Below are positions 1 through 64,000 of a DNA stretch of 64,000 nucleotides, one piece after another. Both the position numbers and the translations under genes were made by a program. The stretch is from Nitrospirota bacterium (lineage in GTDB: Bacteria > Nitrospirota > Thermodesulfovibrionia > Thermodesulfovibrionales > JdFR-86), in the NCBI GenBank assembly GCA_963721805.1, contig CAVRJY010000005.1, forward strand, positions 19,318 to 83,317, given 5' to 3'. The notes below the pieces were generated by a model. That model was not told where the DNA came from and did no database searches. It worked only from the letters and a program-made list of their open reading frames with translations. Numbering within the stretch: the first letter of the stretch is position 1; every line of letters starts with the position of its first letter.

Positions 1-110
1 CGATCACCGCGGCGGACGTAAAGCGCGTGGCCGAGAAGTACCTCGACCCGGATAAGTGCACGGTCGTAGTCGTCGCGCGGCAGTCTGAGGCCGGGATCAA
101 GACGAAGTAG
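1..110 (+). CDS. 3' end of a CDS entering the window (C-terminus ...KCTVVVVARQSEAGIKTK); possibly M16-type peptidase
   Basis: Open frame from nt 3 to TAG at 108-110. Only 35 codons are visible, so the family call is weak. Confidence 0.3.
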   Translation, partial: ITAADVKRVAEKYLDPDKCTVVVVARQSEAGIKTK

Positions 111-124
111 GGGGAGAGGGATTA

Positions 125-196
<72 letters not shown>

Positions 197-248
197 GCCT
201 TGCCCTCGATAAGACAGGAAAATATTATATCACAGCGGCGGCCAGCCG

Positions 249-2420
249 CTACTTTATCCTGAGACCGGCCCTGACTTCGGCAAGCGTGGTGAGCACGACC
301 GGCTTTCCGTCCTCGTCCGTAGCGGCAAGCACCATCCCATTAGACTCGTTGCCCATCAGCTTCACGGGCTTGAGGTTCGCGACTATTATTACGGTCTTGC
401 CTACAAGGTCCTCGGGCGCGTATGAGCCGCCTATGCCGGCCACTATCTGGCGCTGGTCCCCGCAGTCGACCTGAAGCCGTAATAGCTTCTTCGACTTCTC
501 TACGCGCTCGGCTTGGAGTATCTTCGCGGTGCGCAGCTCGACCTTCGCGAACTCGTCAATACCTATTAATTCCGATGCGACAGGTGTTGCTGCCGCATCG
601 GACACAAGCGCGGCTGCAGGTGCTATTGCAGCAGTCTCTGGTGTTTTTTCCGGTTCTGTCACTTTCTTCTCCTTATTATTTTGCTCATTGAGTCGCTTAT
701 GCACATCTGATAAATTGTAGACAATTTCTAGGTTAACTTTTATGTTGTCTACCTTTGTAAATTGAAGATGTGTTGAATCCTTCGCCTTAACAAGAATATC
801 TGTATTTTCATGATAATTTATATTTTGACACTTAGCTAATACCACATTAGCCGGTGCGGCTTCCTTAGGCTTCCCTATGCGCGGGAACAACTGCTCAAGC
901 GGGCTGAGTTCCGTGCCAGGCTTGAGAGCTCCCCATACAAAGTCCTTATCAGGGAATATGTTATCCCACTGTCCAAATGCTGATCGGAGCTTTCTCATCG
1001 TTGTAGGCATAAAAGGAATAAGATATAAACTAACTAATCTCAATGCTTCTGCAGAGTGATATAGCACAGTGCCAAGGCGACCATTCTGTGCCGGATCTTT
1101 AGCGAGTTGCCAGGGTGCGTTCATATCAATATATCTATTCGTATATGTAACAAGCTTCCATATCTCTTCGAGTGCCCTATGAAACTGCACCGCCTCAATT
1201 TGTGCAGCAACTTTAATGGGGAGTTCTAAATTAGTTTTTTCAGCAAATTCTCCTTCTTCACAACTTATATATTTTTCCAAATCATTGTGATAAGTTCCCA
1301 CTTCAGGCGCTGGCACCTTGCCCTCGCAGTAGTTCATGATAAGTTTATGCACGCGGCTCGCGAGGTTCCCGAGGTCGTTAGCCAGATCCACATTGATGCG
1401 CTTTATCAGCGCGTCCTCTGAGTAATCCCCGTCGAGCCCGAACGGCACCTCGCGCATCAGGAAGTACCTGAAGGCGTCCGCGCCATACTTCTCGGCCACG
1501 TCGCCGGGGCTCACGACGTTGCCCAGGCTCTTGGACATCTTGCGGCCATTGATAGTCCACCAGCCATGCGCGAAGATGTTCTCGGGCAGCTCCTCGCCCA
1601 TCGCCAGTAGCATCGTGGCCCAATAGACGCTGTGCGTCGTGAGGATGTCCTTGCCAATGAGCTGGTGCGTCGCTGGCCATATATTTTTGCCCGCCAGGTA
1701 TTGGGGCGCTGAATAGTAATTAAGGAGCGCGTCGAACCAGACGTAGGTGACGAACTCGGGGTCGAACGGGAGCGGGATGCCCCACGACATGCGCTTGACC
1801 GGCCTCGATATGCAGAGGTCCCCAAGAGGCTGGGAGCGCAGGAACCCGAGCACCTCATTGCGGCGGCTCTCTGGGAGGATGAACCGGGGGTGCTCCTCGA
1901 TATGCCGCGCGAGCCTCTCGGCGTACCGCGACATCAGGAAGAAGTAGTTCTCCTCCTCGATGCGCTCGACCTTGCGGCCGCAGTCCGGGCAGTTGCCGTC
2001 GATTAAATCCTTCTCGGTCCAGAACCGTTCGTCAGGGGTGCAGTACCATCCCGAGTATGAGCGCTTCTCGATCTCGCCGCGCTTCCAGAGGTCCGCGAGC
2101 ACGTCCTGTACGATCTTGATATGCCCGCTATCCGTCGTGCGCATGAAGGCGTCGGGCGATACGTTTAGCTTACCCCAGAGCTCCCTGAAGTTTTGGGACA
2201 TCTGATCGGCGAGTTCCTTGGGAGAGATATTGCGCTTCGCCGCGGCCTCGGCGATCTTCTGGCCGTGCTCGTCCGTGCCTGTGAGGAAGAACACGTCGCG
2301 GCCCCGCAGGCGGTTGTGCCTTGCGAGGACGTCGGCCGCGACCGTGGTATAGGCATGCCCTATATGGGGCTGGTCGTTGACGTAATATATCGGCGTCGTG
2401 ACGTAGAAAGCCTTGGCCAC
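249..2420 (-). CDS. metG: Methionyl-tRNA synthetase with C-terminal tRNA-binding (EMAP/Trbp111-like) domain
   Basis: 723-aa ORF with HIGH-type motif (PHIGHAYT), KMSKS motif, and C-terminal GIDEFAKVELRTAKIL...VANLKP domain. Confidence 0.95.
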   Translation of the reverse strand: MAKAFYVTTPIYYVNDQPHIGHAYTTVAADVLARHNRLRGRDVFFLTGTDEHGQKIAEAAAKRNISPKELADQMSQNFRELWGKLNVSPDAFMRTTDSGHIKIVQDVLADLWKRGEIEKRSYSGWYCTPDERFWTEKDLIDGNCPDCGRKVERIEEENYFFLMSRYAERLARHIEEHPRFILPESRRNEVLGFLRSQPLGDLCISRPVKRMSWGIPLPFDPEFVTYVWFDALLNYYSAPQYLAGKNIWPATHQLIGKDILTTHSVYWATMLLAMGEELPENIFAHGWWTINGRKMSKSLGNVVSPGDVAEKYGADAFRYFLMREVPFGLDGDYSEDALIKRINVDLANDLGNLASRVHKLIMNYCEGKVPAPEVGTYHNDLEKYISCEEGEFAEKTNLELPIKVAAQIEAVQFHRALEEIWKLVTYTNRYIDMNAPWQLAKDPAQNGRLGTVLYHSAEALRLVSLYLIPFMPTTMRKLRSAFGQWDNIFPDKDFVWGALKPGTELSPLEQLFPRIGKPKEAAPANVVLAKCQNINYHENTDILVKAKDSTHLQFTKVDNIKVNLEIVYNLSDVHKRLNEQNNKEKKVTEPEKTPETAAIAPAAALVSDAAATPVASELIGIDEFAKVELRTAKILQAERVEKSKKLLRLQVDCGDQRQIVAGIGGSYAPEDLVGKTVIIVANLKPVKLMGNESNGMVLAATDEDGKPVVLTTLAEVRAGLRIK

Positions 2421-2423
2421 TGC

Positions 2424-3983
2424 CTAACCCTGCGCCGGTGGAGCGCCTGTGCCGCCTCCGGGGCCCTTTGGAGGCTTGTTGCGCCTGCGGCGCGGCCGGC
2501 GGGGCCTGCCTGCCGCCTCCGGGGCCGGGGCCGTCTGGCCCTCTCCTGAAGACCGCGTGGCCGTCTCGGGTGCAGAAGCCTGCCCTGCCTCGGCATGCCG
2601 CCAAGGCGACGGGGCGGACTGGCCCTCTCTTTGGGGCGACTGCCCCTCTCTTTGAATCGGCTGGGCCTCGGGCTGACCGGCTCCTGCCTCGGCATGCCGC
2701 CAAGGGGACGGGGCCGACTGGCCCCCTCTTTCAGGTCTGGGCGGCCGCTGGACCTCTCTTGCAGGCCTCGGCGGGGCCGACTGGGCCTCTCTTGCAGGCC
2801 TTGGCGGGGCCGACTGGCCCTCGGGTCTGGTAGCGCCCTCGGCGCCGGGCTTCCTGCGGCCGCGCCTTCTCTTGCGGCGCTTCTCGCCGGTCTCGCCCTC
2901 CGCAGCTGCGGGCTGGGCCTGAGGTGCAGTGAACTCCGGCTCGTACTCGAAGTCAGCGTGGTATGTAAGCGTCGGCTCTCCGGCCTCTATCGGCGGCGGA
3001 GGGGGCCTGTGCGTCGCGCGCGACGGCCTCTTTGCGGGTGCGGTGACGGCGTCCACCGCTGCCTCCAGCGCCTCGGGCGACGGCTGCTGGGCTGCCGCTG
3101 ACTTCGGCCGCCTCTTGGCGCGCGCGGCGTCCTCGTCGTATTCGTAGTTCAGGCAGCAGAGCAGCCGTCCGCAGCCGCCCGAGAGCTTGGCCGTATTCAG
3201 GACGAGGTCCTGCTGCTTGGCCATCTTTATCGATATCGGCGCGAACGAGCGCAGGAACGTACGGCAGCAGTACTCTATGCCGCAGATGCCGATCCCGCCT
3301 GCCATCTTCGCGGCGTCCCGGACGCCTATCTGCCTAAGCTCGATGCGCGTGCGGAACTTCGATGCGAGGTCTTTTACGAGCTCGCGGAAGTCGATCCTCG
3401 TCTCGGAGATGAAGTAAAAAAGCAGCCTCTTTCTATCGAGCGTGACCTCGGCCAGAAGTAGCTTCATCGGCAGGCCGCGCGCGGCTATGCGTTCGTTGCA
3501 GTATGCGCGGGCCTCGAGGCAGAACGCCTTGTTCTCCTCGTCCTGCCTGATGTCCTCGGCCGTCGCGCGCCTGAGCACGTTTTTGACGCCGCGCTCGTGC
3601 AGGTCCGGCTCGAACTGGACCTTGGCCACCGAGCCTATCGAGATGCCGAGCTCGTTTTCGACGACGACCTGCTCGCCGATCTTGAGGCCCATGCCGCCAT
3701 CGCGGTAAGCGAAGGCCTTGTTCGAGCTTGGAAAGCGCACGCCGACCATCGGCTCGGGCAGGGGGGGCAGCTCGCGCACCTCCACGGCCTCAGCAGCGGG
3801 TGTCTCTATTGGCGCGGCCTCAGGCTCTGAAGCGGCCGCGGGTGTCTCTATGGGCGCGGCCTCAGGCTCGGCAGCGGCAGCGGGGCCATTAGCCTCGGGC
3901 GATTCCGCAGGCTCTATGTTAGGGTCCACGGGATTATTCTCCATGGCCGATGATTCCGAGTGTTCCGATGACGGTTCCAGCAT
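2424..3983 (-). CDS. PSP1 domain protein (YaaT/RicT-like) with repeat-rich N- and C-terminal tails
   Basis: Central block RLLFYFISETRIDFRELVKDLASKFRTRIELRQIGVRD...CGRLLCCLNYEY is typical PSP1. Alternative start at Met14 (3944). Confidence 0.8.
   Translation of the reverse strand: MLEPSSEHSESSAMENNPVDPNIEPAESPEANGPAAAAEPEAAPIETPAAASEPEAAPIETPAAEAVEVRELPPLPEPMVGVRFPSSNKAFAYRDGGMGLKIGEQVVVENELGISIGSVAKVQFEPDLHERGVKNVLRRATAEDIRQDEENKAFCLEARAYCNERIAARGLPMKLLLAEVTLDRKRLLFYFISETRIDFRELVKDLASKFRTRIELRQIGVRDAAKMAGGIGICGIEYCCRTFLRSFAPISIKMAKQQDLVLNTAKLSGGCGRLLCCLNYEYDEDAARAKRRPKSAAAQQPSPEALEAAVDAVTAPAKRPSRATHRPPPPPIEAGEPTLTYHADFEYEPEFTAPQAQPAAAEGETGEKRRKRRRGRRKPGAEGATRPEGQSAPPRPAREAQSAPPRPAREVQRPPRPERGGQSAPSPWRHAEAGAGQPEAQPIQREGQSPQREGQSAPSPWRHAEAGQASAPETATRSSGEGQTAPAPEAAGRPRRPRRRRNKPPKGPGGGTGAPPAQG
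2584..2822. repeat. In-frame tandem repeats inside the PSP1 gene tail (99-bp unit x2, then 30-bp unit x2)
   Basis: CCTGCCTCGGCATGCCGCCAAGG recurs at 2584 and 2683. GCAGGCCT(C/T)GGCGGGGCCGACTGG recurs at 2761 and 2791. They encode repeated APSPWRHAEAG and PPRPARE peptides. Confidence 0.8.
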
Positions 3984-4926
3984 AGTTCCAGACGATACTC
4001 CTGTTCAGATTGTAGACCAGGTCGCGGCGCAACTGCCGCAAGGTCTCGTAAACTCGTATTATACCTTTTACGCCGGCCTCAGGTCTGCCTGCCATCCTGT
4101 GCATGGCCTCCGGGATGTCCCGGTTGACCAGCAGGCCGCCATCCCCGGTGGCCCTCATCACCGCGAGGTCCCGAAGCAATACCGAGAGCTCGTCGATCCA
4201 TTCCCCGGCCTCCGCGGTCGAGGCCCACGAGGGCTTCCCGCCCGCGGCGCGCATCGCCGAGAGCGAGTCCATGAGGCTATCGCGCCGCGCGATCAAGTCC
4301 TCGCGCACCCCGAGCCCCGGCCTGCCCATCGCAAGCGGTACGGCCTCGTCCCCGCCCATCACGGCCGCGGAGTCCGCGTCCGAAAGCGGGCGGAAGTTCA
4401 GGCGCAGGCAGCGCGAGCGTATCGTCGAGGGCAGAACGTCCGGCCTGGCCGATACGAGTATGATCGTCGTGTCCTCAGGCGGCTCTTCCAGCGTCTTTAA
4501 AAACGCGTTGGCCGCGTTTTGGTTCATAGTGTCCGCGTCGTCGATGATCACGACGCGGGTGCGGGCCTCGAGCGCCCGGAACTGTAGGACTTCCTCGACC
4601 GAGCGGTAGGGCTCGCCGGCCTCGTTCTTGGCGGAGTCGTCGCGCCTGATCTGGGCTATCCTTATTTCGCCCCTATCGGGCTCGACTGTCATGAAGTCCG
4701 GGTGAGTCCCGGCCTTGATCATGCGGCAGCTGTCGCACCGGCCGCAGGCGTCGCCGTCTACCGGCTCGTTGCAGTTAAGCGCCATCGCAAACGCGGTCGC
4801 GGTGAGCCGCTTGCCGATGCCCTCCTCGCCCGCGAAGAGATAGGCCGAGGCCACGCGGCCTCGCCGCATCGCGCCACGGAGTATCCTCAAAGCCCGGTCC
4901 TGCCCTATTATATCGCTAAGCGCCAT
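3934..4926 (-). CDS. holB: DNA polymerase III delta-prime subunit
   Basis: AAA+ P-loop-like GEEGIGK, zinc module CGRCDSC, TIRSRC sensor motif. Start set to ATG at 4926 because the longer ORF (to 5070) runs into repeat R1. Confidence 0.85.
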   Translation of the reverse strand: MALSDIIGQDRALRILRGAMRRGRVASAYLFAGEEGIGKRLTATAFAMALNCNEPVDGDACGRCDSCRMIKAGTHPDFMTVEPDRGEIRIAQIRRDDSAKNEAGEPYRSVEEVLQFRALEARTRVVIIDDADTMNQNAANAFLKTLEEPPEDTTIILVSARPDVLPSTIRSRCLRLNFRPLSDADSAAVMGGDEAVPLAMGRPGLGVREDLIARRDSLMDSLSAMRAAGGKPSWASTAEAGEWIDELSVLLRDLAVMRATGDGGLLVNRDIPEAMHRMAGRPEAGVKGIIRVYETLRQLRRDLVYNLNRSIVWNYAGTVIGTLGIIGHGE

Positions 4927-4967
4927 AAGCTGTAAGTATACCCTATTGGGGCTATGAGGAGTGGTTG

Positions 4968-5177
4968 GAGCGTCTTGAAAGCGCTCGAAGCGTCTTGAAA
5001 GCGCTCCGAATCGCTTGATGCTGCGTTGGACTTCAAAAACTCGCCCTCTATGTACATCCAAGTACACCATCGGGCGGTTTTCTTGTCCTGCCTTGCCTGA
5101 AGACGATTTAGGCGCGCTTTCGGGGGGAGAGAATAACGGAGCCCCCCGCGCCCCACGAGGTCAACGGCATTGATTGG
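4968..5177 (-). repeat. SRE copy R1 (full length; head variant b, body type 1)
   Basis: Head GGTCAACGGCAT at 5159-5170, core CATCGGGCGG/GTACA motifs. Tail carries a 20-bp tandem duplication (4970-4989 and 4990-5009). Confidence 0.85.
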
Positions 5178-5202
5178 ATGGAAAAGTGGTATTATTCCTG
5201 AA

Positions 5203-5706
5203 ATGGACCTGCTTGAGGGAATATACACGCGCCGGAGCGTGAGGAAGTTCACGGCAGAGGACGTCTCGAAAGAGGCGGTCTCGGAGGTCGTCCGCGCCGG
5301 TACGTGGGCGCCGTCGGGCATGAACAACCAGCCCTGGCGGTTCGTCATAGTCCGCACGCCGGAGATGAGGCGCACACTTGCGGGATACACGAAATACGGC
5401 ATGGTCATCGAAGGCGCGCCGGTCGCCATAGCGGTATTCATCGAGACCAGCGAGATGTACAACGCGACCAAGGACCATCAGGCCATCGGCGCGTGCCTTC
5501 AAAACATGCTGCTCGCCGCGCATGCGCAGGGCCTCGGCGCGGTATGGCTGGGCGAGATACTAAACCGCGCGGCCGAGGTAAGAGTGGCGCTCGGAGTTGG
5601 AGAATCTCTGGAACTCATGGCGGTGCTCGCGATAGGCCATCCCGAAGCAGGAAAGCATCACTCTAAACGCAGGCCGGTAGAAGAAGTACTGCTCAAAGAA
5701 ATCTAG
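5203..5706 (+). CDS. Nitroreductase family protein
   Basis: RRSVRKF...PSGMNNQPWRFVIV...HAQGLGAVWLG motifs. Start moved to the Met after the R1 head. Confidence 0.8.
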   Translation: MDLLEGIYTRRSVRKFTAEDVSKEAVSEVVRAGTWAPSGMNNQPWRFVIVRTPEMRRTLAGYTKYGMVIEGAPVAIAVFIETSEMYNATKDHQAIGACLQNMLLAAHAQGLGAVWLGEILNRAAEVRVALGVGESLELMAVLAIGHPEAGKHHSKRRPVEEVLLKEI

Positions 5707-5710
5707 CCTG

Positions 5711-5884
5711 CCTTCCTTGCCAAAGTCGCGCTAAATACGCGTGATACGTTGTCACGGCTCGGAAATCCGTCCTCCAGAGTACATCTCAGTACACTTGCGG
5801 ACGTTTTCCTCGCCGTTCCTAGTCTGACGCGATTTATCGCGCTTTAAGTATCCGCTGCATAATCGTGCGAGCGGTCAACGGCAT
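5711..5884 (-). repeat. SRE copy R2 (head type 2, body type 2)
   Basis: Tail CCTTCCTTGCCAAAGTCGCG at 5711, head GCGGTCAACGGCAT ending at 5884. Abuts R3 head to head. Confidence 0.85.
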
Positions 5885-6079
5885 ATCTAATTAAGCAGTT
5901 GACCTTGGGGGTGCGGGGGTCCAGCGGCTGGGCCGCGTATAACCCCCGAAAGCGCAGCCAAATCGTCTTCAGACTAGGCAGCGGCGAGAAGATCGCCCGA
6001 TGGTGTACTTGGACGTACATAGAGGGCGAGTCTTTGAAGCCCAACGACGTATCAAGCGATTTGGGGCGCTTTCCCTTCC
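5885..6079 (+). repeat. SRE copy R3 (head variant a, body type 1)
   Basis: AT box ATCTAATTAA plus GCAGTTGACC at 5895-5904. Tail GATTTGGGGCGCTTTCCCTTCC ends 3 nt before the pfkB-like stop. Confidence 0.85.
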
Positions 6080-6082
6080 CGC

Positions 6083-6992
6083 TTAGAGCTCTTCGAAGTG
6101 ACTAAGCGCCTTAAACCCTCTATAGCGGTTCTCTATCTCGCGATAGTCGAGAGAGCGGAGCCTATCCAGGCTAAACGCCTCGACATTAAACGAGGCCATG
6201 ACAGAGCCCATCACTACCGCGCGCCGCATCGCGGCCTCGCCGAAGTCCATCGAGTTCGCGAGGTATCCGATGAACCCGCCCGCGAAGGTGTCGCCCGCGC
6301 CGGTCGGGTCGTAGACGTCCTCGAGCGGGTATGCCGGGGCCGCGAAGACCCCGTTGGCCGAGAACATCAGCACGCCGTACTCGCCGCGCTTTATCACGAC
6401 CGTCTGTGGCCCGAGCGTCATGATCACACGCGCGGCCTTCACGAGGTTGCGTCTCGCCGGTGAGCTGCCGGGCCTCGGCGTCGTTGATCAGCAGTATGTT
6501 GACGAGCTTGAGTGTCTTAAGCAGCGAGTCGCGCTGGCCCGAGATCCAGAAGTTCATCGTATCCATGGCGATGACCTTGGGGGCCTTGACCTGCCCCACG
6601 ACCTCGCGCTGGAGGTCGGGGTGTATATTGGCGAGGAAGACGACCTCGGCCTCGCGGTGCGCGGCGCTCAGTATGGGCTTGAAGGTCTCAAAGACGTTAA
6701 GCTGCGTATCGTGCGTGCGTGCCTCGTTTAGCTCGTATGTGTATGAGCCCTTCCAGCGGAAGGTCTTCCCGGCGACGCGTTCTAATCCCGAGAGGTCGAC
6801 CCCGCGCGATTTGAGGAACTTGACGTGCTTGTCCGGGAAGTCCTCGCCGACTACGGCGACGAGGCTTACGTCCGTGAAGTAGCTGGCCGAGGTCGAAAAG
6901 TACGTGGCAGAGCCCCCGAGCGCGTCTTCGACCTCGCCAAAGGGCGTCTTTACGGAATCCAGCGCCATCGAGCCCACCACCAGTAGTCCCAT
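6083..6992 (-). pseudogene. PfkB-family sugar/nucleoside kinase, frameshifted
   Basis: ORFs 6186..7010 and 6083..6442 are N- and C-terminal halves (DPTGAGDTFAGG motif in the C-half). One extra base sits near 6445-6452 (ACGCAACCTC vs expected ACGAACCTC). Confidence 0.7.
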
Positions 6993-7128
6993 CCTCACAG
7001 CCTCCCGCAAGCGTAATTTCTCGGCGTATTATACACGAGATGGAATCGGGGGAGGCAATTTTGGTGTTGACACACGCGCTGTTTGGCATTAATATCTGTG
7101 CATCCATCAACACACGGAGGAACCGATA

Positions 7129-7861
7129 TTGAAAAGGGCATTCATTACGGCCGCGCTAGCTGGGCATCCTGGCGTTCTCGGCAGTCGCGGCCTCGGCCGA
7201 GGGGCCGCTCAAGGACGACAAGGCCAAGGAAAGCTACACCATAGGCTACCAGTTCGGGACGAGCATTAAAGAGCAGAAGATGGATATCGACCTCGACATT
7301 ATGATCTCGGCGATCAAGGACGGCCTCAAAGGTACAAAGGCCCCGCTCACGGCCGAGGAGATGGGCGACGTGATCGAAAAGCTCAGGGCCAGGATGACCG
7401 CCAACGCCGCACAGCGCCAGAAGGAACTCGACGAGGCGAACCTCGCCGAGGGCAAGGCGTTTTTGGCCGCGAACGCCAAGAAAGAGGGCGTAAAGACCCT
7501 CCCCAGCGGGCTTCAGTACAGGGTGATCAAGGAGGGCGAAGGCCCCAAGCCGACCGCGACGGACTTGGTCACGGTCAATTACGCCGGCTCGTTCATCAAC
7601 GGCACGGAGTTTGACAGCACGTACAAGCGCAACAAGCCGGCCACGGTGAAGCTCGGCAGCATCATCCCCGGCTGGCGCGAGGCGCTCCCGATGATGAAGA
7701 CAGGCTCGGAGTGGGAGGTCTTCATGCCCGCGGACCTCGCCTACGGCAACAGGCAGGCCGGGCCGATCCCGCCGGGCAGCACGCTCGTATTCAAGATCGA
7801 ACTGCTGTCGATAGGGATCGAGAACGCGCCCTCGAAAGAGGTCCCGCCGCCGGCCGAGTAA
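7129..7861 (+). pseudogene. FKBP-type peptidyl-prolyl isomerase (FkpA/FklB-like), apparent 1-nt insertion in the signal-peptide region
   Basis: GGAGG-N8-TTG at 7129 gives MKRAFITAALAG. Shifting one base at about 7163 continues ILAFSAVAASAEGPLKDD into ORF 7280..7861 (FKBP domain LVTVNYAGSFINGTEFDS). Confidence 0.6.
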
Positions 7862-7883
7862 TGCCATAAATCAAGCGCGGCCT

Positions 7884-8228
7884 CTAGTTGTAGTCGTGCG
7901 TGCCGAGGACGACCCTGATCCCGGTCTTCTCGGCGATGAGTTTCGCCAAGTCCTCGGGGCTCGTATAGGGGCAGCCGGGTTTGGACTTCGCGAGGCAGGT
8001 GCTGAGGTGTATCACGTCGGGCTTGATCTGCGCGAGCTTCATCGACATGCCGAGGTTCGGGATCACGGTCCGTCCGGGGCACTCGCAGGTGAAGAAGCCT
8101 ACTACGGTGTAAGGCTCCTCGTAGCTCCCATCGCCGAGCGCCGCCGCCTTCAGGCACCTCCACTCGCCGGGGCAGCCGTATCCACTGTCCATGTATGCTC
8201 CGCAGCCGATTACAACGACGTTCTTCAT
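7884..8228 (-). CDS. CGGC domain protein
   Basis: 114-aa ORF with VIGCGAYMDSGYGCPGEWRC and CECPGR / STCLAKSKPGCPY cysteine motifs. Confidence 0.65.
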   Translation of the reverse strand: MKNVVVIGCGAYMDSGYGCPGEWRCLKAAALGDGSYEEPYTVVGFFTCECPGRTVIPNLGMSMKLAQIKPDVIHLSTCLAKSKPGCPYTSPEDLAKLIAEKTGIRVVLGTHDYN

Positions 8229-8384
8229 CTCGATTCAAACCTCCTTATATGTATGTCCCCGAAAGCCGGGTTGCACGAATGCGATATTTTATATGATCGG
8301 AGCGGGAGAGTCCAGGGCAAGCGGGATGGAATCAAGGAGGGGGCAAGGCACGCACTATCTCGGCATTCGTTTGCTTAAGACAAA

Positions 8385-8433
8385 GTTGAAAAGGAGGGGC
8401 GGGGCATCAAGGCCGACATGCGGCTGATGCCCC
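8385..8433 (-). terminator. Hairpin downstream of the small membrane-protein gene
   Basis: GGGGCATCA (8401-8409) pairs with TGATGCCCC (8425-8433). Partial U-run on the minus strand. Confidence 0.45.
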
Positions 8434-8445
8434 ACACCGAGTGAA

Positions 8446-8640
8446 CTATTGCTTTCCTATACGGATCTTTGAAAGGTCGCCTATGAGACCGAAGACGCTC
8501 AAGAGCCAGATGATAACCGCGATGACCACTACCGCATTCAATATGCTCTTGATGGTAGACTGCATCGGTATAAAGCGGTTAACCATCCATAAAACAACTC
8601 CAACGACTGCCAAGACTACAACTACCTGGACCAATGGCAT
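8446..8640 (-). CDS. Small two-TM hydrophobic protein
   Basis: 64-aa ORF, two hydrophobic segments, own hairpin downstream. Confidence 0.5.
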   Translation of the reverse strand: MPLVQVVVVLAVVGVVLWMVNRFIPMQSTIKSILNAVVVIAVIIWLLSVFGLIGDLSKIRIGKQ

Positions 8641-8804
8641 AGCTCTTCTCCTTTCTGATTACTGCATGCTGTCCAAAAAGTATCACAAGATGTCCGGCTG
8701 CACAAGACGTCCCCGGCCCTGCATTGGAACTTCTTTGACTTACGACGGCGGACGGCATAAGATTAGGATAATGTTATGGCGGACCCTTTTGCCGGGAGGC
8801 ACAT

Positions 8805-10196
8805 ATGAGATACATTAGGCGATTGTTGATGATTGTTTTATCGCTTGCGCTGTTTGTGGGCTGCGGGCTTGGGCAGATAAAACCGCCCGAGGCCCGTGTC
8901 ACGCCCGCGCAGGAGCCTCCGGCCGCGGACTCCTATCTCTTGATGCCAGTAACCGTCTCGCTCGACAAGGTCGTCGCGGAGCTCGACGGCGCGATCCCCC
9001 AAAGCGATGACCGTGACCGCGGGAACAAGGACTGGAAGGTAATCGGCCGCGTGGGCGGGGAGATCGGACTGCGCTATTACTGGGAGCGGGGCCCCGTCTC
9101 GCTGAGCGTGAGCGGGCGGCGCTTGAGGGCCGAGACCGCGCTCAGATACCGCGCAAGGGTCGGGCTGCGTGCGGGCAAGGGCTGGAAGGAGACGTTTTGC
9201 TGCGGCTGCGGCGACCTGAGCACCGCGCGGATAGGGCTTTCGACCCCAATTTCCATAAACCCTGACTGGAGCATCCACACTAAGATCGCGGCCACGCTTG
9301 GTGACACGGGACACCGCTGCAAGGTGAAGGTGCTTAATTTCGACGCGACTGAACTCGTGACCTCCAAGCTCCAAGACCTGATGAACTCCAAGGCCTCTGT
9401 GGTGGATCGGCTCATACGGGAAAAGGTGGACATCAAGCCCAAGGTGCAGGAGGCATGGCGGATACTGCAGCAGCCGATCCCGGCCGGCGATAACGCAAAC
9501 CTGCTCATAAATCCCACGGGCCTGATGGTCTCGCCGTTAAGCGGGGACGGGAATTCCGTGAGCTTCTCGGTTGGAGTGGTGGCGCAGCCAAGGCTGGTCG
9601 CCGGGGTGCTGCCACCCGTGAGCTCAATCCCTCTGCCGAACCCTGAACCCAACGGCTCCCGGCAACGAGTTTCATGTCGCGCTCGAGGGGGAGGTGACAT
9701 ATGATTATGCCACCCAAAAGCTCGCGGACGCGGTCGTCGGGCATGAGTTCCCGATAGGGGACAAAAAGATCACGATAGCGGGCGCGAGGGTGTACGGCTC
9801 GGGGCAGTCCGTGGTGGTCGAGGCCGCGATCAAGGGCTCGTACGAGGGCACGGTCTACCTGTATGGAAGGCCCGCTTACGACGCCGCCAGCGCGCACCGT
9901 CTATATTCAGGACCTCGACTATACGATAGAGACAGACGAGCTTCCTCGGGAGGGTCGCGGACTGGCTCAGGCACTCGACCCTCCGGCAGGACATCGCGGC
10001 AAAGGCCAGGTGGTACGTCGGCGACAAGCTCGACGATGCCGATGCAAAGATAAACCGCGCCATCAATCGCGAGATCAGCCCCGGCGTATCCTTAAGCGGC
10101 AGCGTCGAGTTGCAGCCCGACCGGGTGATCCTGACCGAGACATCCATTAAGGCCATCGTCGTCGCGAGCGGGACGGTGGCGCTTAGCGTAAGGTAG
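8805..10196 (+). pseudogene. DUF4403-like lipoprotein, three successive +1 frame changes
   Basis: Lipobox-like LFVGCG at the N-terminus. The sensible protein path goes frame of 8805, then frame of 9694 (near 9650), then frame of 9863 (near 9890), then back to the first frame (near 9945), ending at TAG 10194-10196. Confidence 0.6.
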
Positions 10197-10228
10197 GCAG
10201 AAGCGAAAATCATGTTTTGTTATAATAG

Positions 10229-10405
10229 ATGATGAACGAGATAATCTTCGTAGTCGAGCCGGACTTGGAAGGCGGGTATAACGCCCATGCGCTGGGGCAC
10301 AGCATACACACGCATGCCGATGACATGGACGGCCTCAAGCAAAACATCCGAGACGCCATCACCTGCCACTTCGAGGACACGAGTTGGAATCCGGTGCTAC
10401 GATAG
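10229..10405 (+). CDS. HicB-like / UPF0150-fold antitoxin fragment (58 aa)
   Basis: MMNEIIFVVEPDLEGGYNAHALGHSIHTHADDMDGLKQNIRDAITCHFE resembles HicB-type N-domains. It appears to end early and has no partner toxin beside it. Confidence 0.45.
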   Translation: MMNEIIFVVEPDLEGGYNAHALGHSIHTHADDMDGLKQNIRDAITCHFEDTSWNPVLR

Positions 10406-10481
10406 CGCTCTACCTCCGCATGCGTGGCATAGAGGCAAGAGACCACATCGACCCGCTAGGTTGTATTGCCATATAAAGATA

Positions 10482-10510
10482 TTGACTATTAATAGCTATC
10501 AGCCTAATAT
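10482..10510 (+). promoter_or_regulatory. Sigma70-like promoter for the 10580 gene
   Basis: TTGACT (10482-10487), 17-nt spacer, TAATAT (10505-10510). Confidence 0.55.
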
Positions 10511-10579
10511 AATGTCAAAGCAAGTCCTTTGGACTTCAACAGCATTCTTGATTTCTTACAACAAAGGGGCAAATATAAA

Positions 10580-11128
10580 ATGTCAACATCACGACGGAGT
10601 GTAGAAAAACATTTTTTAGAAGCTCCAAAGGAGATTCAAGGCTGCTTTGAACATTTGCCTAAACTGCTAAAAGAGTTCCCCTTAGATGTGAGCCTCGGGT
10701 ATTTATTTTCTAGAGTTGAGTACATTCATAATATGGCACTATATTGCGGAGCTACAAAATTGCGCAGGACAGACTCGGAGCTTACATGGAAAGCTATTGA
10801 ATCGCATCAATTAACACGCGATGGGTTTCGTGAGTTTTTTACAAATATTTACGAAAATAGCATTCCTGACAATATCATACAGAAGATCAAACTAGCGGAA
10901 AAAGTCCGCGATAAAGCCTTGCATGGCAAGACACCGCCAGACAAAGATATTAGACCGGCACTTGTTGCGATAATTGACTATGCTAATTCTTTTAATGATT
11001 TTGTATATGGCATTGCTGGGCTCAGGCCTTTTACGAATAACCTTACTGGCTATAAAGGTCGCGGGGAGTCCTTAGACAAGCGCACAACGCGGTTGATGTT
11101 GCAAGGATTAGGTTTTAAACTTTCATAA
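10580..11128 (+). CDS. AT-rich hypothetical protein with an Rx4H (RDKALH) motif
   Basis: ORF with AAGGGG RBS upstream of ATG 10580. Composition is far below the backbone GC. No family recognised. Confidence 0.5.
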   Translation: MSTSRRSVEKHFLEAPKEIQGCFEHLPKLLKEFPLDVSLGYLFSRVEYIHNMALYCGATKLRRTDSELTWKAIESHQLTRDGFREFFTNIYENSIPDNIIQKIKLAEKVRDKALHGKTPPDKDIRPALVAIIDYANSFNDFVYGIAGLRPFTNNLTGYKGRGESLDKRTTRLMLQGLGFKLS

Positions 11129-11134
11129 TTCCCT

Positions 11135-11377
11135 TTAGGCTGCTACGAGTTCTTCGTTTTGGATGGTAACCTTCGGATTAGGGTTTGACGGAGGCACGGG
11201 AAGCCCCTGTTCGTGGAGTAGGCTAACATGTTCGGCCATGCCCCATTTGGCCTTATAAAGGCAGTCCTCGACGGAATGCCCTATGCCGCTGAACCCTTCG
11301 AGGTCAGGCGAGTAGAAACCGAAATAATCGGGCTCCTTTGTGGCTTCGATAATCAACGAATACGGTATATCAATCAT
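11135..11377 (-). CDS. hicB: HicB family antitoxin
   Basis: 80-aa ORF, YSLIIEATKEPDYFGFYSPDLEGFSGIGHSVEDCLYKAKWGMAEHV. Lies directly downstream of the hicA remnant. Confidence 0.75.
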   Translation of the reverse strand: MIDIPYSLIIEATKEPDYFGFYSPDLEGFSGIGHSVEDCLYKAKWGMAEHVSLLHEQGLPVPPSNPNPKVTIQNEELVAA

Positions 11378-11386
11378 GGCGTCCTC

Positions 11387-11575
11387 CTATTTCCTCAACC
11401 CTGCGGCCTTGAGGATCGCGTTGCATGTCCCGGTGGGGATTTCCTTCGAGCCATGGAAATCGACTCTGATGAGCTTGTCCCAGCCCGGTCGGCTATAGTA
11501 TCGAATCGAGCCCTTTTCCTTTATCTGCCTGAATCCGGCTTCTTAAAGCATGCGGATCAGCTCGGAAAATTTCAT
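11387..11575 (-). pseudogene. hicA: HicA toxin with in-frame TAA at codon 11
   Basis: Minus-strand translation MKFSELIRML*EAGFRQIKEKGSIRYYSRPGWDKLIRVDFHGSKEIPTGTCNAILKAAGL. The stop is TTA at 11543-11545 on the plus strand. Confidence 0.7.
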
Positions 11576-11622
11576 GCCTTATTATAGCACTCCCGGCTTC
11601 AAGTAAATCCCGGACGCACTAT

Positions 11623-11842
11623 CTCTAATAAAAGCCGTTGACCACGGGGGTGCGGGGGGCGTCCGTTATCCTCTCCCCCCGAAAGCGCGCCCAAATCGGC
11701 TTCAGACAAGGGGACCGGTTGGCCCCTTTTCTTTAGGAAGAGGGGTCCGTGACCTCCGCCCGATGGTGTACTGTGACGTACTTAGAGGGCGAGTCTTTGA
11801 AGACCAACGACGTATCAAGCGATTTGGAGCGCTTTCACTTCC
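11623..11842 (+). repeat. SRE copy R4 (solo; head variant b; body with embedded terminator-like hairpin)
   Basis: CTCTAATAAAA plus GCCGTTGACC at 11634-11643. Hairpin GGGGACCGGTTGGCCCC plus T-run at 11710-11734. Tail ends 35 nt before dnaE. Confidence 0.85.
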
Positions 11843-11877
11843 GCATTGACTCCCCCCCGACATAACCGATAAAATTG

Positions 11878-14800
11878 ATGATGCAACACTCCGATTTCGT
11901 TCCTCTGCATGTCCATACCGAGTATAGCCTCCTAGACGGGGCCATAAAGCTCTCCGAGCTCGTCAAGACCGCATCGGAGTACCGGATGCCGGCGGTCGCG
12001 ATGACAGACCACGGCAACATCTTCGGCGCCGTAGAGTTCTATAAATCCGCGACCAAGGCCGGGGTCAACCCGATCATCGGCTGCGAGGTATACGTCACGC
12101 CCGGCAGCCGCCACGACCGCGGCGCGCAAGAGGGCTCGGCCCGCCACCACCTCGTCCTGCTCGCGCGCGACAATGTCGGCTATTCCAACCTCGTAAAGCT
12201 CGTATCGAAGGCCCACATAGAGGGCTTCTACCACAAGCCGAGAGTCGACCACGAGCTGCTGGAGCTGCACCACGAGGGGCTGATCGCGCTCTCGGCGTGC
12301 CTCAAGGGCGAGGTCCCCTCTGCGTTCATGCACGGAGACGACGCGAAGGCCCGCACGCTCGCGAAGTGGTATCTGGATTTGTTCGGCAAGGACAACTACT
12401 GGATAGAGCTTCAGGACAACGGCTTGAAGGAGCAAAACGAGGTCAACCCCAAGCTCGTGGCGCTCGCGAAGTCGCTGGGGATCGGGCTGGTCGCGACGAA
12501 CGACAGCCACTACATGAAGCGCGAGGACGCGCGCGCGCACGAGATACTGCTGTGCATCCAGACCGGCAAGACCATGGGCGACCCGACCCACATGCGGTTC
12601 GGCACGGACCAGGTATATTTCAAGTCCCCCGACGAGATGCACGCGGCGTACCACCACCTGCCCGAGGCCGTGACCAACACGCGCGCGATAGCGGAGCGCT
12701 GCCATGTCGAGTTCGAACTCGGCGTGCCGCGCCTGCCGAAGTTCGCGCCCCCGGAGCCGTACAGCCCGTCTGAGTACCTTGAGAAGATCGCGCGCGAGGG
12801 GCTCTCGAATATGTTCGCCCCGGCCGAGCCGCCCGCGAATTATATAGAACGCCTCGACTACGAGCTTGCGATGTTTAAAAAGATGAAGTTCGCCTCGTAC
12901 TTCCTCATCGTCTGGGACTTCATCCGCCACGCGAGGGAGGAGGGCATCCCCGTCGGGCCGGGGCGAGGCTCCGCGGCCGGAAGCCTGGTAGCGAACTCCA
13001 TCGGGATCACGGACATCGACCCGCTAAAGTACGGCCTGCTGTTTGAGAGGTTCCTGAACCCCGACCGCATAAGCATGCCGGACATAGACGTCGACTTCTG
13101 CAAGGACCGCCGGGGCGAGGTCATCAAGTACGTCGGCGAGAAATACGGGCAGGACCACGTCTGCCAGATCATCACGTTCGGGACGATGGCCGCGCGCGCC
13201 GCGATACGCGACGTGGCGCGGGCGATGGACTTCCCTTATGCCGACGCCGACCGCATAGCGAAGCTCATCCCCGAAGAGCTCAAGATGACCATCGAGAAGG
13301 CCATCGGGGCCGAGCCCCAGCTCCGCAAGGAATACGAGGGCAACGACGCGGTGCGCGACCTCATTGACGTGGCAAAACGGCTTGAGGGCCTCTCGCGCCA
13401 TGCCTCCACCCACGCGGCCGGGGTAGTGATCTCGCGAGAGCCCCTGATGGACATCGCCCCGCTGTACGTCAACCAGTCGGACAAGAGCATCGTCACGCAG
13501 TTTGACATGAAATCGGTCGAGGCGATGGGGCTCATCAAGTTCGACTTCCTCGGCCTGAAGACCCTGACGATCATCGACAACACGCTTAAGCTCCTTCATA
13601 CCGACGGGATCGAGTTAGACATGAAAAAGATCCCGCTGGACGACAAGAAGACCTACGACATGCTGAGCGCGGGCCACTCGACCGGCGTGTTTCAGCTTGA
13701 ATCAAGCGGGATGAAGGACATACTTTTGAAGATGGCCCCGGACCGCTTCGAGGACCTCATAGCGATAAACGCGCTCTACCGCCCAGGGCCTATAGGCAGC
13801 GGGATGGTCGACGACTTCATAAAGCGCAAAAAGGGCCTCACGGCGGTGCGCTACGACGTGCCGCAGACCAGGGAGGTCCTGGACGAGACGTACGGCATCA
13901 TCCTCTATCAGGAGCAGGTCATGCAGATCGCCAACAGGATCGGCGACTTCACGATGGGACAGGCCGACGAGCTTAGAAAGGCGATGGGCAAGAAGCTCGC
14001 GGACAAGATCGAGGAGAAGCGCGCTACGTTCGTAGAGGCCGCTGTCGGCCACGGGGTCAAGGAGGCCAAGGCAGTAAAACTCTATGGCCTGATGGCGAAA
14101 TTCGCGGAGTATGGCTTCAACAAGTCGCACGCGGCCGCGTACGCGCTCGTGATCTACCAGACCGCGTACCTCAAGGCCAACTACCCCGTGCACTTCATGG
14201 CCGCCTCGCTCTCGGCGGATTTGGACAACACGGAGAAGCTCGTAAAGTCGATAAAGGAATGCCGCAAGATGGGCATCAGCATCCTGCCGCCGGACATCAA
14301 CCTCTGCGGCGCGGAGTTCCGCGTGAGCGGGCAGAGCATCCGCTTCGGCCTGGGCGCGGTCAAAGGCGTCGGGGTCGCCGCGCTGGAGTCCATCATCGAG
14401 ACCCGGCGCGGAAGCGGGCATTTCAAGTCCACGGAGGACTTCCTCAGGCGCATAGATTCGCGCCGCGTGAACAAGAAGGTCATCGAGGCCCTGATAAAGG
14501 CCGGCGCGATGGATGGCTTCTGCGAAGCCGCGGCTGGCACGCTCGGCGTGGCCGCGTGCAGGCACAAGGCCTTAAAGACCGCGGCCGAGGCCGGTGGCGG
14601 CGCGATACCCTCGATGGACCTCTTCGGCGGAACCCCTGAGGAGCAGGCAGCCGAGGACACGTGGGACGAGGCCGAACTGCTCAGAAACGAGAAGGAGGCG
14701 CTGGGATTCTATATAACCGGCAGCCCGCTCGATAAGTACAGAAAAGTCCTGACCGCGATGGGCATACCGGACATCACGGAGCTCGAAGAGAGCGCCGACC

Positions 14801-15294
14801 GCTCTACGGTCGAGACCGCGGGGATCGTGACCGCGATCCGCCGCCTGCGCACTAAGAAGGACAAGGAGCGCATCATGGCCGCCCTCACGCTCGACGACGG
14901 CGAGGGCAGCATCGAGGTGATGGTGTGGCCGGACCTCTACGACGCCCAGCACGGCGGGATCAAGAAGGACGCGGCGTACCTCGTCAAGGGGACGTTCGAA
15001 AAGAGCGACCGGGGCTCGAAGATACTGGCCGATTCTTTGCGCGAGCTTGAAGGGATACTGCACAGCAAGGGCAACGGCCGCAAAGTGATCGTGAATGTCC
15101 AGAGCGGCAGCGCGGACATGCGCGCCCTGCGCGAGCTGCTGCCTTCGGCGCAAAACGGGATGCCTCTTTATATACGGGTGCGCATGGCCGACGCGGAGGT
15201 CTTGATACAGACCAGCCTTGAGGTCATGCCGGATGAGCCGCTGATCGCGCGCGTCGAGACCGCGCTGGGGGCCGGGGCGCTGGAGATTTTGTAA
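11878..15294 (+). CDS. dnaE: DNA polymerase III alpha subunit
   Basis: About 1138-aa ORF with PHP domain start FVPLHVHTEYSLLDG and a typical polymerase core. TTG 11875, ATG 11878 and ATG 11881 are all possible starts. Confidence 0.95.
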   Translation: MMQHSDFVPLHVHTEYSLLDGAIKLSELVKTASEYRMPAVAMTDHGNIFGAVEFYKSATKAGVNPIIGCEVYVTPGSRHDRGAQEGSARHHLVLLARDNVGYSNLVKLVSKAHIEGFYHKPRVDHELLELHHEGLIALSACLKGEVPSAFMHGDDAKARTLAKWYLDLFGKDNYWIELQDNGLKEQNEVNPKLVALAKSLGIGLVATNDSHYMKREDARAHEILLCIQTGKTMGDPTHMRFGTDQVYFKSPDEMHAAYHHLPEAVTNTRAIAERCHVEFELGVPRLPKFAPPEPYSPSEYLEKIAREGLSNMFAPAEPPANYIERLDYELAMFKKMKFASYFLIVWDFIRHAREEGIPVGPGRGSAAGSLVANSIGITDIDPLKYGLLFERFLNPDRISMPDIDVDFCKDRRGEVIKYVGEKYGQDHVCQIITFGTMAARAAIRDVARAMDFPYADADRIAKLIPEELKMTIEKAIGAEPQLRKEYEGNDAVRDLIDVAKRLEGLSRHASTHAAGVVISREPLMDIAPLYVNQSDKSIVTQFDMKSVEAMGLIKFDFLGLKTLTIIDNTLKLLHTDGIELDMKKIPLDDKKTYDMLSAGHSTGVFQLESSGMKDILLKMAPDRFEDLIAINALYRPGPIGSGMVDDFIKRKKGLTAVRYDVPQTREVLDETYGIILYQEQVMQIANRIGDFTMGQADELRKAMGKKLADKIEEKRATFVEAAVGHGVKEAKAVKLYGLMAKFAEYGFNKSHAAAYALVIYQTAYLKANYPVHFMAASLSADLDNTEKLVKSIKECRKMGISILPPDINLCGAEFRVSGQSIRFGLGAVKGVGVAALESIIETRRGSGHFKSTEDFLRRIDSRRVNKKVIEALIKAGAMDGFCEAAAGTLGVAACRHKALKTAAEAGGGAIPSMDLFGGTPEEQAAEDTWDEAELLRNEKEALGFYITGSPLDKYRKVLTAMGIPDITELEESADRSTVETAGIVTAIRRLRTKKDKERIMAALTLDDGEGSIEVMVWPDLYDAQHGGIKKDAAYLVKGTFEKSDRGSKILADSLRELEGILHSKGNGRKVIVNVQSGSADMRALRELLPSAQNGMPLYIRVRMADAEVLIQTSLEVMPDEPLIARVETALGAGALEIL

Positions 15295-15392
15295 GCTCGG
15301 TGAAAACGCGCTTTCCAAGATGGGCGAAAGCCGCTGGCCGCTGCCGCGGTCCGATTGACAGTTGAAGCATTAGGGCCTAAGCTTATGGTGTC

Positions 15393-15539
15393 ATGGACAA
15401 CGAAAATAACGAGCCCGCCCAGGTCATCTGCGGCAACTGCCTTGAGGAGGTCCCGCATGAGCTTTTCTGTGAAAACTGCGGGGTTATACTGAAGCCTTAC
15501 AGCAAACAATCATCTTCAAATCCCAGGGTATCTAGCTGA
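15393..15539 (+). CDS. Possible small zinc-ribbon protein (48 aa)
   Basis: CGNC...CENC pair of CxxC motifs, followed by a terminator hairpin. Short and unsupported otherwise. Confidence 0.35.
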   Translation: MDNENNEPAQVICGNCLEEVPHELFCENCGVILKPYSKQSSSNPRVSS

Positions 15540-15565
15540 CCCGTTAACCGCGATTGGAACCTACA

Positions 15566-15595
15566 GGGGGACCCTCAGGCCCCCCTTCCTTTTTA
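15566..15595 (+). terminator. Rho-independent terminator after dnaE / small ORF
   Basis: GGGGGACCCTCAGGCCCCCC followed by TTCCTTTTT. Confidence 0.7.
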
Positions 15596-15618
15596 GGAAT
15601 CTTACACCGCTCCCGCTA

Positions 15619-15813
15619 CCTTCTTGAAAGCGATCCAAAGTTCCGGGATACTGCGTCACGTCTCGGAAATCCGTCCTCGATGTACGTCTCAGTACACCGT
15701 CGGACGTTTTCCTCGCCGTTTCCTTGTCTGCCGAAATTTGGCCCGCTTTATGGGGTTAAACGCGGCCCAGCCGCTGGACCCCATACCCCGTGGTCAACGG
15801 CGTTAAATTAGGG
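15619..15813 (-). repeat. SRE copy R5 (head variant a, body type 2, unique covarying P2)
   Basis: Tail CCTTCTTGAAAGCG at 15619. Head GGTCAACGGCG at 15792-15802 plus AT box. Confidence 0.85.
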
Positions 15814-15983
15814 ACACCCATACTGCTACCGGCTACTTTGACATAGTATGTCTCAGTGTGATAAATAATAAGTGGAGGTGCAGATATGACATAGGATAAA
15901 ATGGCTATATTTTTTGAAATGGTTTCACCAAGTATAAGACGCCCTTTGGGCCGAAAATGATTGCGTTGTAAAAGGAAAAGAAA

Positions 15984-16166
15984 ATGGAAATTCAGCCGTC
16001 AAAGAAGAGCCAAGCGCTCCCACGTTGTCAGACCAAGATAAGCGGGTCAGGGTATAACTGCACTACCAATGATCCTGGGGTTCAGCAATACATAGGCAAG
16101 GGCATCTTAATTCTATTGATCTGTGTTGGAGTTGCCGTTATATTAAAGGCGATGCCCCGCAACTGA
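15984..16166 (+). CDS. Possible small C-terminally membrane-anchored protein (60 aa)
   Basis: AT-rich ORF with hydrophobic tail GILILLICVGVAVIL. A strong hairpin follows. Confidence 0.3.
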   Translation: MEIQPSKKSQALPRCQTKISGSGYNCTTNDPGVQQYIGKGILILLICVGVAVILKAMPRN

Positions 16167-16194
16167 TCGTTCTGTGCATAAGTAAATAGAGGCT

Positions 16195-16243
16195 ATAGAC
16201 ACCACGGCCCCTCGTTCGAGGGGCCGTGGTGTCTATATGTTTA
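16195..16243 (+). terminator. Very long perfect hairpin (19-bp stem)
   Basis: ATAGACACCACGGCCCCTC ... GAGGGGCCGTGGTGTCTAT. Weak T-run. Confidence 0.55.
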
Positions 16244-16310
16244 ACATGGGATCGATGATCTTGCAATCGTGAATAAAATTAATCGCTAATCAAGAACCTT
16301 CATTGGCGCG

Positions 16311-16511
16311 GGGGCAGCGGGAGCAAACCAGCCACTATTATAATGCCGTTGACCGCTCGCACGATTATGCAGGGGAAGGTTAAAGTGCGAGAAATCGTGT
16401 CAGACAAGGAACGGCGAGGAAAACCGTCCGCAGTCGTACTGGGATGTACTTCGAGGACGGATTTCCGAAGCCGTGACGACGTATCACGCGCATTTCGCGC
16501 GCTTTGAGAAC
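16311..16511 (+). repeat. SRE copy R6 (head type 2, body type 2; core from 16336)
   Basis: GGGGCAGCGGG extension, TATAAT at 16339-16344, GCCGTTGACC at 16345-16354. Tail ends at the stop codon of the response regulator. Confidence 0.85.
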
Positions 16512-16910
16512 CTAGACTATCAGCCGCAGCTTTTTTATCTCTTGAAGCAATAAACCCTTGTCTATGGGCTTGACTATGTAGGAGAGCGCCTCACCTTTAT
16601 AGAACGCGACCGATACGTTCTTCGGGTCGTCGAGCGACGTGATCATGATGACCTTCATCGCCTCGTGCGCCCCGATGCCGCGCTCGCGCTCCATCGCGCG
16701 GACGTGTTCGAGGGCCTCCTGCCCGCTGAGGTGCGGCATGATGATGTCCATCAGTATCAGGTCGTAGGGCGCGCCCTCGTCAAGCGCGATGCGGCAGGCC
16801 TGCACCGCCTCCAGCCCGTTTACGGCGACCTCGATGCTGCCGTACTCGCTCAGGATCGAGGTCAGGATCTGCCTGTTGACGAAGTCGTCCTCAGCGATCA
16901 GTATCTTCAT
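16512..16910 (-). CDS. Single-domain response regulator (CheY-like receiver)
   Basis: MKILIAEDD...DLILMDIIMP...KP receiver signature. Start set at the second Met. Confidence 0.85.
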   Translation of the reverse strand: MKILIAEDDFVNRQILTSILSEYGSIEVAVNGLEAVQACRIALDEGAPYDLILMDIIMPHLSGQEALEHVRAMERERGIGAHEAMKVIMITSLDDPKNVSVAFYKGEALSYIVKPIDKGLLLQEIKKLRLIV

Positions 16911-17040
16911 CGCGGTATCTTTCACGTTGATATTTTACAATATTTCTGGCTATTGCGCTTGATATTTCTGGTAATATATAGCAATAAGGGCTCGGAGCGG
17001 CATTTGTTATCAGGGCCGGGCGCGGAGGGGACAAGGACTC

Positions 17041-17868
17041 ATGGCCGAGGCCAGGGAAGTCAGCGAGTACATCAGGGGCATCAGGGAGGGCTCGACCCTC
17101 CCGGAGATGCTCGGCAAGATCATCGCGCTCGTGCAGGACGAGAACTCCTCGAGCGCGGACCTGTGCCGCCTGATCTCGTTCGACCAGGGCCTGGCCGAGA
17201 GCATCCTGCGCGTCGCCAACTCCTCGATGTTCGGCCACTCGGGCCGTATACGCGACATAGACCAGGCCGTGATGTTCCTGGGCTACCGCCAGATAAAGGC
17301 CATCGCGCTTGGGATGAGCGTGATGAAGGTCTTCCCGCCCGGCGGCTCGTTCAGCCTGCGGGCGCTCTGGGCGCACGGCTACGAGGTGGCGTGCATCGCA
17401 AACGCGCTGGCCGAGGCCGTGCCTTCGGCCACTGCGAGGGAGTGTTTTCTGGCCGGGCTGCTGCACGACATAGGCCGCGTGATATTCTGCCGCCTGGACG
17501 CGGAGCGGTTCCTGAAGATCGGCACCGGCGACGACATGCTGCAGCGCGAGCGCGAGCTCTACGGCTGCACGCACGAGGACGCCGGGCGGTGGTTTTTGGA
17601 GGACACGAAGCTCCCCGATGACATCATCATGCCGGTGGCCTTCCACCACCAGCCGGACAAGGCCACGTCGTACGCCGACTCTGTCGCGATAGTGTCGTTC
17701 GCCGAGGCGCTCTCGCGCGTGCTCAACCCCGAGCGGGAGAACGACGGCATATGGCTTGCGGCCCATGACGAGATCAACCGTAGATTCGCGCTCTCTCAGG
17801 ACCAGATCATGCAGATCGGCACGAGGCTTGCGCTGATGAAACGGGATATAGGAGTGTTTTTCAGATAA
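17041..17868 (+). CDS. HDOD domain signalling protein
   Basis: 275-aa ORF with GLLHDIGRVIF and a typical HDOD layout. Confidence 0.8.
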   Translation: MAEAREVSEYIRGIREGSTLPEMLGKIIALVQDENSSSADLCRLISFDQGLAESILRVANSSMFGHSGRIRDIDQAVMFLGYRQIKAIALGMSVMKVFPPGGSFSLRALWAHGYEVACIANALAEAVPSATARECFLAGLLHDIGRVIFCRLDAERFLKIGTGDDMLQRERELYGCTHEDAGRWFLEDTKLPDDIIMPVAFHHQPDKATSYADSVAIVSFAEALSRVLNPERENDGIWLAAHDEINRRFALSQDQIMQIGTRLALMKRDIGVFFR

Positions 17869-17889
17869 CGGCGTCAATTTGGGAGGTGG

Positions 17890-18747
17890 ATGTTGTCCGA
17901 TAACAGGGAGAAGATTTTAAAGACGCTGGACTTGCCGTCGGTGCCGATGGTCGCGCTAAAGATACTCCGGCTGATGGACAACCCCAACGCCGGGGTCGAT
18001 GACCTTCAAAACGCGATCATGGCCGACCAGGGCCTGGCGGCGCGCGTCATCCGCATGGCGAACTCGTCGTTCTACTCGATGAGCCGCGAGATCGACACAG
18101 TGAGCTCGGCGATCTTCGTGATGGGCTTCGGGACGATCAAGAACCTCGCGCTTGCGGTCGCGACGCGCGACATCTACAAGAAGTTCGGCCTGCTGGAGCA
18201 GAAGCTCTGGGAGCACAGCATCGGGGTCTCGGTCGCGGCGGGCATCATTGCGCGGCAGGTGAAGTTCTTCAAGCCCGAGGAGGCGGTCATGGCCGGGCTC
18301 CTGCACGACATCGGCAAGGTCGTCCTGAACAACAACCTCCCGGAGCAGTTTCTGGTGCTCACGCAGCGCGTGTACGAGGAAAACGTCATGTACTCGGAGA
18401 TCGAAAACGACATATTCGGGTTCGGCCACGCCGAGGTCGGCGGCCTCTTCGCCGAGAAGTGGAGGTTCCCCGAGGCGCTCGTGAGCGTCATCCAGCACCA
18501 CCACGACTGCGAGCAGTTCGCCTCGACGCTCCCGGCCGACGCCTCGGAGGCCAAGCTCTGCCGCATCATCGCGCTGGCGGACGCCATCTGCCTCCGCCTC
18601 GGCATAGGCTACAGCGGCCCGATGACCGACCTCAAGATCGACGAGGACGCGATGCTCGCGAAGCTCGACATACCCAAGGCGAAGTACCCGGAGCTGAAGG
18701 AAGACATAAAGCAGCAGTACATGAAGGAGAAGCTCTCGTTCCACTGA
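17890..18747 (+). CDS. HDOD domain signalling protein (paralog)
   Basis: 285-aa ORF with LPSVPMVALKILRL and GLLHDIGKVVL. Confidence 0.8.
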   Translation: MLSDNREKILKTLDLPSVPMVALKILRLMDNPNAGVDDLQNAIMADQGLAARVIRMANSSFYSMSREIDTVSSAIFVMGFGTIKNLALAVATRDIYKKFGLLEQKLWEHSIGVSVAAGIIARQVKFFKPEEAVMAGLLHDIGKVVLNNNLPEQFLVLTQRVYEENVMYSEIENDIFGFGHAEVGGLFAEKWRFPEALVSVIQHHHDCEQFASTLPADASEAKLCRIIALADAICLRLGIGYSGPMTDLKIDEDAMLAKLDIPKAKYPELKEDIKQQYMKEKLSFH

Positions 18748-18765
18748 GAAAGAGCTGAGGGGGCC

Positions 18766-19011
18766 GTGGAGATACCCGAGATAAAAGGCGCGTTAGAGGG
18801 CGCACCCTACGCCAGGCCAAAGGTGCGCAAGCCGGGCGAAAAGGACGTCGAGCCCACCGAGCGCATCGCGTTTACCGAGATAATCTCCGAAGACCAGCGC
18901 GAGGGGCACCACCCGCCCACCGAGGACCTCCATCCCGAGGCGAGGGGCGGCCACAAGAAAGAGGAGAAGGCCCCGCCGCCTCCGCCGGGCCACGTGGACA
19001 TAAAAGTTTAG
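18766..19011 (+). CDS. Hypothetical charged/proline-rich small protein
   Basis: 81-aa GTG-initiated ORF. No recognisable domain. Confidence 0.3.
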   Translation: MEIPEIKGALEGAPYARPKVRKPGEKDVEPTERIAFTEIISEDQREGHHPPTEDLHPEARGGHKKEEKAPPPPPGHVDIKV

Positions 19012-19044
19012 GGCCTGTCTCCAGCAGGCCCTGGGGGGGACGAG

Positions 19045-19887
19045 ATGAAAACAGCCGTTGTCCTGGCCGCCTCGATCTTCGCATTCGTCCTGGCCGCGGC
19101 CCTGCCGGCATTCGCCACCTGCACGCCGGGCACGGACTGGACCGTCTCCTGGACCGACCAGTATGGCGAGACGACTTATACACTCACCGCGCCGTGCAAG
19201 GTCTACATCGGCGTCCCGTTTAATATCAACGCTACGGCCTCAGACAGCTACTATCCAAACAGTTCGGTCGCGTACCCGTGGGCGATCTACGACGCGTACG
19301 ACCCGGGCACCGGGCTGGTCAACGATACCGTCGCGGGCGGCTCGTGGCTTACTCTCTCTGGCGGACACTGGCAGACGGTCGTCTCGCGCACATACAGCGG
19401 CACGCCATACGACCATACGATCGGTTTTTACGCCAACGACCTCGGCCACGGCACCGGGGCCCATAACTTCTCGCAGCAGATTGTCGGCAACGTGACCGTG
19501 GACCCGTTTCTGGTCGATGCGGGGCCGGACCTCGTCATAACCGCCAGCCAGCAGGGATCGACCGTGATCCACGGCACTACGGCGGGGACCGGGCTGAGCT
19601 ACCGCTGGCTGGAGGGGGCCACGGTTTTGCAGGGCTACCTGCCGGTGGACGGCTCGGGAGGCGCCCCGCTGGACCTCTCGACGCTCTCGCCGCTCTCCGA
19701 TGGCGCACACACACTCACGCTTCAGATCACCGACGGCAACGCCACGAACGCCGACGCCATGGTGCTCACGATAGGCGCCCCCGCGGCCGCATACGTGGGC
19801 TATGACCCCAAGTGGTTCGGCATAACCTTCCTTATACTTATGGCCGCCGGAGCGTATCTCTTGCGCGGGCGGACCGCGAGGAGTTAA
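19045..19887 (+). CDS. Secreted protein with N-terminal signal peptide and C-terminal TM plus basic sorting tail
   Basis: MKTAVVLAASIFAFVLAAALPAFA signal peptide. C-terminus is YDPKWFGITFLILMAAGAYLLRGRTARS. Lies directly upstream of the exosortase-like gene. Confidence 0.7.
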   Translation: MKTAVVLAASIFAFVLAAALPAFATCTPGTDWTVSWTDQYGETTYTLTAPCKVYIGVPFNINATASDSYYPNSSVAYPWAIYDAYDPGTGLVNDTVAGGSWLTLSGGHWQTVVSRTYSGTPYDHTIGFYANDLGHGTGAHNFSQQIVGNVTVDPFLVDAGPDLVITASQQGSTVIHGTTAGTGLSYRWLEGATVLQGYLPVDGSGGAPLDLSTLSPLSDGAHTLTLQITDGNATNADAMVLTIGAPAAAYVGYDPKWFGITFLILMAAGAYLLRGRTARS

Positions 19888-19910
19888 GCCCTCTGGTGAA
19901 CAGTTACACA

Positions 19911-20444
19911 ATGAGGGAAGGGGGCAGTCGCCCCCCATTCGGCCGCCCCCTGTGGCCCCTTGGCCTTGTTTTCGGCCTGACCGCGATAATCCTCAACGTG
20001 CTCGTGGCATACCTGATGGGCAACGGACATCTCGCATTCATACCCGACCTCACCGCTCGCGCGATAACCGCGCTGGTGCAGGCCTCGGGGCTGCACGCGG
20101 TGAGGGAGGGGCTCGTCATACACCTGACGAACAGCACCTGGGAGGTCGCGATCGAGTGCACCGCGGTCTTCATCATGCTCATATACGCCTCGTTCGTGCT
20201 CGTCTATCCGGCCTCCGTGAGGGCCAAGCTGGCCGCGCTGTTGGCCGGGATACCGTTTATCTTCTGCGCCAACATCCTGAGGCTGTACGCCATGGCCTGG
20301 ATCGATTACCTGATGCCCGGCTACAGCGCGGCCTTCCACAGCTACGTCTGGCAGGTGGCGTTCATACTTATGGTGGTCATGATGTGGCTTGGCTGGATCG
20401 CGCACCTCGGGGACGATGAGAGCAAGGCTCCTCTTTCTCGCTAA
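19911..20444 (+). CDS. Small exosortase/archaeosortase-family protein
   Basis: Polytopic 177 aa with candidate catalytic Cys (VAIECTAVF), NxxR (CANILRLY) and His (AAFHSYVW) motifs. Confidence 0.65.
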   Translation: MREGGSRPPFGRPLWPLGLVFGLTAIILNVLVAYLMGNGHLAFIPDLTARAITALVQASGLHAVREGLVIHLTNSTWEVAIECTAVFIMLIYASFVLVYPASVRAKLAALLAGIPFIFCANILRLYAMAWIDYLMPGYSAAFHSYVWQVAFILMVVMMWLGWIAHLGDDESKAPLSR

Positions 20445-20898
20445 GTTTCTGGGCTGCTCGCTGCTGCTTGACGCGGCCTGGCCTGCGGTGTCCTCGGCTT
20501 ATGTCGCCGCGCTCGGCGGCGCGCTCGATTGGCTGACCGGCGTGCCGGGCTTCTTCTCGCCCGGAGATGCCCCCGGCATAGCCGAGCTCAGCAGGCTCCT
20601 GATCCCCCTGTTTTCGCTCGTGCTCGTGACGCCCGGCGTGCGGCCCGCCAGGAGGGCGGCCCTGCTCGCGGCCGGGGCGGTCGCCTTCGGGGCCGACGAC
20701 CTCGCGGGCTACTGGTCGTTTGCGCAGCTCGTGCGCACGCACAGGCTGGCTCTGGGCAGCCCGCTGTTTCTCGCGGCCTCCGCCGTGCCGCTCACCGTAA
20801 AGTGGCTGCTGCCCTTCCTGCTGGGCGCGCTGCCGAATTACGCCCGCCTGAAGGCCGTATTCGCTCCGCCCCCGGCCCCCGCAACAGTCCCGGAATAG
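20416..20898 (+). CDS. Membrane protein, possibly exosortase-associated
   Basis: Overlaps the exosortase gene end. Multiple hydrophobic segments. Association inferred from position only. Confidence 0.4.
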   Translation: MRARLLFLAKFLGCSLLLDAAWPAVSSAYVAALGGALDWLTGVPGFFSPGDAPGIAELSRLLIPLFSLVLVTPGVRPARRAALLAAGAVAFGADDLAGYWSFAQLVRTHRLALGSPLFLAASAVPLTVKWLLPFLLGALPNYARLKAVFAPPPAPATVPE

Positions 20899-20995
20899 GC
20901 CCGCCTGTGGGGCCTTGATCTGGCCCGCTGTGCGGGTTGTTGCGTCCCGCCGCATTGTGCCGTATAATCGAATTTAGATATATGTATCGGGCCGC

Positions 20996-21024
20996 TTGAC
21001 TAATTGTTTAGAAGTTTCTAAACT
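20996..21024 (+). promoter_or_regulatory. Sigma70-like promoter with embedded palindromic operator upstream of tusA
   Basis: TTGACT (20996-21001), 17-nt spacer, TAAACT (21019-21024). Perfect inverted repeat GTTTAGAA-GT-TTCTAAAC at 21006-21023. Confidence 0.5.
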
Positions 21025-21085
21025 ATAGATAAGGTCGCGCGCCTCTGCGTGCGACACCAAAGACCCAAGGAGGATAGAGAAAGCG

Positions 21086-21307
21086 ATGTCAACCGAACTG
21101 AATTTCAAGGGCATGGCCTGCCCGATGCCGATCATGAAGACCGCGATAGCGTTCAAGAAGGCCGCCTCTGGCGACGAGTTCAAGATCGTATGCGACGACC
21201 CCGGGTTCGAGCCTGACATCAAGGCGTGGGCCTCAGAGACCGGCAACCCCCTGGTGGGCATCGAGAAGTCCGGCAAGGACACCATCGCCACCATCAAGAA
21301 GAAATAA
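21086..21307 (+). CDS. tusA: TusA/SirA-family sulfurtransferase
   Basis: 73 aa with the CPMP active-site motif (GMACPMPIMK). Confidence 0.8.
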   Translation: MSTELNFKGMACPMPIMKTAIAFKKAASGDEFKIVCDDPGFEPDIKAWASETGNPLVGIEKSGKDTIATIKKK

Positions 21308-21320
21308 GGAGGCTGGCGAA

Positions 21321-21851
21321 ATGTCGGTCGAAGAGAAGGTAAAAGAGCTGGAGGCCCGGCTCGAGAAGCTCGAGGCCAAGGGCGAGAACCTCACGATGGT
21401 CCTGATGAGCGGGGACTTCGACAAGGTGATGGGCGCGTTCATCATCGCAAACGGCGCGCTCGCGATGGGCAAGAACGTGACCGTGTTCGCGACCTTCTGG
21501 GGCCTCGACGCGATCAAGAAAAGCTCGTTTGACACCTCCGGCCGCGGGTTCCTGGAGCGTATGGTCCTGATGATGCGCCCCAAGGGGCCGATGAAGCTCC
21601 CGACCTCGAAGATGAACTTCGCTGGCATCGGGCCGATGCTTTTCAGGTACATGATGGGCAAGAAGAACGTCGAGGGCCTGGATTCCCTGATCTCTATGTC
21701 CGTGGAGTTCGGGATAAAGATCATCGCCTGCCAGATGTCGATGGACGTCATGGGCATAAAGAAGTCGGATCTTCTGGACAGCGTGGAGGTGGGCGGCGTG
21801 GCCGCGTTCCTCCAAAGCTCGTATCAATCCAACACCACACTGTTTATATAA
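21321..21851 (+). CDS. DsrE/DsrF/DsrH-like family protein
   Basis: 176 aa with VLMSGDFDKVMGAFIIANGA...IACQMSMDVMG, typical of the DsrE2-like group. Adjacent to tusA. Confidence 0.65.
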   Translation: MSVEEKVKELEARLEKLEAKGENLTMVLMSGDFDKVMGAFIIANGALAMGKNVTVFATFWGLDAIKKSSFDTSGRGFLERMVLMMRPKGPMKLPTSKMNFAGIGPMLFRYMMGKKNVEGLDSLISMSVEFGIKIIACQMSMDVMGIKKSDLLDSVEVGGVAAFLQSSYQSNTTLFI

Positions 21852-21866
21852 GGAGCATTAAAACGC

Positions 21867-22235
21867 ATGGCAGAGAAGAAAGTCGTATACGTTGTCTCTA
21901 ACGACCCGTACTCAAACACCGAGAACGTCTCGGCCGTCTTCGCCCAGGCCCTCACCGCGGTGAGCTTCGGCCACGAGTGCAGCATCTACCTGATGGACGA
22001 GGCCGTTAACATCGCTAGGAAGGGCGGCATCAAGGACGTGAAGTTCCCGCAGTTCGAGCCCCTTGCCATGATGGTCGAGAACTTCATGGACATGGAGGGC
22101 AAGATCTTCGTCTGCCACCCCTCGAGCGACGCCAGGGGCATACACGAGGCCGACTGCCTCGAGGGCGTGAAGTTCGTAAACGCCTCGGCGCTCGTCGCGG
22201 CCGGGATAGAGTCCGACGCGCTCTTCACGTTTTAA
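21867..22235 (+). CDS. DsrE-family sulfur relay protein
   Basis: 122 aa with a DsrE-like fold signature (VYVVS...IFVCHPSSDARG). Clustered with tusA. Confidence 0.6.
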   Translation: MAEKKVVYVVSNDPYSNTENVSAVFAQALTAVSFGHECSIYLMDEAVNIARKGGIKDVKFPQFEPLAMMVENFMDMEGKIFVCHPSSDARGIHEADCLEGVKFVNASALVAAGIESDALFTF

Positions 22236-22254
22236 ATAACGCTTTTTCCCCTCG

Positions 22255-22298
22255 GGCCGGGCCTCCACTCCCCCCTAAGAGCGAGGCCCGGCCTTTTT
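22255..22298 (+). terminator. Rho-independent terminator after the tusA-dsrE cluster
   Basis: GGGCCGGGCCTC ... GAGGCCCGGCC followed by TTTTT. Confidence 0.7.
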
Positions 22299-22360
22299 CA
22301 TTGAACCCTCATGGGTTCCCCGGATGCATAACGGGCCGCGTTCCTGATAAGCTAAATATA

Positions 22361-23164
22361 ATGGGTATCGCATCCAAAATCGACTCGCTCGCGTCCGCTG
22401 TGGCGGGGCTGCCAAGCGCGGTCATCGCGTTTTCGGGTGGCGCTGACAGCTCGCTCGTGCTTAAGGCCGCCTCGATGGCCGGGATGCGCCTGCTCGCGGT
22501 CACCGGCCGGAGCGAGACCACGCCGGTCTCTGACATCGAGAGCGCGATCAGGACCGCCCGCGCCCTGGGCGCGCCCCACCGCATTATCGAGACCTCCGAG
22601 CTCGGGATCGAGGAGTTCGCCTCCAACCCCGTAGACCGCTGCTACCACTGCAAGCGCCACCTGTTTGGCCTGCTGAGCACGCTGGCGCATGACGAGGGCT
22701 ACGCATGCGTGCTGGAGGGCTCAAACGCGGACGACGCAGGAGACCACCGCCCCGGCATGAGGGCCGCGCGCGAGCTCGGCGTCAGAAGCCCGCTGCTCGC
22801 GGCCGGGCTCACGAAGGCGGACGTCCGCGAGATCTCGCGCTCGCTCGGCCTCGATTCCTGGGACCGCCCGTCCTCGCCCTGCCTCTCCTCCCGCATCCCC
22901 TATGGCATGCGGATAACCCCCGAGGCGCTCGGGATGATAGCTCGCGCCGAGGACGCGCTCCATGCCCTCGGCATTCGGGAGCTAAGGGTGCGCCACCACG
23001 GCGATAGCGCGCGCATCGAGGTCAGGCCCGAGGACATGGCGGCCGTCATAGAGCGGAGCGCTCAGATAACTTCGGAGCTGCGGACTATTGGATACCGCTA
23101 CGTCAGCCTCGACATCGAGGGCCTCCGAAGCGGTAGCCTCAATCCCCGCAGGGGGCTGGCATGA
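22361..23164 (+). CDS. PP-loop ATP pyrophosphatase, LarE-like sulfur transferase family
   Basis: SGGADS PP-loop, CYHCKRHLF, PCLSSRIPYG, RVRHHGDSARIEV motifs. Start set at Met21 of the ORF. Confidence 0.75.
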   Translation: MGIASKIDSLASAVAGLPSAVIAFSGGADSSLVLKAASMAGMRLLAVTGRSETTPVSDIESAIRTARALGAPHRIIETSELGIEEFASNPVDRCYHCKRHLFGLLSTLAHDEGYACVLEGSNADDAGDHRPGMRAARELGVRSPLLAAGLTKADVREISRSLGLDSWDRPSSPCLSSRIPYGMRITPEALGMIARAEDALHALGIRELRVRHHGDSARIEVRPEDMAAVIERSAQITSELRTIGYRYVSLDIEGLRSGSLNPRRGLA

Positions 23165-24312
23165 TCGAGCCGCTGCTGCAGGACGTCGAGAAGTGCGTCA
23201 AGTGCGGGGGCTGCAAGGCGATCTGTCCGACCTTTGAAAGCGGGCTGAGCGAGGCGCTCTCGGCGCGCGGCCGGATGATGATTCTCAGAGACCTTTACAA
23301 GGGCAACCTCAAGCCGGACCCCGCCTTGCGCGACCGCATCTGGAGCTGCCTGCTGTGCGGGCTTTGCGAGTCGGCATGCCCGGCCGGGGTTCAGGTGACC
23401 TCGGCGATCTACCGCGGCCGCAAGCGCATGGTCGGCCGCGACTTCAAGCGCCTGCCCCAGAGGCTGATCGCCCGCCACGTACTGAACTCGCACGCGAGGA
23501 TGGGCATGGCGCTGGGCGCGATGCGCCACCTCATGCCTTACCTCAGGCGCAAGGGGATCATCCCGTTTGACCTCGAGGTCGCGGACGCCCCGCTTCGAAG
23601 CGGGCCGCAGGTGATCAAGCCCAAAAAGAAAAAAGGCCGCGTCGCGATATTCACCGGCTGCGCGACTAACTTTCTGATGCCGCACCTCGGCGACTCCCTG
23701 ATCCGCATACTGTATGGTTTGGGCTACGAGGTCGTGCTCCCGGCCGGGGAGGTCTGCTGCGGCGCGCCGCACCGCTCGCTCGGGATGGAGCGCTCGTTCC
23801 AGAAGCTCGCCAAGCGCAACGTCGCGGTCTTCTCTCGGCTGAAGGCCGACGCGGTCGTGAGCCTCTGCCCGACCTGCACGCTCATGATAAAAAAGCACTA
23901 CTCCGAGGCGTTCGAGCAGGGCATCCCAAACGCGATGGACGCGCTTGCCTTCCTCTCGGACAAGATCAAGCTCCCGGACGAGACGCCGGAGGGCGGCTCG
24001 GTGATGTACCATCCGCCGTGCCACCTCGCATACGGCCTCGGCGTCAAGCGCGAGCCCGTAAATCTCCTGACCTCGCTTAACTATACCGTGGCTGAGCCCT
24101 CGGAGCCCGGCTGCTGCGGGTTCGGGCTGAGCATGACGCACGCGAAGCTCTCGGAGGGCATCCTCAACATGCGCGAGGAGCAGTACCGGAAGGCGGATAC
24201 CCTAGTCACGGCATGCCCCGGATGCATGCTGCAACTCGAACGCATACGCGGCAATGTACGCCACGTGATCGAGCTGATCGATGAATCGTTAGGCGGGGCG
24301 AGGCTCTTTTAG
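23161..24312 (+). CDS. (Fe-S) oxidoreductase with two CCG domains (GlcF/HdrD-like)
   Basis: Two ferredoxin-type CxxCxxCxxxCP clusters at the N-terminus and CCG motifs (CCGAP, CCGFG). Confidence 0.8.
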   Translation: MIEPLLQDVEKCVKCGGCKAICPTFESGLSEALSARGRMMILRDLYKGNLKPDPALRDRIWSCLLCGLCESACPAGVQVTSAIYRGRKRMVGRDFKRLPQRLIARHVLNSHARMGMALGAMRHLMPYLRRKGIIPFDLEVADAPLRSGPQVIKPKKKKGRVAIFTGCATNFLMPHLGDSLIRILYGLGYEVVLPAGEVCCGAPHRSLGMERSFQKLAKRNVAVFSRLKADAVVSLCPTCTLMIKKHYSEAFEQGIPNAMDALAFLSDKIKLPDETPEGGSVMYHPPCHLAYGLGVKREPVNLLTSLNYTVAEPSEPGCCGFGLSMTHAKLSEGILNMREEQYRKADTLVTACPGCMLQLERIRGNVRHVIELIDESLGGARLF

Positions 24313-24325
24313 GCTGCTATTCTCA

Positions 24326-24457
24326 CCTTCTTCAAAGCGCTCCAAATCGCGTGATACGTCGTCAGTTCTCGAAAACTCGCCCTCGGAGTACATCACAGTA
24401 CACCTCCGGGCGGTCTTCTTGCCCTGCCTTGTCTGAAGACGATTTGGCGCGCTTTCC
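24326..24457 (-). repeat. SRE copy R7 (5'-truncated: lacks head and P1 5' strand)
   Basis: Tail CCTTCTTCAAAGCGCTCCAAATCGCG at 24326. Body type 1 with AAGAC/GTTTT (G-U) helix. Ends at GCGCGCTTTCC. Confidence 0.8.
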
Positions 24458-24489
24458 TAAGAGTACCGGCTGGCTGTATAATAATCTCC

Positions 24490-27400
24490 ATGGGTATGCT
24501 GCATTTGTATAGGACACCTGCGCTCACTCAGGGCCAGGCTGCGTCACTCATCGAGTCTCTCGCCAATGCGGGCCACGAGGTCAGCGCCATAACCGCCGAA
24601 TACTGCTTCAATTGCTGGTGCACCGGCACCCTGGATGCCGCCGAGCAGGAGCGGCTTACATGGCTGCTGAGCGAGACCTTCGAGCCGGAGAATTTCTCGG
24701 CCAACTCGTTCCTCTCGGGCGATGTTATCGAGGTAGGCCCGAGGCTGAATTTCCAGACCACGTGGAGCGCCAATGCGGTCTCGATCGCCCGCGCGACCGG
24801 GGTCACGCATGTCACGCGCATCGAGCGCTCGCGGAGGTATCTGCTCGAGGGCGCGGATGCGGCAGGCCGCGCCGCGTTTACCGCGATGGTGCACGACCGC
24901 ATGACCGAGACCCCGTATCCCGCCCCGCTTCAGAGCTTCGAAAGCGGGATCGTGCCGGAGCCGGTCACGGTAGTGCCGGTGATCGAGCAGGGCCCGGAGG
25001 CGCTTCGCGAACTCAACCGCCGGATGGGCCTCGGGCTCGATGACTGGGACATAGAGTATTACCACAACCTCTTCGTGAACGTGATGAAGCGCAACCCGAC
25101 CACGGTCGAGTGCTTCGACCTGGGGCAGTCCAACAGCGAGCACTCTAGGCACTGGTTCTTCAAGGGCGATCTCGTTATAGATGGCGAGCGGATGCCGGAA
25201 AACCTGATGCAGATAGTCGGCGGCCCGATCCGCACGCAGGGAACTACGAACAGCGTGATCGCGTTTAGCGACAACTCAAGCGCGATACGCGGGTTTAAGA
25301 TAAACACCCTCCTGCCCGAAACTCCGGGTACGCCCGGCGCGATGGTCGAGGCTCAGAGGGAGTACCACCCCACGTTCACGGCCGAGACGCACAACTTCCC
25401 GACCGGGGTCGCGCCGTTTCCGGGCGCGGAGACCGGCACGGGGGGCCGCATCCGCGACGTACAGGCGGTCGGGCGCGGCGGGCTCGTCGTGGCGGGCACG
25501 GCCGGGTATTGCGTCGGCAACCTCCACCTGCCCGGATACGTGCAGCCCTGGGAGGACGCGACATTTTCATATCCGGGCAACCTCGCAAGCCCGCTTAAGA
25601 TCGAGATCTCGGCCTCTAACGGGGCTTCGGACTACGGCAACAAGTTCGGCGAGCCGCTGATACAGGGCTTTACCCGCGCGTTCGGCATGCGCCTTCCCAA
25701 TGGCGAGCGCCGCGAGTGGATCAAGCCGATCATGTTCACCGGCGGAGTCGGACAGATGGACTCGGCCCACGTCGCGAAGGGCCAGCCGGAGCGGGGGATG
25801 CTCGTAGTCAAGGTCGGAGGCCCGGCGTTTCGGATCGGGATGGGCGGCGGCGCGGCATCGAGCATGCTCCAGGGCGAGAACTTAGAGGAACTAGACTTCA
25901 ATGCGGTGCAGCGCGGCGACGCCGAGATGGAGCAGAAGCTCAACCGCGCGATACGCGCGTGCATAGAGCTTGGCGATAAAAACCCGATAGTCAGCATCCA
26001 CGATCAGGGCGCGGGCGGCAACTGTAACGTGCTGAAGGAACTCGTCGCCCCGGCCGGAGGGCGGATAGACATACGCAAGATCGAACTCGGGGACGCAACG
26101 CTCTCGGTGCTGGAGATATGGGGCGCGGAGTATCAGGAGCAGGACGCGCTGCTGCTGCGGCCCCAGGACGGCCCGCTGTTTGAGGCGATATGCCGGCGCG
26201 AGAAGGTCCCGGTCGCGTTCGTGGGCGAGATCACCGGAGACGGCCGCGTCGTCGTCTGGGACAGCAAGGATAACTCTACTCCGGTGAGCCTCGATCTCAG
26301 GCACGTGCTTGCGGAGATGCCGTCGAAGACATTTACGATAACGAGGCAGAAGCCGTTATTGAAAGCCCCGGAGCTTCCGGCCTCGCTCACTCTAAAGGAC
26401 GCGCTCGGCCGCGTGCTCAGGCTCGTAAGCGTCGGCTCTAAGCGGTTCCTCACGAACAAGGTGGACCGAAGCGTAACTGGATTAATAGCCCGGCAGCAGT
26501 GCGCCGGGCCTCTGGGGCTCACGGTCGCGGACGTGGCGGTCATTGCCCAGAGCCATTTCGGCACCACCGGGGCCGCGATCTCGATAGGCGAGCAGCCGAT
26601 TAAAGGCCTAATCAATCCCTCAGCCATGGCCCGCATGAGCGTGGCCGAAGCGCTGACGAATATCGTTTGGGCTCCGATTACCAGGATCGAGGATATAAAG
26701 GCCTCGGGCAACTGGATGTGGGCCGCGAAGCTACCCGGCGAGGGCGCGCTGATATACGACGCGGCGGTCGCGCTCAGAGACGTGATGATCGAGTTGGGCA
26801 TCGCGATAGACGGCGGCAAAGACAGTTTATCCATGGCCGCGCGCGATAACGCGACCGGCGAGATGGTCAAGTCGCCCGGAACTCTCGTCATTTCGGCATA
26901 CGCCCCCGCGACCGACATCACGAAGGTTGTGACGCCGGACATAAAACATCCGGGCGGAAGCGTGCTGCTGCATGTCGATCTGGCAAAGGGCCAACGCCGC
27001 ATCGGCGGCTCGGCGCTCCTGCAGTGCTTTAACCAGTTTGGCGATGAAAGCCCTGACATAGAAGATGCTGGCATCCTCCGCCGCGCGTTCGGGGCAGTGC
27101 AGGCGATGATTAAAGAAGGCGTCGTGCTCGCGGGCCACGACATCAGCGACGGCGGGCTGATAGTGGCCGCGCTGGAGATGGCGTTTTCAGGAAACTGCGG
27201 GCTTGCGCTTAATATGGCCCTCATGGACGACGATCCCATACAGGCGCTGTTCAGCGAGGAGGCCGGGCTGCTGATCGAGGCCGATGCGCAGGACGCCGAG
27301 CAGATTATCAACGCGCTCGGAGACGAGGGCGTTCAGTGCAACCTCATAGGCCGCACCGTGGCCGACGACAACGTGACGGTCATAGTGGAAGGCCGCACGC

Positions 27401-28377
27401 TTTTGTGCGAGCCGATGACCGCCCTGCGCGCGGACTGGGAGGAGACGGGCTACCGCTTAGAGCGGCTCCAGTGCGACCCCTCATGCGCTGACGAGGAATC
27501 GCGCAACATAATGCAGAGGCAGGGCCCGCGGTTCTCGGTGGGCTTCAAGCCCGCATTGACCGAGCCTCCGGCAGTGCGGCCCAAGGTCGCGATCATCCGC
27601 GAGGAGGGCAGCAACTCCGACCGCGAGATGTCATCGGCGTTCTACATGGCCGGGTTCGAGCCCTGGGACATCACGATCACGGACCTGATGGACGGGCGCG
27701 CCACGCTCGACGCCATGCGCGGGGTCGCGTTCGTAGGCGGCTTCAGCTACGCCGACGTGCTCGACTCGGCGAAGGGCTGGGCCGGGACTATACGTTTTAA
27801 CGCGCGCACGCGTGAGGAGTTCGACCGCTTCTACGCGAGGCCGGACACCTTCAGCCTCGGCGTCTGCAACGGCTGCCAGCTTATGGCGCTGCTTGGGTGG
27901 GTTCCATGGCGCGGGATAGCGGACGCGGCTCAGCCCCGGTTTATTCACAACCGCTCGGGCCGGTTCGAGAGCCGCTTCAGCACGGTAAAGATATTTAACA
28001 GCCCCGCGATGATGCTTCGGGGGATGGAGGGCTCGGTGCTCGGCATATGGGTCGCGCACGGCGAGGGGATGCTGCATTTTCCGGACCGCGAGATATACAA
28101 TAAAGCTATGGCTATGGACCTTGCGCCGGTGCGGTTCGTGGACGACGCAGGGGAGCCGACCGAGGCGTATCCCTTCAACCCTAACGGCTCGCCGCTTGGG
28201 ATCACCGCACTGTGCTCCCCGGACGGCCGGCACCTCGCTCTGATGCCGCATCCGGAGAGATCGTTCCTCGCGTGGCAGTGGGCCTGGATGCCGGAGCAAT
28301 GGAGGCGAGAGATGAAGGTATCGCCGTGGCTGAAGTTATTCCAGAATGCGAGGCAGTGGTGCTTGAGCCAATCATGA
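24490..28377 (+). CDS. purL: Phosphoribosylformylglycinamidine synthase, single-chain large form
   Basis: 1295-aa ORF with a C-terminal glutamine amidotransferase domain (GVCNGCQ, HPE). Confidence 0.95.
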   Translation: MGMLHLYRTPALTQGQAASLIESLANAGHEVSAITAEYCFNCWCTGTLDAAEQERLTWLLSETFEPENFSANSFLSGDVIEVGPRLNFQTTWSANAVSIARATGVTHVTRIERSRRYLLEGADAAGRAAFTAMVHDRMTETPYPAPLQSFESGIVPEPVTVVPVIEQGPEALRELNRRMGLGLDDWDIEYYHNLFVNVMKRNPTTVECFDLGQSNSEHSRHWFFKGDLVIDGERMPENLMQIVGGPIRTQGTTNSVIAFSDNSSAIRGFKINTLLPETPGTPGAMVEAQREYHPTFTAETHNFPTGVAPFPGAETGTGGRIRDVQAVGRGGLVVAGTAGYCVGNLHLPGYVQPWEDATFSYPGNLASPLKIEISASNGASDYGNKFGEPLIQGFTRAFGMRLPNGERREWIKPIMFTGGVGQMDSAHVAKGQPERGMLVVKVGGPAFRIGMGGGAASSMLQGENLEELDFNAVQRGDAEMEQKLNRAIRACIELGDKNPIVSIHDQGAGGNCNVLKELVAPAGGRIDIRKIELGDATLSVLEIWGAEYQEQDALLLRPQDGPLFEAICRREKVPVAFVGEITGDGRVVVWDSKDNSTPVSLDLRHVLAEMPSKTFTITRQKPLLKAPELPASLTLKDALGRVLRLVSVGSKRFLTNKVDRSVTGLIARQQCAGPLGLTVADVAVIAQSHFGTTGAAISIGEQPIKGLINPSAMARMSVAEALTNIVWAPITRIEDIKASGNWMWAAKLPGEGALIYDAAVALRDVMIELGIAIDGGKDSLSMAARDNATGEMVKSPGTLVISAYAPATDITKVVTPDIKHPGGSVLLHVDLAKGQRRIGGSALLQCFNQFGDESPDIEDAGILRRAFGAVQAMIKEGVVLAGHDISDGGLIVAALEMAFSGNCGLALNMALMDDDPIQALFSEEAGLLIEADAQDAEQIINALGDEGVQCNLIGRTVADDNVTVIVEGRTLLCEPMTALRADWEETGYRLERLQCDPSCADEESRNIMQRQGPRFSVGFKPALTEPPAVRPKVAIIREEGSNSDREMSSAFYMAGFEPWDITITDLMDGRATLDAMRGVAFVGGFSYADVLDSAKGWAGTIRFNARTREEFDRFYARPDTFSLGVCNGCQLMALLGWVPWRGIADAAQPRFIHNRSGRFESRFSTVKIFNSPAMMLRGMEGSVLGIWVAHGEGMLHFPDREIYNKAMAMDLAPVRFVDDAGEPTEAYPFNPNGSPLGITALCSPDGRHLALMPHPERSFLAWQWAWMPEQWRREMKVSPWLKLFQNARQWCLSQS

Positions 28378-28700
28378 GATCGCTTCTGGCATTCATACTC
28401 TTGCTCATCCTACTGACTGCCGGTACCGCGCTTGCGGTGGCGCCCGAGAAGTCGGTCGACTACGACGGCGGGATTCTCGGGATGGTCACGTTTTCGGGCA
28501 GGACGCACGCGGATGCGGGCCTTAGGTGCGACGACTGCCACACGCGCATATTCCCGAGGCTCAGCGGGGCCGGACATATGACCAGCCGCGACCATATCAA
28601 GGAACTGCTCTGCGGAGTCTGCCACAACGGCAAGAGGGCGTTTAGCGTTAATGAAGAGTCGGCCTGCGACAAGTGCCATCAGCGCAATCCGGGGCCGTAA
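28374..28700 (+). CDS. Small triheme c-type cytochrome (c7-like)
   Basis: Signal peptide MRSLLAFILLLILLTAGTALA. Three CxxCH motifs (CDDCH, CGVCH, CDKCH). ATGA overlap with the purL stop. Confidence 0.75.
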   Translation: MRSLLAFILLLILLTAGTALAVAPEKSVDYDGGILGMVTFSGRTHADAGLRCDDCHTRIFPRLSGAGHMTSRDHIKELLCGVCHNGKRAFSVNEESACDKCHQRNPGP

Positions 28701-28726
28701 TTCACCACATCATTCCTGTCCGATAG

Positions 28727-28935
28727 ATCTTCTAAAGTCGCGCTAAATACGCGTGATACGTCGTCACCGTTCGAAAAACGATCCTCGAAGTATGTCCATA
28801 TACGACTGCGGGGGTCACAGACCCCTCCTGTAAAGAAAAAGGTGCCCATGGCACCCCTAGTCTGACGCGATTTATCGCGCTTTAAAGTGGTCATTGCATA
28901 ATCGTGCGAGCGGTCAACGGCATTGATTAGAGCAT
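28727..28935 (-). repeat. SRE copy R8 (head type 2; body with embedded hairpins; GTAT/ATAC P4 variant)
   Basis: Tail CTTCTAAAGTCGCGCTAAATACGCG. Hairpins at 28808-28857. Head GGTCAACGGCAT ending 28923 plus TGATTAGAGCAT. Confidence 0.85.
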
Positions 28936-28949
28936 TTCGATTGCTGATT

Positions 28950-28958
28950 TGATATAAT
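28950..28958 (+). promoter_or_regulatory. Extended -10 promoter (TGaTATAAT), probably giving leaderless hicB mRNA
   Basis: TG at 28950-28951 and TATAAT at 28953-28958. The hicB-like ATG is at 28965, and no SD sequence lies between. Confidence 0.45.
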
Positions 28959-28964
28959 CGGGAT

Positions 28965-29192
28965 ATGAGGAAGATCAAGATAACCGCCGAGCTGTTGCCT
29001 GCCGAGGAAGGCGGCTTCGTGGTGTATTGCCCCGAACTCGACATAACCACCGAGGGCGAGACCGCCGAGGAGGCAATCGCGATGCTCAAGGATGCCGCGC
29101 TTGGGTATGTCGAGGTCACGGGCATCGAGAACATCCCCCATTTTTCCGCTAATACCGTCCGGGAAGAGCTTGAACTCGTGGTGAATGGCTAA
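28965..29192 (+). CDS. hicB: HicB-like antitoxin
   Basis: 75 aa, GGFVVYCPELDITTEGETAEEAIAMLKDAA. Overlaps the hicA start. Confidence 0.7.
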   Translation: MRKIKITAELLPAEEGGFVVYCPELDITTEGETAEEAIAMLKDAALGYVEVTGIENIPHFSANTVREELELVVNG

Positions 29193-29433
29193 AGCGCCTT
29201 CCGTCAGCGGCAAGGAGCTGTCCGCTGTGCTTGAGAGGGAGGGCTTCAAGCTCGTAAGGCAGACCGGAAGCCACAGGATATATCAGAAGCAGACCGAAGA
29301 AGGCACAATTACAATCCCCGTCCCGGTGCATTCGAACAAGCCGCTTAAGAAAGGCACCCTCCACGCGATCATCAAGAAAGCCGGAATCACGATGGAGAGA
29401 CTTTCGTTCCTGCTCGCGATCCTGTTCGGCTAG
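29185..29433 (+). CDS. hicA: HicA family toxin
   Basis: 82 aa, GKELSAVLEREGFKLVRQTGSHRIY...PVHSNKPLKKGTLHAIIKKAGI. Confidence 0.75.
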   Translation: MAKAPSVSGKELSAVLEREGFKLVRQTGSHRIYQKQTEEGTITIPVPVHSNKPLKKGTLHAIIKKAGITMERLSFLLAILFG

Positions 29434-29519
29434 GGGGCAGCGCCCCTTGGCTGCCGAAATTTATCGCGCTTTGATGTAGCTTATGCCTAACCGTGCGAGC
29501 GGTCAACGGCATGTTGAGG
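29434..29519 (-). repeat. SRE copy R9 (3'-truncated: head, P1 and first part of P2 only, ending at a GGGGC..GCCCC hairpin)
   Basis: Head GGTCAACGGCAT at 29501-29512. CCGAAATTTATCGCGCTTTG resembles R5. Hairpin at 29434-29446. Confidence 0.7.
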
Positions 29520-29524
29520 CTACC

Positions 29525-30349
29525 TCATTCAGCGGTTGACCAAGCAGCGTAATACGTGTCGTTCAAGTAATTTGCAAGCTTGTTGGTCCCATCAACAAAC
29601 TGCTTCCATACCTGTCGAGTTTCAACAAGCAGAAAATCCAACTCAAAATCAGGAGGTTGTTGTCCAGGGATTGCCAATAATTTGCCTTTTTCTTGCTGTA
29701 TTGGTGCTATCTGAGTCTCCTTAGGCCAATCCACATATGGTGTCTCATTGTGGACAAATTCATGTCGATATGTTTTCATCAGCTTTCTTGTTTCTTCTGA
29801 ATCGAAACATTCATAAAGCAGACTGCACAATTCAGGGTTCTTCTTATTGGCTTTCTTGCAATATATTGAGAAAGACATTTTCTGTTTATTTGTTTCTGTA
29901 TTGATAAAACATAATTTAGCATGCGAGTTCAGTAACCATGCGAGCTTTTCACGATAAGAATGTAGCCTGAATATCGCATTATCCAAGTAATATTTCGAAT
30001 AAAACCAAGCTTCGCCACAGAACGATTTCGAATCCACAAAATCAAGGAATTCAGCACACTGACTTTTTGTCTTTTGCTCATTAAGGTATCTTGACCAAGC
30101 TAAGGCCCAACTGAGACTAACAGCTATAGAGCTTCCACAGTTGTAGACTTGTCTCCACCATTTTGGAATATTATTTACATCACAGTAAAACTCAATAGAA
30201 TCGAGAGCGGGACGCTTCAGAATATTACCTAGAGAAATCCTGCCTTTTGGCAGTGGCAAACTGTCCCAGTCAGTATTTTCAATTTTTAAGGATGTTGCGT
30301 ATTCGGCAACTATACGGAGTCTATCAAGGTAGGCTTCTTTTTCATCCAT
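29525..30349 (-). CDS. AT-rich hypothetical protein with C-terminal Rx4H motif (YRHEFVHN); possible HEPN-type
   Basis: 274-aa ORF with composition far below the backbone. HEPN assignment rests only on the motif. Confidence 0.5.
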   Translation of the reverse strand: MDEKEAYLDRLRIVAEYATSLKIENTDWDSLPLPKGRISLGNILKRPALDSIEFYCDVNNIPKWWRQVYNCGSSIAVSLSWALAWSRYLNEQKTKSQCAEFLDFVDSKSFCGEAWFYSKYYLDNAIFRLHSYREKLAWLLNSHAKLCFINTETNKQKMSFSIYCKKANKKNPELCSLLYECFDSEETRKLMKTYRHEFVHNETPYVDWPKETQIAPIQQEKGKLLAIPGQQPPDFELDFLLVETRQVWKQFVDGTNKLANYLNDTYYAAWSTAE

Positions 30350-30379
30350 CTTTCTTCCCTCTCGGCCACCAGCAAAACC

Positions 30380-30601
30380 TTACGTCAGCAGGCTCGCCAC
30401 AGAGATGTCCTCGTCGATCTCTTCCCAGTGTATGCCGATTCCCCGGCCTATGAGGCGCCATCCGGCGCGCTGGGCCTCGGACGCGTCACGGAGCCTAGGG
30501 AACCACTCGAACGGGACACTTATCTGCCGGCCGTCTAGGAGGCGCACATGCAACATATCGTTATCGAACCATACGGCGTTTGCTATATGAGCAGTAGACA
30601 T
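30380..30601 (-). CDS. DUF2442 domain protein
   Basis: 73 aa, LHVRLLDGRQISVPFEWFPRLRDASEAQRAGWRLIGRGIGIHWEEIDEDIS. Confidence 0.7.
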   Translation of the reverse strand: MSTAHIANAVWFDNDMLHVRLLDGRQISVPFEWFPRLRDASEAQRAGWRLIGRGIGIHWEEIDEDISVASLLT

Positions 30602-30666
30602 GAGTTGATTATACCACTTCGATTATTGCCGGCCGATTGTCCCCACTCACCGCTGAGCTGTGCCCC

Positions 30667-31028
30667 CTTCATTAACAATAGTTAATCGAAAGTTAATAGA
30701 AAACGCACAGGGCTCAATTTTTCCTATAACCTTCTGTTTATATATAAACCAAAGTTTGGCATTCTTTAGTGTATAGTGGTGACATGAGCATGATAGAATC
30801 ATATTTGATGGGCTGGACAGGCGAGGATGCAGGGTTCCGCACTTGTTCGGATAAATCGCTAAATACCGCTCTTTTTATCCGAACATCCGAACAAGACGGA
30901 CTCAGTGAAGCTATATATTCCGCAGGGTTAGCCTCGTTTTTGTCTCCAACATCCGAACAAAAAAGGCAAAAACGCGCGCGCACGCGCGCGGAATGCGTAA
31001 CTATACCTAAGCGCGAACGTCCGAACAC
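30667..31028 (+). repeat. Module X1: 360-bp AT-rich module fused to the head of R10
   Basis: Roughly 75-80 percent identical (by eye), with no indels, to 47670-48032. Contains ATTAAC/GTTAAT sites, GTTTATATATAAAC, five ATCCGAACA-like sites and a (CG)n palindrome at 30973-30990. Confidence 0.8.
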
Positions 31029-31205
31029 GCCTTTGACCTCGTGGGGCGCGGGGGGCCTCCGTAATGTTCTCCCCCCGAAAGCGCGCCCAAATCGGCTTCA
31101 GACAAGGCAGGGCGAGAAGACCGCCCGATGGTGTACTGTGACGTACATAGAGGGCGAGTCCTCGCAGCCCAACGCAGTATCAAGCGATTTGGCGCGCTTT
31201 GCACC
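31029..31205 (+). repeat. SRE copy R10 (head variant b, body type 1)
   Basis: GCCTTTGACC at 31029-31038. Tail GATTTGGCGCGCTTTGCACC ends 37 nt before ald. Confidence 0.85.
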
Positions 31206-31242
31206 TATTGCCAATAACGATTATTTTGAGTACCATATACCC

Positions 31243-32337
31243 ATGGTAATCGGCGTGCCGAAAGAGATCAAGCCCCAGGAGCACAGAGTGGCCCTCACGC
31301 CCGAGGGCGCGCGCGAACTGGTGCGCGAGGGCCACACAGTGCTGTGCGAGGCCTCGCTCGGCGAGGGCAGCGGATTTCGGGACATGGACTATATCGCGGC
31401 GGGCGCGTCGATCGTGCCCAAGGAGGCGGTGTTCGCGGACGCCGCGCTCGTCATCAAGGTCAAGGAGCCGATACCCGAGGAGTTCCCGTTCCTGCGGCCC
31501 GGGCTTGCGCTCTTCACCTTCCTGCACCTCGCGGCCAACACCGCTCTGACGGACACGCTGATGCGGGGCCGCATCACAGCCCTTGCGTACGAGACGCTCA
31601 CGCGCGGCGGCCGTTTCCCGCTCCTGATGCCGATGAGCGAGATAGCCGGGCGGATGGCCCCGATCATGGGGGCGCACTACATCCAGCGCACCTATGGCGG
31701 AAGCGGCCTGCTGCCCTCTGGAGTGCCGGGCGTGGCCCCGGCGGGCATGCTCGTATTGGGCTCGGGCGTCGTAGGCTCAAACGCCGCGCGCGTCGCGGTT
31801 GGCCTCGGCATGGACGTGACCGTGCTCGGGCAGGACATCGCCCAGCTTCGCGAGATAGACCGCGAGCACTGTTTCAGGGTCAAGACGCGCGTGTTCTCGG
31901 ACGAGGCGCTGGAGGAATGCCTCGCGCTGGCGGACGTCGTGGTAGGCGCGGTGCTCGTAAACGGGGAGCGCGCCCCGGTGCTCGTACGGCGCTCGATGCT
32001 CACTCTCATGAGGCGCGGCGCGGTCGTCGTGGACGTCTCGATAGACCAGGGCGGCTGCTTCGAGTCCTCGCACCCGACCACTCACGCCGACCCCGTGTTC
32101 GTGGACTCGGGCGTGGTGCACTACTGTGTGGCGAACATGCCGGGCGCGTATCCTCACACCTCGACGCTCGCTCTGACGCATGCAACGCTGCCGTACATCA
32201 GGGCGCTCGCTTCAAAGGGCATAGAGGTCGCGATGAAGAAGGACGCGGAGCTCAGAAGCGCGCTTAACGCCTATGACGGGATGATTGCCCACAGGGGGCT
32301 TGCGGAGTCGACCGGGCTGCCGTTTACGGAGTTTTAG
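31243..32337 (+). CDS. ald: Alanine dehydrogenase
   Basis: MVIGVPKEIKPQEHRVALTPEG start and an NAD-binding GSGVVG motif. The 522-aa track ORF is read-through of X1/R10. Confidence 0.9.
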   Translation: MVIGVPKEIKPQEHRVALTPEGARELVREGHTVLCEASLGEGSGFRDMDYIAAGASIVPKEAVFADAALVIKVKEPIPEEFPFLRPGLALFTFLHLAANTALTDTLMRGRITALAYETLTRGGRFPLLMPMSEIAGRMAPIMGAHYIQRTYGGSGLLPSGVPGVAPAGMLVLGSGVVGSNAARVAVGLGMDVTVLGQDIAQLREIDREHCFRVKTRVFSDEALEECLALADVVVGAVLVNGERAPVLVRRSMLTLMRRGAVVVDVSIDQGGCFESSHPTTHADPVFVDSGVVHYCVANMPGAYPHTSTLALTHATLPYIRALASKGIEVAMKKDAELRSALNAYDGMIAHRGLAESTGLPFTEF

Positions 32338-32710
32338 CCGGGTGCTTGCGCTGTAGTTCGGCCAGGGCCTGCAGCCTGCGCACATGCGGGTTTACGGCCA
32401 GCACCAGGAGGTTCAGCCCGGAGGATAGCGCGAAGAACAGGCCGGTCAGAAAGAGAGCGAGAGCGGAGCCTGCCATCACCGCGAAGACGATCCACTTCGA
32501 GGCCCATACGAGCGCCCCGCCCTGGATCTTGAACTTGTAGAGGTAGTAGAGGTCGGGCTTGCCTGTCCACAGCACGTAGGCGAGCGAGGTCGAGAGTATC
32601 GCCGAGACGAGCATCGCCGCGGCGTCGCGGGCGAATATCCATACGTAGATCCCGCCGAGGCTGTGCCCGGCGGCCGCCTGCTTGAGCCTGCGCTTTATGC
32701 GGTCTTTCAT
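32324..32710 (-). CDS. Membrane protein, hypothetical
   Basis: 128-aa ORF just downstream of nadE with three or four hydrophobic segments. Confidence 0.45.
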   Translation of the reverse strand: MKDRIKRRLKQAAAGHSLGGIYVWIFARDAAAMLVSAILSTSLAYVLWTGKPDLYYLYKFKIQGGALVWASKWIVFAVMAGSALALFLTGLFFALSSGLNLLVLAVNPHVRRLQALAELQRKHPAKTP

Positions 32711-32714
32711 CTGG

Positions 32715-34445
32715 TTACGAGCCCTCTCCCCGGTATCCGTTCGTGATCGGCATGCGCCGGTCTTTGCCGAACGCGCGCTGCGTGATCTTGATCCCCGGCG
32801 GCGACTGCCTTCGCTTGTACTCCGAGCGGTCGACCATCCGCACCACGCGCCTTATTATATCCTGAGGCGCGCCGGTCTGGCCAGCTATCTCGTCCATGCC
32901 GCGCTCCTGCTCGACGTAGGCGCGCAGGATCGGGTCCAGCACGTCATAGGGCGGGAGGCTGTCGGTGTCGAGCTGGCCGGGGCGGAGCTCCGCGGTCGGC
33001 TCGCGCGTGAGGACGCGCTGGGGTATCACGTCCGACTGGGCGTTGCGCCAGCGCGCGAGGCGGTATACCATCGTCTTGGGGACGTCCTTGATCACCGCGA
33101 ACCCGCCTGCCATGTCGCCGTAGAGCGTGGCGTACCCCACGCTCATCTCGGATTTGTTGCCGGTCGTGAGCACGAGCGAGCCGGTCTTGTTCGAGACGGC
33201 CATCAGGAGGTTGCCCCTGATGCGGGCTTGGAGGTTCTCCTCGGCCGTGTCGGGCTTCATGCCCCTGAAGGCGTCCGCGAGCGCCGCGTCGTATGAGCGG
33301 AAGACCGGGTCTATCGGGATCGTCAGGAGTTTAAGCTTGAGCGACCGGCAGAGCGCGACGCTGTCGTCGCGGCTCATCTTCGAGGTATAGCGCGAGGGCA
33401 TGAAGATGCATGTGATGTTCTCCGGCCCGAGCGCGTCGGCGGCTATCGCAGCGACGAGGGCGGAGTCCACCCCGCCGCTTAACCCTATGAGCGCGCCCTT
33501 GAAGCGGTTTTTGCGGACGTAGTCGCGCAGCCCGAGCACGAGCGCGGCATAGACCTCCTCGTCGTCCGGCATCGGCTCCGGCATAGGCGCGGGCTTTGAG
33601 GCGGGCTTGCGCTTTCTGGGCTTGAAGTCTACGTCCACGGGCTCAGCGCTCGGGGCGGCCTCGGCCTGCTTGCGGCGGCGGGGGTCCATGAGGCGGCGCA
33701 TGAAGACTCCGTCGAGATCGAGGTCAGCGACGAGCAGGCCTTCCCTGAACTGTGGCCCGCGGCTGATGACCTCGCCCTGCTCGTTTAAGATCATGCTCGC
33801 GCCGTCGAAGACGAGCTCGTCCTGGCCGCCAACCATGTTTAGGTATGCGACCACGACCGAGCTGTCGGTCGCGCGCGTGCGGAGCATCGCCTCGCGCTCG
33901 GCAAGCTTGCCGATTGAGTACGGCGATGCGTTTATGTTGATGATGAGCTCCGCGCCCGCGACGGCCTGCATGCGGTGCGGCCCCTCGGGATACCAGATGT
34001 CCTCGCAGATCGTTATGCCGACCAGGACCTCGCCGATGCGGAAGACCGTCGGCGCGCATCCGGGCTTGAAGTACCTGAACTCGTCGAAGACCCCGTAGTT
34101 GGGCAGGTGGGCCTTGCGGTATGTGCCGGCTAGGTGGCCGCCCGTGAGCACAGCGGCCGAGTTATAGATGTCCACGTCGCGCTCGACGAACCCGACGACC
34201 GTGACGATCCCCTTGGGCACGGCCTTGCGCACCGCATCGAGCGCGAGGAGGTTGTCCTCGATGAAGCCCTGCTTCAGGAGCAGGTCCTCGGGCGGATAGC
34301 CGGTAATCGCGAGTTCGGGGAACGCGACCACGTCCGCGCCGAGGCCATGGGCCTCCTTTATCAAGGCAACTATCTGCCGAGCATTCCCCGCGAGGTCGCC
34401 TACCGTGGGGTTCGTCTGCGCGAGCGCGAGCCTTAGCGTCTTCAT
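32715..34445 (-). CDS. nadE: Glutamine-dependent NAD+ synthetase
   Basis: N-terminal nitrilase-type domain (FPELAITGYPPEDL, ICEDIW) plus a C-terminal NAD synthetase PP-loop (SGGVDS). Start set at MKTLRLALAQ. Confidence 0.9.
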   Translation of the reverse strand: MKTLRLALAQTNPTVGDLAGNARQIVALIKEAHGLGADVVAFPELAITGYPPEDLLLKQGFIEDNLLALDAVRKAVPKGIVTVVGFVERDVDIYNSAAVLTGGHLAGTYRKAHLPNYGVFDEFRYFKPGCAPTVFRIGEVLVGITICEDIWYPEGPHRMQAVAGAELIININASPYSIGKLAEREAMLRTRATDSSVVVAYLNMVGGQDELVFDGASMILNEQGEVISRGPQFREGLLVADLDLDGVFMRRLMDPRRRKQAEAAPSAEPVDVDFKPRKRKPASKPAPMPEPMPDDEEVYAALVLGLRDYVRKNRFKGALIGLSGGVDSALVAAIAADALGPENITCIFMPSRYTSKMSRDDSVALCRSLKLKLLTIPIDPVFRSYDAALADAFRGMKPDTAEENLQARIRGNLLMAVSNKTGSLVLTTGNKSEMSVGYATLYGDMAGGFAVIKDVPKTMVYRLARWRNAQSDVIPQRVLTREPTAELRPGQLDTDSLPPYDVLDPILRAYVEQERGMDEIAGQTGAPQDIIRRVVRMVDRSEYKRRQSPPGIKITQRAFGKDRRMPITNGYRGEGS

Positions 34446-34506
34446 TGGGTTATAATATCCGACGCCCGGCGCTTTGTAAAGCCGCAGGCGGCAAGGAGGG
34501 CGCGGC

Positions 34507-35391
34507 GTGGAGCTGCTCGACGTGGTGTTTTCGGTCTCGGGCGTCAAGACCAACATACTCCTGCCGCCGCTGGTCGCGATGGCGATATCGTTTTTCACCT
34601 CGATGGGCGGCGTGTCGGGCGCGTTTCTGCTCCTGCCGTTTCAGATGAGCGTGCTTGGGTACACGAGCCCCTCGGTGAGTTCCACTAACTTCGTCTATAA
34701 CATCGTCGCGATCCCAAGCGGGGTCTACCGTTTTATACGCGAGGGCAGGATGTTCTGGCCGCTTACGATGGTGATAATCCTCGGCACCCTGCCCGGCGTA
34801 TTCATCGGATATTACGTCCGCGTGCTGTGGCTCCCGGACCCCAGGCGGTTCATGGCGTTCGCGGGCTGGGTGCTCTTATACATCGGCGGCAGGCTCGCAT
34901 ACGGCCTTATCAGGGAGCGCGCGACTATGCCTGTCGCGATACCGCCCAGGGGCTCGGTCGTTACCCCGGTCTCGGTAAGGCTGCGGCGCGTGGAGTTCGA
35001 TTTCCTCGGGGAGCGCCACGGCTTCAGCACGATAGGGATGTTCATGCTCGCGCTGGTGGTCGGAGTGATCGGCGGGACGTACGGCATCGGCGGGGGCGCG
35101 ATCATCGCGCCGTTTTGCGTCGCGATATTCGGGCTCCCGGTATACGCGGTGGCAGGGGCGGCGCTCATGGGCACGCTTATCACCTCGGTCGCGGGGGTCG
35201 CATTCTATAGCATCATACCCTCGGCCCAGAACACCCAGCCTGACTGGGCATTAGGCGCTTTATTCGGCGCGGGCGGGTTCGTGGGGGTATATCTCGGCGC
35301 AAGATGCCAGAGGTTTGTGCCCCAGCGCTACATCAAGATCATGCTCACCCTTGTCCTCCTCGGTCTCGCGGCGAAGTATTTGCTAAGGTAG
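34507..35391 (+). CDS. TauE/SafE-family (TSUP) anion exporter
   Basis: 294-aa polytopic ORF with duplicated 4-TM halves (GGVSGAFLLLP, GIGGGAIIAP). Confidence 0.75.
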   Translation: MELLDVVFSVSGVKTNILLPPLVAMAISFFTSMGGVSGAFLLLPFQMSVLGYTSPSVSSTNFVYNIVAIPSGVYRFIREGRMFWPLTMVIILGTLPGVFIGYYVRVLWLPDPRRFMAFAGWVLLYIGGRLAYGLIRERATMPVAIPPRGSVVTPVSVRLRRVEFDFLGERHGFSTIGMFMLALVVGVIGGTYGIGGGAIIAPFCVAIFGLPVYAVAGAALMGTLITSVAGVAFYSIIPSAQNTQPDWALGALFGAGGFVGVYLGARCQRFVPQRYIKIMLTLVLLGLAAKYLLR

Positions 35392-35398
35392 GGTACTG

Positions 35399-35597
35399 AC
35401 GCTTTTTGGAAAGTCGCACTAAATCGCGTGATACTGCGTCGCGAGTCAAAAATCGCCCTCGGAGTACATCCCAGTACACCATCGGGCGGTCTTCTCGCCG
35501 CTCCTAGTCTGACGCGATTTATCGCGCTTTGGTGTAGCCTCGCATAATCGCGCGAGCGGTCAACGGCATTTATTAGAGCATCCCAGCCGCTGCCCCT
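35399..35597 (-). repeat. SRE copy R11 (mosaic: head type 2, body type 1, tail type 2)
   Basis: Head GGTCAACGGCAT at 35558-35569, TTATTAGAGCAT, and extension CCCAGCCGCTGCCCC at 35582-35596. Confidence 0.85.
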
Positions 35598-35725
35598 CGG
35601 ACTGGCGATGAAATATTTCATGAGATAAAATCCGCTCGCGATGTTTTGAAAAATATTGTATTATTCATCATCCTTGCGAGTTGAGCAAATTTTGTATCTA
35701 AAGGGGTTTATTGGAGGTTAATCCG

Positions 35726-36310
35726 ATGGAACTAAAATTAAAAGATATGTATAGCTATCTGCTCTCACATACTTTCCCGGGGTTATTTTTTGGGATAGAG
35801 ATAATGTTTATATTCAAATGGTTTATGAACGTCGATTTGATATCACCAATCATTATTGAATTTACAAAGCCTGACAATGCAGGCATCGTCATTGCAGTGG
35901 TTGTTCTCTCATATGCTTTTTCCACACTATTGGGTTTCGTACTCGACGGTATCCATCATTTTGTATATGAAGATTTCATGCGAAAATTCGATGGATATAA
36001 AGATGACGATATTTTTGCTGCTATAAATACAATTGAGCGGATGCAAATATACCAACATTTCGTTGAAGATGATTACTGGTACCCCTATGAAGCATATGCA
36101 AATATTAGCATTGCAATGTTGCCTGGCCTTTTTTTATTGACATACAAGCTAATTAATTTAGGGATTACGTGGTGGATCATCTGCTTATTTACTATCGTAT
36201 ATATTTTAATCCTCTATATTATGTTTTATGAAGCAAAATGCACATATGAATGCTGCTGCGATAGAGAAGAACAAATAATTAAAAATTTTAGCAATGATAA
36301 GAAAGAATAA
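35726..36310 (+). CDS. AT-rich polytopic membrane protein, hypothetical
   Basis: GGAGG RBS then ATG at 35726. Four or so hydrophobic segments and a CCC motif near the C-terminus. Confidence 0.5.
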   Translation: MELKLKDMYSYLLSHTFPGLFFGIEIMFIFKWFMNVDLISPIIIEFTKPDNAGIVIAVVVLSYAFSTLLGFVLDGIHHFVYEDFMRKFDGYKDDDIFAAINTIERMQIYQHFVEDDYWYPYEAYANISIAMLPGLFLLTYKLINLGITWWIICLFTIVYILILYIMFYEAKCTYECCCDREEQIIKNFSNDKKE

Positions 36311-36334
36311 TGGCATTTTTACAGAGAACGATGA

Positions 36335-36850
36335 ATGGTTAAAATAGAAGTGGTCAAACAATTTGATGAGCAAACATTGAAAGATATCTTATTTATCCTA
36401 AGAGATTCTTTCCCATTACAATGGCGGTATGATGATGATTATACCTATTACAAATCAATGTTAAACAATAAAATGAACATACATCTTTTTCTAATAGTTG
36501 ATGGTAGGAGAGTTGGTTATTTACATGCAATCCCTCATGTTGATGCGGCAGATGAATTGAAAGAAGATGATCCAGAAATGCGACCCGACTCTTCAATGTA
36601 TTATATTGAAGTCGTAGGAATACGTTCCGAATACCGAGGCAGAAAAGGTTTTACGCTCATGCTTGAAGCATTAAAGCATGAATGCAGATTAAGAGGCATA
36701 AGCAAAATATCGTTGCATGCAAGGGTTCACACTAATTTTAGCGAGATTATTCAACATAAACTAAATGTCGATACTATAAGAAGGGTTGAGAAATGGAAAC
36801 ATTACAATTTTGAAGAACCTACTGATTATATTGAGGCATCTTTCTATTAA
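36335..36850 (+). CDS. GNAT-family N-acetyltransferase (cargo paralog 1)
   Basis: 171 aa, YIEVVGIRSEYRGRKGFTLMLEAL acetyl-CoA-binding-type motif. About 35 percent identical by eye to 51807..52331. Confidence 0.65.
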   Translation: MVKIEVVKQFDEQTLKDILFILRDSFPLQWRYDDDYTYYKSMLNNKMNIHLFLIVDGRRVGYLHAIPHVDAADELKEDDPEMRPDSSMYYIEVVGIRSEYRGRKGFTLMLEALKHECRLRGISKISLHARVHTNFSEIIQHKLNVDTIRRVEKWKHYNFEEPTDYIEASFY

Positions 36851-36904
36851 TTACACCAACCGATGAGTTCTTCGACACTTGAGTCCACCGGCACCCATGA
36901 TAAT

Positions 36905-37096
36905 CTCTAATTAATGCCGTTGACCTTGGGGTGCGGGGTCCAGCGGCTGGATCGCATAACCCCGAAAGCGCGCCCAAATCGTCTTCAGACAAGGAAACGG
37001 CGAGGAAAACGTCCGATGGTGTACTGAGACGTACATCGAGGACGGATTTCCGAGACGTGACGCAGTATCAAGCGATTTGGAGCGCTTTGAAGAAGG
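36905..37096 (+). repeat. SRE copy R12 (mosaic: head variant a, body type 2, tail type 1)
   Basis: CTCTAATTAAT plus GCCGTTGACC at 36916-36925. Tail ...GCGCTTTGAAGAAGG ends 7 nt before the PilZ stop. Confidence 0.85.
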
Positions 37097-37103
37097 CACC
37101 AGA

Positions 37104-37391
37104 CTAGTTGAACTGCACTCCCACGCGGTAGAGGTTGGAGGTTAGGCGCGAGGTCCACATCACCTGCGCCGTACACGGACAGTGCATGATCTCGGCGCTC
37201 GTGATCTCGATCTCGGTGCCCGCCTGCAGCGGGACGGAAGTGAACAGGCCCGCGCCGTTACGGCTCAGGTTGGTCGTAACGGCCGAGCAGGTGTCATACT
37301 CCGTGCGGCCGTAAACGCTCTTAAGGTAAGCGTAGTCGATCGTAACGCTGTAGAAATCGCGCCTGTCAGTCCTCTTGTCAGATGCCGCCAT
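37104..37391 (-). CDS. PilZ domain protein
   Basis: 95 aa with RRDFY (RxxxR-like) and NLSRNGAG (D/NxSxxG) c-di-GMP-binding motifs. Confidence 0.65.
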   Translation of the reverse strand: MAASDKRTDRRDFYSVTIDYAYLKSVYGRTEYDTCSAVTTNLSRNGAGLFTSVPLQAGTEIEITSAEIMHCPCTAQVMWTSRLTSNLYRVGVQFN

Positions 37392-37534
37392 GCATCTCTC
37401 CCTCGCGCCTGCCCGTGAAACCCCCTAGGCCAGGCACCATTAAAATACACCTTTCATGCCGTATAGGCAAATTAAATATATTTATGAGAGCGATCCGCCG
37501 CGCCTATGGGCCGGGTGGCTTATAATAATGAACG

Positions 37535-38737
37535 ATGTTGGATGCCTTGAAGCTCATGGCCGTATTCGCGGCGGTGGTCGCGCTGCTGCGCTACAAGGTC
37601 CCCGTAGGGCTCTCGATGCTCGGCGGCGCGCTCCTGATGGCGCTGCTCTACGCGATGCCGCCGGGCGCGATCATGGACGCAGCGCGGGTCGCATTCATAG
37701 GCAGGACGACGTTTGAGTTCCTGGGGGCGCTGATGCTGATCCGCGTGCTGGAGCAGGTGATGAGGGAGCGCGAGCTGCTGGCGCGGATGATGTCGGCCTC
37801 GCGCGCGTATCTCATAAGCCGGAGGGCCGGGATCGTCGCGATGCCCATCCTGATCGGGCTTCTGCCCTCTGTAGGCGGGGCGTATTTCTCGGCCCCGATG
37901 GTCGAGGAGTCGACGGCCGGCACGGGGATGACGGCCGAGGAGAAGGGGTTTATCAACTTCTGGTTCCGCCACATATGGGAGCCGACGCTGCCGCTCTATC
38001 CGGGCCTGCTGCTCGCGACCGCGGTCTCGGGGCTGCCGCTGCGCACGCTCGTCGCGGCCAACACCGGCGTGACCCTCGTGATCCTCATAACCGGCTTCGT
38101 CTTCAGCATGCGCGACCTGCGGGGGCTCCGCGCCGAGGCCGCAACGCGCAACCCGCGCGAGCTCTGGAGCTTCCTGCCCCTGGTCGCGATACTCGTTATG
38201 GTGATGGCGTTTAACGTGACGCTCTATATCGCGATGGCCGTGGCCATAGCGGGGCTTTACGCCGTATGCCGCATGAGCTGGCGCGAGATAGGCCGCTCGC
38301 TGCGCGCCGGGCTGTCGTGGGAGCTGGTGGCGCTGATCTGGGGCGTGATGTTCTTTAAGGCCGTGATGGAGGGCTCCGGGGCGGTGGGGGGCATGAGCGC
38401 GTCGTTCGCGGGGGCCGGGATACCGCTATGGGCCGCGCTCGCGGTGCTGCCGTTTCTGACAGGGCTGTTGACCGGCTTCACCATCGGATTCGTCGGCGCG
38501 ACCTTCCCGCTCCTGCTGAGCCTGCCCGGCGGGGGCTCGGTTGCGGCCGTGAGCTTCGCCTTCGCGTGCGGGTACATAGGGGTGCTGCTCTCGCCCGTGC
38601 ATATATGCTTCGTGCTCACGCGCGACTATTTCAAGGCGGACCTCGGCGGCAGCTACAGGATGATGCTCCTGCCTCTGGTGCTCGTCGCGGCATACTCAGC
38701 CGCGCAGTACGCGGCGCTCTCGCTCTGGATGCGATAG
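37535..38737 (+). CDS. Polytopic membrane protein, DUF401-like / transporter-like
   Basis: 400-aa ORF with more than 10 hydrophobic segments. Family call from overall look only. Confidence 0.5.
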   Translation: MLDALKLMAVFAAVVALLRYKVPVGLSMLGGALLMALLYAMPPGAIMDAARVAFIGRTTFEFLGALMLIRVLEQVMRERELLARMMSASRAYLISRRAGIVAMPILIGLLPSVGGAYFSAPMVEESTAGTGMTAEEKGFINFWFRHIWEPTLPLYPGLLLATAVSGLPLRTLVAANTGVTLVILITGFVFSMRDLRGLRAEAATRNPRELWSFLPLVAILVMVMAFNVTLYIAMAVAIAGLYAVCRMSWREIGRSLRAGLSWELVALIWGVMFFKAVMEGSGAVGGMSASFAGAGIPLWAALAVLPFLTGLLTGFTIGFVGATFPLLLSLPGGGSVAAVSFAFACGYIGVLLSPVHICFVLTRDYFKADLGGSYRMMLLPLVLVAAYSAAQYAALSLWMR

Positions 38738-38815
38738 CGCACGCATCTTGACACATCGACTGCGGTTACTATACTTTAGAAGTTTGGGGGAGAATGATTA
38801 CGGAGGATTGCACTG

Positions 38816-40444
38816 ATGTTTATTAAGCTCAATATAGGCCAGAGGCTCGGGGCCGGCTTCACGCTGCTGGTCGCGCTGATGGTCCTGCTCGTGATAATAG
38901 GCCTGGTCGGGATGAAGAAGATCCGCACCGAACTCGACATCGTCGTCGGCGAGAACAACGTAAGGGCGGTCACGGCCAACGAGATGGTCGAGCAGGTCCG
39001 AAACGTCGCGATCACTATCCGCAACATCCTGCTGACCACGGACCAGGCATTCGTCGGGGCCGAGGTCGATAGCGTCAAGGAGCGCCGCGCGATCTACAAC
39101 AAGGACTTCGAGAAGCTCGTGCTCATGATCCCGAAGGAAGACTCCCAGGCATGGGCCCTGATACAGAAGGTCAAGGAGGCGCAGGCCATTGCCGGCCCGC
39201 TGACCAACAAGGTAATAGACCTCGGGCTCGACGGCAGGGACAAAGAGGCCGCCGAGATCATGATCAAGGAGACCGGCCCGGCGGTCGGCGACCTCATCGA
39301 CGCGCTCCAGACGCTGGCCGACTTCCAGCAGTACGAGACCGAACTCGCGTACCAGTCCGCGCAGGTCACGTACAAGAAGGCCCAGATCATACTGCTTGCC
39401 ATCGCGGCCGTCGCGATACTGATCGCGATCATCGCGGCTACGGTGCTCCGGCGCGGGATCATAAGACCCCTCAACGCGGGCGTCGACGCCGCGGGCATGA
39501 TAGCGCGCGGGGACCTCACCCTGAAGATCGACGGCGGCGGCACCGACGAGATCGGCCTCCTGATGCGCTCGATGAAGGACATGGCCGACAAGCTCCGCGG
39601 GATCATCGGCCAGATCAAGGCCGTGTCGGTCTCGCTCAACGACGCCAGCACGCACCTGAGCGGGAAGTCCGAGCAGATATCCGAGACGACCTCCAGCCAG
39701 TCCTCGCGCTCCACGCAGATAGCGACCTCGGCCGAGGAGCTCACCCAGACCGTCATAGACGTCGCCAGAAACGCTTCCAGCATCGCCGACAGCGCCAAGA
39801 GCACGGTAGAGAAGGCCCAGGAGGGCGACCGCATCGTCGAGGCCTCGGTCAAGGAGATCCGCGAGATCGCGACCGCCGTAAGCGGCACCTCGAAGGTGCT
39901 GGAGTCCCTGCACGAGCGCTCGAAGCAGATCGGCGAGATCGTCAAGGTCATCAACGACATCGCGGACCAGACGAACCTGCTGGCCTTAAACGCGGCCATC
40001 GAGGCAGCGCGCGCGGGGGAGCAGGGCCGCGGCTTCGCGGTCGTCGCGGACGAGGTAAGGAAGCTCGCCGAGCGCACCGCGCGCGCGACCTCGGAGATCG
40101 GCGGGATGATAACCTCGATCCAGCGCGAGGTCGACGAGTCGGTCGGCTCGATGAAGGGCGCTATCACGAAGGTCGACACCGGCGTGCAGCTCTCGACCCG
40201 CGCCGGACAGCAGCTCAAGGAGATAGTCTCCAGCATCAGCGACCTGCAGGGCCTCGTCCAGCAGATAGCGTCTGCCACCGAGGAGATGTCCGCCGTGGCC
40301 GAGGGCATAGGCTCGGACATATCGAGCATCGCTGAGTCGTCAAACGACCTGTCCTCGGGCACGATAGAGATCGCGCGCTCATCGTCCGAACTGGCGCAGA
40401 TAGCTTCGACGCTCAAGCACACGATGGACGGGTTTAAGATCTAG
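38816..40444 (+). CDS. Methyl-accepting chemotaxis protein
   Basis: N-terminal TM plus sensor, HAMP, and the highly conserved signalling hairpin (IADQTNLLALNAAIEAARAGEQGRGFAVVADEVRKLAERT). Confidence 0.9.
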   Translation: MFIKLNIGQRLGAGFTLLVALMVLLVIIGLVGMKKIRTELDIVVGENNVRAVTANEMVEQVRNVAITIRNILLTTDQAFVGAEVDSVKERRAIYNKDFEKLVLMIPKEDSQAWALIQKVKEAQAIAGPLTNKVIDLGLDGRDKEAAEIMIKETGPAVGDLIDALQTLADFQQYETELAYQSAQVTYKKAQIILLAIAAVAILIAIIAATVLRRGIIRPLNAGVDAAGMIARGDLTLKIDGGGTDEIGLLMRSMKDMADKLRGIIGQIKAVSVSLNDASTHLSGKSEQISETTSSQSSRSTQIATSAEELTQTVIDVARNASSIADSAKSTVEKAQEGDRIVEASVKEIREIATAVSGTSKVLESLHERSKQIGEIVKVINDIADQTNLLALNAAIEAARAGEQGRGFAVVADEVRKLAERTARATSEIGGMITSIQREVDESVGSMKGAITKVDTGVQLSTRAGQQLKEIVSSISDLQGLVQQIASATEEMSAVAEGIGSDISSIAESSNDLSSGTIEIARSSSELAQIASTLKHTMDGFKI

Positions 40445-40499
40445 GGGGCGACTGCCCCCTCTTCCTGTTCGAGCCGCCAGAGGCGACTCTCACTAATAA

Positions 40500-40522
40500 G
40501 GGGCCTGCCGGCCCCTTTTCGC
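40500..40522 (+). terminator. Rho-independent terminator after the MCP gene
   Basis: GGGGCCTGCCGGCCCC followed by TTTT. A second weaker hairpin lies at 40444-40459. Confidence 0.65.
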
Positions 40523-40638
40523 TTTCTAACCCGATATATTCGAAATTCATTGATTCTTCACACGCCAGCGTTAAACTATAAAGTTAGAAACATCCTCTGC
40601 CCGCGCGGAGGGGAAAATCCATTAGGGAGGCGTATCGA

Positions 40639-40872
40639 ATGAGAAAAGTACTGTTAGTCTTGATGGGAGCCGTATTTGCCTTGAGCCTCATGACTTCCGC
40701 GTATGCCATGACAAACTCCGCAACCGCCGGCAAAGGCGCTGGCACCGCGATTGCCGGGACTCAGACCGGGACGCATGCCGGCAAGACCGGAACTCACAGG
40801 CATGCCGGCTACAAGGGCTCGCATAAGCATGCGGCCAACAAGACCGGCGTGGCAAACACGACAGCCAAGTAA
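40639..40872 (+). CDS. Small secreted Gly/Thr/His/Lys-rich protein
   Basis: AGGGAGG RBS, signal peptide MRKVLLVLMGAVFALSLMTSAYA, low-complexity mature part. Confidence 0.5.
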   Translation: MRKVLLVLMGAVFALSLMTSAYAMTNSATAGKGAGTAIAGTQTGTHAGKTGTHRHAGYKGSHKHAANKTGVANTTAK

Positions 40873-40902
40873 TAACTCTGAATATTACGAGCGAAGAGGG
40901 AA

Positions 40903-41034
40903 AGGGGGCCGGATGGCCCCTTCTCTTTTATGGGAGGGGTCCGTGACCCCCGCAGGTGTACTGGGATGTACTCCGAGGGAGCGGCTGCGAGCCGTGACGA
41001 CGTATCACGCGATTTCGGCTCGCTTTCTAGAAGG
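40903..41034 (+). repeat. SRE copy R13 (5'-truncated; begins at the terminator-like hairpin)
   Basis: GGGGGCCGGATGGCCCC plus T-run (40904-40930), GGGGTCCGTGACCCC (40936-40950), then body and tail. The tail overlaps the ccsA-like stop codon. Confidence 0.75.
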
Positions 41035-41764
41035 AGTGTGAGCTTTTCATTAATAGGCTAACTCCGAGGTAGGTGAATAGTACAACCCCGAATCCCGCTG
41101 TGCCGACGATCGAAACCTTCCGCCCCTGCCAGCCGCGTACGAGCCGCGCGTGCAGGTAGAAGCCGTAGTAAATCCAGAGCACCGTGGTCCAGACCTCCTT
41201 CGGGGTCCATAGCCAGTACGTCCCCCACGCGAAATACGCCCATATCCCCCCGGCGATCATCGAGAGGCTGAACAGCCCGTAGCCTGTAAATATAGTGCGG
41301 TACTGCATCCGCTCTATCGCATCGTCGCGCTCGATCAGGTATATCGCACCGAGCACCGTGGCCACGGCGAAGACCGCGTATGAGAAGAACGAGAGCGCCA
41401 CGTGGAGCTCGAACCAGTAGGTGCGCAGAATCGGGGGGAGGAACCCGGCATGAGGGGGCGTGGCGAGGGCGACCGCGGTGCACAGCGCGCAGATGAGCGC
41501 GAGCACTCGGAAGTAGGCCGGGCGCTGCGGGCCTGAGTGGTGCACCGCGAGGCCGAAGGCCGCGACCGAGGCCGCGAGGAAATTAAGCGTATCGTGAACG
41601 CCGATCAGGGGCAGGCGGCCCATCACGAGCCCGCGCGAGGCGATATAGGCAGCCTGCGCGATGAGCCCGGCATACAGCAGCGGCCTCCAGGCCAGCGCGC
41701 CTATGTATAGACCGAGGGCGATAGCTGGCAGCGCGGCCAGGGAGAGGCCCTGTGGGTCGTTCAA
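41027..41764 (-). CDS. ccsA: Cytochrome c biogenesis protein CcsA/ResC family
   Basis: Polytopic 245 aa with the Trp-rich heme-handling motif WGTYWLWTPKEVW. Confidence 0.8.
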   Translation of the reverse strand: MNDPQGLSLAALPAIALGLYIGALAWRPLLYAGLIAQAAYIASRGLVMGRLPLIGVHDTLNFLAASVAAFGLAVHHSGPQRPAYFRVLALICALCTAVALATPPHAGFLPPILRTYWFELHVALSFFSYAVFAVATVLGAIYLIERDDAIERMQYRTIFTGYGLFSLSMIAGGIWAYFAWGTYWLWTPKEVWTTVLWIYYGFYLHARLVRGWQGRKVSIVGTAGFGVVLFTYLGVSLLMKSSHSF

Positions 41765-43119
41765 CCGAAGATCTTTCCGGGGTTGAGGATGCCCTGCGGG
41801 TCGAAGACCGCCTTTATCCCACGCATCAGCGAAAGCTCGCGGGCCTTGATCTCCATGCCGATATAAGGGGCCTTCGTGAGCCCGACGCCGTGCTCGCCCG
41901 AGATCGTGCCTCCAAGTTCGATCACCTTCAGGAATATTTCGCGCACGAGGCCCTCGGCCCGGTGGCGCTCGTCCGGGTCGTCGCGCTCAAACAGGATATT
42001 GACGTGGATGTTGCCGTCCCCGGCATGGCCGAAGTTTACGATCTTTATCTTGCTGCGCTCGCTGAGACCGCGCATGTGCCCGAGCATCTCGGCCATGCGG
42101 CTGCGGGGCACTACGATGTCCTCGCTGATCTTCGCGAGACCTAAATTAAACAGTGCGGGCGAGACCGAGCGGCGGCACTCCCAGAGCCGCTCGCGCGCCG
42201 TGGCGTCCGGGGCGACCTCGGCCTCCCCGCCCAGGCGGCGGACCTCGGCCACGACTCGCGCCGCCTCCTGCTCTATGGCGCGCGGGTGGCCGTCAAGCTC
42301 GATCAGCAGCAGGGCCTCGACGTCCTTCGGCAGGCCGGTCGGCTTGAAGGCCTCTACGGCGCGTATCGCCTCGCGGTCCATGAATTCGAGCGTGCGCGGG
42401 ATTATGCGCGCCGCGGTGATAGCGGCCACGGCCTCCCCGGCCGCCTCGATGTCCGCGAAGTACGCAAGCAGCGTCGTGATCTCGAGCGGCTCGGGCAGCA
42501 CGCGCAGCCGGATCTTCGAGAGCACCACGAGCGTGCCCTCCGATCCGGTGATCAGGCGCGTGAGGTCGTAGCCGACCACACCTTTGTGCGTGCGCACGCC
42601 GGTGTTTATTACCTCGCCGGAGGGCAGCACGCATTCGAGGCCCATCACGTAGTCGCGCGTGACGCCGTATTTTAGCGCCCTCGGGCCGCCCGCGTTTTCG
42701 GCCACGTTGCCGCCCAAGGTGCAGAAGTTCATGCTCGCGGGGTCGGGGGGATAGAACAGCCCGACTCCGGAGAGCGCGCGCTGGAGCCGCCCGTTTATCA
42801 CTCCCGGCTCGACCACGCAGGTGAGGTTCTGCTCGTCGACGTCGAGGATGTGGTTCATGCGCTCGGTGCTCAGCACTATCGCGCCGGTGGAGGGCACCGA
42901 GCCCGCGGTCATCCCGGAGCCCGCGCCGCGCGGCACTATCGGGAGGTTACGCTCAGAGGCGTACCGCACCATCGCCGAGATGTCCTCGGTGCTGCGGGGC
43001 CATGCGACCATCGCGGGCTTCCCCTCGAGGCCGGAGGCGTCGAAGCCGTAGCATACCAGGTCTTCAGGGGAGGTCGAGACCGGCATGTCCGGGAGATTCG
43101 TAAACCCCGTCTTAGACAT
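41761..43119 (-). CDS. FAD-linked oxidase (GlcD-like)
   Basis: 452 aa with an FAD-binding PCMH-type N-domain (PRGAGSGMTAGSVP) and GTISGEHGVGL near the C-terminus. Confidence 0.85.
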   Translation of the reverse strand: MSKTGFTNLPDMPVSTSPEDLVCYGFDASGLEGKPAMVAWPRSTEDISAMVRYASERNLPIVPRGAGSGMTAGSVPSTGAIVLSTERMNHILDVDEQNLTCVVEPGVINGRLQRALSGVGLFYPPDPASMNFCTLGGNVAENAGGPRALKYGVTRDYVMGLECVLPSGEVINTGVRTHKGVVGYDLTRLITGSEGTLVVLSKIRLRVLPEPLEITTLLAYFADIEAAGEAVAAITAARIIPRTLEFMDREAIRAVEAFKPTGLPKDVEALLLIELDGHPRAIEQEAARVVAEVRRLGGEAEVAPDATARERLWECRRSVSPALFNLGLAKISEDIVVPRSRMAEMLGHMRGLSERSKIKIVNFGHAGDGNIHVNILFERDDPDERHRAEGLVREIFLKVIELGGTISGEHGVGLTKAPYIGMEIKARELSLMRGIKAVFDPQGILNPGKIFG

Positions 43120-43123
43120 AGCG

Positions 43124-43996
43124 TTATGCCCTCGCTTTCGTTATCTTGCAGCCCTCGCTTGTTAATTTGCAGCATGCACACCTTGCGGCCGAGCACTCGC
43201 CGGAGATCCCCATGTGGCAGAGCGCAAAGTCATATTTTAACGGATCGGCGGGGTCGAGCGCGCGAAGAGAGGCCGTGATCTCAAGCGCGGTCTTCCAATC
43301 ATTAGAGGCGCGCGACGTAAGAGACAGGCACCGCCCTATGCGGCCGATGTGCGTATCGAGCGGGATGACGAGCTTCGACGGGCTCACGGAGCGCCATAGC
43401 CCCATGTCTATGTCCGCGCGCCTGACCATCCACCTGAGATACAGGCACATGCGCTTCGAGGCCCCGCCCGTGGCCGGGGACGGCAGCATCTGCCTGAGAC
43501 CGGGTGGCAGGCCCAAGGGCCTTCCCTTACCGCCATAGACCGCTGAGGTATCTACGCCCAGTGCCTCGTCGACGAACCCGGCGATCATAGCGCCGGTGTC
43601 CTCGTCATCAGGGCGCATGTGGCGCGTGAACGCGGCTTCTAGCGTGCCGCGGCGGCGGAGCATCTCGCCGGTGATGTATATGAGCGCGGCGATATCATCG
43701 GCGCTCTGGAAGCGGTACTTCGCGCCGCCGAGTTTCTTCGCGTCGCGCCGGGGGTTGAATGAGGCGATGAACTCGTGCGGGTGCTCTCCCATAGCTCTGA
43801 AGAGTCTTTCGAGCACCGCGCTAAATAGCGCGACGCGTCCGTATGCGAGGCAGGCCGAGATGAACCCGACCGCCTCGCGGTCCGGGGCGGCCTTATAGCT
43901 TAAGGGGAAGCGGATCGGGTCGTGCTTCACGCGCTCGGCGAAGGGATAGCTTATATAGAGCCGCTCTAGCATGGCCTTGAGGCTGGCGCGGTTCAT
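43124..43996 (-). CDS. TIGR02757/DUF2400-family protein
   Basis: About 290 aa, KHDPIRFPLSY...ISACLAYGRV. Start set at the Met with ATGA overlap to the upstream small ORF. Confidence 0.65.
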   Translation of the reverse strand: MNRASLKAMLERLYISYPFAERVKHDPIRFPLSYKAAPDREAVGFISACLAYGRVALFSAVLERLFRAMGEHPHEFIASFNPRRDAKKLGGAKYRFQSADDIAALIYITGEMLRRRGTLEAAFTRHMRPDDEDTGAMIAGFVDEALGVDTSAVYGGKGRPLGLPPGLRQMLPSPATGGASKRMCLYLRWMVRRADIDMGLWRSVSPSKLVIPLDTHIGRIGRCLSLTSRASNDWKTALEITASLRALDPADPLKYDFALCHMGISGECSAARCACCKLTSEGCKITKARA

Positions 43997-44181
43997 CGCG
44001 CTTTCTCCGGTTTGGGCTTGAACCCGAAGCAGCCCTCGGCCCCGTAGCACCCCGCGCGCCTGAGCTTGCAGGTGACGTTGACGCAGATCGTCCGCTCGGC
44101 GGCCGACTCGGCGGCCTTCCGGTGCGTGGTGACATACGGGTCTATCGGTGCGGGGCTTGAGTACCTGTCTTTCTTCTTCAT
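43993..44181 (-). CDS. Small Cys-rich basic protein (62 aa)
   Basis: MKKKDRY...CVNVTCKLRRAGCYGAEGCFGF. ATGA coupling to the downstream gene and overlap with the rsmG stop. Confidence 0.4.
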   Translation of the reverse strand: MKKKDRYSSPAPIDPYVTTHRKAAESAAERTICVNVTCKLRRAGCYGAEGCFGFKPKPEKAR

Positions 44182-44789
44182 CTCGGCACCTTTATTATAT
44201 GCCTCACCGCGCCGCCTGAGTGCGGGAGTTCGACGTCTATGACCTCGCACTCGACCCCGGCGATCTCCTCTTCGTAACGCGGCCCTTTATTCAGCACGAA
44301 AGCGCCGCCGGGGGCGACTATGTCCCCTGCCCCTTCAATAAATTCCCTCACACTAAATAGCGCGCGCGTCACCGCGATGTCCGCGCTGATGCCCGAGGCC
44401 TCCGAGACCTTGGCGTTGATAACCGTGATGCCCGTAAGATTGAGCCGCCGGATGATATGCCGAAGGAACGCGCACTTCTTCTTCGCGGGCTCGATCAGGT
44501 ATACCGTGATATCCGGGCGCATTATCTTGATAGGCACGCCCGGAAACCCCGCGCCGGTGCCGATGTCCGCGAGGCTGTGCACCTCCGGGCCGATAGCGCG
44601 CAGGTATAGGCAGCTGTCCAGCATGTGCTTTACAGCGATCTCATTGGCGTCGCGCAGCGCGGTGAGGTTGTGCGTGCGGCCCCAGCGGCTGAGCTCGTCC
44701 ATGTGAAGCACCATAGCCGAGACCTGCGCGGCGGTGGCCTCGATGCCGAGGCTGGCGAGGCCGTCTGAGATTATCTCATCAGGCCGCAC
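44178..44789 (-). CDS. rsmG: 16S rRNA (guanine527-N7)-methyltransferase
   Basis: 203 aa with SAM motif DIGTGAGFPGVPIKI. Immediately downstream of mnmG. Confidence 0.85.
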   Translation of the reverse strand: MRPDEIISDGLASLGIEATAAQVSAMVLHMDELSRWGRTHNLTALRDANEIAVKHMLDSCLYLRAIGPEVHSLADIGTGAGFPGVPIKIMRPDITVYLIEPAKKKCAFLRHIIRRLNLTGITVINAKVSEASGISADIAVTRALFSVREFIEGAGDIVAPGGAFVLNKGPRYEEEIAGVECEVIDVELPHSGGAVRHIIKVPR

Positions 44790-46642
44790 TCCGGCGGTCC
44801 CTCTCTAACATTATGATCAGGAGTGAGAGAGCGACCGGCGTGACGCCGGGTATGCGGCTTGCCTGCCCGAGGCTCCGGGGCCTGACCTCCTCGAGCTTGT
44901 GGCGCACCTCGGTCGAGAGGCCGGTGATCGCGGCATAGTCGAACCCGGCCGGGATCGCCATCGACTCGGCGCGCCGCAGCTTCTCTGCCGCCTCGCGCTG
45001 GCGCAGGATGTAGCCCGAGTACTTCACCTCGGTCTGGATCAGCATCGCATCGTCGGCACTGAACTCGGCGGCGGGCGGCGATATGCGCGAGATCGAGGGA
45101 TAGTCCATCTCCGGCCGCTTAAGCAGCGTATCGAGCATCACACTCTCGGCAATCGGCGAGGTCCCGCGCTCGCTAAGTATTGGATTTGCGTCACGCGGCT
45201 TGCAGCGCGTCGTGCGGATGCGCTCGATCTCGGAAAGCACCAAGCGGCGCTTTTCGCTAAACGCACGGTGGGCATCATCAGAAATCAGCCCGGCCTCGTG
45301 GCCCTTGTCCGTCAGGCGCATCTGGGCGTTGTCGTGGCGCAGCAGCAGGCGGTATTCCGCGCGCGAGGTGAACATGCGGTACGGCTCGTTCGTGCCCTTT
45401 GTCACGAGATCGTCTATCAGGATGCCGATGTACGCCTCGTCGCGGCCAAGGATCAGCGGAGCGCGGCCCTGAAGCGAGAGCGCGGCGTTTATCCCGGCCA
45501 TTATCCCCTGTGATGCGGCCTCCTCGTACCCGGAGGTCCCGTTTATCTGCCCGGCGAGGTAGAGACCGCGTACCGCCTTGGTCTCTAATGAGTGCGTGAT
45601 CTGCGTGGGGTATACGAAGTCGTACTCTATCGCGTATGCCGGGCGCATGATCTCGGCGGCCTCAAGCCCCGCGATAGAATGAACCAGCGCGACCTGCACG
45701 TCATATGGCAGGCTCGTCGAGATCCCGTTTGCGTAGTATTCCTCGGTCTTCAGCCCTTCGGGCTCCAAAAATACCTGATGCCGCTCGCGCGCGGCAAAGC
45801 GCATCACCTTGTCCTCTATCGAGGGGCAGTATCTGGGGCCTATGCCTGTTATCTGTCCACTATACAATGGTGAGCGGTCCAGAGATCCACGGATGATCTC
45901 GTGCGTGGTCGCGTTCGTATATGTCATGTAGCACGGGAGCTGTTGGTTCGTGATCTCGCGGGTCGAGTGCGAAAACGGGGGCGGCGGGACGTCGCCATAG
46001 TGAGCGGTCGTCTTTGAGAAGTCTATCGAGCGGGCGTCTATACGGGGCGGTGTGCCGGTCTTGAGGCGGCCCAATCTCAGGCCCATCGCAGGCGAGAGAT
46101 TCGGATATGCCTAACGCGGGGAACTCACCGGCGCGTCCTGCGCTGATCTGGCTCAGGCCTATGTGCATCAGTCCGTTCAGAAACGTACCGGTCGTGACGA
46201 TCACCGAGCGCCCAGCGATGAACACGCCGATGTTATCGATAACGCCTGTGACTCGTCCGCCCTCATGCGTTATGTCCACGATATTGGCCTGCCGGATCGT
46301 GAGGCCCGCCTGCGCCTCGATCGACTGGCGCATATTGGTGCGGTACAGGGCGCGGTCGGCCTGCGCGCGGAGCGACCAGACGGCGGGGCCCTTAGAGAGG
46401 TTGAGCATCTTGAAGTGGATGCCCGAGCGGTCGGTGACGCGCGCCATCTCGCCGCCCAGCGCGTCGATCTCGCGGACTAGGTGGCCCTTCGCGAGCCCGC
46501 CGATGGCCGGGTTGCAGGACATCTGGCCTATCGTATCGAGGTTCATCGTGCAGAGGCACGTACGCATACCCATCCTAGCCGCAGCCAGAGCGGCCTCGCA
46601 ACCGGCGTGGCCGGCACCGATAACTATTACGTCGAATGACAT
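44779..46642 (-). pseudogene. mnmG: tRNA uridine 5-carboxymethylaminomethyl modification enzyme MnmG, split by one frame change
   Basis: ORF 45860..46642 (GAGHAGCEAA FAD motif) and ORF 44779..46086 (GRLKTGTPPRID onward) together give full-length MnmG. The shift lies near 46085-46100. Confidence 0.85.
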
Positions 46643-46674
46643 CCCTTATAATAACATCCGCGCTATTTCAGTCG

Positions 46675-46863
46675 CCTTCTTCAAAGTCGCGCGAAATACG
46701 CGTGATACTGCGTCAGGGCTTCAGAAATCCGTCCTCAACGTACGTCACAGTACGCCTCGGACGTTTTCATTGCCCTTCCTTGTCTGACACAATTTCTCGC
46801 GCTTTAGCAATGAGCTGCCTGCGCGTGCGAGCGGTCAACGGCTTTGATAAGAGGGGGCACTCG
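46675..46863 (-). repeat. SRE copy R14 (head type 2, body type 2)
   Basis: Tail CCTTCTTCAAAGTCGCG at 46675 (32 nt from the mnmG start). Head GGTCAACGGC at 46843-46852 plus TTTGATAAGAG. Confidence 0.85.
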
Positions 46864-46903
46864 GCCCGGCCGCTGCTCCGGAGCTCCCGAGGAAGGCTAT
46901 TAA

Positions 46904-47479
46904 TTAAGCAGAAGATGTTTTATTGAAAGCTCTCCCTGAGTGAATCCATGAAGCAATTACAGCTATCAATAAAACCAAATCAAATAAAATAAGGCATTTT
47001 TCCCAGCGTGTAATATTTTGAAGAGAGTCATAATTAGATATCAAAAAAATCAATAAAGGACCAAGCGGCATAAGAACCAGTAAAAAATTACGCCCCAAGG
47101 CTACAAGCCATAGCTGTCCGCTAGTACTTTGGTGAAAGGTTTCCCATTCAAATGCATCATTGTAAGTTAATAATCTAATTCTTGGATATAAAATGCTTGA
47201 AAAATACCTTCCGATTCTGTAAACCATAAGCTGATTATCGTAATACAGCAAAACAAGAGGTGCCGTTATAATTGGAGCAACGAGCATAATTGATGCAAAT
47301 GATTCTTCTCCATGGAGTTTAACATAAGCCGCAAGTGCACCAGCTAAAATCACTATCAGAACATTAAGTATTGTTGAGTTAATTGTAAGTCTAGTCTTTT
47401 GTTCATCGCGCAAGGCTCGGTATTCTGTGAGATAAACTTCAATATCTTTCTTGTCCTGTATTTCTTCTGACATTAACAA
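46904..47479 (-). CDS. AT-rich polytopic membrane protein, hypothetical
   Basis: 191-aa ORF with four hydrophobic segments. No family recognised. Confidence 0.5.
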   Translation of the reverse strand: MLMSEEIQDKKDIEVYLTEYRALRDEQKTRLTINSTILNVLIVILAGALAAYVKLHGEESFASIMLVAPIITAPLVLLYYDNQLMVYRIGRYFSSILYPRIRLLTYNDAFEWETFHQSTSGQLWLVALGRNFLLVLMPLGPLLIFLISNYDSLQNITRWEKCLILFDLVLLIAVIASWIHSGRAFNKTSSA

Positions 47480-47669
47480 ACACCTTTACCTATCAACCTT
47501 GTCCCAGCTTTCGTTGAAGCCCTAAGGGCTCGCCTTGCCATTATCATAAACTGCCTACATTTATCTGTCAATAATATTTTGCAGCAAGACAACCGTGAGG
47601 CTTAATCATATCGCCATATTCGCATACGTTCGGAACTGGTTTATGGGAAAGAGTTCCCATGGCATCTCT

Positions 47670-48032
47670 CTTCATTAACCATAGTTAATCGAAAGTTAAT
47701 AGAAAACGAATGGCCCCTAATTTTTCCTATTATCTTCGGTTTATATATGAACCAAAGTTTGGCATTCTTTAGTGTATAGTGGAGGCTATGAGTATGATAG
47801 AGTCCTATTTGATGGTCGCGGCAAGTGTTATGGATGTCCGCGCCGCGTGTTCGGATAATGGGCCAAAAACATCGCTTTTTATCCGAACATTCGAACAGGG
47901 GAACTTTTCAAAAGCTAGTAAATCCGGTGGGTTAGCTCCGATTTTGCCCCCAACATCCGAACAAAATCGGCAAAAACGCGCGCGTGCGCGCGCGGTATGC
48001 ATATATATGCCTAAGCGGGGATATCCGAACAT
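47670..48032 (+). repeat. Module X2: second copy of the 360-bp AT-rich module, fused to the head of R15
   Basis: Collinear with X1. GGAGG then ATG at 47794. Inverted repeat GTTCGGATAA (47849-47858) / TTATCCGAAC (47879-47888). (CG)n palindrome at 47977-47994. Confidence 0.8.
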
Positions 48033-48201
48033 GCCGTTGACCGCTCGCACGCGCAGGCGGGAGAAACTTAAAGCGCGAGAAATCAGCGTCAGACTAGGAG
48101 CGGCGAGGGAAACGTCCGAGGGTGTACTGAGACGTACATCGAGGACGGATTTCCGAAGCCGCGACAACGTATCACGCGATTTGGCGCGCTTTGGAGAAAA
48201 C
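48033..48201 (+). repeat. SRE copy R15 (head type 2, body type 2)
   Basis: GCCGTTGACC at 48033-48042. Tail GATTTGGCGCGCTTTGGAGAAAAC. Confidence 0.85.
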
Positions 48202-48219
48202 TACAAACGCAGCTTTCTC

Positions 48220-48687
48220 TTACTCGGCCTCTACGATCTTGTAGTTTACGTTGTGTTCCAGATCCTTGCGCAGCGAATGATACACCGAGCAATACTTGTC
48301 CTTGGAGAGCGCAATCGCCCTGTCCATCTTCTTCGGGTCAATATGCTTGCCCGTGATCGTTATCATCAGGTCGATGCGCTTGAAGTACTGCGGAGGCGTC
48401 GGGTTGCGCCATCCCATCGTCTCGATCTTGAAGTCCTGGATATCTACGCGCATCTTCTGAAGGAAGCTCACCATGTCTATGGCCATGCACGCGGTTACGG
48501 AGGCCAGCAGGCTCTCCGTCGGCATGCAGCCCCACTCGACCTTCGCGTCGTAGTCGATGACGTAGCCGGTCGATGTGCGCGCGGCGAATATGAGGTCCTT
48601 GTCGTAGGTGAGGGTGAGCTTCATCTCGGGGTTAATCTTGCCCTTGTAGCCCTCGAGCTGCTCTTCAAGCTGCGGTTCTTCTGCCAT
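48220..48687 (-). CDS. OsmC/Ohr-family protein
   Basis: 155 aa with LLASVTACMAIDMVSFL and KYCSVY motifs. Confidence 0.8.
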   Translation of the reverse strand: MAEEPQLEEQLEGYKGKINPEMKLTLTYDKDLIFAARTSTGYVIDYDAKVEWGCMPTESLLASVTACMAIDMVSFLQKMRVDIQDFKIETMGWRNPTPPQYFKRIDLMITITGKHIDPKKMDRAIALSKDKYCSVYHSLRKDLEHNVNYKIVEAE

Positions 48688-48723
48688 GGTTCGGGTCTCC
48701 TTGTATTGGGGCGGGCGCGGCTG

Positions 48724-50127
48724 CTAGAGGATGAGTTCGAGCTGCTGCAGGTGCTCGCCCGGGAAATTGATGGGGTATGCGTTGTCGAAGCACGCGGCGC
48801 AAAAGTTCTCGGGCTGCGGCACGATCTCGCGGAGCCCTTCGAGGCTGATGTACGCAAGCGAATCGGCGGTAGTGTAGCGCCTGATCTCCTCGACCGAGTG
48901 GGACGAGGCGATCAGCTCCTGCCGCGTCGGGGTGTCGATGCCGTAGAAGCACGGCCCGACGGTCGGCGGGGAGGAGATGCGCAGGTGGACCTCCTTGGCG
49001 TGGCCCTGCTCGCGGATCATCTTGACGATCTTCTTGCTCGTCGTGCCGCGCACGATCGAGTCGTCGACTACGACGACGCGCTTGCCCTCAAGCAGGCTGC
49101 GCACCGGATTGAGCTTGATCTTGACGCCGAAGTGGCGGATGTTCTGCTTGGGCTCGATGAAGGTGCGGCCGATGTAGTGGTTCCTGACGAGGCCGAAGTC
49201 GAAGGGGATGCCGCTTTGCTCGGCGTATCCGAGCGCGGCGGGCACGCCGCTGTCAGGCACCGGGATGACTATGTCGGCCTCGACGCCGGACTCTATCGCG
49301 AGCCGCCTGCCGAACTGCTTGCGGATCTCGTTGACGTTCGTGCCGCCGTAGATGTAGCTGTCCGGGCGGGCGAAGTAGATGAACTCGAATATGCACGATG
49401 CGCGGCGGATGCTCGGCACCGCGCGGATCGACTGGATGCCCTTGTCGTTGATTATGATCATCTCGCCGGGGGCGACGTCGCGCAGGTATGTCGCGCCGAC
49501 GAGGTCGAACGCGCAGGTCTCGGAGGCCACGACGTATGCGCCGTTTGAGATCTGACCGAGGCACAGGGGGCGCACTCCGTGCGGGTCGCGCACCGCGATG
49601 AGCTCGTTTTCGCGAAGTATCAGGAGGCTGTATGCCCCGGCGACCTCGTGCATCGTCTCTATGACGCGGTGGCTGAAGTCGTCGCTGCGGGAGCGCGCTA
49701 TCAGGTGGATGAAGACCTCGCTGTCGGAGGTGGTCTGGAAGATCGCGCCCTCCTCCTCGAGCTTCTGGCGGAGTTCGGCCGCGTTTACGAGGTTTCCGTT
49801 GTGGGCCAGGGCGAGCGTGCCTAGGGCGAACTTCGCCGAGATCGGCTGGACGTTCTTGAGCCCGCCGCCGCCCGCGGTGGAGTAGCGGTTATGGCCAATG
49901 GCGATATGTCCGGGGAGTTTCTTGAGGCGCTTCTCGCTGAAGATGTCGGCCACGAGCCCGATGGCCTTCTCGGTGTTCATGACCTTGCCGTCGGAGGAGG
50001 TTATGCCCGCGCCCTCCTGCCCCCTGTGCTGAAGGGCGTACAGGCCGAGGTATACGAGGTTGGAGGCCTCGGGATGGCCGAATATGCCGCATACGCCGCA
50101 CTCCTCGTGCATCTTGTCCAGGATCAT
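48724..50127 (-). CDS. purF: Amidophosphoribosyltransferase
   Basis: 467 aa with N-terminal [11 protein letters not shown] (Ntn Cys) and PRTase motif [13 protein letters not shown]. Confidence 0.95.
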
Positions 50128-50295
50128 GGCACCCCGCTCGTTAGTGTCCAGTGTTTAGAGCCCCAATGCGTTGCGAAAGCAGGTGCGACTTAATATAATA
50201 ACACACCGGCGAGGGCCGGCGCACCCGCGCCGGAGGGGCACGCACCTCAAAATTTGGCAACACCCCGGAACATTTTTGTGATATTCTATTCATAT

Positions 50296-50688
50296 ATGTG
50301 TTCATCGGTGCCGAGGGCCAAGATAATGATCGTGGAGGACGAGCGGCTGCTGGCCCTCAACCTCAGGCTGTCGCTGGAGGGTATGGGCTACACCGTCACC
50401 GGCATCGCGGATTCGGGCGAGTCTGCCGTGAGCGAGGCCGGGGCCTCGAGGCCGGACATCATCCTGATGGACATAAAGCTCAAGCCCGGCTCGATGGACG
50501 GCATAGAGGCCGCCACGCGCATCAGGGACCTCTACCACATCGGGTATATTTACGTCACCGGCAACTCCGACGAGAGCACCTACCAGCGGGCGATGAAGAG
50601 CATGCCGCTGGGGTACTTCAACAAGCCGCTCAACGAGGATACCTTAGACCAGGCCATACAGGAAGCCATCACCCGCGACTCCAACTAG
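50296..50688 (+). CDS. Single-domain response regulator receiver
   Basis: IMIVEDERLL...DIILMDIKL...KP. Start uncertain (50254, 50296 or 50326). Confidence 0.8.
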   Translation: MCSSVPRAKIMIVEDERLLALNLRLSLEGMGYTVTGIADSGESAVSEAGASRPDIILMDIKLKPGSMDGIEAATRIRDLYHIGYIYVTGNSDESTYQRAMKSMPLGYFNKPLNEDTLDQAIQEAITRDSN

Positions 50689-50695
50689 TCCGCAG

Positions 50696-50891
50696 TCTTT
50701 TTCAAAGCGCTCCAAATCGCTTGATACGTCGTCATCAGTCGAAAATAGTCCTCGGAGTATGTCCATATACACCTGCGTCCTATTTTCGCCTTCTTCCTAG
50801 TCTGAAGACGATTTGGCCGCGCTTTCGGGGGTTGGTCGCGGCCCAGCCGCTGGACCCCCGCACCCCCAAGGTCAACGGCTTAGATTAGATA
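50696..50891 (-). repeat. SRE copy R16 (head variant a; private P3 AAAATAG/CTATTTT; GTAT/ATAC P4)
   Basis: Tail GTCTTTTTCAAAGCGCTCC at 50696. Head GGTCAACGGC at 50870-50879 plus TTAGATTAGATA. Confidence 0.85.
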
Positions 50892-51215
50892 TTATCTGAC
50901 AATCGAACGGACGACTTTTAGGATGAGGCGCTGTTTATCTTCACCAGCTTCCTTGACTAGGCTGCTGATTTCCTTTGCCAGTTCCTGTGAAGATTTTTTA
51001 TGATGTGAGAACTCGAAGAAATCCTTCATATCCATTTTCAAAGACTTGGCTATTGCCGCCAGTGTATCCATCGAGGGGAACCCCCTCCCTACTTCAATCC
51101 GGCTAAGGTGCTTCGGGTCTATATCTATCATCTCGGCAAGCTTTTCCTGAGACAAGCCCCTCAGCTTTCGCAGTTCTTTTATCCTTGCCCCAAGTAATCC
51201 TTTTGGTGTCTCCAT
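50892..51215 (-). CDS. XRE-family helix-turn-helix transcriptional regulator
   Basis: 107 aa, LGARIKELRKLRGLSQEKLAEMIDIDPKHLSRIEVG. Confidence 0.8.
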   Translation of the reverse strand: METPKGLLGARIKELRKLRGLSQEKLAEMIDIDPKHLSRIEVGRGFPSMDTLAAIAKSLKMDMKDFFEFSHHKKSSQELAKEISSLVKEAGEDKQRLILKVVRSIVR

Positions 51216-51409
51216 AATCTTCCTCCATCAATAATCGCTTTTCAGGAGGGTTTTTATAACTATCTTAAATGGCGATAAGTAATTGCCTTATCTACATTTG
51301 ATATAGTAAACTCTACATTGCAGATAGATATTAGAGGCAAGTCCGGCTTAATATGCTGAATCATGATGCCGTAAGGGGCACGATATGACGGAAGACAACG
51401 AACTCTAAA

Positions 51410-51805
51410 ATGACACACCTGCACAACAGCCAGCCTGTCGGCATCCACTTCCTTGTCGAGTTTTTCGGCTGCTCGGAGGAGCAGTTGGATTCGCTCCGCT
51501 TCTGGAAGAAGCTGCTTGCGGATGCGGTCAAGGGCAGTGATATAAAGATGCTGAATAAGCACTTCTATCATTTCAAGCCCCATGGCATAACCGGATATCT
51601 CCTGCTTTCCACGTCCCATATATCGGTGCATACATGGCCCGAGTATGCCTATGTCGCCTGCGATGTCTTTAGCTGCGGCGGGAAAGCCGAGACTAAAAGC
51701 ATTGTAAAGCACATTACGGACAATCTTAATCATGACACGGTGAAGATAAAGAAAATGAAACGGGGATTTAGGATTTTTTCTGACAAAGGAGGTCATCTTA
51801 GCTAA
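51410..51805 (+). CDS. S-adenosylmethionine decarboxylase-like (SpeD-family pyruvoyl enzyme), atypical processing site
   Basis: HFLVEFFGC...GITGYLLLSTSHISVHTWPEYAYVACDVFSCG aligns to the prokaryotic SpeD core. The usual Glu-Ser cleavage pair reads Thr-Ser. Confidence 0.65.
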   Translation: MTHLHNSQPVGIHFLVEFFGCSEEQLDSLRFWKKLLADAVKGSDIKMLNKHFYHFKPHGITGYLLLSTSHISVHTWPEYAYVACDVFSCGGKAETKSIVKHITDNLNHDTVKIKKMKRGFRIFSDKGGHLS

Positions 51806-51806
51806 T

Positions 51807-52331
51807 ATGGTTGGGAAAATCGGTTTTCAAACTGAGATAATTCAAGGATATAGAGAAGAATATTTCAAATCAATTTTAAAGCTCGAACCATTATTCCCGA
51901 TTTCCATCCAAGACTCAAAAGATAAAACAATTGAACATTTGAAAACACCTTCAAACATTAATATTTTTCTCAGGAAAGATGAAAGCATAATCGGCTGGAT
52001 CTTGGGGACGCCACAAAATACTATCTATGAAGAACTAAAAACCGATGATATTGAGATCAAGCCCGATGACGAAATGTATTATATTGATAAAGTTGTTGTA
52101 GTACCTGAACACCGCGAAGGTCTAACCTTTCTCAGGTTGGGAGACGCGCTAATCAATGAGGCAAAAAAACGAGGTTGTCATAAAATATCTGCACATATCG
52201 TATCTGACAACGGACTCCATAAAATAATTATAAGGAAATTTGGCAAATTTATCATAACAAGGAGAAAAGTGTCTTTAGCAATACATGATTTTATTCCATT
52301 TGAGTATATTGAAATATGCTTACCTAAATGA
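51807..52331 (+). CDS. GNAT-like acetyltransferase (cargo paralog 2)
   Basis: 174 aa. Shares blocks N-I-x-x-FL, ELKxDD, PDxxMYYI, RG-x-x-KIS-x-H with 36335..36850. Confidence 0.55.
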   Translation: MVGKIGFQTEIIQGYREEYFKSILKLEPLFPISIQDSKDKTIEHLKTPSNINIFLRKDESIIGWILGTPQNTIYEELKTDDIEIKPDDEMYYIDKVVVVPEHREGLTFLRLGDALINEAKKRGCHKISAHIVSDNGLHKIIIRKFGKFIITRRKVSLAIHDFIPFEYIEICLPK

Positions 52332-52338
52332 CTTACCG

Positions 52339-52881
52339 ATGAAAGGCGAGGGCACCAAGGAGAACAGCACAGAAAAGCTGTTGTCTTATGGCGGCAGGAT
52401 TGCTGAGCTATCCATCGGAATTACCGCAAGTCAATTTTTAGTGTTCGTTTTCGATTATCTTCTTTATCCGTTTATCGTTTATCAATTCGGGCTTCTCATG
52501 GGCGGGATTGTAATGACTATTTTTTCATTGATTGCTTGTTTACTTGTAATGAAAGTTTATGATTGGTCTAAACGGGATTGGTTAGGCATTGAGTCAATAA
52601 AACGGTTAAAGGAATACACAGGAGGTAGAAAAACAGGAAAGATACTGTCATGGATATTAAGACAGAGTAATCCAGTGGTCATGCTATTTCTCTCAATCAA
52701 GTTTGACCCATTTATCGCAACTATATACATGAGACATGGAAGCCACCAATATAACGGCATGAGCAAGAGGGATTGGAAGATATTCTTTACAAGTCTTGTA
52801 CTCAGTAATATCTATTGGACACTCGCAGCCTTCACAGGGGTTACGGTCATAGAGTACGCATGGAGGCACTTATTCAAATAA
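52339..52881 (+). CDS. AT-rich polytopic membrane protein, hypothetical
   Basis: About 180 aa with four or five hydrophobic segments. The stop TAA at 52879-52881 directly abuts the R17 head. Confidence 0.5.
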   Translation: MKGEGTKENSTEKLLSYGGRIAELSIGITASQFLVFVFDYLLYPFIVYQFGLLMGGIVMTIFSLIACLLVMKVYDWSKRDWLGIESIKRLKEYTGGRKTGKILSWILRQSNPVVMLFLSIKFDPFIATIYMRHGSHQYNGMSKRDWKIFFTSLVLSNIYWTLAAFTGVTVIEYAWRHLFK

Positions 52882-53058
52882 GCCGTTGACATTGGGGGCG
52901 CGGGGGGCGTCCGTTGCAGTGCCCCCCGAAAGCGCGCCCAAATCGTCTTCAGACAAGGCAGGGCGAGAAGACCGCCCGATGGTGTACTTGGGCGTACATA
53001 GAGGGCGAGTCTTCGATGCCCAACGACGTATCAAGCAATTTGGCGCGCTTTAAAGAAA
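52876..53058 (+). repeat. SRE copy R17 (head variant b, body type 1)
   Basis: GCCGTTGACA at 52882-52891. Tail GCGCGCTTTAAAGAAAGC ends 5 nt before the rodA stop. Confidence 0.85.
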
Positions 53059-53063
53059 GCGAG

Positions 53064-54182
53064 CTAGTAGAAAAGTTCGAACCGTCTGGTTCGAACGTTG
53101 ATTAACAAGGCGGCGGCTATGTAGTTGCCGGCCAGCGCCGTCCCCCCATAGCTCATGAACGGCAGCGGTATGCCCACGACCGGCATCAGCCCCAGCGTCA
53201 TCGAGACGTTGATCACGGTATAGAGGAAGAACATGAAGGTGATGCCCGTTGCGAGCATGCGGCCGAAGTCGTCCTTGGCCTTCCCTGCAGTATCGAGGCC
53301 CCGGTGCAGGAGCGTGAAGTACAGCCCCAGCAGCGCCAGCGAGCCTACCAGCCCCCACTCCTCGGCGAAGATCGAGAAGATGAAGTCCGTGTGCTTCTCT
53401 GGCAGGAACCTAAACGGCCCCTGCGTGCCCTTGAGGTAGCCCTTGCCGAACAGCCCGCCCGAGCCCACCGCGACCTTCGACTGGTTGATGTGGTAGCTCA
53501 GGCCGTCGGGGTCGCTGTCGGGGTCCACGAAGGACAGTATGCGGTTTTTCTGGTAGTCCTTAAGGTGGTCCCAGGCCACGGTGCCCGCGACCGGCAGCAC
53601 GACCAGCGAGACCAGCACGCTCACGATCAGGAGCTTCTTGCCGACGCCCTTGGCGAGCACCATCAGCACGAACATCCCAAGCAGTATCACCGCGGTGCCG
53701 AGGTCCGGCTGCTTGATGATCATCAGCACCGGTACGAGCGTGAAGGACAGAAACGCGGTTATCACCTGCCGGGCCGTAAGCGCCCCCTCTATGCCCGAGA
53801 GGTAGCGCGAGAGCATCATCAGGTATGCGAGCTTGAAGACCTCGCTCGGCTGGAACTGCACCCCGCCGACGGATATCCACCGCTTGGCCCCCATGCCGGT
53901 ATGACCGAGCACGAAGACCAGCGCGAGCAGCACGATGCCCAGGGCGTAGAGGTATGGCGCGGCGCGGTGAAACCAGGTGTAGTCCACGCTCAGGATCAGC
54001 GACATCATCCCCAGCCCGATCAGCAGCCAGTAGGTCTGTCGCACGTAGAACGTGGGCCAGCTGGTATCGAAGAGCGGCCGCGTGGCGCTGAAGATCGTCA
54101 TGATCCCGAGCGCGGTGATCGAGAGCACGATGCCGAGCGTCGGCCAGTCCATGTTCGCCAGCAGCCGTCTGTCAATGCGCAC
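53064..54182 (-). CDS. rodA: Rod-shape peptidoglycan glycosyltransferase RodA (SEDS family)
   Basis: 372-aa polytopic ORF (PEKHTDFIFS, MSYGGT motifs). GTG start at 54182. Downstream of mrdA. Confidence 0.9.
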   Translation of the reverse strand: MRIDRRLLANMDWPTLGIVLSITALGIMTIFSATRPLFDTSWPTFYVRQTYWLLIGLGMMSLILSVDYTWFHRAAPYLYALGIVLLALVFVLGHTGMGAKRWISVGGVQFQPSEVFKLAYLMMLSRYLSGIEGALTARQVITAFLSFTLVPVLMIIKQPDLGTAVILLGMFVLMVLAKGVGKKLLIVSVLVSLVVLPVAGTVAWDHLKDYQKNRILSFVDPDSDPDGLSYHINQSKVAVGSGGLFGKGYLKGTQGPFRFLPEKHTDFIFSIFAEEWGLVGSLALLGLYFTLLHRGLDTAGKAKDDFGRMLATGITFMFFLYTVINVSMTLGLMPVVGIPLPFMSYGGTALAGNYIAAALLINVRTRRFELFY

Positions 54183-54196
54183 TGTTGGCTCCGGGA

Positions 54197-54405
54197 ACGT
54201 TTAATAAGCCGTTGACCTTGGGGTATGGGGTCCAGCGGCGGAGCCGCGACCAACCCCATAAGGTGCGATAAATCGTCTTCAGGCAAGGAAGGGCGAGGAA
54301 AACGTCCGCAAGTGTACTGTGATGTACTCTGGAGGACGGATTTCCGAAGCCCTGACGCAGTATCAAGTGATTTAGCGCGCCTTCAAAAGGTGTGCAAACA
54401 GCTCT
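54197..54405 (+). repeat. SRE copy R18 (solo; head variant a, body type 2) inserted between mrdA and rodA
   Basis: GCCGTTGACC at 54208-54217 and tail GCGCGCCTTCAAAAGG at 54375-54390. Flanked by AATGCGCACTGTTGGC at 54174-54189 and 54406-54421. Confidence 0.85.
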
Positions 54406-56182
54406 AATGCGCACTGTTGGCCTCCAGGTTGGCGAGGTATGTTTCTATTGCCTTCTTCGCTATGGGCGCGGCGGCCGAGCCGCCGTGGCCTCCGTGCTCG
54501 ACGAGCACCGCGCATGCGATCTCCGGGTGCGAGGCCGGGGCATAGGCCACGAACCAGGCGTGGTCCTTAAGCGCGTCCGGCGTTGCGCTCGCGAGGCGTT
54601 TCTTGTTCGCGTTTGAGTATACCTGCGCGGTGCCGGTCTTGCCCGCGATCACGAAATCGTCGGAGTGCGCGGCGTGGGCCGTGCCGCGCGGGTCGTTGAC
54701 CACGCCTATGAGCGCGCGCTTTACGAGCTCTATGTTCTCGGGGCTGAGGTCATAGGAGTCCGCCGCGGCGCGCTTTGCCTCATACGGGGCTATGCGCTTG
54801 AGCGTCGGCTCGTAGAGCCTGCCGTCGGCCGCGACGGTCGCGATCATCCGCGCGAGCTGAAACGGCGTGACCGCGACGTAGCCCTGCCCGATTGCGGCGT
54901 TGTACGTCTCGCCGAGGTACCAGCTCTCGCCCTTTGTCTTGAGCTTCCACTCCTCGTCCGGTATGAGCCCCGGCCGCTCCATCGCGAGCCCCAGCGTGCT
55001 CGTCGCACCGAGGCCGAGGCGGCGGGCCATCTTCGCTATCGAATCGATCCCGGTCAGCGCGCCGACGGTATAGAAGTACACGTCGCACGACTGTATCAGC
55101 CCGGCCTCGAACGCGAGCGCGCCGTGGCCGCGCTTCTGCCAGCAGCCGAACCGCCACTTGCCGTACTGCAGGCCGCCGTTGCAGACGACGACGCGGCCCG
55201 GCGTGACCTTGCCGGACTCCAGCGCTGCCAGCCCTGTGACTATCTTGAAGGTCGAACCCGGCGGGTACTGGCTTTGGAGCGCGCGGTTGAGCATCGGCTT
55301 TTCCGGGTCGTTTATCAGGCGGCCCCAGTCGCCGCTCTTTATCCCGAAGCTGAAGAGGTTCGGGTCGTAAGAGGGCTTGCTCACCATCCCCAGGATCTCG
55401 CCGGTTGAGGGGCGGATTGCGACGAACGCGCCCTTGCGGTCCCCGAAGGACTCCTCGACGGCCTTCATCATCTCGATGTCTATGCTCAGGTGCAGGCCCT
55501 CGCCCTTCCGGGGCGGGGTCTGAGCGATCACGCGTATCTGCTTGCCGAGGGCGTTGACCTCTATCGCGCGCTCCCCGGGCACGCCGCGCAGGGTCTTGTC
55601 ATAGAGCTTCTCGACCCCGAACTGCCCGATGAAGGCCTGCATCGGGACGTCGGCGAATTCGGGCAGCTCGGCCTGCTCCGGGGTGATGCGGCCGAGGTAT
55701 CCCAGCAGGTGCGCCCCGACCTCGCCGTAGAGGTACTTCCGCGACTTGTCGACCATCACGTTCAGGGCCGGGAAGTCCGAGAGCCGGGCCTCGACCTTCG
55801 AGACCTCCTCGAGGTTCAGGCCCTCGCGGACGATGATCGGGTCAAGCGTATTTCTTGCGCGGTCGGCGCGTTTCTGGAGCCACTGGGGGTCGAGGCCGAG
55901 GAAATCCGCGGCGCGGCCGAGGTCCGTTATGTCGATGAGCTCTGGGTTTAAGGTGATCGAGAACGCGGCCGAGCTCTGGACGAGCGCCTTGCCCCAGCGG
56001 TCGTAGATGATGCCGCGCGGGGCCGGGACCTTCTCGAGCCTCAGGCGGTTTTCAAACGCCATGCGGCTGTATTCGGCGCCCCTGAGTATCTGCAGGTGCC
56101 AGAGCCGTATCGCCAGGATCGAGAAGAATATCCCGATGAAGAAGATGATCGCGAATGAGTTTATGTTGCGTTCAGCTCTCAT
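54404..56182 (-). CDS. mrdA: Penicillin-binding protein 2 (elongasome transpeptidase)
   Basis: 592 aa with SxxK (STFK), SxN and KTG (AGKTGTAQ) motifs. Located in the mre operon. Confidence 0.9.
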   Translation of the reverse strand: MRAERNINSFAIIFFIGIFFSILAIRLWHLQILRGAEYSRMAFENRLRLEKVPAPRGIIYDRWGKALVQSSAAFSITLNPELIDITDLGRAADFLGLDPQWLQKRADRARNTLDPIIVREGLNLEEVSKVEARLSDFPALNVMVDKSRKYLYGEVGAHLLGYLGRITPEQAELPEFADVPMQAFIGQFGVEKLYDKTLRGVPGERAIEVNALGKQIRVIAQTPPRKGEGLHLSIDIEMMKAVEESFGDRKGAFVAIRPSTGEILGMVSKPSYDPNLFSFGIKSGDWGRLINDPEKPMLNRALQSQYPPGSTFKIVTGLAALESGKVTPGRVVVCNGGLQYGKWRFGCWQKRGHGALAFEAGLIQSCDVYFYTVGALTGIDSIAKMARRLGLGATSTLGLAMERPGLIPDEEWKLKTKGESWYLGETYNAAIGQGYVAVTPFQLARMIATVAADGRLYEPTLKRIAPYEAKRAAADSYDLSPENIELVKRALIGVVNDPRGTAHAAHSDDFVIAGKTGTAQVYSNANKKRLASATPDALKDHAWFVAYAPASHPEIACAVLVEHGGHGGSAAAPIAKKAIETYLANLEANSAH

Positions 56183-56627
56183 CTGTGGGCTTTATGAAGT
56201 ATCCGGCCACGCCGTTTATGGCGGCCTGCGCCGAGATCGAGACTATTGCGTACGTTGCGTCAGGCGCCTTGTTCGTGAAGGCCCAGAGAGCGCCGTACGA
56301 GATGAAGCCGTCAAGCATCGTCACGGCCGATGCCGCGAAGAACCCGAATACCGGGGCCCAGGTGAACAGCCCCCTGTTGACGAACGAGGCGACATACCCC
56401 GCCGCCGCCTTCCCCGCGATGCTGGGGCCGATAAAGTCCATGGAAAGCCCGTCGACAGCAAGGCCCATCCCGGCGCCGTAAAGCATGCCGGGGTAGTGGC
56501 CGAAGCGCATCCCGACCGTATAGGCCGCGAGCGCGGTCAGGTTCAGCCCGATGCCGAGCGGCCTGTAGCGGGTCTCTATAAACAGCGCGGCGAAGGTCAT
56601 GAGGATGAGGCCGGGGGCGCGTTTCAT
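56172..56627 (-). CDS. mreD: Rod shape-determining protein MreD
   Basis: 151-aa hydrophobic ORF between mreC and mrdA. Call is mainly positional. Confidence 0.7.
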   Translation of the reverse strand: MKRAPGLILMTFAALFIETRYRPLGIGLNLTALAAYTVGMRFGHYPGMLYGAGMGLAVDGLSMDFIGPSIAGKAAAGYVASFVNRGLFTWAPVFGFFAASAVTMLDGFISYGALWAFTNKAPDATYAIVSISAQAAINGVAGYFIKPTDES

Positions 56628-57409
56628 CGTCTGACTACTATGACCTCATCGACCGAGCGGGGGTTGACGTAGGGCTTAAGCTCGACGTACTGGAAGAATT
56701 CGTCCTGCCCTGATGCGGCCACCCCCGAGACCTCCCCAACGGGGATCCCGAACGGAAACAGGGCGTCGAGCCCTGAGGTCACGACTACCTCGCCGTTTGA
56801 GGTCGCGGTGTCGATATCCGCGTACTTAAGCACGCAGCGGCCGCGGCCGTTTCCGGAGAGCACCGCCTCGATGCGCGTGCTCTGGAGCCGCACCGCAGCG
56901 CCGAAGCGCGGGTCATCGAGCAGCAGCACCACGGATGAGTCGCGTCCGGTCTCCTGGATCTTCCCCAGGAGCCCGCGCGGGGTGATGACGGCCATGCCCT
57001 TCGCCACGCCCTCGGCGGCGCCCTTGTCTATTACGAAGGTGTTGGCCCAGCGGTCGGTGCCGCGCGCCGTAACGCGGGCGGACGCGACGTAGTTAAACGT
57101 GTTGTCCTTGAGTTCGAGCAGGTCGCGGAGGCGCACGTTTTCGGCCTTTATCTCGTTGCCGCGCAGGAGTTCGGCCCGCAGTCGGTCGGCCTCCGAGCGC
57201 GCGGCCTCAAGCTCGCTCTCGCGGCCGAATATGCGCTTGAAGACTCCGCCCACGTAGTCGCCCGCGCCGGTGACCGCCTCGTTGATGGCGGCAACAGGGG
57301 ACGAGAGGGCGCTGATCGGTCCGAGCGAGCCCTGCCTGGCCTGGTAGAGCACGGCCGCGGCCGCCGCTACCAGCAGCAGGGCGAAGAGGCGGGCGTGCTT
57401 CGTGCGCAT
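56624..57409 (-). CDS. mreC: Rod shape-determining protein MreC
   Basis: 261 aa with an N-terminal TM, a coiled-coil and beta-barrel motifs (VVTSGLDALFPFGIPVG). Confidence 0.85.
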   Translation of the reverse strand: MRTKHARLFALLLVAAAAAVLYQARQGSLGPISALSSPVAAINEAVTGAGDYVGGVFKRIFGRESELEAARSEADRLRAELLRGNEIKAENVRLRDLLELKDNTFNYVASARVTARGTDRWANTFVIDKGAAEGVAKGMAVITPRGLLGKIQETGRDSSVVLLLDDPRFGAAVRLQSTRIEAVLSGNGRGRCVLKYADIDTATSNGEVVVTSGLDALFPFGIPVGEVSGVAASGQDEFFQYVELKPYVNPRSVDEVIVVRR

Positions 57410-57415
57410 CGCGCC

Positions 57416-58926
<1,511 letters not shown>

Positions 58927-59019
58927 GCCCGTCTCACCCCCCGCAAGCGCGCGCGGGCAGGGGCCATATTATTGTTATACTTAGCGGATGTCCGATACAC
59001 GAGGCATAGAGGGGCTCAT

Positions 59020-59757
59020 ATGAGCCGCCGGAGGGGCCGCAAGGGACGGCTCGGGCTGCGCATCGCGCTCTGGCTCGTCGTGCTCATCGCGCTTGGGGCG
59101 GGCGCGCTCATGGTTTACCCGCCTGTCGGGAGGCTCGCCAGGGAGAACCCCGGCAAGACCGCCTTCATGCGCGAGGCCGAGGCAGAGGCCGCCGCCAAGG
59201 GCCGCAAGCTCACGATCTCGCAGCAGTGGGTCACGCTCGGCCGCATATCGCCGTACCTCGTGCGCGCGGTGCTGATAGGCGAGGACGACAAGTTCTACAT
59301 GCACGAGGGCTTCGACTTCGAGGCGATGCAGAAGGCCCTTGAGAAGGACGTGCAAGCCGGCAGGCTCAAGGCCGGCGGCAGCACGATCAGCCAGCAGCTG
59401 GCCAAGAACCTATACCTCTCGCGCTCGAAAAACCCTCTCAGGAAATTGCTGGAGGCGGTCATCACGTGGAGGATGGAGCGTTCTTTGACGAAGCGCCGCA
59501 TACTGGAGATATACCTAAACGTGATCCAGTGGGGCGACGGGATCTACGGGGCCGAGGCGGCCAGCCGCCACTACTACGGCAAGCACGCCTCGGAGCTCAC
59601 GGCGATTGAGGCCGCGCGGCTCGCGGCGGTCATACCCAACCCCATCCGGTTCAACCCGATTGGGCAGTCCAGGTACGTCGAGAACCGCAGCCGCATCATA
59701 TACGGCGTGATGCAGCAGCGCGGCATAGTCGACGAGGAGTACGAGGGCGGCGAATAG
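59020..59757 (+). CDS. mtgA: Monofunctional biosynthetic peptidoglycan transglycosylase
   Basis: GT51 motifs EDDKFYMHEGFD, GGSTISQQLAKN, RILEIYLN. Start set at MSRRRGRKG. Confidence 0.85.
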   Translation: MSRRRGRKGRLGLRIALWLVVLIALGAGALMVYPPVGRLARENPGKTAFMREAEAEAAAKGRKLTISQQWVTLGRISPYLVRAVLIGEDDKFYMHEGFDFEAMQKALEKDVQAGRLKAGGSTISQQLAKNLYLSRSKNPLRKLLEAVITWRMERSLTKRRILEIYLNVIQWGDGIYGAEAASRHYYGKHASELTAIEAARLAAVIPNPIRFNPIGQSRYVENRSRIIYGVMQQRGIVDEEYEGGE

Positions 59758-59782
59758 CAAATATTTGTTATAATAAACAGTT

Positions 59783-60893
59783 ATGACTAAAGAGGAAATA
59801 AAGCTGCAGGCAGGCCTTCTTAGGGAGCGCACCGATTCCCTAAGAGGGTATCTTTGATCTCCCCACCCTCACGCACAAGCTCGAAGAGATAGACAAGGCA
59901 CTCGGGGCCGAGGACACATGGGCCTCGCACGAGCGCGCCACCGAGCTCAACCGCCAGAAGACCCGCATCCAGTCCACGCTCGCGCCGTTTGAGGCCGCCG
60001 ACCGGAAGATGACATACATCGAGAGCTCAATCGGGATGCTCGACGAGGAGGGCGGCGAGATGTTCGCCCCCGAGCTCGCGGCAGCGCTTAACGAGCTCAT
60101 CCCTGAACTTGACGGCCTCGAGCTTCGGTGCCTGATGTCCGGCGAGCGCGACATCTCAAACGCGATAGTCACGATACATCCCGGCGCGGGCGGCACCGAG
60201 AGCCAGGACTGGGCCCAGATGCTGATGCGCATGTACCTCAGGTGGGCCGAGACGCACGGCCTCGCAACCGAAATCCTCGACCTCCAGCCGGGCGACGAGG
60301 CCGGGATCAAGAGCGTCACGTTCGAGGTCACCGGGCCGTACGCATACGGCAACCTCAAGACCGAGGCCGGGGTGCACAGGCTCGTGCGCATCTCGCCGTT
60401 TGACGCGGCGAAGCGCCGCCACACCTCGTTTTCCGCGGTGCTCGTATACCCCGAGGTCGAGGGCGACGTCGAGGTCGAGCTCAGGGACGAGGACATCAAG
60501 ATGGACACGTTCCGCGCCTCGGGCGCAGGCGGGCAGCACGTCAACAAGACCTCCTCCGCGGTGCGGCTGACGCACATCCCCTCGGGCGTGATCGTGAGCT
60601 GCCAGAACGAGCGCTCCCAGCACAGAAACCGCGAAAGCTGCATGAAGATACTGAAGGCCAAGCTCTACGACCTCGGGCTCAAGGAGCGGGAAAACGAGAT
60701 GGAGGGCATCGTCGGGGAGAAGAAGAATATCGCCTGGGGCAGCCAGATACGCTCGTACGTCCTGCAGCCCTATCGCATGGCGAAGGACCATCGCACGGGA
60801 GTCGAGATCGGCAACGTGGACGCGGTACTCGACGGGGCACTCGACCTGTTCATAAAAGCTGCACTGAAAAATAAACTGGGGCGGACGTCTTAA
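59783..60893 (+). CDS. prfB: Peptide chain release factor 2, requires programmed +1 frameshift
   Basis: ORF0 ATG 59783 runs to an in-frame TGA at 59855. The +1 frame continues DLPTLTHKLEE... into ORF 60009..60893 (SPF and GGQ motifs). Confidence 0.9.
59843..59858 (+). promoter_or_regulatory. prfB +1 frameshift site (AGAGGG TAT CTT TGA T)
   Basis: SD-like AGAGGG 3 nt upstream of slippery CTT followed by TGA (59852-59857), as in the classical RF2 autoregulatory site. Confidence 0.85.
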
Positions 60894-61084
60894 TAAAGTC
60901 GCGCCAAATCGCTTGATACTGCGTCACGGCTTCAAAGACACGCCCTCTATGTACATCCCAGTACACCATCGGGCGGTCTTCTCGCCCTTCCTTGTCTGAA
61001 GACGATTTCTCGCGCATTAAGTTTATTCTTGCGTAATCGTGCGAGCGGTCAACGGCATGATTTGAGCGGCCCATCCGCTGCCCC
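60888..61084 (-). repeat. SRE copy R19 (mosaic: head type 2, body type 1)
   Basis: The tail overlaps the prfB stop (TCTTAATAAAGTCGCGCC). Head GGTCAACGGCAT at 61047-61058. Extension GGCCCATCCGCTGCCCC. Confidence 0.85.
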
Positions 61085-61133
61085 AAAGTATGATTAGATT
61101 GGATATGTGCCATCACTTGACACTACAAAGTTG

Positions 61134-61912
61134 CTAAATTTTTTGGCCTGTATTAAGCCGGCGCTCTAGAGCCTCAAGGAACTTTATTGAAGATGCGACA
61201 TGTGTATAGATTAGTAGACTCTCTTCGTAATTGAGGAAGCTATTGTCATGGGCAAGGCTTTGGTCATTACGTACTTTATTAAAGGCCTCAAGTGTTGAAA
61301 TGCTTGATTTTAGGATGCGCTCGGTCATTTCTGACTCCAAATGCCCATGCACCTTTAATGTTTTAACGTACTCGCCAACCAAACTATGCAATGGCTTATC
61401 TTTGTCTGTGGATATTCCGTGATTTTGGCAAAGTACTCGAAGATACTTAATAGTAAAGGTGTGCAGTCTGTCCAAACCGACCTCTGGCTCGTGTTTTTCA
61501 ATGGATTCCCGGACAGCCCTTGCCAACACAGCAAACTCTCGTTCAGGACTATTAGGGGTTAATGTCACAACTTCTGGGATTCCTGCTGCCTCAGAAAGCC
61601 TTGCTAAGGCCCTGCGACAATCATCATACGCTTTTAACATTTCCGCGTTAGCGAACTCTACGGAAACGCACTGCATTAGGTCTGTGAGCAGTTTGGCAAC
61701 TACATCGTTTGACTCCCGTGTCCAAAATGCTCTAAGCCGGTTTGCTTTTTGAAACCACTTCCGAAGTTGTACTTCTCGTCTAAGATGCTTAACCCAGTAC
61801 TATCAAAGACAAACTCATCGAATAAGCGAGTTGTAAAATCCAAAACGTAGCCACTTCCCATGCCGAAGAGTGCCTCAAAGTTCCGTTTTTCAATTTTCGT
61901 TAGGTCAGACAT
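61134..61912 (-). pseudogene. Abortive-infection-type protein (Abi_C/HEPN-like C-terminus), frameshifted
   Basis: ORF 61700..61912 (GYVLDFTTRLFDEF...DEKY) and ORF 61134..61676 (VRNDQSLAH motif) join as ...GSGSKANRLRAFW... if homopolymer runs near 61745-61760 are corrected. Confidence 0.6.
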
Positions 61913-61966
61913 AGATTCCTGCGCACAAAAATAATTAATAAGTCTGCATCTACCTTAACCTTTTTA

Positions 61967-62021
61967 TATAGCGCGAGATTTCCGAGGCCGTGACGCAGTA
62001 TCCAGGAAATCTCGCGCTATA
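61967..62021. repeat. SRE fragment R20: foldback built from SRE pieces
   Basis: Perfect 17-bp inverted repeat TATAGCGCGAGATTTCC / GGAAATCTCGCGCTATA. Stem and loop carry GATTTCCGAGGCCGTGACGCAGTATC from the SRE 3' region. Confidence 0.6.
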
Positions 62022-62028
62022 ATGATTT

Positions 62029-62235
62029 TTACTGCCCTACGGCTGTGAGGTCGAGTTTAAAGAGCGTATTGATCGGGAATTTCTTGCTTGCTTCGAGGAT
62101 TTCGATACCCACGAGGTCGTTTTGGGCCGTAGTGTGCAGGGCTACTCCTTCCGCGATCTCGATCGCGCCGTCAGGCTTCTTGGGTGAAAGCTGTATATAT
62201 GCCGCATCGGCCTCTTTATCGTACTTAATTTTCAT
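62029..62235 (-). CDS. DUF2283 domain protein (putative antitoxin-like partner)
   Basis: 68 aa, MKIKYDKEADAAYIQL...LVGIEILEAS. Overlaps the upstream DUF4258 gene. Confidence 0.65.
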   Translation of the reverse strand: MKIKYDKEADAAYIQLSPKKPDGAIEIAEGVALHTTAQNDLVGIEILEASKKFPINTLFKLDLTAVGQ

Positions 62236-62476
62236 TTGCGCCTCCCCAAGCCTTACGCTTAAGCGGATATGCTGTTATTACAAATGTCTCGCCGCCTGAA
62301 AGCTCAAAAACCACCTTCAGCGGGTATCCAGAAAAGCGCTTTCCAAAGCGCTTGATCGCGACTTGTTTGCCCGTTTGAGACTCAAGGAGTTCAGGCGTGC
62401 CTATTGCCTCCGAAACATCATCAGCGGTGATCCCGTATAGTTTCATGTTGCTCCGGGCATGGCGCGACAGTCTCAT
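62225..62476 (-). CDS. DUF4258 domain protein (putative toxin-like partner)
   Basis: 83 aa, RLSRHARSNMKLYGITADDVSEAI...FVITAYP. Confidence 0.6.
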   Translation of the reverse strand: MRLSRHARSNMKLYGITADDVSEAIGTPELLESQTGKQVAIKRFGKRFSGYPLKVVFELSGGETFVITAYPLKRKAWGGANEN

Positions 62477-62513
62477 AAATTATTGTACCAGAATGTGAAA
62501 GTGATAAATAGTA

Positions 62514-62709
62514 TATATAACTAAGACGTTGACCTTGGGGGCGCGGGGGTCCAGCGGCTGGGCCGCGTCTAACCCCCGAAAGCGCGCCCAAATCGGCTTC
62601 AGACAAGGCAGGGCGAGAAGACCGCCCGATGGTGTACTGGGATGTACATAGAGGGCGAGTCTTTGAAGCCCAACGCAGTATCAAGCAATTTGGAGCGCTT
62701 TGAAGAAGG
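62514..62709 (+). repeat. SRE copy R21 (head variant a, body type 1; near-consensus reference copy)
   Basis: GACGTTGACC at 62525-62534. Helices listed in the findings. Tail ...GAGCGCTTTGAAGAAGG ends at 62709. Confidence 0.9.
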
Positions 62710-62827
62710 CGAACGCGTGAAGGGGGCAATCGGCCCCCTTCACAATCTATTCATATGTCTCCTGATAGGATATAATTGAAAAATTATGGGATATAACATT
62801 ATTGACTTAATAGGAGGACTCAGGAGA

Positions 62828-64000
62828 ATGAGCAGAAAAAAGGCATTGAGCATCGCGGCCGTCTTCACGGTCGTGGGCTTGATCGTGGGGCTTGTGCTTT
62901 CATCGGACTTCGGGTTTCAGAGCAAGGCCTTCACCGACAGCAACAAAGAGACCGTGAATATGGCCGCGCCGCCGCGTATGTCGCAGGCTGCAACGGACAC
63001 GCTTATGAAGTACAGCGACGCGATGGTCGAGCTCGTCGAGGCGGTCAAGCCCTCGGTCGTGAGCGTCATGACCTCGCATAAGGTCGTCACCGGCGTGGGT
63101 ATGGAAGGCAACCCGTTTTTGGAGGACCCGTTTTTCCGCCGGTTCTTCGGCGATGATTTCGTGCACCCGGGCGGGGGCCCGCATGAGCGCAAGGAATCCG
63201 CGCTCGGCTCGGGCGTGATCGTCGAGAAGGACGGCTATATCATCACCAACTACCACGTGGTCAAGGACGCCGAGGAGATCAAGGTCACGCTGGGCGACAA
63301 GCGCGAGTTCAAGGGCAAGGTCATCGGCACCGACCCCAAGACGGACGTGGCGGTCGTGAAGATCGAAGCGCGTGACCTGCCCGCTATCAGGTGGGGCGAC
63401 TCCGACAAGCTCCGCGTGGGCGAGACGGTGCTCGCGGTCGGGAGCCCCTACGGGCTTTCGCAGACCGTCACGAGCGGCATCGTGAGCGCCAAGGGCCGCG
63501 CCAACGTGAGGATAGCGGACTATGAGGACTTCATCCAGACCGACGCCGCGATCAACCCCGGCAACTCCGGCGGCCCGCTCGTCAACGCCAGGGGCGAACT
63601 CGTCGGGATCAACACCGCGATATTCAGCACCAGCGGCGGGTATCAGGGCATAGGGTTCTCGATCCCGAGCAACATGGTGCGCGTGGTGATGGACAGCCTC
63701 ATCAAGGAGGGCAAGGTCACGCGCGGGTGGCTCGGCGTGACGATCCAGCCGCTGTCGAAGGACATGGCCGCGCAGTTCGGGCTAAAGGACCAGAAGGGCT
63801 CGATCGTTAGCGACGTGACCGAGGGCGGCCCGGCCGAGAAGGCGGGGCTCAAGCCCGGCGACATCATCACCGCGTTTGACGGAAAGCCGGTCGACGACCC
63901 CTCGGTGCTGCGCAACATAGTGGCCTCGACCCATCCGGGCGCGAAGCTCAAGATGGAAATCATCCGCAACGGCAAGCCCAAGACGCTCACGGTCGAGATC
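62828..64000 (+). CDS. HtrA/DegP-family periplasmic serine protease (3' end outside the window)
   Basis: AGGAGG-type RBS. Catalytic triad context (TNYHVV, DVAVVKI, GNSGGPL) and start of a PDZ domain. Open to the window end. Confidence 0.9.
   Translation, partial: MSRKKALSIAAVFTVVGLIVGLVLSSDFGFQSKAFTDSNKETVNMAAPPRMSQAATDTLMKYSDAMVELVEAVKPSVVSVMTSHKVVTGVGMEGNPFLEDPFFRRFFGDDFVHPGGGPHERKESALGSGVIVEKDGYIITNYHVVKDAEEIKVTLGDKREFKGKVIGTDPKTDVAVVKIEARDLPAIRWGDSDKLRVGETVLAVGSPYGLSQTVTSGIVSAKGRANVRIADYEDFIQTDAAINPGNSGGPLVNARGELVGINTAIFSTSGGYQGIGFSIPSNMVRVVMDSLIKEGKVTRGWLGVTIQPLSKDMAAQFGLKDQKGSIVSDVTEGGPAEKAGLKPGDIITAFDGKPVDDPSVLRNIVASTHPGAKLKMEIIRNGKPKTLTVEI

Follow-up and report, generated by a model that had tools for sequence, protein, structure and literature searches.

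What is the module of about 360 nt that sits directly against the heads of two plus-sense SREs at this locus, and what might it do there? The window (the whole 64-kb stretch of DNA that was analysed) contains 19 SRE copies, and each copy of the module, here called X, ends precisely where an SRE head (GCCGTTGACC or a variant) starts. Over 362 nt, the two copies, X1 and X2, share 76.8% identity; the initial annotation had estimated roughly 20-25 percent divergence by eye. The alignment, which had been described as free of indels, confirms homology from end to end but contains a single 1-nt indel near 30779/47783 (lengths 362 and 363 nt). When both regions were re-read, every motif that had been listed for X1 was found in its place. 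The features are as follows.

30667..31028, plus strand: X1, whole module, 362 nt, GC about 0.44
31029..31204, plus strand: SRE(+) fused to X1, with head GCCTTTGACC beginning at 31029
47670..48032, plus strand: X2, whole module, 363 nt
48033..48204, plus strand: SRE(+) fused to X2, with head GCCGTTGACC beginning at 48033, of a subtype unlike that of the X1 SRE
30671..30697, unstranded (X2: 47674-47700): outer-edge block, ATTAAC-AATA-GTTAAT inverted pair with another GTTAAT 11 bp on
30736-30759: palindromes GTTTATATATAAAC and CCAAAGTTTGG of X1
30736..30779, unstranded (X2: 47739-47782): block most conserved in X1-X3, (G)GTTTATATATAAAC(C), CCAAAGTTTGG and GTGTATAGTGG
30844..30885, plus strand (X2: 47848-47889): inverted motif pair TGTTCGGAT(A/G)A ... 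TTATCCGAACA
30845-30854 and 30875-30884: inverted motif pair GTTCGGATAA / TTATCCGAAC of X1
30885..30893, plus strand (X2: 47889-47897): direct motif c (ATCCGAACA), 8 nt after motif b
30951..30959, plus strand (X2: 47955-47963): direct motif d, 66 nt after motif c
30963..30990, minus strand (X2: 47967-47994): alternating CG palindrome with a T run next to it on the minus strand, resembling an intrinsic terminator
31019..31028, plus strand (X2: 48023-48032): direct motif e (GTCCGAACAC), abutting the SRE head at the generic pre-head position

X thus carries five motifs of 9-10 bp each, one inverted and four direct. Exact matches to ATCCGAACA occur eight times in the window, all within X1 or X2, against a chance expectation of about 0.5 by our own arithmetic (128 kb over 4^9).

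Further copies and lineage range

Two open frames run through X, and translations of X were therefore searched against protein collections. This search returned 11 mis-called ORFs of 113-177 aa, two of which yielded DNA (X4 and X5); the others comprise six on one 1.55-Mb contig, one on a 13.7-kb contig and two from the representative library. The total is 14 copies, five as DNA (X1-X5) and nine solely as mis-called ORFs. Annotation of X plus SRE as hypothetical proteins by gene callers is an error, as is the extension of real genes, such as Ald, on through an SRE. The copies recovered as DNA outside the window are:

X3: L002 10684-11018, ENA assembly ERZ25039558, at the same locus as X2
X4: L010 9902-10262, ERZ25039558
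X5: L011 457-about 800, ERZ27248000

The relative represented by ERZ25039558 (L002, with X3) has about 87% DNA identity to the window. All 14 copies run into a same-sense plus SRE, with several head subtypes represented. The direct fusion to plus-sense heads reported for X1 and X2 is therefore general, and since no copy was found apart from an SRE head, the proposed association stands: X is exclusively fused to SRE(+) heads.

An HMMER search of 1.84 billion representatives gave only eight real X matches, which restricts X to a narrow lineage. The best named homologues of Ald and MnmG are proteins of Nitrospirota/Thermodesulfovibrionales, at 57-70% identity, and neither SRE nor X was detectable in about 36 kb of a more distant relative (Ald 70%, MnmG 79%). 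When 185,579 species genomes were scanned for an exact X 20-mer, the only match was a chance one in an unrelated gene, and pattern scans of viral and JGI metagenome DNA gave nothing real. Likewise, blastn of X plus SRE against plasmid and phage collections returned no match, an nhmmer profile built from the five DNA copies picked up no fragment or degraded version of X at any other place in the window or the related loci, and a literature search yielded nothing specific.

Conserved blocks and phased motifs

The initial annotation described X as conserved blocks separated by variable spacers of equal length, and this layout is borne out statistically. In a three-way alignment of X1-X3, the dispersion index is 1.69 versus 0.63 in permutations (p<0.0002), and 65 bases lie in invariant runs of at least 12, versus 8.6 in permutations (p<0.0002). 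The invariant runs are 9-21 nt long, and the blocks include AATTTTTCCTAT; GTTTATATAT followed by AACCAAAGTTTGGCATTCTTT; GTGTATAGTGG; TGTTCGGAT; TTTTTATCCGAACAT; and CCAACATCCGAACAAAA. The core that survives in all five DNA copies consists of the outer-edge inverted pair, the 16-bp palindrome GGTTTATATATAAACC, ATAGTG, the motifs and the CG run. The third GTTAAT of the outer-edge block is absent from X4, and the block at 30736-30779 retains only the 16-bp palindrome and ATAGTG in five of five copies.

The spacing of motif starts is near-invariant, at 33/8/66/68 nt in X1, X2 and X4, 33/8/66/64 in X3 and 33/8/67 in X5, and the spacers themselves have diverged. Some spacer stretches are down to 57-60% identity, which is lower than would be predicted from the 19-33% divergence at fourfold sites of the flanking genes. 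Spacers that are unstructured and diverged and still fixed in length point to a DNA-protein architecture more than to an RNA.

The CG palindrome occurs in four of the five copies, half of it being deleted in X3, and its centre reads CA in X1 (30981-30982) and TG in X2 (47985-47986). This difference had been interpreted as a flipped hairpin, an idea that we abandon: two central transitions suffice, inversion is unneeded, and the centre also differs in X4 and is shortened in X5. In the same four copies the palindrome and its T run read as a minus-strand intrinsic terminator.

X is non-coding. Values of dN/dS range from 0.5 to 1.3 across all six frames, mismatches show no 3-periodicity, and frameshifting indels in several copies cause the motifs to be read in different frames (P0270-P0272, P0275).

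The X motif and the generic pre-head

An AT-rich motif, for example CTCTAATCAAT or ATCCAATCAT, precedes every SRE head, and the X motif ATCCGAACAT is a variant of it. Compared with ATCCGAACAT in a fixed register, the pre-head 10-mers of 23 non-X heads match at 4.0 of 10 positions, versus 2.57 +/- 0.29 for cargo controls (p<5e-5), and some match at 7-8 of 10, ATCCAATCAT among them. In X1-X3 the last motif takes the place of the pre-head. X4 has motif e followed by a generic pre-head, and X5 has a generic pre-head in place of motif e, with pre-head and head tandemly duplicated. Given this kinship, X can be described as a reiterated junction motif with extra blocks.

Cargo slots and their turnover

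Seven head-to-head SRE pairs (minus, then plus) in the 64 kb enclose AT-rich cargo of 0.5-2.1 kb. The cargo includes HicAB, HEPN plus DUF2442, Abi_C, GNATs, a SpeD-like enzyme, DUF4258/DUF2283 and membrane proteins. X is present in two of these seven slots, beside the plus arm each time, and the other five pairs hold cargo without X, so X is not needed for a slot to be filled. There is no cluster of ATCCGAACA-like motifs beside the left arms; the motif arrays accompany the plus arm only, and the units are asymmetric, as had been supposed. Same-sense SRE(-) copies form only short runs of two. The two X-bearing slots are organized as follows.

28730..28932, minus strand: left-arm SRE(-) of the X1 slot, with a partial second SRE(-) at 29440-29519
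28933..30666, unstranded: X1-slot cargo, HicB/HicA, a Cthe_2314-like HEPN protein (274 aa) and DUF2442
46671..46853, minus strand: left-arm SRE(-) of the X2 slot
46854..47669, unstranded: X2-slot cargo, with an AT-rich membrane-like ORF of 191 aa (46904-47479, minus strand)
47571->47543, leftward: promoter-like site TTGACA-17-TATGAT in the X2 slot
47641-47662: hairpin ATGGGAA-N4-TTCCCAT in the X2 slot, just beyond the outer edge of X and in common with the left flank of X4

Beyond X and its SRE lie housekeeping genes (Ald, OsmC, PHP and a GATase-like gene).

Comparison with the relative indicates that cargo turns over exactly at the heads and at the outer edge of X. In the slot at 50.9-52.9 kb, the homology shared by the window and L002 breaks off exactly at both heads; the heads are shared (30 of 30 positions identical on one side) and the cargo is unrelated, 1969 versus 715 nt. 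At the X2/X3 locus, homology ends at the X outer edge (window 47671), and the DNA on the outer side of X3 is prophage-like, with a DNA methyltransferase fragment, tail fibre, tail assembly chaperone and minor tail protein. X2 and X3, although at the same locus, are 76.7% identical and no closer than X1-X3 (76.4%) or X1-X2 (76.8%). SRE cores are also swapped at orthologous loci, with the heads retained. Together, these two observations indicate that the system evolves as a mosaic.

The cargo junctions ...GGTCAACGGC| and |GCCGTTGACC... are inverted palindrome halves, neither direct repeats nor target duplications, the two junctions mirroring each other (TCAA-CGGCA-TTGA versus TCAA-TGCCG-TTGA). 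Because they are inverted, not direct, simple integration and excision by a tyrosine recombinase is not the obvious reading.

We also looked for genes that could act on these junctions, reading the window ORFs by eye and using the Pfam-annotated genes in L002, L010 and L011. The initial annotation had suggested looking for X copies next to a transposase or recombinase gene; further copies were found, and this survey of about 125 kb (the window plus the three loci) revealed no recombinase, transposase or integrase gene, an absence that weighs against a recombinase-docking role for X. Specifically, there is no integrase in the five X-bearing slots, and no Rep, relaxase or HUH gene near X.

A candidate protein-docking scaffold

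Our best explanation, which we put forward tentatively and at somewhat less than even confidence, casts X as a cis-acting scaffold with multiple protein-binding sites, serving a trans-encoded recombinase or transposase at the head junction. X would extend the cargo-facing side of the plus-sense SRE arm, where its five phased motif copies and the palindromic blocks of the outer edge would recruit a trans-encoded DNA-binding protein in several copies, either the site-specific recombinase or transposase itself or an accessory factor. The asymmetric nucleoprotein complex so formed would occupy the junction at which AT-rich cargo (toxin-antitoxin, HEPN, GNAT and similar genes) enters or is exchanged between the inverted SRE arms. 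From the sequence we infer that protein binds the X motifs, that the process at the X/head junction is recombination or transposition, and that the enzyme acting on X is encoded elsewhere. The initial annotation had pictured X as a multi-site transposase or recombinase region beside an element end, of the Tn7 or Mu kind. The general part of that idea is supported by the rigid spacing, the lack of a coding signal or conserved RNA fold, the pre-head kinship, the head-exact turnover and the fusion of all 14 copies to an SRE head; the specific likeness to Tn7 and Mu is not supported, as discussed below.

If X is such a docking scaffold, it would mark the side, active and asymmetric, of a dispersed system by which defence and toxin-antitoxin genes are moved although the system carries no enzyme of its own. 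For a phylum about which little is known, this would represent a new path of gene flux, and its compact set of cis sites (a 9-bp motif at fixed spacing) would be open to direct binding assays.

A broader version of the same proposal, which we consider improbable in its full form, is that X and the inverted SRE pairs make up a previously undescribed, chromosome-wide cassette-docking system of an uncultured Nitrospirota-like lineage, with X as a multi-site platform, similar to attI, on which a recombinase encoded elsewhere would act. Structured repeats downstream of core genes, dozens in all, would be the landing pads, and each would take up or swap defence or toxin-antitoxin cargo at the palindromic head junction, and X might act on single-stranded, folded DNA.

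Alternative explanations

The strongest alternative makes X part of a longer plus-sense RNA, or of its control: X would be a 5' leader and/or a regulatory region, the RNA would run on into the SRE, and the X motifs would be sites of protein binding or pairing in the RNA, or transcription-factor operators for SRE transcription. Read from head to tail, the SRE core indeed adopts a fold backed by covariation, in which 12 of the 27 pairs show compensatory changes (-16.0 kcal/mol), and the reverse strand folds poorly (14 pairs, -6.8 kcal/mol), X is invariably upstream in that folding sense, and the plus strand has no terminator between X and the SRE. Moreover, the stem of the inverted motif pair in X extends through a purine run that faces a T run, with 10 G.U-type cells over the five copies that would be C.A mismatches on the opposite strand. 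These G.U-type pairs, together with the plus-sense-only folding of the SRE, point to a single-stranded, possibly RNA, role, and run counter to the scaffold proposal. The minus-strand terminator-like hairpin in X is likewise left unexplained by that proposal.

Several findings count against this alternative. Neither strand of X yielded a sigma-70-type promoter, and a hexamer scan of the pre-head motif as a -10 box showed that position 2 of the hexamer lacks its conserved A. Run on three and on five X copies, RNAalifold returned a positive covariation term (a penalty) on both strands and predicted only the invariant palindromes, outside which covariation is absent; a conserved RNA fold for X is therefore unsupported. 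A hairpin between the first and third GTTAAT has one compensatory change in X3, but X4 lacks the third site. At the gathering threshold of Rfam 15, only a tRNA scores in the window, and at E<=1 over 30500-31300 only a chance mir-2450 appears, at 20.7 bits versus a cut-off of 59. The rigid lengths of unstructured, diverged spacers would be unexpected for an RNA, the majority of SREs lack X, and SRE tails mostly abut the 3' ends of native genes, in either orientation. We regard the RNA leader or regulatory region as unlikely but keep it as a serious contender, given the missing enzyme, the inverted junctions, the X-less filled slots and the strand-specific folding.

Still less likely, in our judgement, is a functionless remnant, either the attachment-site arm left behind by a prophage or other integrating element directed at SRE heads, or a mosaic-repeat module kept alike by gene conversion. 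The direct contact of X3 with a prophage-like end in the relative fits this reading, as do the lack of any excess similarity between X2 and X3 over the paralogues (76.4-76.8%) and the visible exchange of SRE modules at orthologous loci. Decay would not, however, be expected to keep the same outer edge in five contexts or a near-invariant motif spacing, nor to leave invariant runs of 9-21 nt (three-way alignment) beside stretches at 57-60% identity, and gene conversion alone gives no account of which blocks stay fixed.

An origin-like site (an oriT, a rolling-circle/HUH nick site or an iteron origin) for replicating or transferring excised cargo is a decidedly unlikely identity for X. The perfect AT-rich palindrome GGTTTATATATAAACC is followed by sequence conserved in X1-X3 (30747-30779, of which only ATAGTG is in all five copies), short direct and inverted repeats lie downstream, and hairpins in some copies would block incoming transcription from both sides. 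Against this, the neighbourhood contains no Rep, relaxase or HUH gene, the 9-bp motifs at 8/66/68-nt spacing are not tandem 17-22 bp iterons, and there is no similarity to plasmid or phage sequences. Cumulative GC skew climbs steadily across the window and does not reverse at either X1 or X2, which also counts against an origin. For this reason, and because there are two X copies, a chromosomal oriC near mnmG was dropped.

Finally, it is scarcely credible that X encodes a small protein (plus-frame ORF MSMIESYLM...): this frame is open in all three compared DNA copies and X plus SRE was called as an ORF in 11 database entries, but its dN/dS is 0.57-0.75 with similar values in other frames, the mismatches and indels described above do not respect it, it crosses the (CG)n palindrome and the structured SRE, and it has no Pfam domains.

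Comparison with known systems

X was compared with other multi-site and modular elements. Iteron origins have tandem iterons of 17-22 bp in helical phasing and an adjacent rep gene. X differs in its 9-bp motifs at 33/8/66/68 nt, in having no rep gene and in matching no plasmid.

The BIMEs of E. coli and the NIMEs and Correia elements of Neisseria are intergenic, short modules in varied order. As with these elements and mobile insertion cassettes such as MIC231, modules at this locus are swapped at orthologous positions, and inverted arms enclose passengers without a transposase. The differences are that SRE arms are about 190 nt and structured with covariation, that X is a 360-nt module with phased motifs, and that the sequences resemble none of these families and have no known parent IS. 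MITEs and mobile insertion cassettes have terminal inverted repeats that match a parent IS, and a target duplication. At this locus, passenger genes do lie between inverted arms of about 190 nt; neither a parent IS nor a target duplication was found, nor any similarity in plasmid or phage collections.

The ends of Tn7 and Mu carry several transposase-binding repeats of about 20 bp at both ends, inverted between the ends. X also has a repeated short motif over 150-200 bp by the junction, with the outermost motif at the junction itself, two sides that differ and fixed spacing. Its motif is 9-10 bp long, however, one copy is inverted, and there is no array at the other arm. X units also lack a 5-bp target duplication and TG/CA tips, they are enzyme-free and span 0.5-2 kb, and no TnsB/MuA-type gene was found. 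The short sites, the missing left-arm array, the inverted junctions and the absence of a transposase in about 125 kb leave the original comparison with Tn7 and Mu unsupported.

Lambda att arms and integron attI sites share with X the accessory direct repeats beside an inverted core-like pair, and the X outer edge (ATTAAC-N4-GTTAAT with the GTTAAT spaced 11 bp on) borders variable genes. Judged by eye and without statistics, the SRE heads GGTCAAC/GTTGACC fit RYYYAAC/GTTRRRY at 6 of 7 positions each, and the X edge ATTAAC/GTTAAT fits at 5-6 of 7. In lambda att, by contrast, there is an identical direct core, whereas the junction cores here are mirror images, and the five X slots hold no integrase.

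The slot cargo (TA pairs, GNATs and small unknown ORFs) recalls chromosomal integron cassettes, and two same-sense SRE(-) flank single cassettes (HicAB; nitroreductase). These cargo types, the same-sense SRE(-) around single cassettes and the core-like GTTRAY sites make the resemblance to integrons suggestive, as an analogy. Unlike in an integron, no intI lies by X, where the SRE and housekeeping genes come next; SRE tails lack attC-type core sites; and the cargo is held between inverted sites in slots that are dispersed (seven pairs per 64 kb among core genes) rather than gathered in one array. Although X departs from the established classes in site length, end symmetry, duplication or direct core, and adjacent enzyme, by analogy it may work like the multi-site ends of Tn7 and Mu, the att arms of lambda or attI.

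Paired repeats and cargo slots

In the window, 19 copies of the structured repeat of approximately 190 nt (SRE) were counted between positions 4992 and 62711. Many are arranged as SRE(-)/SRE(+) pairs whose heads, the starts of the repeats, face each other and enclose AT-rich cargo. Seven such slots were found.

SRE pairs in the window, given as position of the SRE(-) copy and of the SRE(+) copy
5721 (-) and 5880 (+)
15619 (-) and 16335 (+)
28730 (-) and 31017 (+)
35400 (-) and 36901 (+)
46671 (-) and 48019 (+)
50694 (-) and 52864 (+)
60886 (-) and 62510 (+)

The slots encode TA, HEPN, Abi_C, GNAT and SpeD-like proteins. Where cargo has been replaced between the window and L002, a locus of a relative with approximately 87% DNA identity, the breakpoints coincide exactly with the heads. 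Together, the pairs and their cargo look like a dispersed cargo-slot system without an enzyme gene of its own.

Junctions and promoter-like sites beside X modules

X is the non-coding module of approximately 360 nt fused to some SRE(+) heads. In the relative, a prophage-like region begins directly at the outer edge of X3 (L002 11019-20468) and encodes a DNA methyltransferase fragment, a 1064-aa tail/baseplate-like protein, a tail assembly chaperone and a minor tail protein. Another copy, X5, is followed by a tandem duplication of the head and the short pre-head motif before it (L011 790-842), in which ctctaatcat joined to GCCGTTGACCC is succeeded by atccaatcat joined to GCCGTTGACC. This direct-repeat scar would fit site-specific recombination.

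A leftward promoter-like module, TTGACA-17-TATGAT, lies beside X2 (47543-47571, minus strand) and is also kept beside X5 (L011 about 400-450), with unrelated cargo genes downstream. Beside X1, an extended -10 element, TGGTATAAT (30608-30616, minus strand), lies 6 nt ahead of the DUF2442 start codon, a spacing that suggests a leaderless mRNA.

Strand-specific structure and gene calls

Covariation in the SRE core is strong, with 12 of 27 pairs compensatory in alignments of the window copies (e.g. 31029-31204), and it occurs in the head-to-tail sense only. The reverse strand folds poorly, and the SRE is therefore a structured RNA or single-stranded DNA element whose folding is confined to one strand. 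It matches no family in Rfam, and an SRE profile search of a more distant relative gave no match in about 36 kb. In that relative, a contig ends 172 nt upstream of MnmG, and these 172 nt (L008 1-172) are similar to an SRE tail variant (AATTTCGATCGCTTTC); given this resemblance, diverged SRE-like repeats may be present there despite the negative profile search.

Gene callers report X plus SRE as hypothetical proteins of 113-177 aa, and an alanine dehydrogenase call runs through an SRE, gaining 70 residues (434 versus 364 aa). Both are annotation artefacts (window 30784-31243; proteins P0016 and P0264-P0275). MnmG (GidA, 44779-46642) is represented by two overlapping ORFs in different frames (N-terminal part, 45860-46642; C-terminal part, 44779-46086), reflecting either a frameshift or pseudogene or an assembly error. 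Elsewhere, two 49-nt direct repeats (94% identity, 99-nt spacing, 2584-2731) fall in the Pro/Ala-rich N-terminal part of a 519-aa ORF (2424-3983).

Same-sense and solo copies, and likely module exchange

Within 28730-29541, the HicAB cassette lies between two SRE(-) copies of one sense, of which one is complete and the other is a partial copy of 73 nt (29440-29519). A head-like GCGGTTGACC on the opposite strand comes 21 nt further on, at 29532. A nitroreductase gene (5170-5706) also lies between two SRE(-) copies of the same sense. A solo SRE(+) (54201-54387) sits between, and antisense to, the genes for PBP2 and RodA, which normally form one operon, and it is kept at the same position in the relative (L002 5593-5777).

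At orthologous loci (window 50694-50894 versus L002 7793-7989; window 48101-48216 versus L002), flanking genes share approximately 90-95% identity and the SRE head module is kept at 80-90% identity, whereas the core module belongs to a different subtype (35-68% identity). Retention of the head with a changed core suggests that the repeats swap modules or undergo gene conversion with one another.

What the first reader, a model, noticed from the sequence alone, without database searches (positions are those of the whole stretch)
46675..48201. Polarity puts the 3' end of each SRE RNA against host flanking DNA on both sides of every islet
If the head-to-tail strand is the functional one, as the G-U evidence suggests, both arms of each unit are transcribed outward from the cargo. 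Each putative RNA would then end at, or run into, the neighbouring host sequence. Examples are R14 toward the mnmG start, R15 toward the osmC-like 3' end, R4 toward dnaE and R10 toward ald. A structured scaffold followed by element-flanking sequence is the layout of the right-end guide RNAs of TnpB-type systems. Outward-reading structured ends could equally act as promoters, terminators, antisense regulators or insulators for the flanking genes. The AT box next to the head is a perfect TATAAT in R6 (16339-16344) and TAATNA-like in most copies. It sits where a -10 element for such a transcript would be, but no consistent -35 is visible. This is a hypothesis only. No partner protein is in the window.
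Basis: inference. Interest (0 to 1): 0.55.

Follow-up and report, generated by a model that had tools for sequence, protein, structure and literature searches.

The report
Structured mobile repeats bracketing gene cassettes
The "outward-pointing RNA ends" are the geometry of head-to-head pairs of a roughly 210-base, hairpin-rich mobile repeat that brackets small AT-rich accessory-gene cassettes in a Nitrospirota-like genome; there is no sign of a guide-RNA system, but the repeat looks like an undescribed kind of non-autonomous mobile element.

Summary
The geometry is real. In all 7 complete pairs the two arms are inverted, heads inward and tails outward, and the four examples given are correct. 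A distant family in Acidobacteriota contigs follows the same rule. The strand inference also holds. Each arm contains a 125-nt rod hairpin with strong covariation, and the head-to-tail strand folds better in 15/17 copies here and 11/11 distant copies. It also folds better under DNA parameters, so this does not prove an RNA.

The TnpB-like guide reading is not supported. Arms lie at both ends, no conserved motif follows the tails, Rfam finds nothing, and the window encodes no nuclease, transposase or recombinase. Arms carry no consistent promoter, and only one arm subtype holds a terminator-like hairpin.

New here: one SRE is a discrete insertion. Three related contigs have overlapping mrdA and rodA. 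The window has a complete 210-nt SRE there, flanked by a 23-nt target duplication. The closest relative has no copy in 45 kb, against 20 copies in this 64-kb window. Cargo is toxin-antitoxin, HEPN, Abi, GNAT and membrane genes, different in each islet. A mosaic junction falls exactly at a conserved head core, GCCGTTGACC.

Best reading: a trans-mobilised, non-autonomous DNA element, REP/BIME- or MITE-like in lifestyle. Its enzyme is unknown.

The parts
46675..46855 (-). R14, left arm of islet H. It comprises the tail GAAGAAGG (46675-46682), the 125-nt rod (46683-46807), a short head hairpin, the core GCCGTTGACC (46833-46842, read on the minus strand) and the AT box.
   Evidence: nhmmer; covariance model 86.4 bits; fold
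46856..46900 (.). GC-rich inner module next to the short-type head (GGGGCAGCGG-like). R6, R11 and R19 also have it.
46904..47479 (-). Cargo ORF of 191 aa, a predicted membrane protein with no family match. It reads towards R14 and mnmG.
47543..47571 (-). Promoter-like site for the cargo gene: TTGACA, 17-nt spacer, TATGAT (11 of 12 matches).
47670..48042 (+). About 370 nt of non-coding module shared with islet E (30667-31038). It holds 3-4 TCCGAACA motifs and ends exactly at the 3' edge of the head core.
   Evidence: (families D15 and D19)
47977..47994 (-). Canonical terminator-like hairpin, CGCGCGCGCACGCGCGCG followed by TTTTT. It would stop transcription entering from the R15 and osmC side. 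It is conserved in islet E at 30973-30990.
48021..48218 (+). R15, right arm of islet H. It comprises the core (48033-48042), a short head hairpin, the rod (48068-48192) and a 26-nt tail ending CAGCTTTCT, 1 nt from the osmC-family stop codon.
   Evidence: (115.8 bits)
54196..54405 (+). R18, a complete solo SRE: AT box, core, long head hairpin, rod, and a 22-nt tail ending CAGCTCT. It is inserted between mrdA and rodA.
   Evidence: empty-site alignment with L047, L048 and L049
54174..54195 (+). Target-site duplication, head-side copy (AATGCGCACTGTTGGCTCCGGG). It carries the rodA ribosome-binding site and GTG start.
54406..54428 (+). Target-site duplication, tail-side copy (AATGCGCACTGTTGGCCTCCAGG). 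It is the 3' end of mrdA, whose TAG stop spans the junction at 54404-54406.
4993..5170 (-). R1 (long head).
5722..5885 (-). R2 (short head). It lies head-to-head with R3, with only a shared AT box between them.
5892..6083 (+). R3 (long head).
11631..11837 (+). R4, the only arm of islet B (cargo about 10400-11630). Its rod carries a 30-nt insertion.
15622..15803 (-). R5, left arm of islet C.
16333..16507 (+). R6, right arm of islet C. Its AT box reads TATAAT at 16339-16344.
24329..24460 (-). R7, a rod-only solo with no head.
28732..28923 (-). R8, left arm of islet E. Its rod insertion forms a terminator-like hairpin at 28838-28858.
29441..29513 (-). R9, a head-only fragment between the hicBA cassette and the HEPN/DUF2442 cassette.
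31026..31202 (+). R10, right arm of islet E.
35409..35570 (-). R11, left arm of islet F, with a probable 24-nt duplication around it.
36913..37093 (+). R12, right arm of islet F.
40899..41031 (+). R13, a rod-only solo of the R4/R8 subtype, with a terminator-like hairpin at 40903-40922.
50699..50882 (-). R16, left arm of islet I.
52879..53063 (+). R17, right arm of islet I. Its tail starts directly after the rodA TAG stop.
60893..61059 (-). R19, left arm of islet K. It abuts the prfB stop codon.
61966..62022 (+). Mini-rod remnant separating two cassettes inside islet K.
62523..62706 (+). R20, right arm of islet K.

Best explanation
SREs are copies of a non-autonomous mobile DNA element of about 210 nt with two different ends.
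- The head has an AT box, a conserved 10-mer GCCGTTGACC and one of two hairpin types.
- The middle is a 125-nt rod hairpin.
- The tail is short and, in full-length copies, ends in SAGCTYT.

Shown: a single unit inserts on its own and duplicates about 23 bp of target. The rod fold is conserved by compensatory change across three phyla. The head-to-tail strand is the better folder.

Inferred: an enzyme encoded elsewhere recognises the rod in single-stranded form and makes widely staggered cuts. The head core is a joining or recombination point where AT-rich accessory cassettes are captured or exchanged between two units lying head to head.

On this reading the 'outward polarity' is the geometry of head-to-head pairs. 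Tails sit against host genes because insertions survive only at the very ends of ORFs in this compact genome. Any RNA effect, such as read-through from cargo promoters into mnmG or 3'-UTR structure, is secondary.
For: - Mobility: three related contigs show the empty site, where mrdA and rodA overlap by 11-14 nt. The window has R18 there, flanked by a 22/23-nt direct duplication (score 33-34 against a null maximum of 23).
- Lineage specificity: no rod occurs in 45 kb of the closest relative or in three other related contigs, against 20 copies in 64 kb here.
- A probable second duplication of 24 nt surrounds R11, with the same geometry.
- Fold, family A: 94.7% of cells are paired, 17 of 41 pairs show compensatory changes, and 0 of 500 shuffles reach this.
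- Fold, distant families: 90.9% are paired, 28 of 41 pairs are compensatory, and 0 of 500 shuffles reach this.
- Breadth: the covariance model finds the same rod in Acidobacteriota and Armatimonadota contigs.
- Strand asymmetry: the forward strand is more stable in 15/17 and 11/11 rods with RNA parameters and in 16/17 and 8/11 with DNA parameters.
- Modularity: islets E and H share about 370 nt up to the last base of the core, then diverge into long and short head hairpins.
- Arms of one islet are no more alike than random arms, 0.79 against 0.78 identity.
- Each islet has different cargo and none encodes a transposase.
- Arrays of the form arm-cassette-arm-cassette-arm exist: R1/R2/R3, R8/R9/R10, and R19/mini-rod/R20.
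- The same heads-in rule and AT-rich cargo occur in family B.
Against: - No mobilising enzyme is identified, so the chemistry is unknown.
- A 23-bp duplication is unusual for the common DDE insertion-sequence families (my recollection, not checked here).
- No duplication was found around whole two-armed islets. It is therefore unclear whether islets move as units or are assembled in place.
- Only one empty-site comparison was possible.
- The evidence that the head core is a crossover point rests on one within-window mosaic. The two supporting metagenome comparisons could be assembly chimeras at repeats.
- The strand asymmetry would fit an RNA intermediate or an RNA function equally well.
Confidence: 0.55

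Rival explanations
1. SREs act mainly as RNA. They would be transcribed outward from the cargo, or read through from cargo promoters, and act as 3'-UTR stabilisers, terminators, insulators or antisense regulators for the cargo and neighbouring host genes.
For: - The forward strand folds better.
- In most islets at least one arm lies downstream of co-oriented cargo genes. Examples are the cargo promoter at 47571-47543, then the ORF, then R14 and mnmG.
- The R4/R8/R13 subtype carries a terminator-like hairpin in the forward direction.
- Tails sit within 0-40 nt of host gene ends or starts.
Against: - Arms carry no consistent promoter.
- The arm on the far side of each islet has nothing to drive it.
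- Solos R7 and R18 have the largest forward bias, yet host transcription would cross them in the reverse direction.
- The rod lacks a U-tract.
- A canonical terminator sits just inside R10 and R15, which suggests the arm itself does not terminate.
- RNA function does not explain the target duplication or the presence/absence polymorphism.
Confidence: 0.15
2. SREs are SINE-like retroposons. An outward (head-to-tail) RNA would be reverse-transcribed at a nicked target by a reverse transcriptase encoded elsewhere, so its 3' end lands against target DNA.
For: - The duplications are long (23 and about 24 nt).
- Structure appears to be selected on one strand, with G-U pairs at different positions in different families.
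- R7 and R13 lack the head but keep the tail, which looks like 5' truncation.
- A conserved 3'-terminal motif, SAGCTYT, was found.
Against: - No reverse transcriptase is in the window.
- Target-primed retroposition with duplications has not, to my knowledge, been described in bacteria.
- The fold asymmetry also holds under DNA parameters.
- R9 is truncated at the 3' side.
- Retroposition does not explain the inverted pairing around cargo or the mosaic junction at the head core.
- In family B, cargo genes often read away from the arm.
Confidence: 0.1
3. SREs are a REP/BIME-type system served by a single-copy HUH (Y1) transposase. On this view the rods are oversized REPs and head-to-head pairs are BIME- or REPIN-like doublets of two types. 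Cassettes lie in the linker, where such enzymes cut.
For: - Copies are intergenic, dense and palindromic, with compensatory evolution.
- Two arm types pair preferentially: 5 of 7 pairs combine a short and a long head.
- R2::R3 is an empty doublet with a short AT-rich linker.
- TnpA-REP binds single-stranded REP and cuts in inverted REPs and in linkers (PMC3333891).
- REPs are known insertion targets (PMC1525189).
Against: - I did not see a conserved 5' GTAG-type tetranucleotide.
- The units are 4-6 times longer than REPs.
- The IS200/IS605 transposase family to which RAYTs belong is not known to make target duplications (my recollection), yet R18 has a 23-nt one.
- No RAYT gene is in the window.
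Confidence: 0.12
4. SRE transcripts are guide RNAs for a TnpB/IscB/IS110-type nucleic-acid-guided protein. The structured scaffold would be followed by a flank-derived guide at both ends of each islet.
For: The only support is the geometry (scaffold 5', flank 3') and the better folding of the head-to-tail strand.
Against: - The scaffold is present at both ends and as solos, whereas IS200/IS605-type elements have no inverted ends and a single right-end RNA.
- No TnpB, IscB or IS110 gene is in 64 kb that holds 20 copies.
- Rfam gives no match, and I recall its library as including the IscB-associated HEARO RNA.
- No conserved motif lies beyond the tails that could serve as a target-adjacent motif.
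- Several tails run into host coding sequence.
- One arm subtype would terminate before reaching the flank.
Confidence: 0.03

Closest known systems
REP / BIME / REPIN elements with RAYT (TnpA-REP) transposases
   Same: - They are dense, intergenic, hairpin-forming repeats kept by compensatory changes.
- Two unit types pair in inverted orientation with a short linker.
- They sit just downstream of genes.
- They are non-autonomous, with the enzyme encoded elsewhere in the genome (PMC3116915, PMC3333891, PMC2817692).
   Different: - The unit is about 210 nt with distinct head and tail ends, against 20-40 nt for a REP and about 100 nt for a REPIN.
- One mapped insertion has a 23-nt target duplication.
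- No GTAG foot motif was seen.
- Linkers hold 0.5-2 kb of AT-rich accessory genes.
- The same rod occurs in three phyla.
MITEs and mobile insertion cassettes (MICs): non-autonomous elements with IS-type ends, with or without passenger genes
   Same: - Inverted ends bracket passenger genes and no transposase is present.
- An empty doublet exists (R2::R3).
- Mobilisation is presumably in trans (PMC6199540, PMC4133298).
   Different: - A single arm is itself a complete insertion whose two termini are unlike each other, so the arms are not simple terminal inverted repeats.
- No duplication was found around whole islets.
- Every islet carries different cargo.
- No parent insertion sequence is known.
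TnpB/IscB omega-RNA (right-end RNA) of IS200/IS605-type elements
   Same: A structured RNA-like scaffold sits next to an element boundary, with its 3' side facing the flank.
   Different: - The scaffold is at both ends and also occurs alone.
- No adjacent nuclease gene is present.
- No conserved flank motif was found.
- The element makes a target duplication.
- There is no Rfam match.
Integron gene cassettes with attC sites
   Same: - Cassettes are small, promoter-poor and often single-gene.
- Cargo is similar: toxin-antitoxin, GNAT and unknown genes.
- They are bounded by structured, strand-asymmetric recombination sites.
- The mosaic junction lies at a short core (GTTGACC here, GTTRRRY in attC).
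   Different: - Sites here are inverted around each cassette, not direct.
- Islets are scattered in core intergenic regions, not arrayed beside an integrase.
- The core departs from GTTRRRY.
- No integron integrase gene is in the window.
Casposons and CRISPR-type Cas1 integration, and target-primed retroposition (SINE-like)
   Same: A long target duplication (tens of bp) comes from widely staggered cuts. As I recall, casposons also insert at the 3' ends of genes.
   Different: The window has no Cas1 and no reverse transcriptase. The resemblance is in the footprint only.

Membership tests
TnpB/IscB guide RNA (IS200/IS605-type right-end RNA) | Scaffold at one end only of an element that lacks inverted ends | tested here: not met
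   The same unit lies at both ends in inverted orientation in 7 of 7 pairs, and also occurs alone.
TnpB/IscB guide RNA (IS200/IS605-type right-end RNA) | A guided nuclease gene (TnpB or IscB) adjacent to or overlapping the RNA | tested here: not met
   No such ORF is in the window. Cargo and unassigned host ORFs were scanned against Pfam. The rest of the genome was not available.
TnpB/IscB guide RNA (IS200/IS605-type right-end RNA) | A conserved target-adjacent motif at the flank and no target duplication | tested here: not met
   Flanks beyond the tails share no motif. R18 has a 23-nt duplication.
TnpB/IscB guide RNA (IS200/IS605-type right-end RNA) | Match to a curated model of a guide scaffold | tested here: not met
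   Rfam 15 found only a tRNA at gathering threshold. At E-value up to 5 over 46600-48300 the only hit was a sub-threshold one inside the cargo ORF (47322-47387, E 0.3), not in an arm.
REP/BIME/REPIN-RAYT | Intergenic palindromic repeats kept as hairpins by compensatory change | tested here: met
   94.7% and 90.9% of cells are paired, and 17 and 28 of 41 pairs show changes on both sides.
REP/BIME/REPIN-RAYT | Inverted doublets of two unit types separated by a short linker | tested here: inconclusive
   R2::R3 is such a doublet, and 5 of 7 pairs combine a short and a long head. The other pairs hold 0.5-2 kb of cargo.
REP/BIME/REPIN-RAYT | Conserved 5' GTAG tetranucleotide at the hairpin foot (PMC3333891) | tested here: not met
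   The rod foot reads AAAGCGCG, and I saw no conserved GTAG in the alignments.
REP/BIME/REPIN-RAYT | A single-copy Y1 transposase gene flanked by the repeats | not testable with these tools
   None is in the window, and the rest of the source genome could not be fetched.
REP/BIME/REPIN-RAYT | Insertion without target duplication (as in the related IS200/IS605 family; my recollection) | tested here: not met
   A 22/23-nt duplication flanks R18.
MITE / mobile insertion cassette | Terminal inverted repeats that are the two ends of one mobile unit | tested here: inconclusive
   Pairs are inverted. However, a single arm is a complete insertion with unlike termini, and partner arms are no more alike than random arms.
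MITE / mobile insertion cassette | Short target duplication flanking the whole unit | tested here: not met
   No significant direct repeat flanks any pair within 90 nt. The only borderline case is a 13-nt match around R1/R3.
MITE / mobile insertion cassette | Passenger genes and no transposase inside | tested here: met
Integron cassette / attC | Sites in direct orientation in an array next to an integron integrase | tested here: not met
   Sites are inverted around each cassette and dispersed. No integrase is in the window.
Integron cassette / attC | Core sites RYYYAAC and GTTRRRY | tested here: not met
   The core is GTTGACC / GGTCAAC, one position off the consensus.
Sigma-70 promoter in the arm | -35 and -10 hexamers at 16-18 nt spacing, conserved among copies | tested here: not met
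   Only scattered matches of 9 out of 12 occur in single copies, and TATAAT is in R6 alone.
Intrinsic terminator | Short GC-rich hairpin followed by a T run | tested here: inconclusive
   The rod does not meet this (only 3 T follow it). It is met in the forward direction by the insertion in R8 and R13, and degenerate in R4.

The most novel reading that the evidence does not exclude
The SRE could be the non-autonomous partner of an undescribed bacterial integration machinery that makes cuts staggered by about 23 bp. The candidates are a SINE-like retroposon copied from an outward head-to-tail RNA, or a substrate of a Cas1-like or other ruler-type integrase. Head-to-head pairs would then serve as a dispersed, integron-like platform for capturing AT-rich accessory and defence cassettes, and the system would be shared by Nitrospirota, Acidobacteriota and Armatimonadota.
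Probability: 0.15. Interest if true: 0.9.

Novelty: new variant of a known kind. Interest (0 to 1): 0.55.

Why it matters
This 64-kb core-genome window holds 20 copies and about 8 cassette islets. They sit inside operons and flush against the stop codons of essential genes such as dnaE, purL, purF, mnmG, mrdA/rodA and prfB. If the reading is right, a small structured repeat is organising where accessory genes enter a compact genome, without any visible integrase. The same rod occurs in three phyla, so this may be a widespread and overlooked route of gene-cassette traffic. It would be a third model beside integrons and REP/RAYT systems. The 23-bp duplication and the one-strand fold give concrete handles for finding the enzyme. 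For the original finding, the practical message is that outward polarity alone should not be read as a guide-RNA layout.

Tried and rejected
- Genome-collection scan. 
- Metagenome and viral scans. A stricter motif found only the distant family B and nothing viral.
- Fetching the source genome. Exact look-ups of PurF, AdoMet decarboxylase and RodA failed. The GNAT look-up returned only a 1.4-kb contig. The 97-kb source contig is listed but could not be read. The partner gene could therefore not be searched for.
- Empty sites for islets H and F. Relatives are not syntenic there.
- First target-duplication test. It used 35-nt windows and was too narrow. I redid it with 90-120 nt.
- Target duplications in family B. 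None were found, but the termini are uncertain.
- PADLOC and NCBIfam on cargo. Only generic helix-turn-helix hits came back.
- TTGACC in the head as a -35. I rejected this because no -10 lies at 16-18 nt in either head type.
- The rod as a bidirectional terminator. I rejected this because only 3 U follow it and a canonical terminator lies just inside R10 and R15.
- SAGCTYT as a universal terminus. Only 6 of 19 arms have it, and in R6 and R19 it lies in host coding sequence.
- Literature. Four searches found no description of this family.
Full report
**The observation**

R14 is a minus-strand copy at 46675-46855 and R15 a plus-strand copy at 48021-48218. In all seven complete pairs the left copy is on the minus strand and the right copy on the plus strand, so heads face the cargo and tails face the host.

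The four examples in the finding are correct:
- The R14 rod ends 40 nt from the mnmG start.
- The R15 tail ends 1 nt from the stop of an OsmC-family gene.
- R4 faces dnaE.
- R10 faces ald.

TATAAT at 16339-16344 is real but unique to R6.

There are exceptions to "every islet":
- Islet B has a single arm, R4.
- R2 and R9 are internal arms.
- R7 and R13 are rods without heads.
- R18 is a complete solo inside the mrdA-rodA operon.

**Anatomy**

Alignment of all copies shows three parts.
- Head: an AT box (often CTCTAATnAAT), the invariant-looking 10-mer GCCGTTGACC (14 exact copies against 0.18 expected), and one of two hairpins, short or long.
- Rod: 125 nt running from AAAGCGCG to CGCGCTTT.
- Tail: begins GAAGAAGG.

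Arms with the short head carry an extra GGGGCAGCGG module inside the AT box.

The rod fold is strongly supported. On a model-based alignment of 17 copies, 94.7% of cells pair, 17 of 41 pairs show changes on both sides, and no shuffle out of 500 reaches this.

**Which strand folds**

- G-U cells outnumber A-C cells 34 to 8, at 13 against 5 pair positions.
- Independent of any alignment, the head-to-tail strand is more stable in 15 of 17 rods.
- Under DNA parameters it is still more stable in 16 of 17, so the data cannot tell RNA from single-stranded DNA.

**Relatives elsewhere**

PurF, RodA and DUF401 homologues place the organism among Nitrospirota, close to Thermodesulfovibrionales.

A motif scan found a distant family B in an Acidobacteriota MAG and in activated-sludge metagenomes. 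The model also found a rod in an Armatimonadota MAG.
- In these 11 copies, 90.9% of cells pair and 28 of 41 pairs are compensatory.
- The apex GUGUACUGNGAYGUAC and several internal loops are conserved.
- The forward strand folds better in 11 of 11.
- The G-U pairs lie at different positions from those in family A.
- Family B arms obey the same heads-in rule where paired. Their head side is always AT-rich cargo, usually one gene for a secreted, lipoprotein-like or unknown protein.

Rfam finds nothing in the arms.

The window encodes housekeeping genes plus cargo:
- HicA/HicB
- DUF4258/DUF2283
- DUF2442
- a Cthe_2314-like HEPN
- Abi_C
- two GNATs
- an AdoMet decarboxylase
- an XRE regulator
- membrane proteins

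It encodes no transposase, recombinase, TnpB, IscB or IS110.

Consensus scans find no promoter common to the arms. The rod is followed by only three T. A terminator-like hairpin in the forward direction exists only in the 30-nt insertion of the R4/R8/R13 subtype. A canonical terminator pointing the other way sits just inside R10 and R15.

Nothing conserved follows the tails that could act as a target-adjacent motif.

The guide-RNA layout is therefore not supported. The outward polarity follows automatically from head-to-head pairing.

The two solos with the largest forward-strand bias are R7 and R18. Both lie between co-directional host genes, where transcription would produce the reverse strand. 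This argues against local outward transcription as the source of the asymmetry.

**The new decisive result**

Three related contigs were compared: L047 (RodA 80% identical), and L048 and L049 (RodA 84%). In all three, mrdA and rodA overlap by 11-14 nt.

In the window the two genes are separated by R18.
- The insertion runs from AACGTTTAATAA-GCCGTTGACC to ...CAAACAGCTCT, at 54196-54405.
- It is flanked by a direct duplication, AATGCGCACTGTTGG(C)CTCCRGG, at 54174-54195 and 54406-54428 (score 33-34 against a null maximum of 23).
- One copy preserves the rodA ribosome-binding site and GTG start.
- The other copy completes mrdA, whose TAG stop is formed at the junction.

A single SRE is thus a discrete insertion with unlike ends and a long target duplication.

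Further observations fit this.
- R11 shows a probable 24-nt duplication with the same geometry.
- About 64 kb from related contigs, including 45 kb from the nearest relative, contain no rod at all.
- The tails of R18, R15 and R13 are homologous and end in SAGCTYT.
- That motif occurs in 6 of 19 arms against 0.47 expected. In R6 and R19 it lies in host coding sequence.
- The RodA and OsmC C-termini are intact, and the tails begin 0-1 nt after their stop codons.

No duplication was found around whole two-armed islets.

**Cassettes and mosaics**

- Every islet has different cargo.
- Partner arms are no more similar to each other than random arms, 0.79 against 0.78.
- Five of seven pairs combine a short-head and a long-head arm.
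- Islets E and H share about 370 nt of non-coding module that stops exactly at the last base of the head core. After it, one continues with a long hairpin and the other with a short one.
- Arrays exist in which an arm or arm remnant separates cassettes: R1-nitroreductase-R2::R3, R8-hicBA-R9-HEPN/DUF2442-R10, and R19-Abi_C-mini-rod-DUF2283/DUF4258-R20.
- In family B, two contigs that are 99.35% identical over 9.2 kb diverge at the loop of the head hairpin. Two others differ by presence of the rod and tail. These are metagenome assemblies and could be chimeric at repeats.

**Conclusion**

The best-supported reading is a non-autonomous mobile DNA repeat mobilised in trans.
- Its rod is probably recognised in single-stranded form.
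- Its head core is a joining point for exchangeable AT-rich accessory cassettes.

It behaves like REP/BIME or MITE/MIC elements but fails defining features of each:
- the unit size and the lack of a GTAG foot motif, against REP/BIME;
- the 23-nt duplication and the unlike ends, against both.

An RNA intermediate (a SINE-like retroposon) or a secondary regulatory role for the RNA is not excluded. The TnpB-like guide reading is unlikely.

Noticed in passing
window 44779-46642 (minus strand): mnmG is split into two overlapping ORFs, 45860-46642 and 44779-46086. This implies a frameshift, which could be an assembly indel or a pseudogene.
   Followed up: no
window 47670-48042 and 30667-31038: The module shared by islets E and H holds 3-4 TCCGAACA motifs. 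It also has a short conserved start, ATGAGYATGATAGARTCNTATTTGATGG, whose three differences are all at third codon positions. This suggests a small coding or regulatory unit reading towards the arm.
   Followed up: partly
window 16194-16237: A perfect 20-bp-stem palindrome, TATAGACACCACGGCCCCTCG...CGAGGGGCCGTGGTGTCTATA, lies inside islet C. It is picked up weakly by the rod model on both strands.
   Followed up: no
window 29501-29541: Next to the R9 head core, an inverted near-copy of the core (GCGGTTGACC) lies 24 nt away, inside the 3' end of the HEPN ORF. The arrangement resembles the empty head-to-head junction of R2::R3.
   Followed up: partly
window 4945-5000: The R1 tail contains a tandem duplication of about 18 nt (GAGCGCTTTCAAGACGCT, twice). 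A 13-nt repeat, CTAAGCGCCWTAA, flanks the whole R1...R3 unit and overlaps the likely holB start codon.
   Followed up: partly
window 2526-2807: Imperfect tandem repeats lie inside the PSP1-domain gene and encode a proline/alanine/glutamate-rich repeat.
   Followed up: no
window 35711-36850 and 51807-52881: Islets F and I both carry a GNAT acetyltransferase next to a membrane protein of about 198 aa, in opposite gene order. They appear to be paralogous cassette content. Islet I also carries an AdoMet decarboxylase.
   Followed up: no
tail-side stop codons at window 5704-5706, 16512-16514, 41027-41029, 50686-50688, 53064-53066 and 54404-54406: Six host genes that read into SRE tails end in TAG. 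The rodA orthologues in relatives end in TGA or TAA, so the element may supply or alter the stop codon at the junction.
   Followed up: partly
L024 960-1090 (Armatimonadota MAG): A second, unrelated long GC-rich palindrome lies immediately next to the rod-like element.
   Followed up: no
L028 about 3830-3870 and 6995-7035: The one-armed family B islet has a short inverted repeat, CTTCAGCCTTCAGC.CTGGCG, at both cargo boundaries. One copy overlaps the 3' end of the neighbouring host ORF.
   Followed up: no

Follow-up and report, generated by a model that had tools for sequence, protein, structure and literature searches.

Background

The REP/BIME-RAYT elements and the palindromic elements derived from IS200/IS605 form hairpins, lack terminal inverted repeats, fold in a strand-specific way and prefer the 3'-ends of genes. 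Regarding the duplication of the target, Cas1-type integration (casposons and CRISPR spacer acquisition) works with wide staggers, which duplicate either around 14-15 bp, as with casposons, or an entire repeat (20-40 bp), and casposons also often target the 3'-ends of genes. Target-primed reverse transcription is not known to be a mode by which bacterial repeats spread. The MITE-like structured repeats of bacteria (Correia/NEMIS, ERIC/IRU, RUP and RPE) have been reviewed (PMC2229807). Among the insertion sequences, IS1549 and IS1634 are DDE elements that on insertion generate long direct repeats differing in length (8-514 bp), for which no mechanistic model was proposed (PMC2266710).

Here we describe a repeat copy, R18, located between mrdA and rodA in a 64-kb stretch of DNA (the window) from an uncultured, Thermodesulfovibrionales-like member of the Nitrospirota. 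Both genes are normally essential. The coordinates of all features are given in Table 1.

Table 1. Features at the mrdA/rodA junction and at the second long duplication (positions in the window; a slash marks the junction between host and repeat)
Feature	Position	Strand	Remarks
rodA, 372 aa from the GTG start	53064..54182	-	NCBIfam TIGR02210, 398 bits
mrdA (PBP2), 592 aa	54404..56182	-	NCBIfam TIGR03423, 634 bits
rodA-side copy of the duplicated target	54174..54195	-	16 nt exact (54174-54189) plus degenerate 6 nt
mrdA-side copy of the duplicated target	54406..54428	-	16 nt exact (54406-54421) plus degenerate 7 nt
Repeat element R18, 210 nt	54196..54405	+	family profile search (nhmmer)
R18 5' leader TTTAATAAGCC	from 54200	+
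R18 conserved core	54204-54388	+	G+C-rich 5' hairpin module and long covarying hairpin of ~125 nt
R18 tail GGTGTGCAAACAGCTCT, 17 nt	54389-54405	+	final two bases give AG of the new TAG stop of mrdA
Copy R17 of the repeat, adjoining rodA on its downstream side	52877..53056	+	junction TAC T/AG CTCGCTT
Copy R11 of the repeat, leader and tail included	35391..35594	-	core 35408-35572
Functional end of the TauE-family gene, duplication copy 1	35358..35390	+	outer (3') side of R11
Non-functional relic of the TauE-family gene end, duplication copy 2	35595..35627	+	inner (5') side of R11

Results

A duplicated target flanks R18

The 16-mer AATGCGCACTGTTGGC occurs exactly twice in the 64 kb, once on each side of R18, and the count remains two when up to 2 mismatches are tolerated, against a chance expectation of ~0.02 from shuffled sequences. 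In two separate tests, the match between the flanks of R18 was reached in none of 300 and none of 1000 flank shuffles. Beyond the 16-mer the similarity continues as TCCGGG (54190-54195) versus CTCCAGG (54422-54428), so that the extended repeat is about 23 nt long, with 1 substitution and one 1-nt gap; these positions and the extension reproduce those of the original prediction. The additional 7 nt could be due to chance or to convergence on the GGAG Shine-Dalgarno sequence, in which case the true duplication is 16 nt. The exact 16-mers are separated by 216 nt; counting the degenerate extension towards the duplication reduces this distance to 210 nt (54196-54405). It had been proposed that they directly flank an element of about 209 nt, and they do bracket one of 210 nt; however, the duplication abuts the leader and the tail, with the junction at T/AG, and the 16-mers have no direct contact with the core.

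On the minus strand mrdA ends with GAG GCC AAC AGT GCG CAT TAG (EANSAH and stop), and rodA begins with GGAGCCAACA GTG CGC ATT GAC, as had been read before. The mrdA-side copy of the target encodes the last residues of MrdA (LEANSAH) and, with base 54406, the T of the stop codon. The junction reads CAT T/AG and the AG comes from the insert; the TAG at 54404-54406 was made at the insertion junction. The rodA-side copy contains the GTG start of rodA (54180-54182) and its Shine-Dalgarno sequence GGAG (complement of 54189-54192), and here the old in-frame stop of mrdA, TGA (54172-54174), survives as a relic. Public records start RodA at Met11 (362 aa); the N-terminus MRIDRRL that precedes this point is kept in the relatives. 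Neither an internal promoter for rodA nor a terminator on the operon strand was predicted.

Relatives without the repeat preserve the empty site

In repeat-free relatives whose RodA is 80-84% identical, the target sequence is present as a single copy and mrdA and rodA overlap by 11-14 nt. In genome L083, AACCTGGAGGCCAATAATGCGAATTGACCG occurs once, the overlap is 11 nt and the MrdA orthologue has the same length but ends with TGA; in genomes L081 and L082 the overlap is 14 nt, and in more distant Nitrospirota it is mostly 4-17 nt. No further close relative came from a search with MrdA. Therefore, the start of rodA once lay inside the last codons of mrdA, and the duplication rebuilt the ends of both genes. 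We regard it as shown that mrdA and rodA once overlapped, that an element was inserted there, that the target was duplicated and that both reading frames were kept, and on these points the original prediction, including the uninterrupted overlap that it suggested looking for in relatives, is supported.

R18 belongs to an abundant hairpin-forming family

R18 contains no ORF. It is one of about 20 copies found in the 64 kb, which occupy ~6% of the window, have a unit size of 185-210 nt and share a conserved 5'-end (TCTAAT.AATGCCGTTGACC). The folding is supported by z-scores of -4.1 and -3.8 and by compensatory changes in 11 of the 30 pairs. Furthermore, G·U pairs are in excess on the sense strand of the element, in agreement with the earlier remark that the sense of R18 is antisense to the operon. 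Intergenic DNA is the preferred location of the family, and the orientation of its copies alternates, following the adjacent host gene. The copies are mosaics of one another, and two of them, R7 and R13, are truncated at the 5'-end and retain only the 3' part. R12 and R16 have GACTAGTTG in common beyond the core at equal offset, and R6 and R15 also share flank sequence, although this sharing is of modest significance. The cargo beside the 5' leaders is replaced between genomes, so relics located there would be lost.

No terminal inverted repeats were detected in R18 and R11: when the first 35 nt were aligned with the reverse-complemented last 35 nt, the Smith-Waterman score was 5, a value that over half of 2000 shuffles attained, and a repeat search found no inverted pairs within 54160-54440. 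Domains of transposases, integrases, reverse transcriptases, Cas1 and HUH enzymes were not found in the window or in the gene table of the sister genome L286, and no transposase domain was found in the 64-kb window plus ~22 kb of sister-genome sequence. R10 and R15, which share an extension of ~370 nt, were considered as parts of an autonomous element, but instead of transposases their neighbours encode an alanine dehydrogenase and a protein of the OsmC family.

The family is undescribed. At the gathering score Rfam gave just a tRNA in the whole window, and there was no Rfam match in 54150-54450 even at E <= 10. Plasmid and phage collections gave no blastn match to the family. In metagenome and viral contigs the pattern GCCGTTGACCN{20,50}AAAGCGCG gave chance matches only (none of 285 fetched loci fits the family profile), and a tighter pattern had no matches in viral contigs.

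The outer end of the element lies on host stop codons

The outer end of the element is located on host stop codons, creating TAG, which is the stop in 8 of 9 hosts versus 6 of 29 background ORFs. The linker between the host stop and the core ranges from 0 to 16 nt, and the bases before the junction are variable except for the T of the stop codon. In every case with outgroups the host protein finishes at its native residue. We suspected that the host gene of R6 ends in element-derived sequence, but an outgroup shows that its C-terminus is native. The same pattern is found at the other end of rodA, whose stop TAG (53064-53066) directly adjoins the outer end of R17; in the repeat-free relatives RodA ends at the same residue with TGA or TAA.

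A second long duplication is found at R11

R11 lies where a TauE-family gene (34507-35391) ends. Homologues of this gene, which finishes with LGLAAKYLLR and a TAG stop, are listed with Pfam PF01925. On the other side of R11, a relic of this gene end reads LGLAMKYFMR and stop, and GLAMKY is also found in the protein of the sister genome. The two copies of this 33-nt duplication are identical at 24 of 33 positions, a match reached in none of 1000 shuffles, and the relic matches the functional gene end of the sister genome at 26 of 34. When counted by hand, the differences between the copies fall preferentially at third codon positions. The geometry is that of R18: the functional gene end is on the 3' side of the element and the copy, which ends at the stop codon, on the 5' side.

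The relic at R11 is functionless, and therefore selection cannot account for its existence. Thus, the long duplications seem to result from the way the element inserts and not to be rare events kept by selection, and this second case suggests that they are a habit of the repeat family. The expectation that other copies would also be flanked by duplications is borne out only by R11, in a decayed form; among the other 17-18 copies there was no flanking repeat above chance, whether they were taken solo or as pairs, which brings that expectation close to refutation. We also considered inverted pairs of copies as the mobile unit, but no duplications flank the pairs, and the relic of R11 lies within its pair, which argues for single copies inserting on their own.

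A duplication is seen at only two of the ~20 copies, with two differing lengths (23 and 33 nt), which is a thin basis for a family trait.

The copies probably continued to evolve after the insertion

The sister genome L286, whose RodA is 94% identical, has an element (x18) at the same mrdA/rodA junction, and this independent assembly shows that the junction of R18 is not an assembly artefact. However, the identity between R18 and x18 is no more than 69% and the tails are unalignable, so the two may go back to one ancestral insertion or to independent ones. The leader TTTAATAAGCC seemed a unique marker of a single ancestral insertion, but this argument is weakened by the similar AATAAGCC of R17.

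In L286 the flanking copies have diverged (10 of 16 positions identical, 6 of 16 different), whereas those of the window have derived bases in common at three positions (6, 8 and 13). Therefore, the 16/16 identity in the window is not pristine retention and would reflect recent conversion or re-insertion. In the lineage of the window the two copies would have been made identical again after the insertion. Either the mrdA-side copy converted the rodA-side copy, which would have changed the rodA start from ATG to GTG, or the element was replaced and a new duplication arose with it. Furthermore, the duplication at x18 is statistically undetectable at about 12% divergence. Duplications thus decay below detection, which explains the silence of the other copies, and their absence elsewhere carries little weight.

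Discussion

How R18 may have been inserted

We infer, with moderate confidence, that R18, a non-autonomous member of a hairpin-forming family specific to this lineage, entered the ancestral overlap by a long-stagger integration that is normal for the family, and that its flanks were homogenised later. The element would have integrated at the T of the mrdA stop codon, within the ancestral 11-nt overlap, using two strand breaks ~23 nt apart, and the fill-in of the single-stranded flanks would have left one copy of the overlap on either side. The upstream copy, together with the AG of the element tail, would then give an unchanged MrdA C-terminus and a TAG stop, while the downstream copy would provide the Shine-Dalgarno sequence and the start codon of rodA. 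The long stagger would be an ordinary property of insertion in this family and not a freak event, and the duplication would be long enough to make a landing in a gene overlap harmless.

The 17-18 copies that have no flanking repeat above chance would also fit a family that normally inserts with no or a very short duplication, so that cells would have survived an insertion at this place only when it came with an aberrant duplication of ~23 nt, such as the repair of a break with a wide stagger might produce; mrdA and rodA are normally essential and selection would be strong. The original prediction had named such a rare selected event as one option. Nevertheless, the 33 nt at R11 duplicate a gene end that is needed by nothing, in a non-coding and decaying relic, and this argues for the insertion process; the negatives are also weak, since the duplication at the junction of L286 is itself undetectable. 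We consider this explanation unlikely. Even less probable is that a replication or repair polymerase left the mrdA/rodA template at the stop codon, copied a remote repeat and returned ~23 nt upstream without any dedicated transposase, which would yield a templated insertion between duplicated flanks. The ragged ends of the elements (linkers of 0 to 16 nt), their mosaic structure, the sequence shared past the core by R12/R16 and R6/R15 and the tendency of strong hairpins to stall replication forks point in this direction, but there is no evident microhomology at either R18 junction, the flank sharing is only modestly significant, and the position of the outer junction on stop codons at no fewer than 8 loci is left unexplained.

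We give very little credit to the idea that the element arrived with a copy of the target (an attP-like core) and that the repeats are attL and attR. Its geometry, with the functional gene end beside the element and the displaced end on the far side, is that of integrative elements targeting gene 3'-ends, and the enrichment of third-position differences at R11 agrees with it; however, the repeats are locus-specific and unrelated (mrdA at R18, TauE at R11), the 16-mer is in no other copy even with 2 mismatches, and the window contains no recombinase. A history in two steps, where a 23-nt tandem duplication uncoupled mrdA and rodA before an element entered the new spacer, seems hardly credible, although tandem duplications of short stretches occur commonly and the family has a preference for intergenic DNA. 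The length of 23 nt is not divisible by 3; the intermediate would lack a stop and MrdA would be fused in frame to RodA, which is probably harmful; moreover, the space between the copies is filled exactly by the element, the pattern recurs at R11, and a tandem duplication without element was not seen among the loci examined.

Significance

Insertions between overlapping, normally essential cell-wall genes are rarely tolerated, and here the states before and after can be read base by base, with a long target duplication that neutralises the damage of the insertion. Should duplications of 20-35 nt prove to be the rule for this family, its mechanism differs from that of nearly every bacterial repeat or insertion sequence known, and the few precedents, IS1549 and IS1634, likewise have no mechanistic model. 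Relatives at 80% protein identity lack the family, which occupies ~6% of the window; this indicates a recent and massive expansion in this lineage and therefore a tractable case for how such elements spread. That the element is associated with stop codons, and also with defence-like cargo that is hypervariable, may point to a function in genome architecture and not to parasitism alone. A bolder reading, which we regard as doubtful, is that this is a new kind of bacterial non-autonomous element that would place its outer end precisely on host stops, bring its own AG or TAG and use wide and variable staggers of 23-33 nt, harmless even in overlaps of essential genes. It would maybe move through a single-stranded or RNA intermediate (target-primed), and its inverted pairs would serve as landing pads for exchangeable low-GC defence-type cassettes.

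Comparison with known systems

The R18 family resembles the MITE-like repeats in being small (100-200 nt or more), non-coding and multi-copy with a stable stem-loop; transcripts would form long stem-loops. Those repeats also lie between genes or at gene ends, are co-transcribed with their neighbours and in some cases abut or enter reading frames. However, the R18 family shows neither terminal inverted repeats nor the fixed short duplication of classical MITEs (2-10 bp, often TA), the ends of the elements being too loosely defined for duplications of 2-4 bp to be assessed; instead, it has duplications of 23 and 33 nt, a modular 5' hairpin and an outer end on stop codons.

REP units measure 20-40 nt and carry a GTAG head, whereas the unit described here measures 185-210 nt and begins with TCTAAT.AATGCCGTTGACC. 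Elements of the IS200/IS605 class leave no target duplication, unlike R18 and R11; their fixed 4-5-nt target beside one end has no counterpart here, the bases before the junction being variable apart from the T of the stop, and no Y1/HUH gene was found in the window. An integron cassette array with attC sites does not fit either: instead of paired inverse-core and core sites in one orientation there is a single core-like motif (GTTGACC, at the 5'-end), the orientation alternates and no integrase was found in the window. Casposons are bounded by inverted ends and bring along cas1 and a polymerase gene; nothing of this sort is present in the window, and the similarity is a resemblance only.

Target-primed reverse transcription (non-LTR or SINE-like) has in common with this family the variable duplications of tens of bases, the lack of inverted ends, 5'-truncated copies such as R7 and R13 and a possible carry-over of 3' flanks, but the R18 family has no A-rich tail and there is no reverse transcriptase in the window. 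As far as can be read from the sequences, the variable duplications, the two 5'-truncated copies and the G·U strand bias would be indirect hints of retroposition.

The length of the duplication had originally been judged atypical of classical DDE transposition, but the DDE elements IS1549 and IS1634 do make long and variable ones (PMC2266710). Members of the IS1634 family are 1.5-2 kb long, with a transposase gene and inverted ends, whereas the R18 elements are ~200 nt long, have neither feature and have no such gene nearby. Nevertheless, the 23 and 33 nt at R18 and R11 fall within the range of 8-514 bp (PMC2266710), and a DDE enzyme might still be what mobilises the R18 family.

Insertion of the repeat in the mrdA/rodA overlap

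We found that the insertion is real and that the core of the original prediction, an insertion into the mrdA/rodA overlap that preserved both genes, is right: repeat-free relatives carry the overlap as a single copy. The genes, identified as had been proposed, belong to a minus-strand series (mreB, mreC, mreD, mrdA, rodA). The 16-mer AATGCGCACTGTTGGC is located at 54174-54189 and again at 54406-54421, as predicted, and these are its only matches in the window with up to 2 mismatches permitted (0.02 expected from shuffles). Gapped alignment lengthens the repeat to 23 nt in gene orientation (CCTGGAGGCCAACAGTGCGCATT vs CCCGGA-GCCAACAGTGCGCATT), a score reached by 0 of 1000 shuffles.

The rodA-side copy, read in the mrdA frame, retains ...GCG CAT TGA C and the mrdA-side copy reads ...GCG CAT T/AG (slash, junction), where the insert begins with AG; the insertion point therefore follows the T of the mrdA stop codon. 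The upstream copy keeps MrdA to its final residue, with a length equal to that of its orthologue in the repeat-free contig L083, and the downstream copy keeps the rodA start codon and Shine-Dalgarno (GGAG). With fewer than about 17 nt duplicated, rodA would have lost its ribosome-binding site.

The nearest repeat-free relatives are the Logan contigs L083 (RodA 80% identical) and L081/L082 (84%). In L083, ...AACCTGGAGGCCAATAATGCGAATTGACCG... is present as one copy, mrdA ends in ...NLEANNAN (stop TGA) and the rodA ATG lies 11 nt ahead of that end. The uninterrupted overlap expected in relatives was thus found, with 11 nt in L083 and 14 nt in L081/L082, and L083 has no second copy of the sequence. 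In more distant Nitrospirota the overlap is mostly 14 nt, the stop lying within the rodA ATT GAC codons.

Regarding expression, prediction gave no promoter-like site inside R18 (the inserted copy) and no terminator-like site on the operon strand, so rodA is presumably still transcribed by read-through from mrdA. Just past the R18 3' end, on the element sense strand, there is a weak terminator-like signal, a hairpin with a T-rich run behind it, partly made of the mrdA-side copy; it could terminate the element's sense transcript, if such a transcript exists. In the public gene calls of both genomes that carry the repeat, RodA begins at Met11 and has 362 aa (proteins P0001 and P0121). The N-terminus MRIDRRLLxN, conserved in relatives, indicates that the real start is the upstream GTG in the window, or ATG in the sister-genome contig L286, and the start was probably mis-called owing to the insertion.

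The repeat family

Between the two flank copies lies copy 18 of a repeat family that occurs about 20 times in the 64 kb, on both strands. An element copy consists of a 5' leader (TCTAAT.AATGCCGTTGACC), a G+C-rich hairpin module that is one of two or three alternatives, an irregular hairpin that is about 125 nt long and a variable tail. R18 folds well above shuffled sequence on both strands (z = -4.1 and -3.8), and across 21 copies 11 of the 30 predicted pairs are preserved through two-sided changes. The folding strand is the one antisense to the operon, because G·U pairs are common on the sense strand (e.g. 15/21 copies at one pair) and A·C rare. We found no terminal inverted repeats in the element, no Rfam match even at E ≤ 10, no match in plasmid, phage and viral collections, and no recognisable transposase, integrase, reverse transcriptase, Cas1 or HUH domain in the window's sizeable ORFs.

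R10 and R15 have about 370 nt more upstream sequence in common (80-89% identical), including a GC-alternating stretch (…GCGCGCGCACGCGCGCGG…), and this whole extension is conserved in L286 at the R15 position. Furthermore, R4, R8 and R13 contain a small hairpin module rich in G+C (AAGGGG.CCGG.TGGCCCCTT…), which adjoins other copies; this suggests a second, smaller repeat inserting into the first.

Coordinates of the features, in the window except where L286 is named
Feature	Position	Strand	Remark
mrdA	54404-56182	minus	
rodA	53064-54182	minus	
mrdA-side copy	54406-54428		
rodA-side copy	54174-54195		
R18	54196-54405		
Terminator-like hairpin	54415-54434	plus	
TauE-family gene	34507-35391		
Host stop codons at repeat outer ends	5704-5706, 16512-16514, 24310-24312, 35389-35391, 37104-37106, 41027-41029, 50686-50688, 53064-53066, 54404-54406		
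R7	24329-24457		5' part missing; 3' end retained against host stop codon
R13	40947-41031		5' part missing; 3' end retained against host stop codon
R9	29443-29514		5' part alone retained
R16/R17	50699-53056		divergent pair
R19/R20	60891-62706		divergent pair
R11/R12	35408-37093		divergent pair
R14/R15	46682-48197		divergent pair
R9/R10	29443-31201		divergent pair
L286 pairs	11096-12169, 1972-3242		divergent pairs
R2/R3	5720-6073		head to head
R10, R15 shared upstream sequence	30667-31038, 47670-48042		
Small G+C-rich module	11708-11759, 40902-40953, 28850-28900		
Small G+C-rich module, L286	near 3040-3070, 2175-2200		
mnmG/gidA ORF	44779-46086		region considered, 44779-46680
R14	46682-46846		
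PSP1-domain ORF, tandem units	2584-2731		

Outer ends on host stop codons

In ten copies a convergent gene ends inside the core or within about 16 nt of the core 3' end. The stop is TAG in 8 of the 9 hosts confirmed by family or orthologue, against 6 of 29 other high-GC3 ORFs (Fisher p = 4.5e-4). Compared with repeat-free outgroups, RodA, MrdA, two response regulators and a nitroreductase retain their native C-terminal residue, and TauE differs by one residue from the outgroup protein end. Since these proteins end natively while the repeat-free orthologues stop at that same residue with TGA, TAA or TAG, the element is positioned on the host stop codon, providing its last bases. Selection must account for part of the pattern: in another frame, more than 60 codons of the antisense element are free of stops. 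Nevertheless, the precision at several independent loci suggests a target rule.

Generality of the long duplications

We sought flanking repeats for every copy and every inverted pair, by exact-match and gapped comparison, and only R18 and R11 were above chance. At the R11 outer end a TauE-family gene ends against the element (...LGLAAKYLLR, stop TAG), and on the inner side a 33-nt relic reading LGLAMKYFMR plus stop abuts the element 5' terminus (GGGGCAGCGG), which is common to other copies of the same subfamily. The relic matches the functional gene end of the sister genome (L287) at 26/34 bases and agrees with its protein (…GLAMKY…); there too the element follows the TAG. In relatives at 78% identity the TauE gene has no element and its TGA stop overlaps the ATG of the next gene. 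The geometry is therefore identical to that of R18; only the length of the duplication differs (33 vs 23 nt).

Selection for a rare event, which the original prediction had considered, cannot account for the R11 relic because nothing needed it; as a second case, R11 points to the insertion process as the source of the long duplication. The expectation of duplications at other copies held for R11, but the other window copies were at chance level. These negatives weigh little, because the L286 junction copy shares the insertion site and junction of R18, yet its flank match is at chance level (269/1000 shuffles), and because the DNA beside most 5' leaders is cargo exchanged wholesale between the window and L286.

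History of the two copies

The ENA contig L286 is collinear with the window (DNA about 87.5% and RodA 94% identical) and has repeat copies at the R15 to R20 positions, including the mrdA/rodA junction, there too CAT T/AG. The exact 16-bp identity is real in the window; however, it is not simple retention, as the L286 flank copies differ at 6/16 positions (GCATCGAATGCTCATT vs GCCGCCTATGCGAATT). The window's copies are identical, with three states in common that are missing from both outgroups: one is the rodA GTG start (ATG in L286 and both close outgroups) and another, C at position 13, is the L286 mrdA-side state. Two copies descending independently from before the split would not share this pattern. 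It would imply, in the window's lineage, either recent copying of the mrdA-side over the rodA-side copy or replacement of the element with a fresh duplication. In-place replacement is plausible, because R18 is only 69% identical to its L286 counterpart (R17, 88%) and the linker from host stop to core is not alignable at 3 of 6 shared sites, despite conservation of the host stop and gene end. Both rodA-side copies have GGAGCC and both mrdA-side copies GGAGGC (window and L286), which would favour a single ancestral event, although Shine-Dalgarno selection could mimic the pattern.

Paired copies and their cargo

Repeat copies often lie in divergent pairs, 5' ends inward, enclosing low-GC ORFs. 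These encode HEPN_Cthe2314, Abi_C, two GNATs, an AdoMet decarboxylase and unknowns, and resemble accessory or defence genes. The flanking repeats and host genes of the window have orthologues in the sister genome; the cargo of the two shows no homology at all, and the homology break lies at or near GCCGTTGACC. The pairs resemble slots in which cassettes can be exchanged. R2/R3 lie head to head without cargo, their 5' leaders sharing a near-palindromic centre (…GGCATATCTAATTAAGCAG…), and are possibly an empty version of these slots.

The mnmG/gidA ORF matches the GIDA domain only from positions 184-390 onward; a stop or frameshift near 46087, just inside R14, seems to have removed the N-terminal part, and either a sequencing error or disruption of the gene could be the cause. 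In a PSP1-domain ORF, a 49-nt unit occurs twice in tandem, the two being 94% identical and 99 nt apart.

Mechanism and comparison with known systems

The simplest account would be integration via two nicks, 20-35 nt from each other, with subsequent fill-in. Other routes are placed as rivals or as a novel case. Target-primed synthesis and other single-strand or copy-choice routes would also fit the absence of inverted ends, the bias of folding towards one strand, the ragged tails, the 5'-truncated copies R7 and R13, the mosaicism of copies relative to one another and the modest sequence sharing past the core. The original prediction had leaned away from DDE transposition. However, the DDE elements IS1549 and IS1634 make long duplications of variable length, 8-514 bp, with no model yet (PMC2266710), so a DDE enzyme acting in trans may be the mobiliser.

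Thus, the insertion of this new, non-autonomous structured repeat in an essential-gene overlap is well documented, and an unusually long target duplication made it harmless. Small structured genomic repeats are already known as a kind, and this family is undescribed; what is novel is the combination of absent inverted ends, 23-33 nt duplications and junctions on stop codons.
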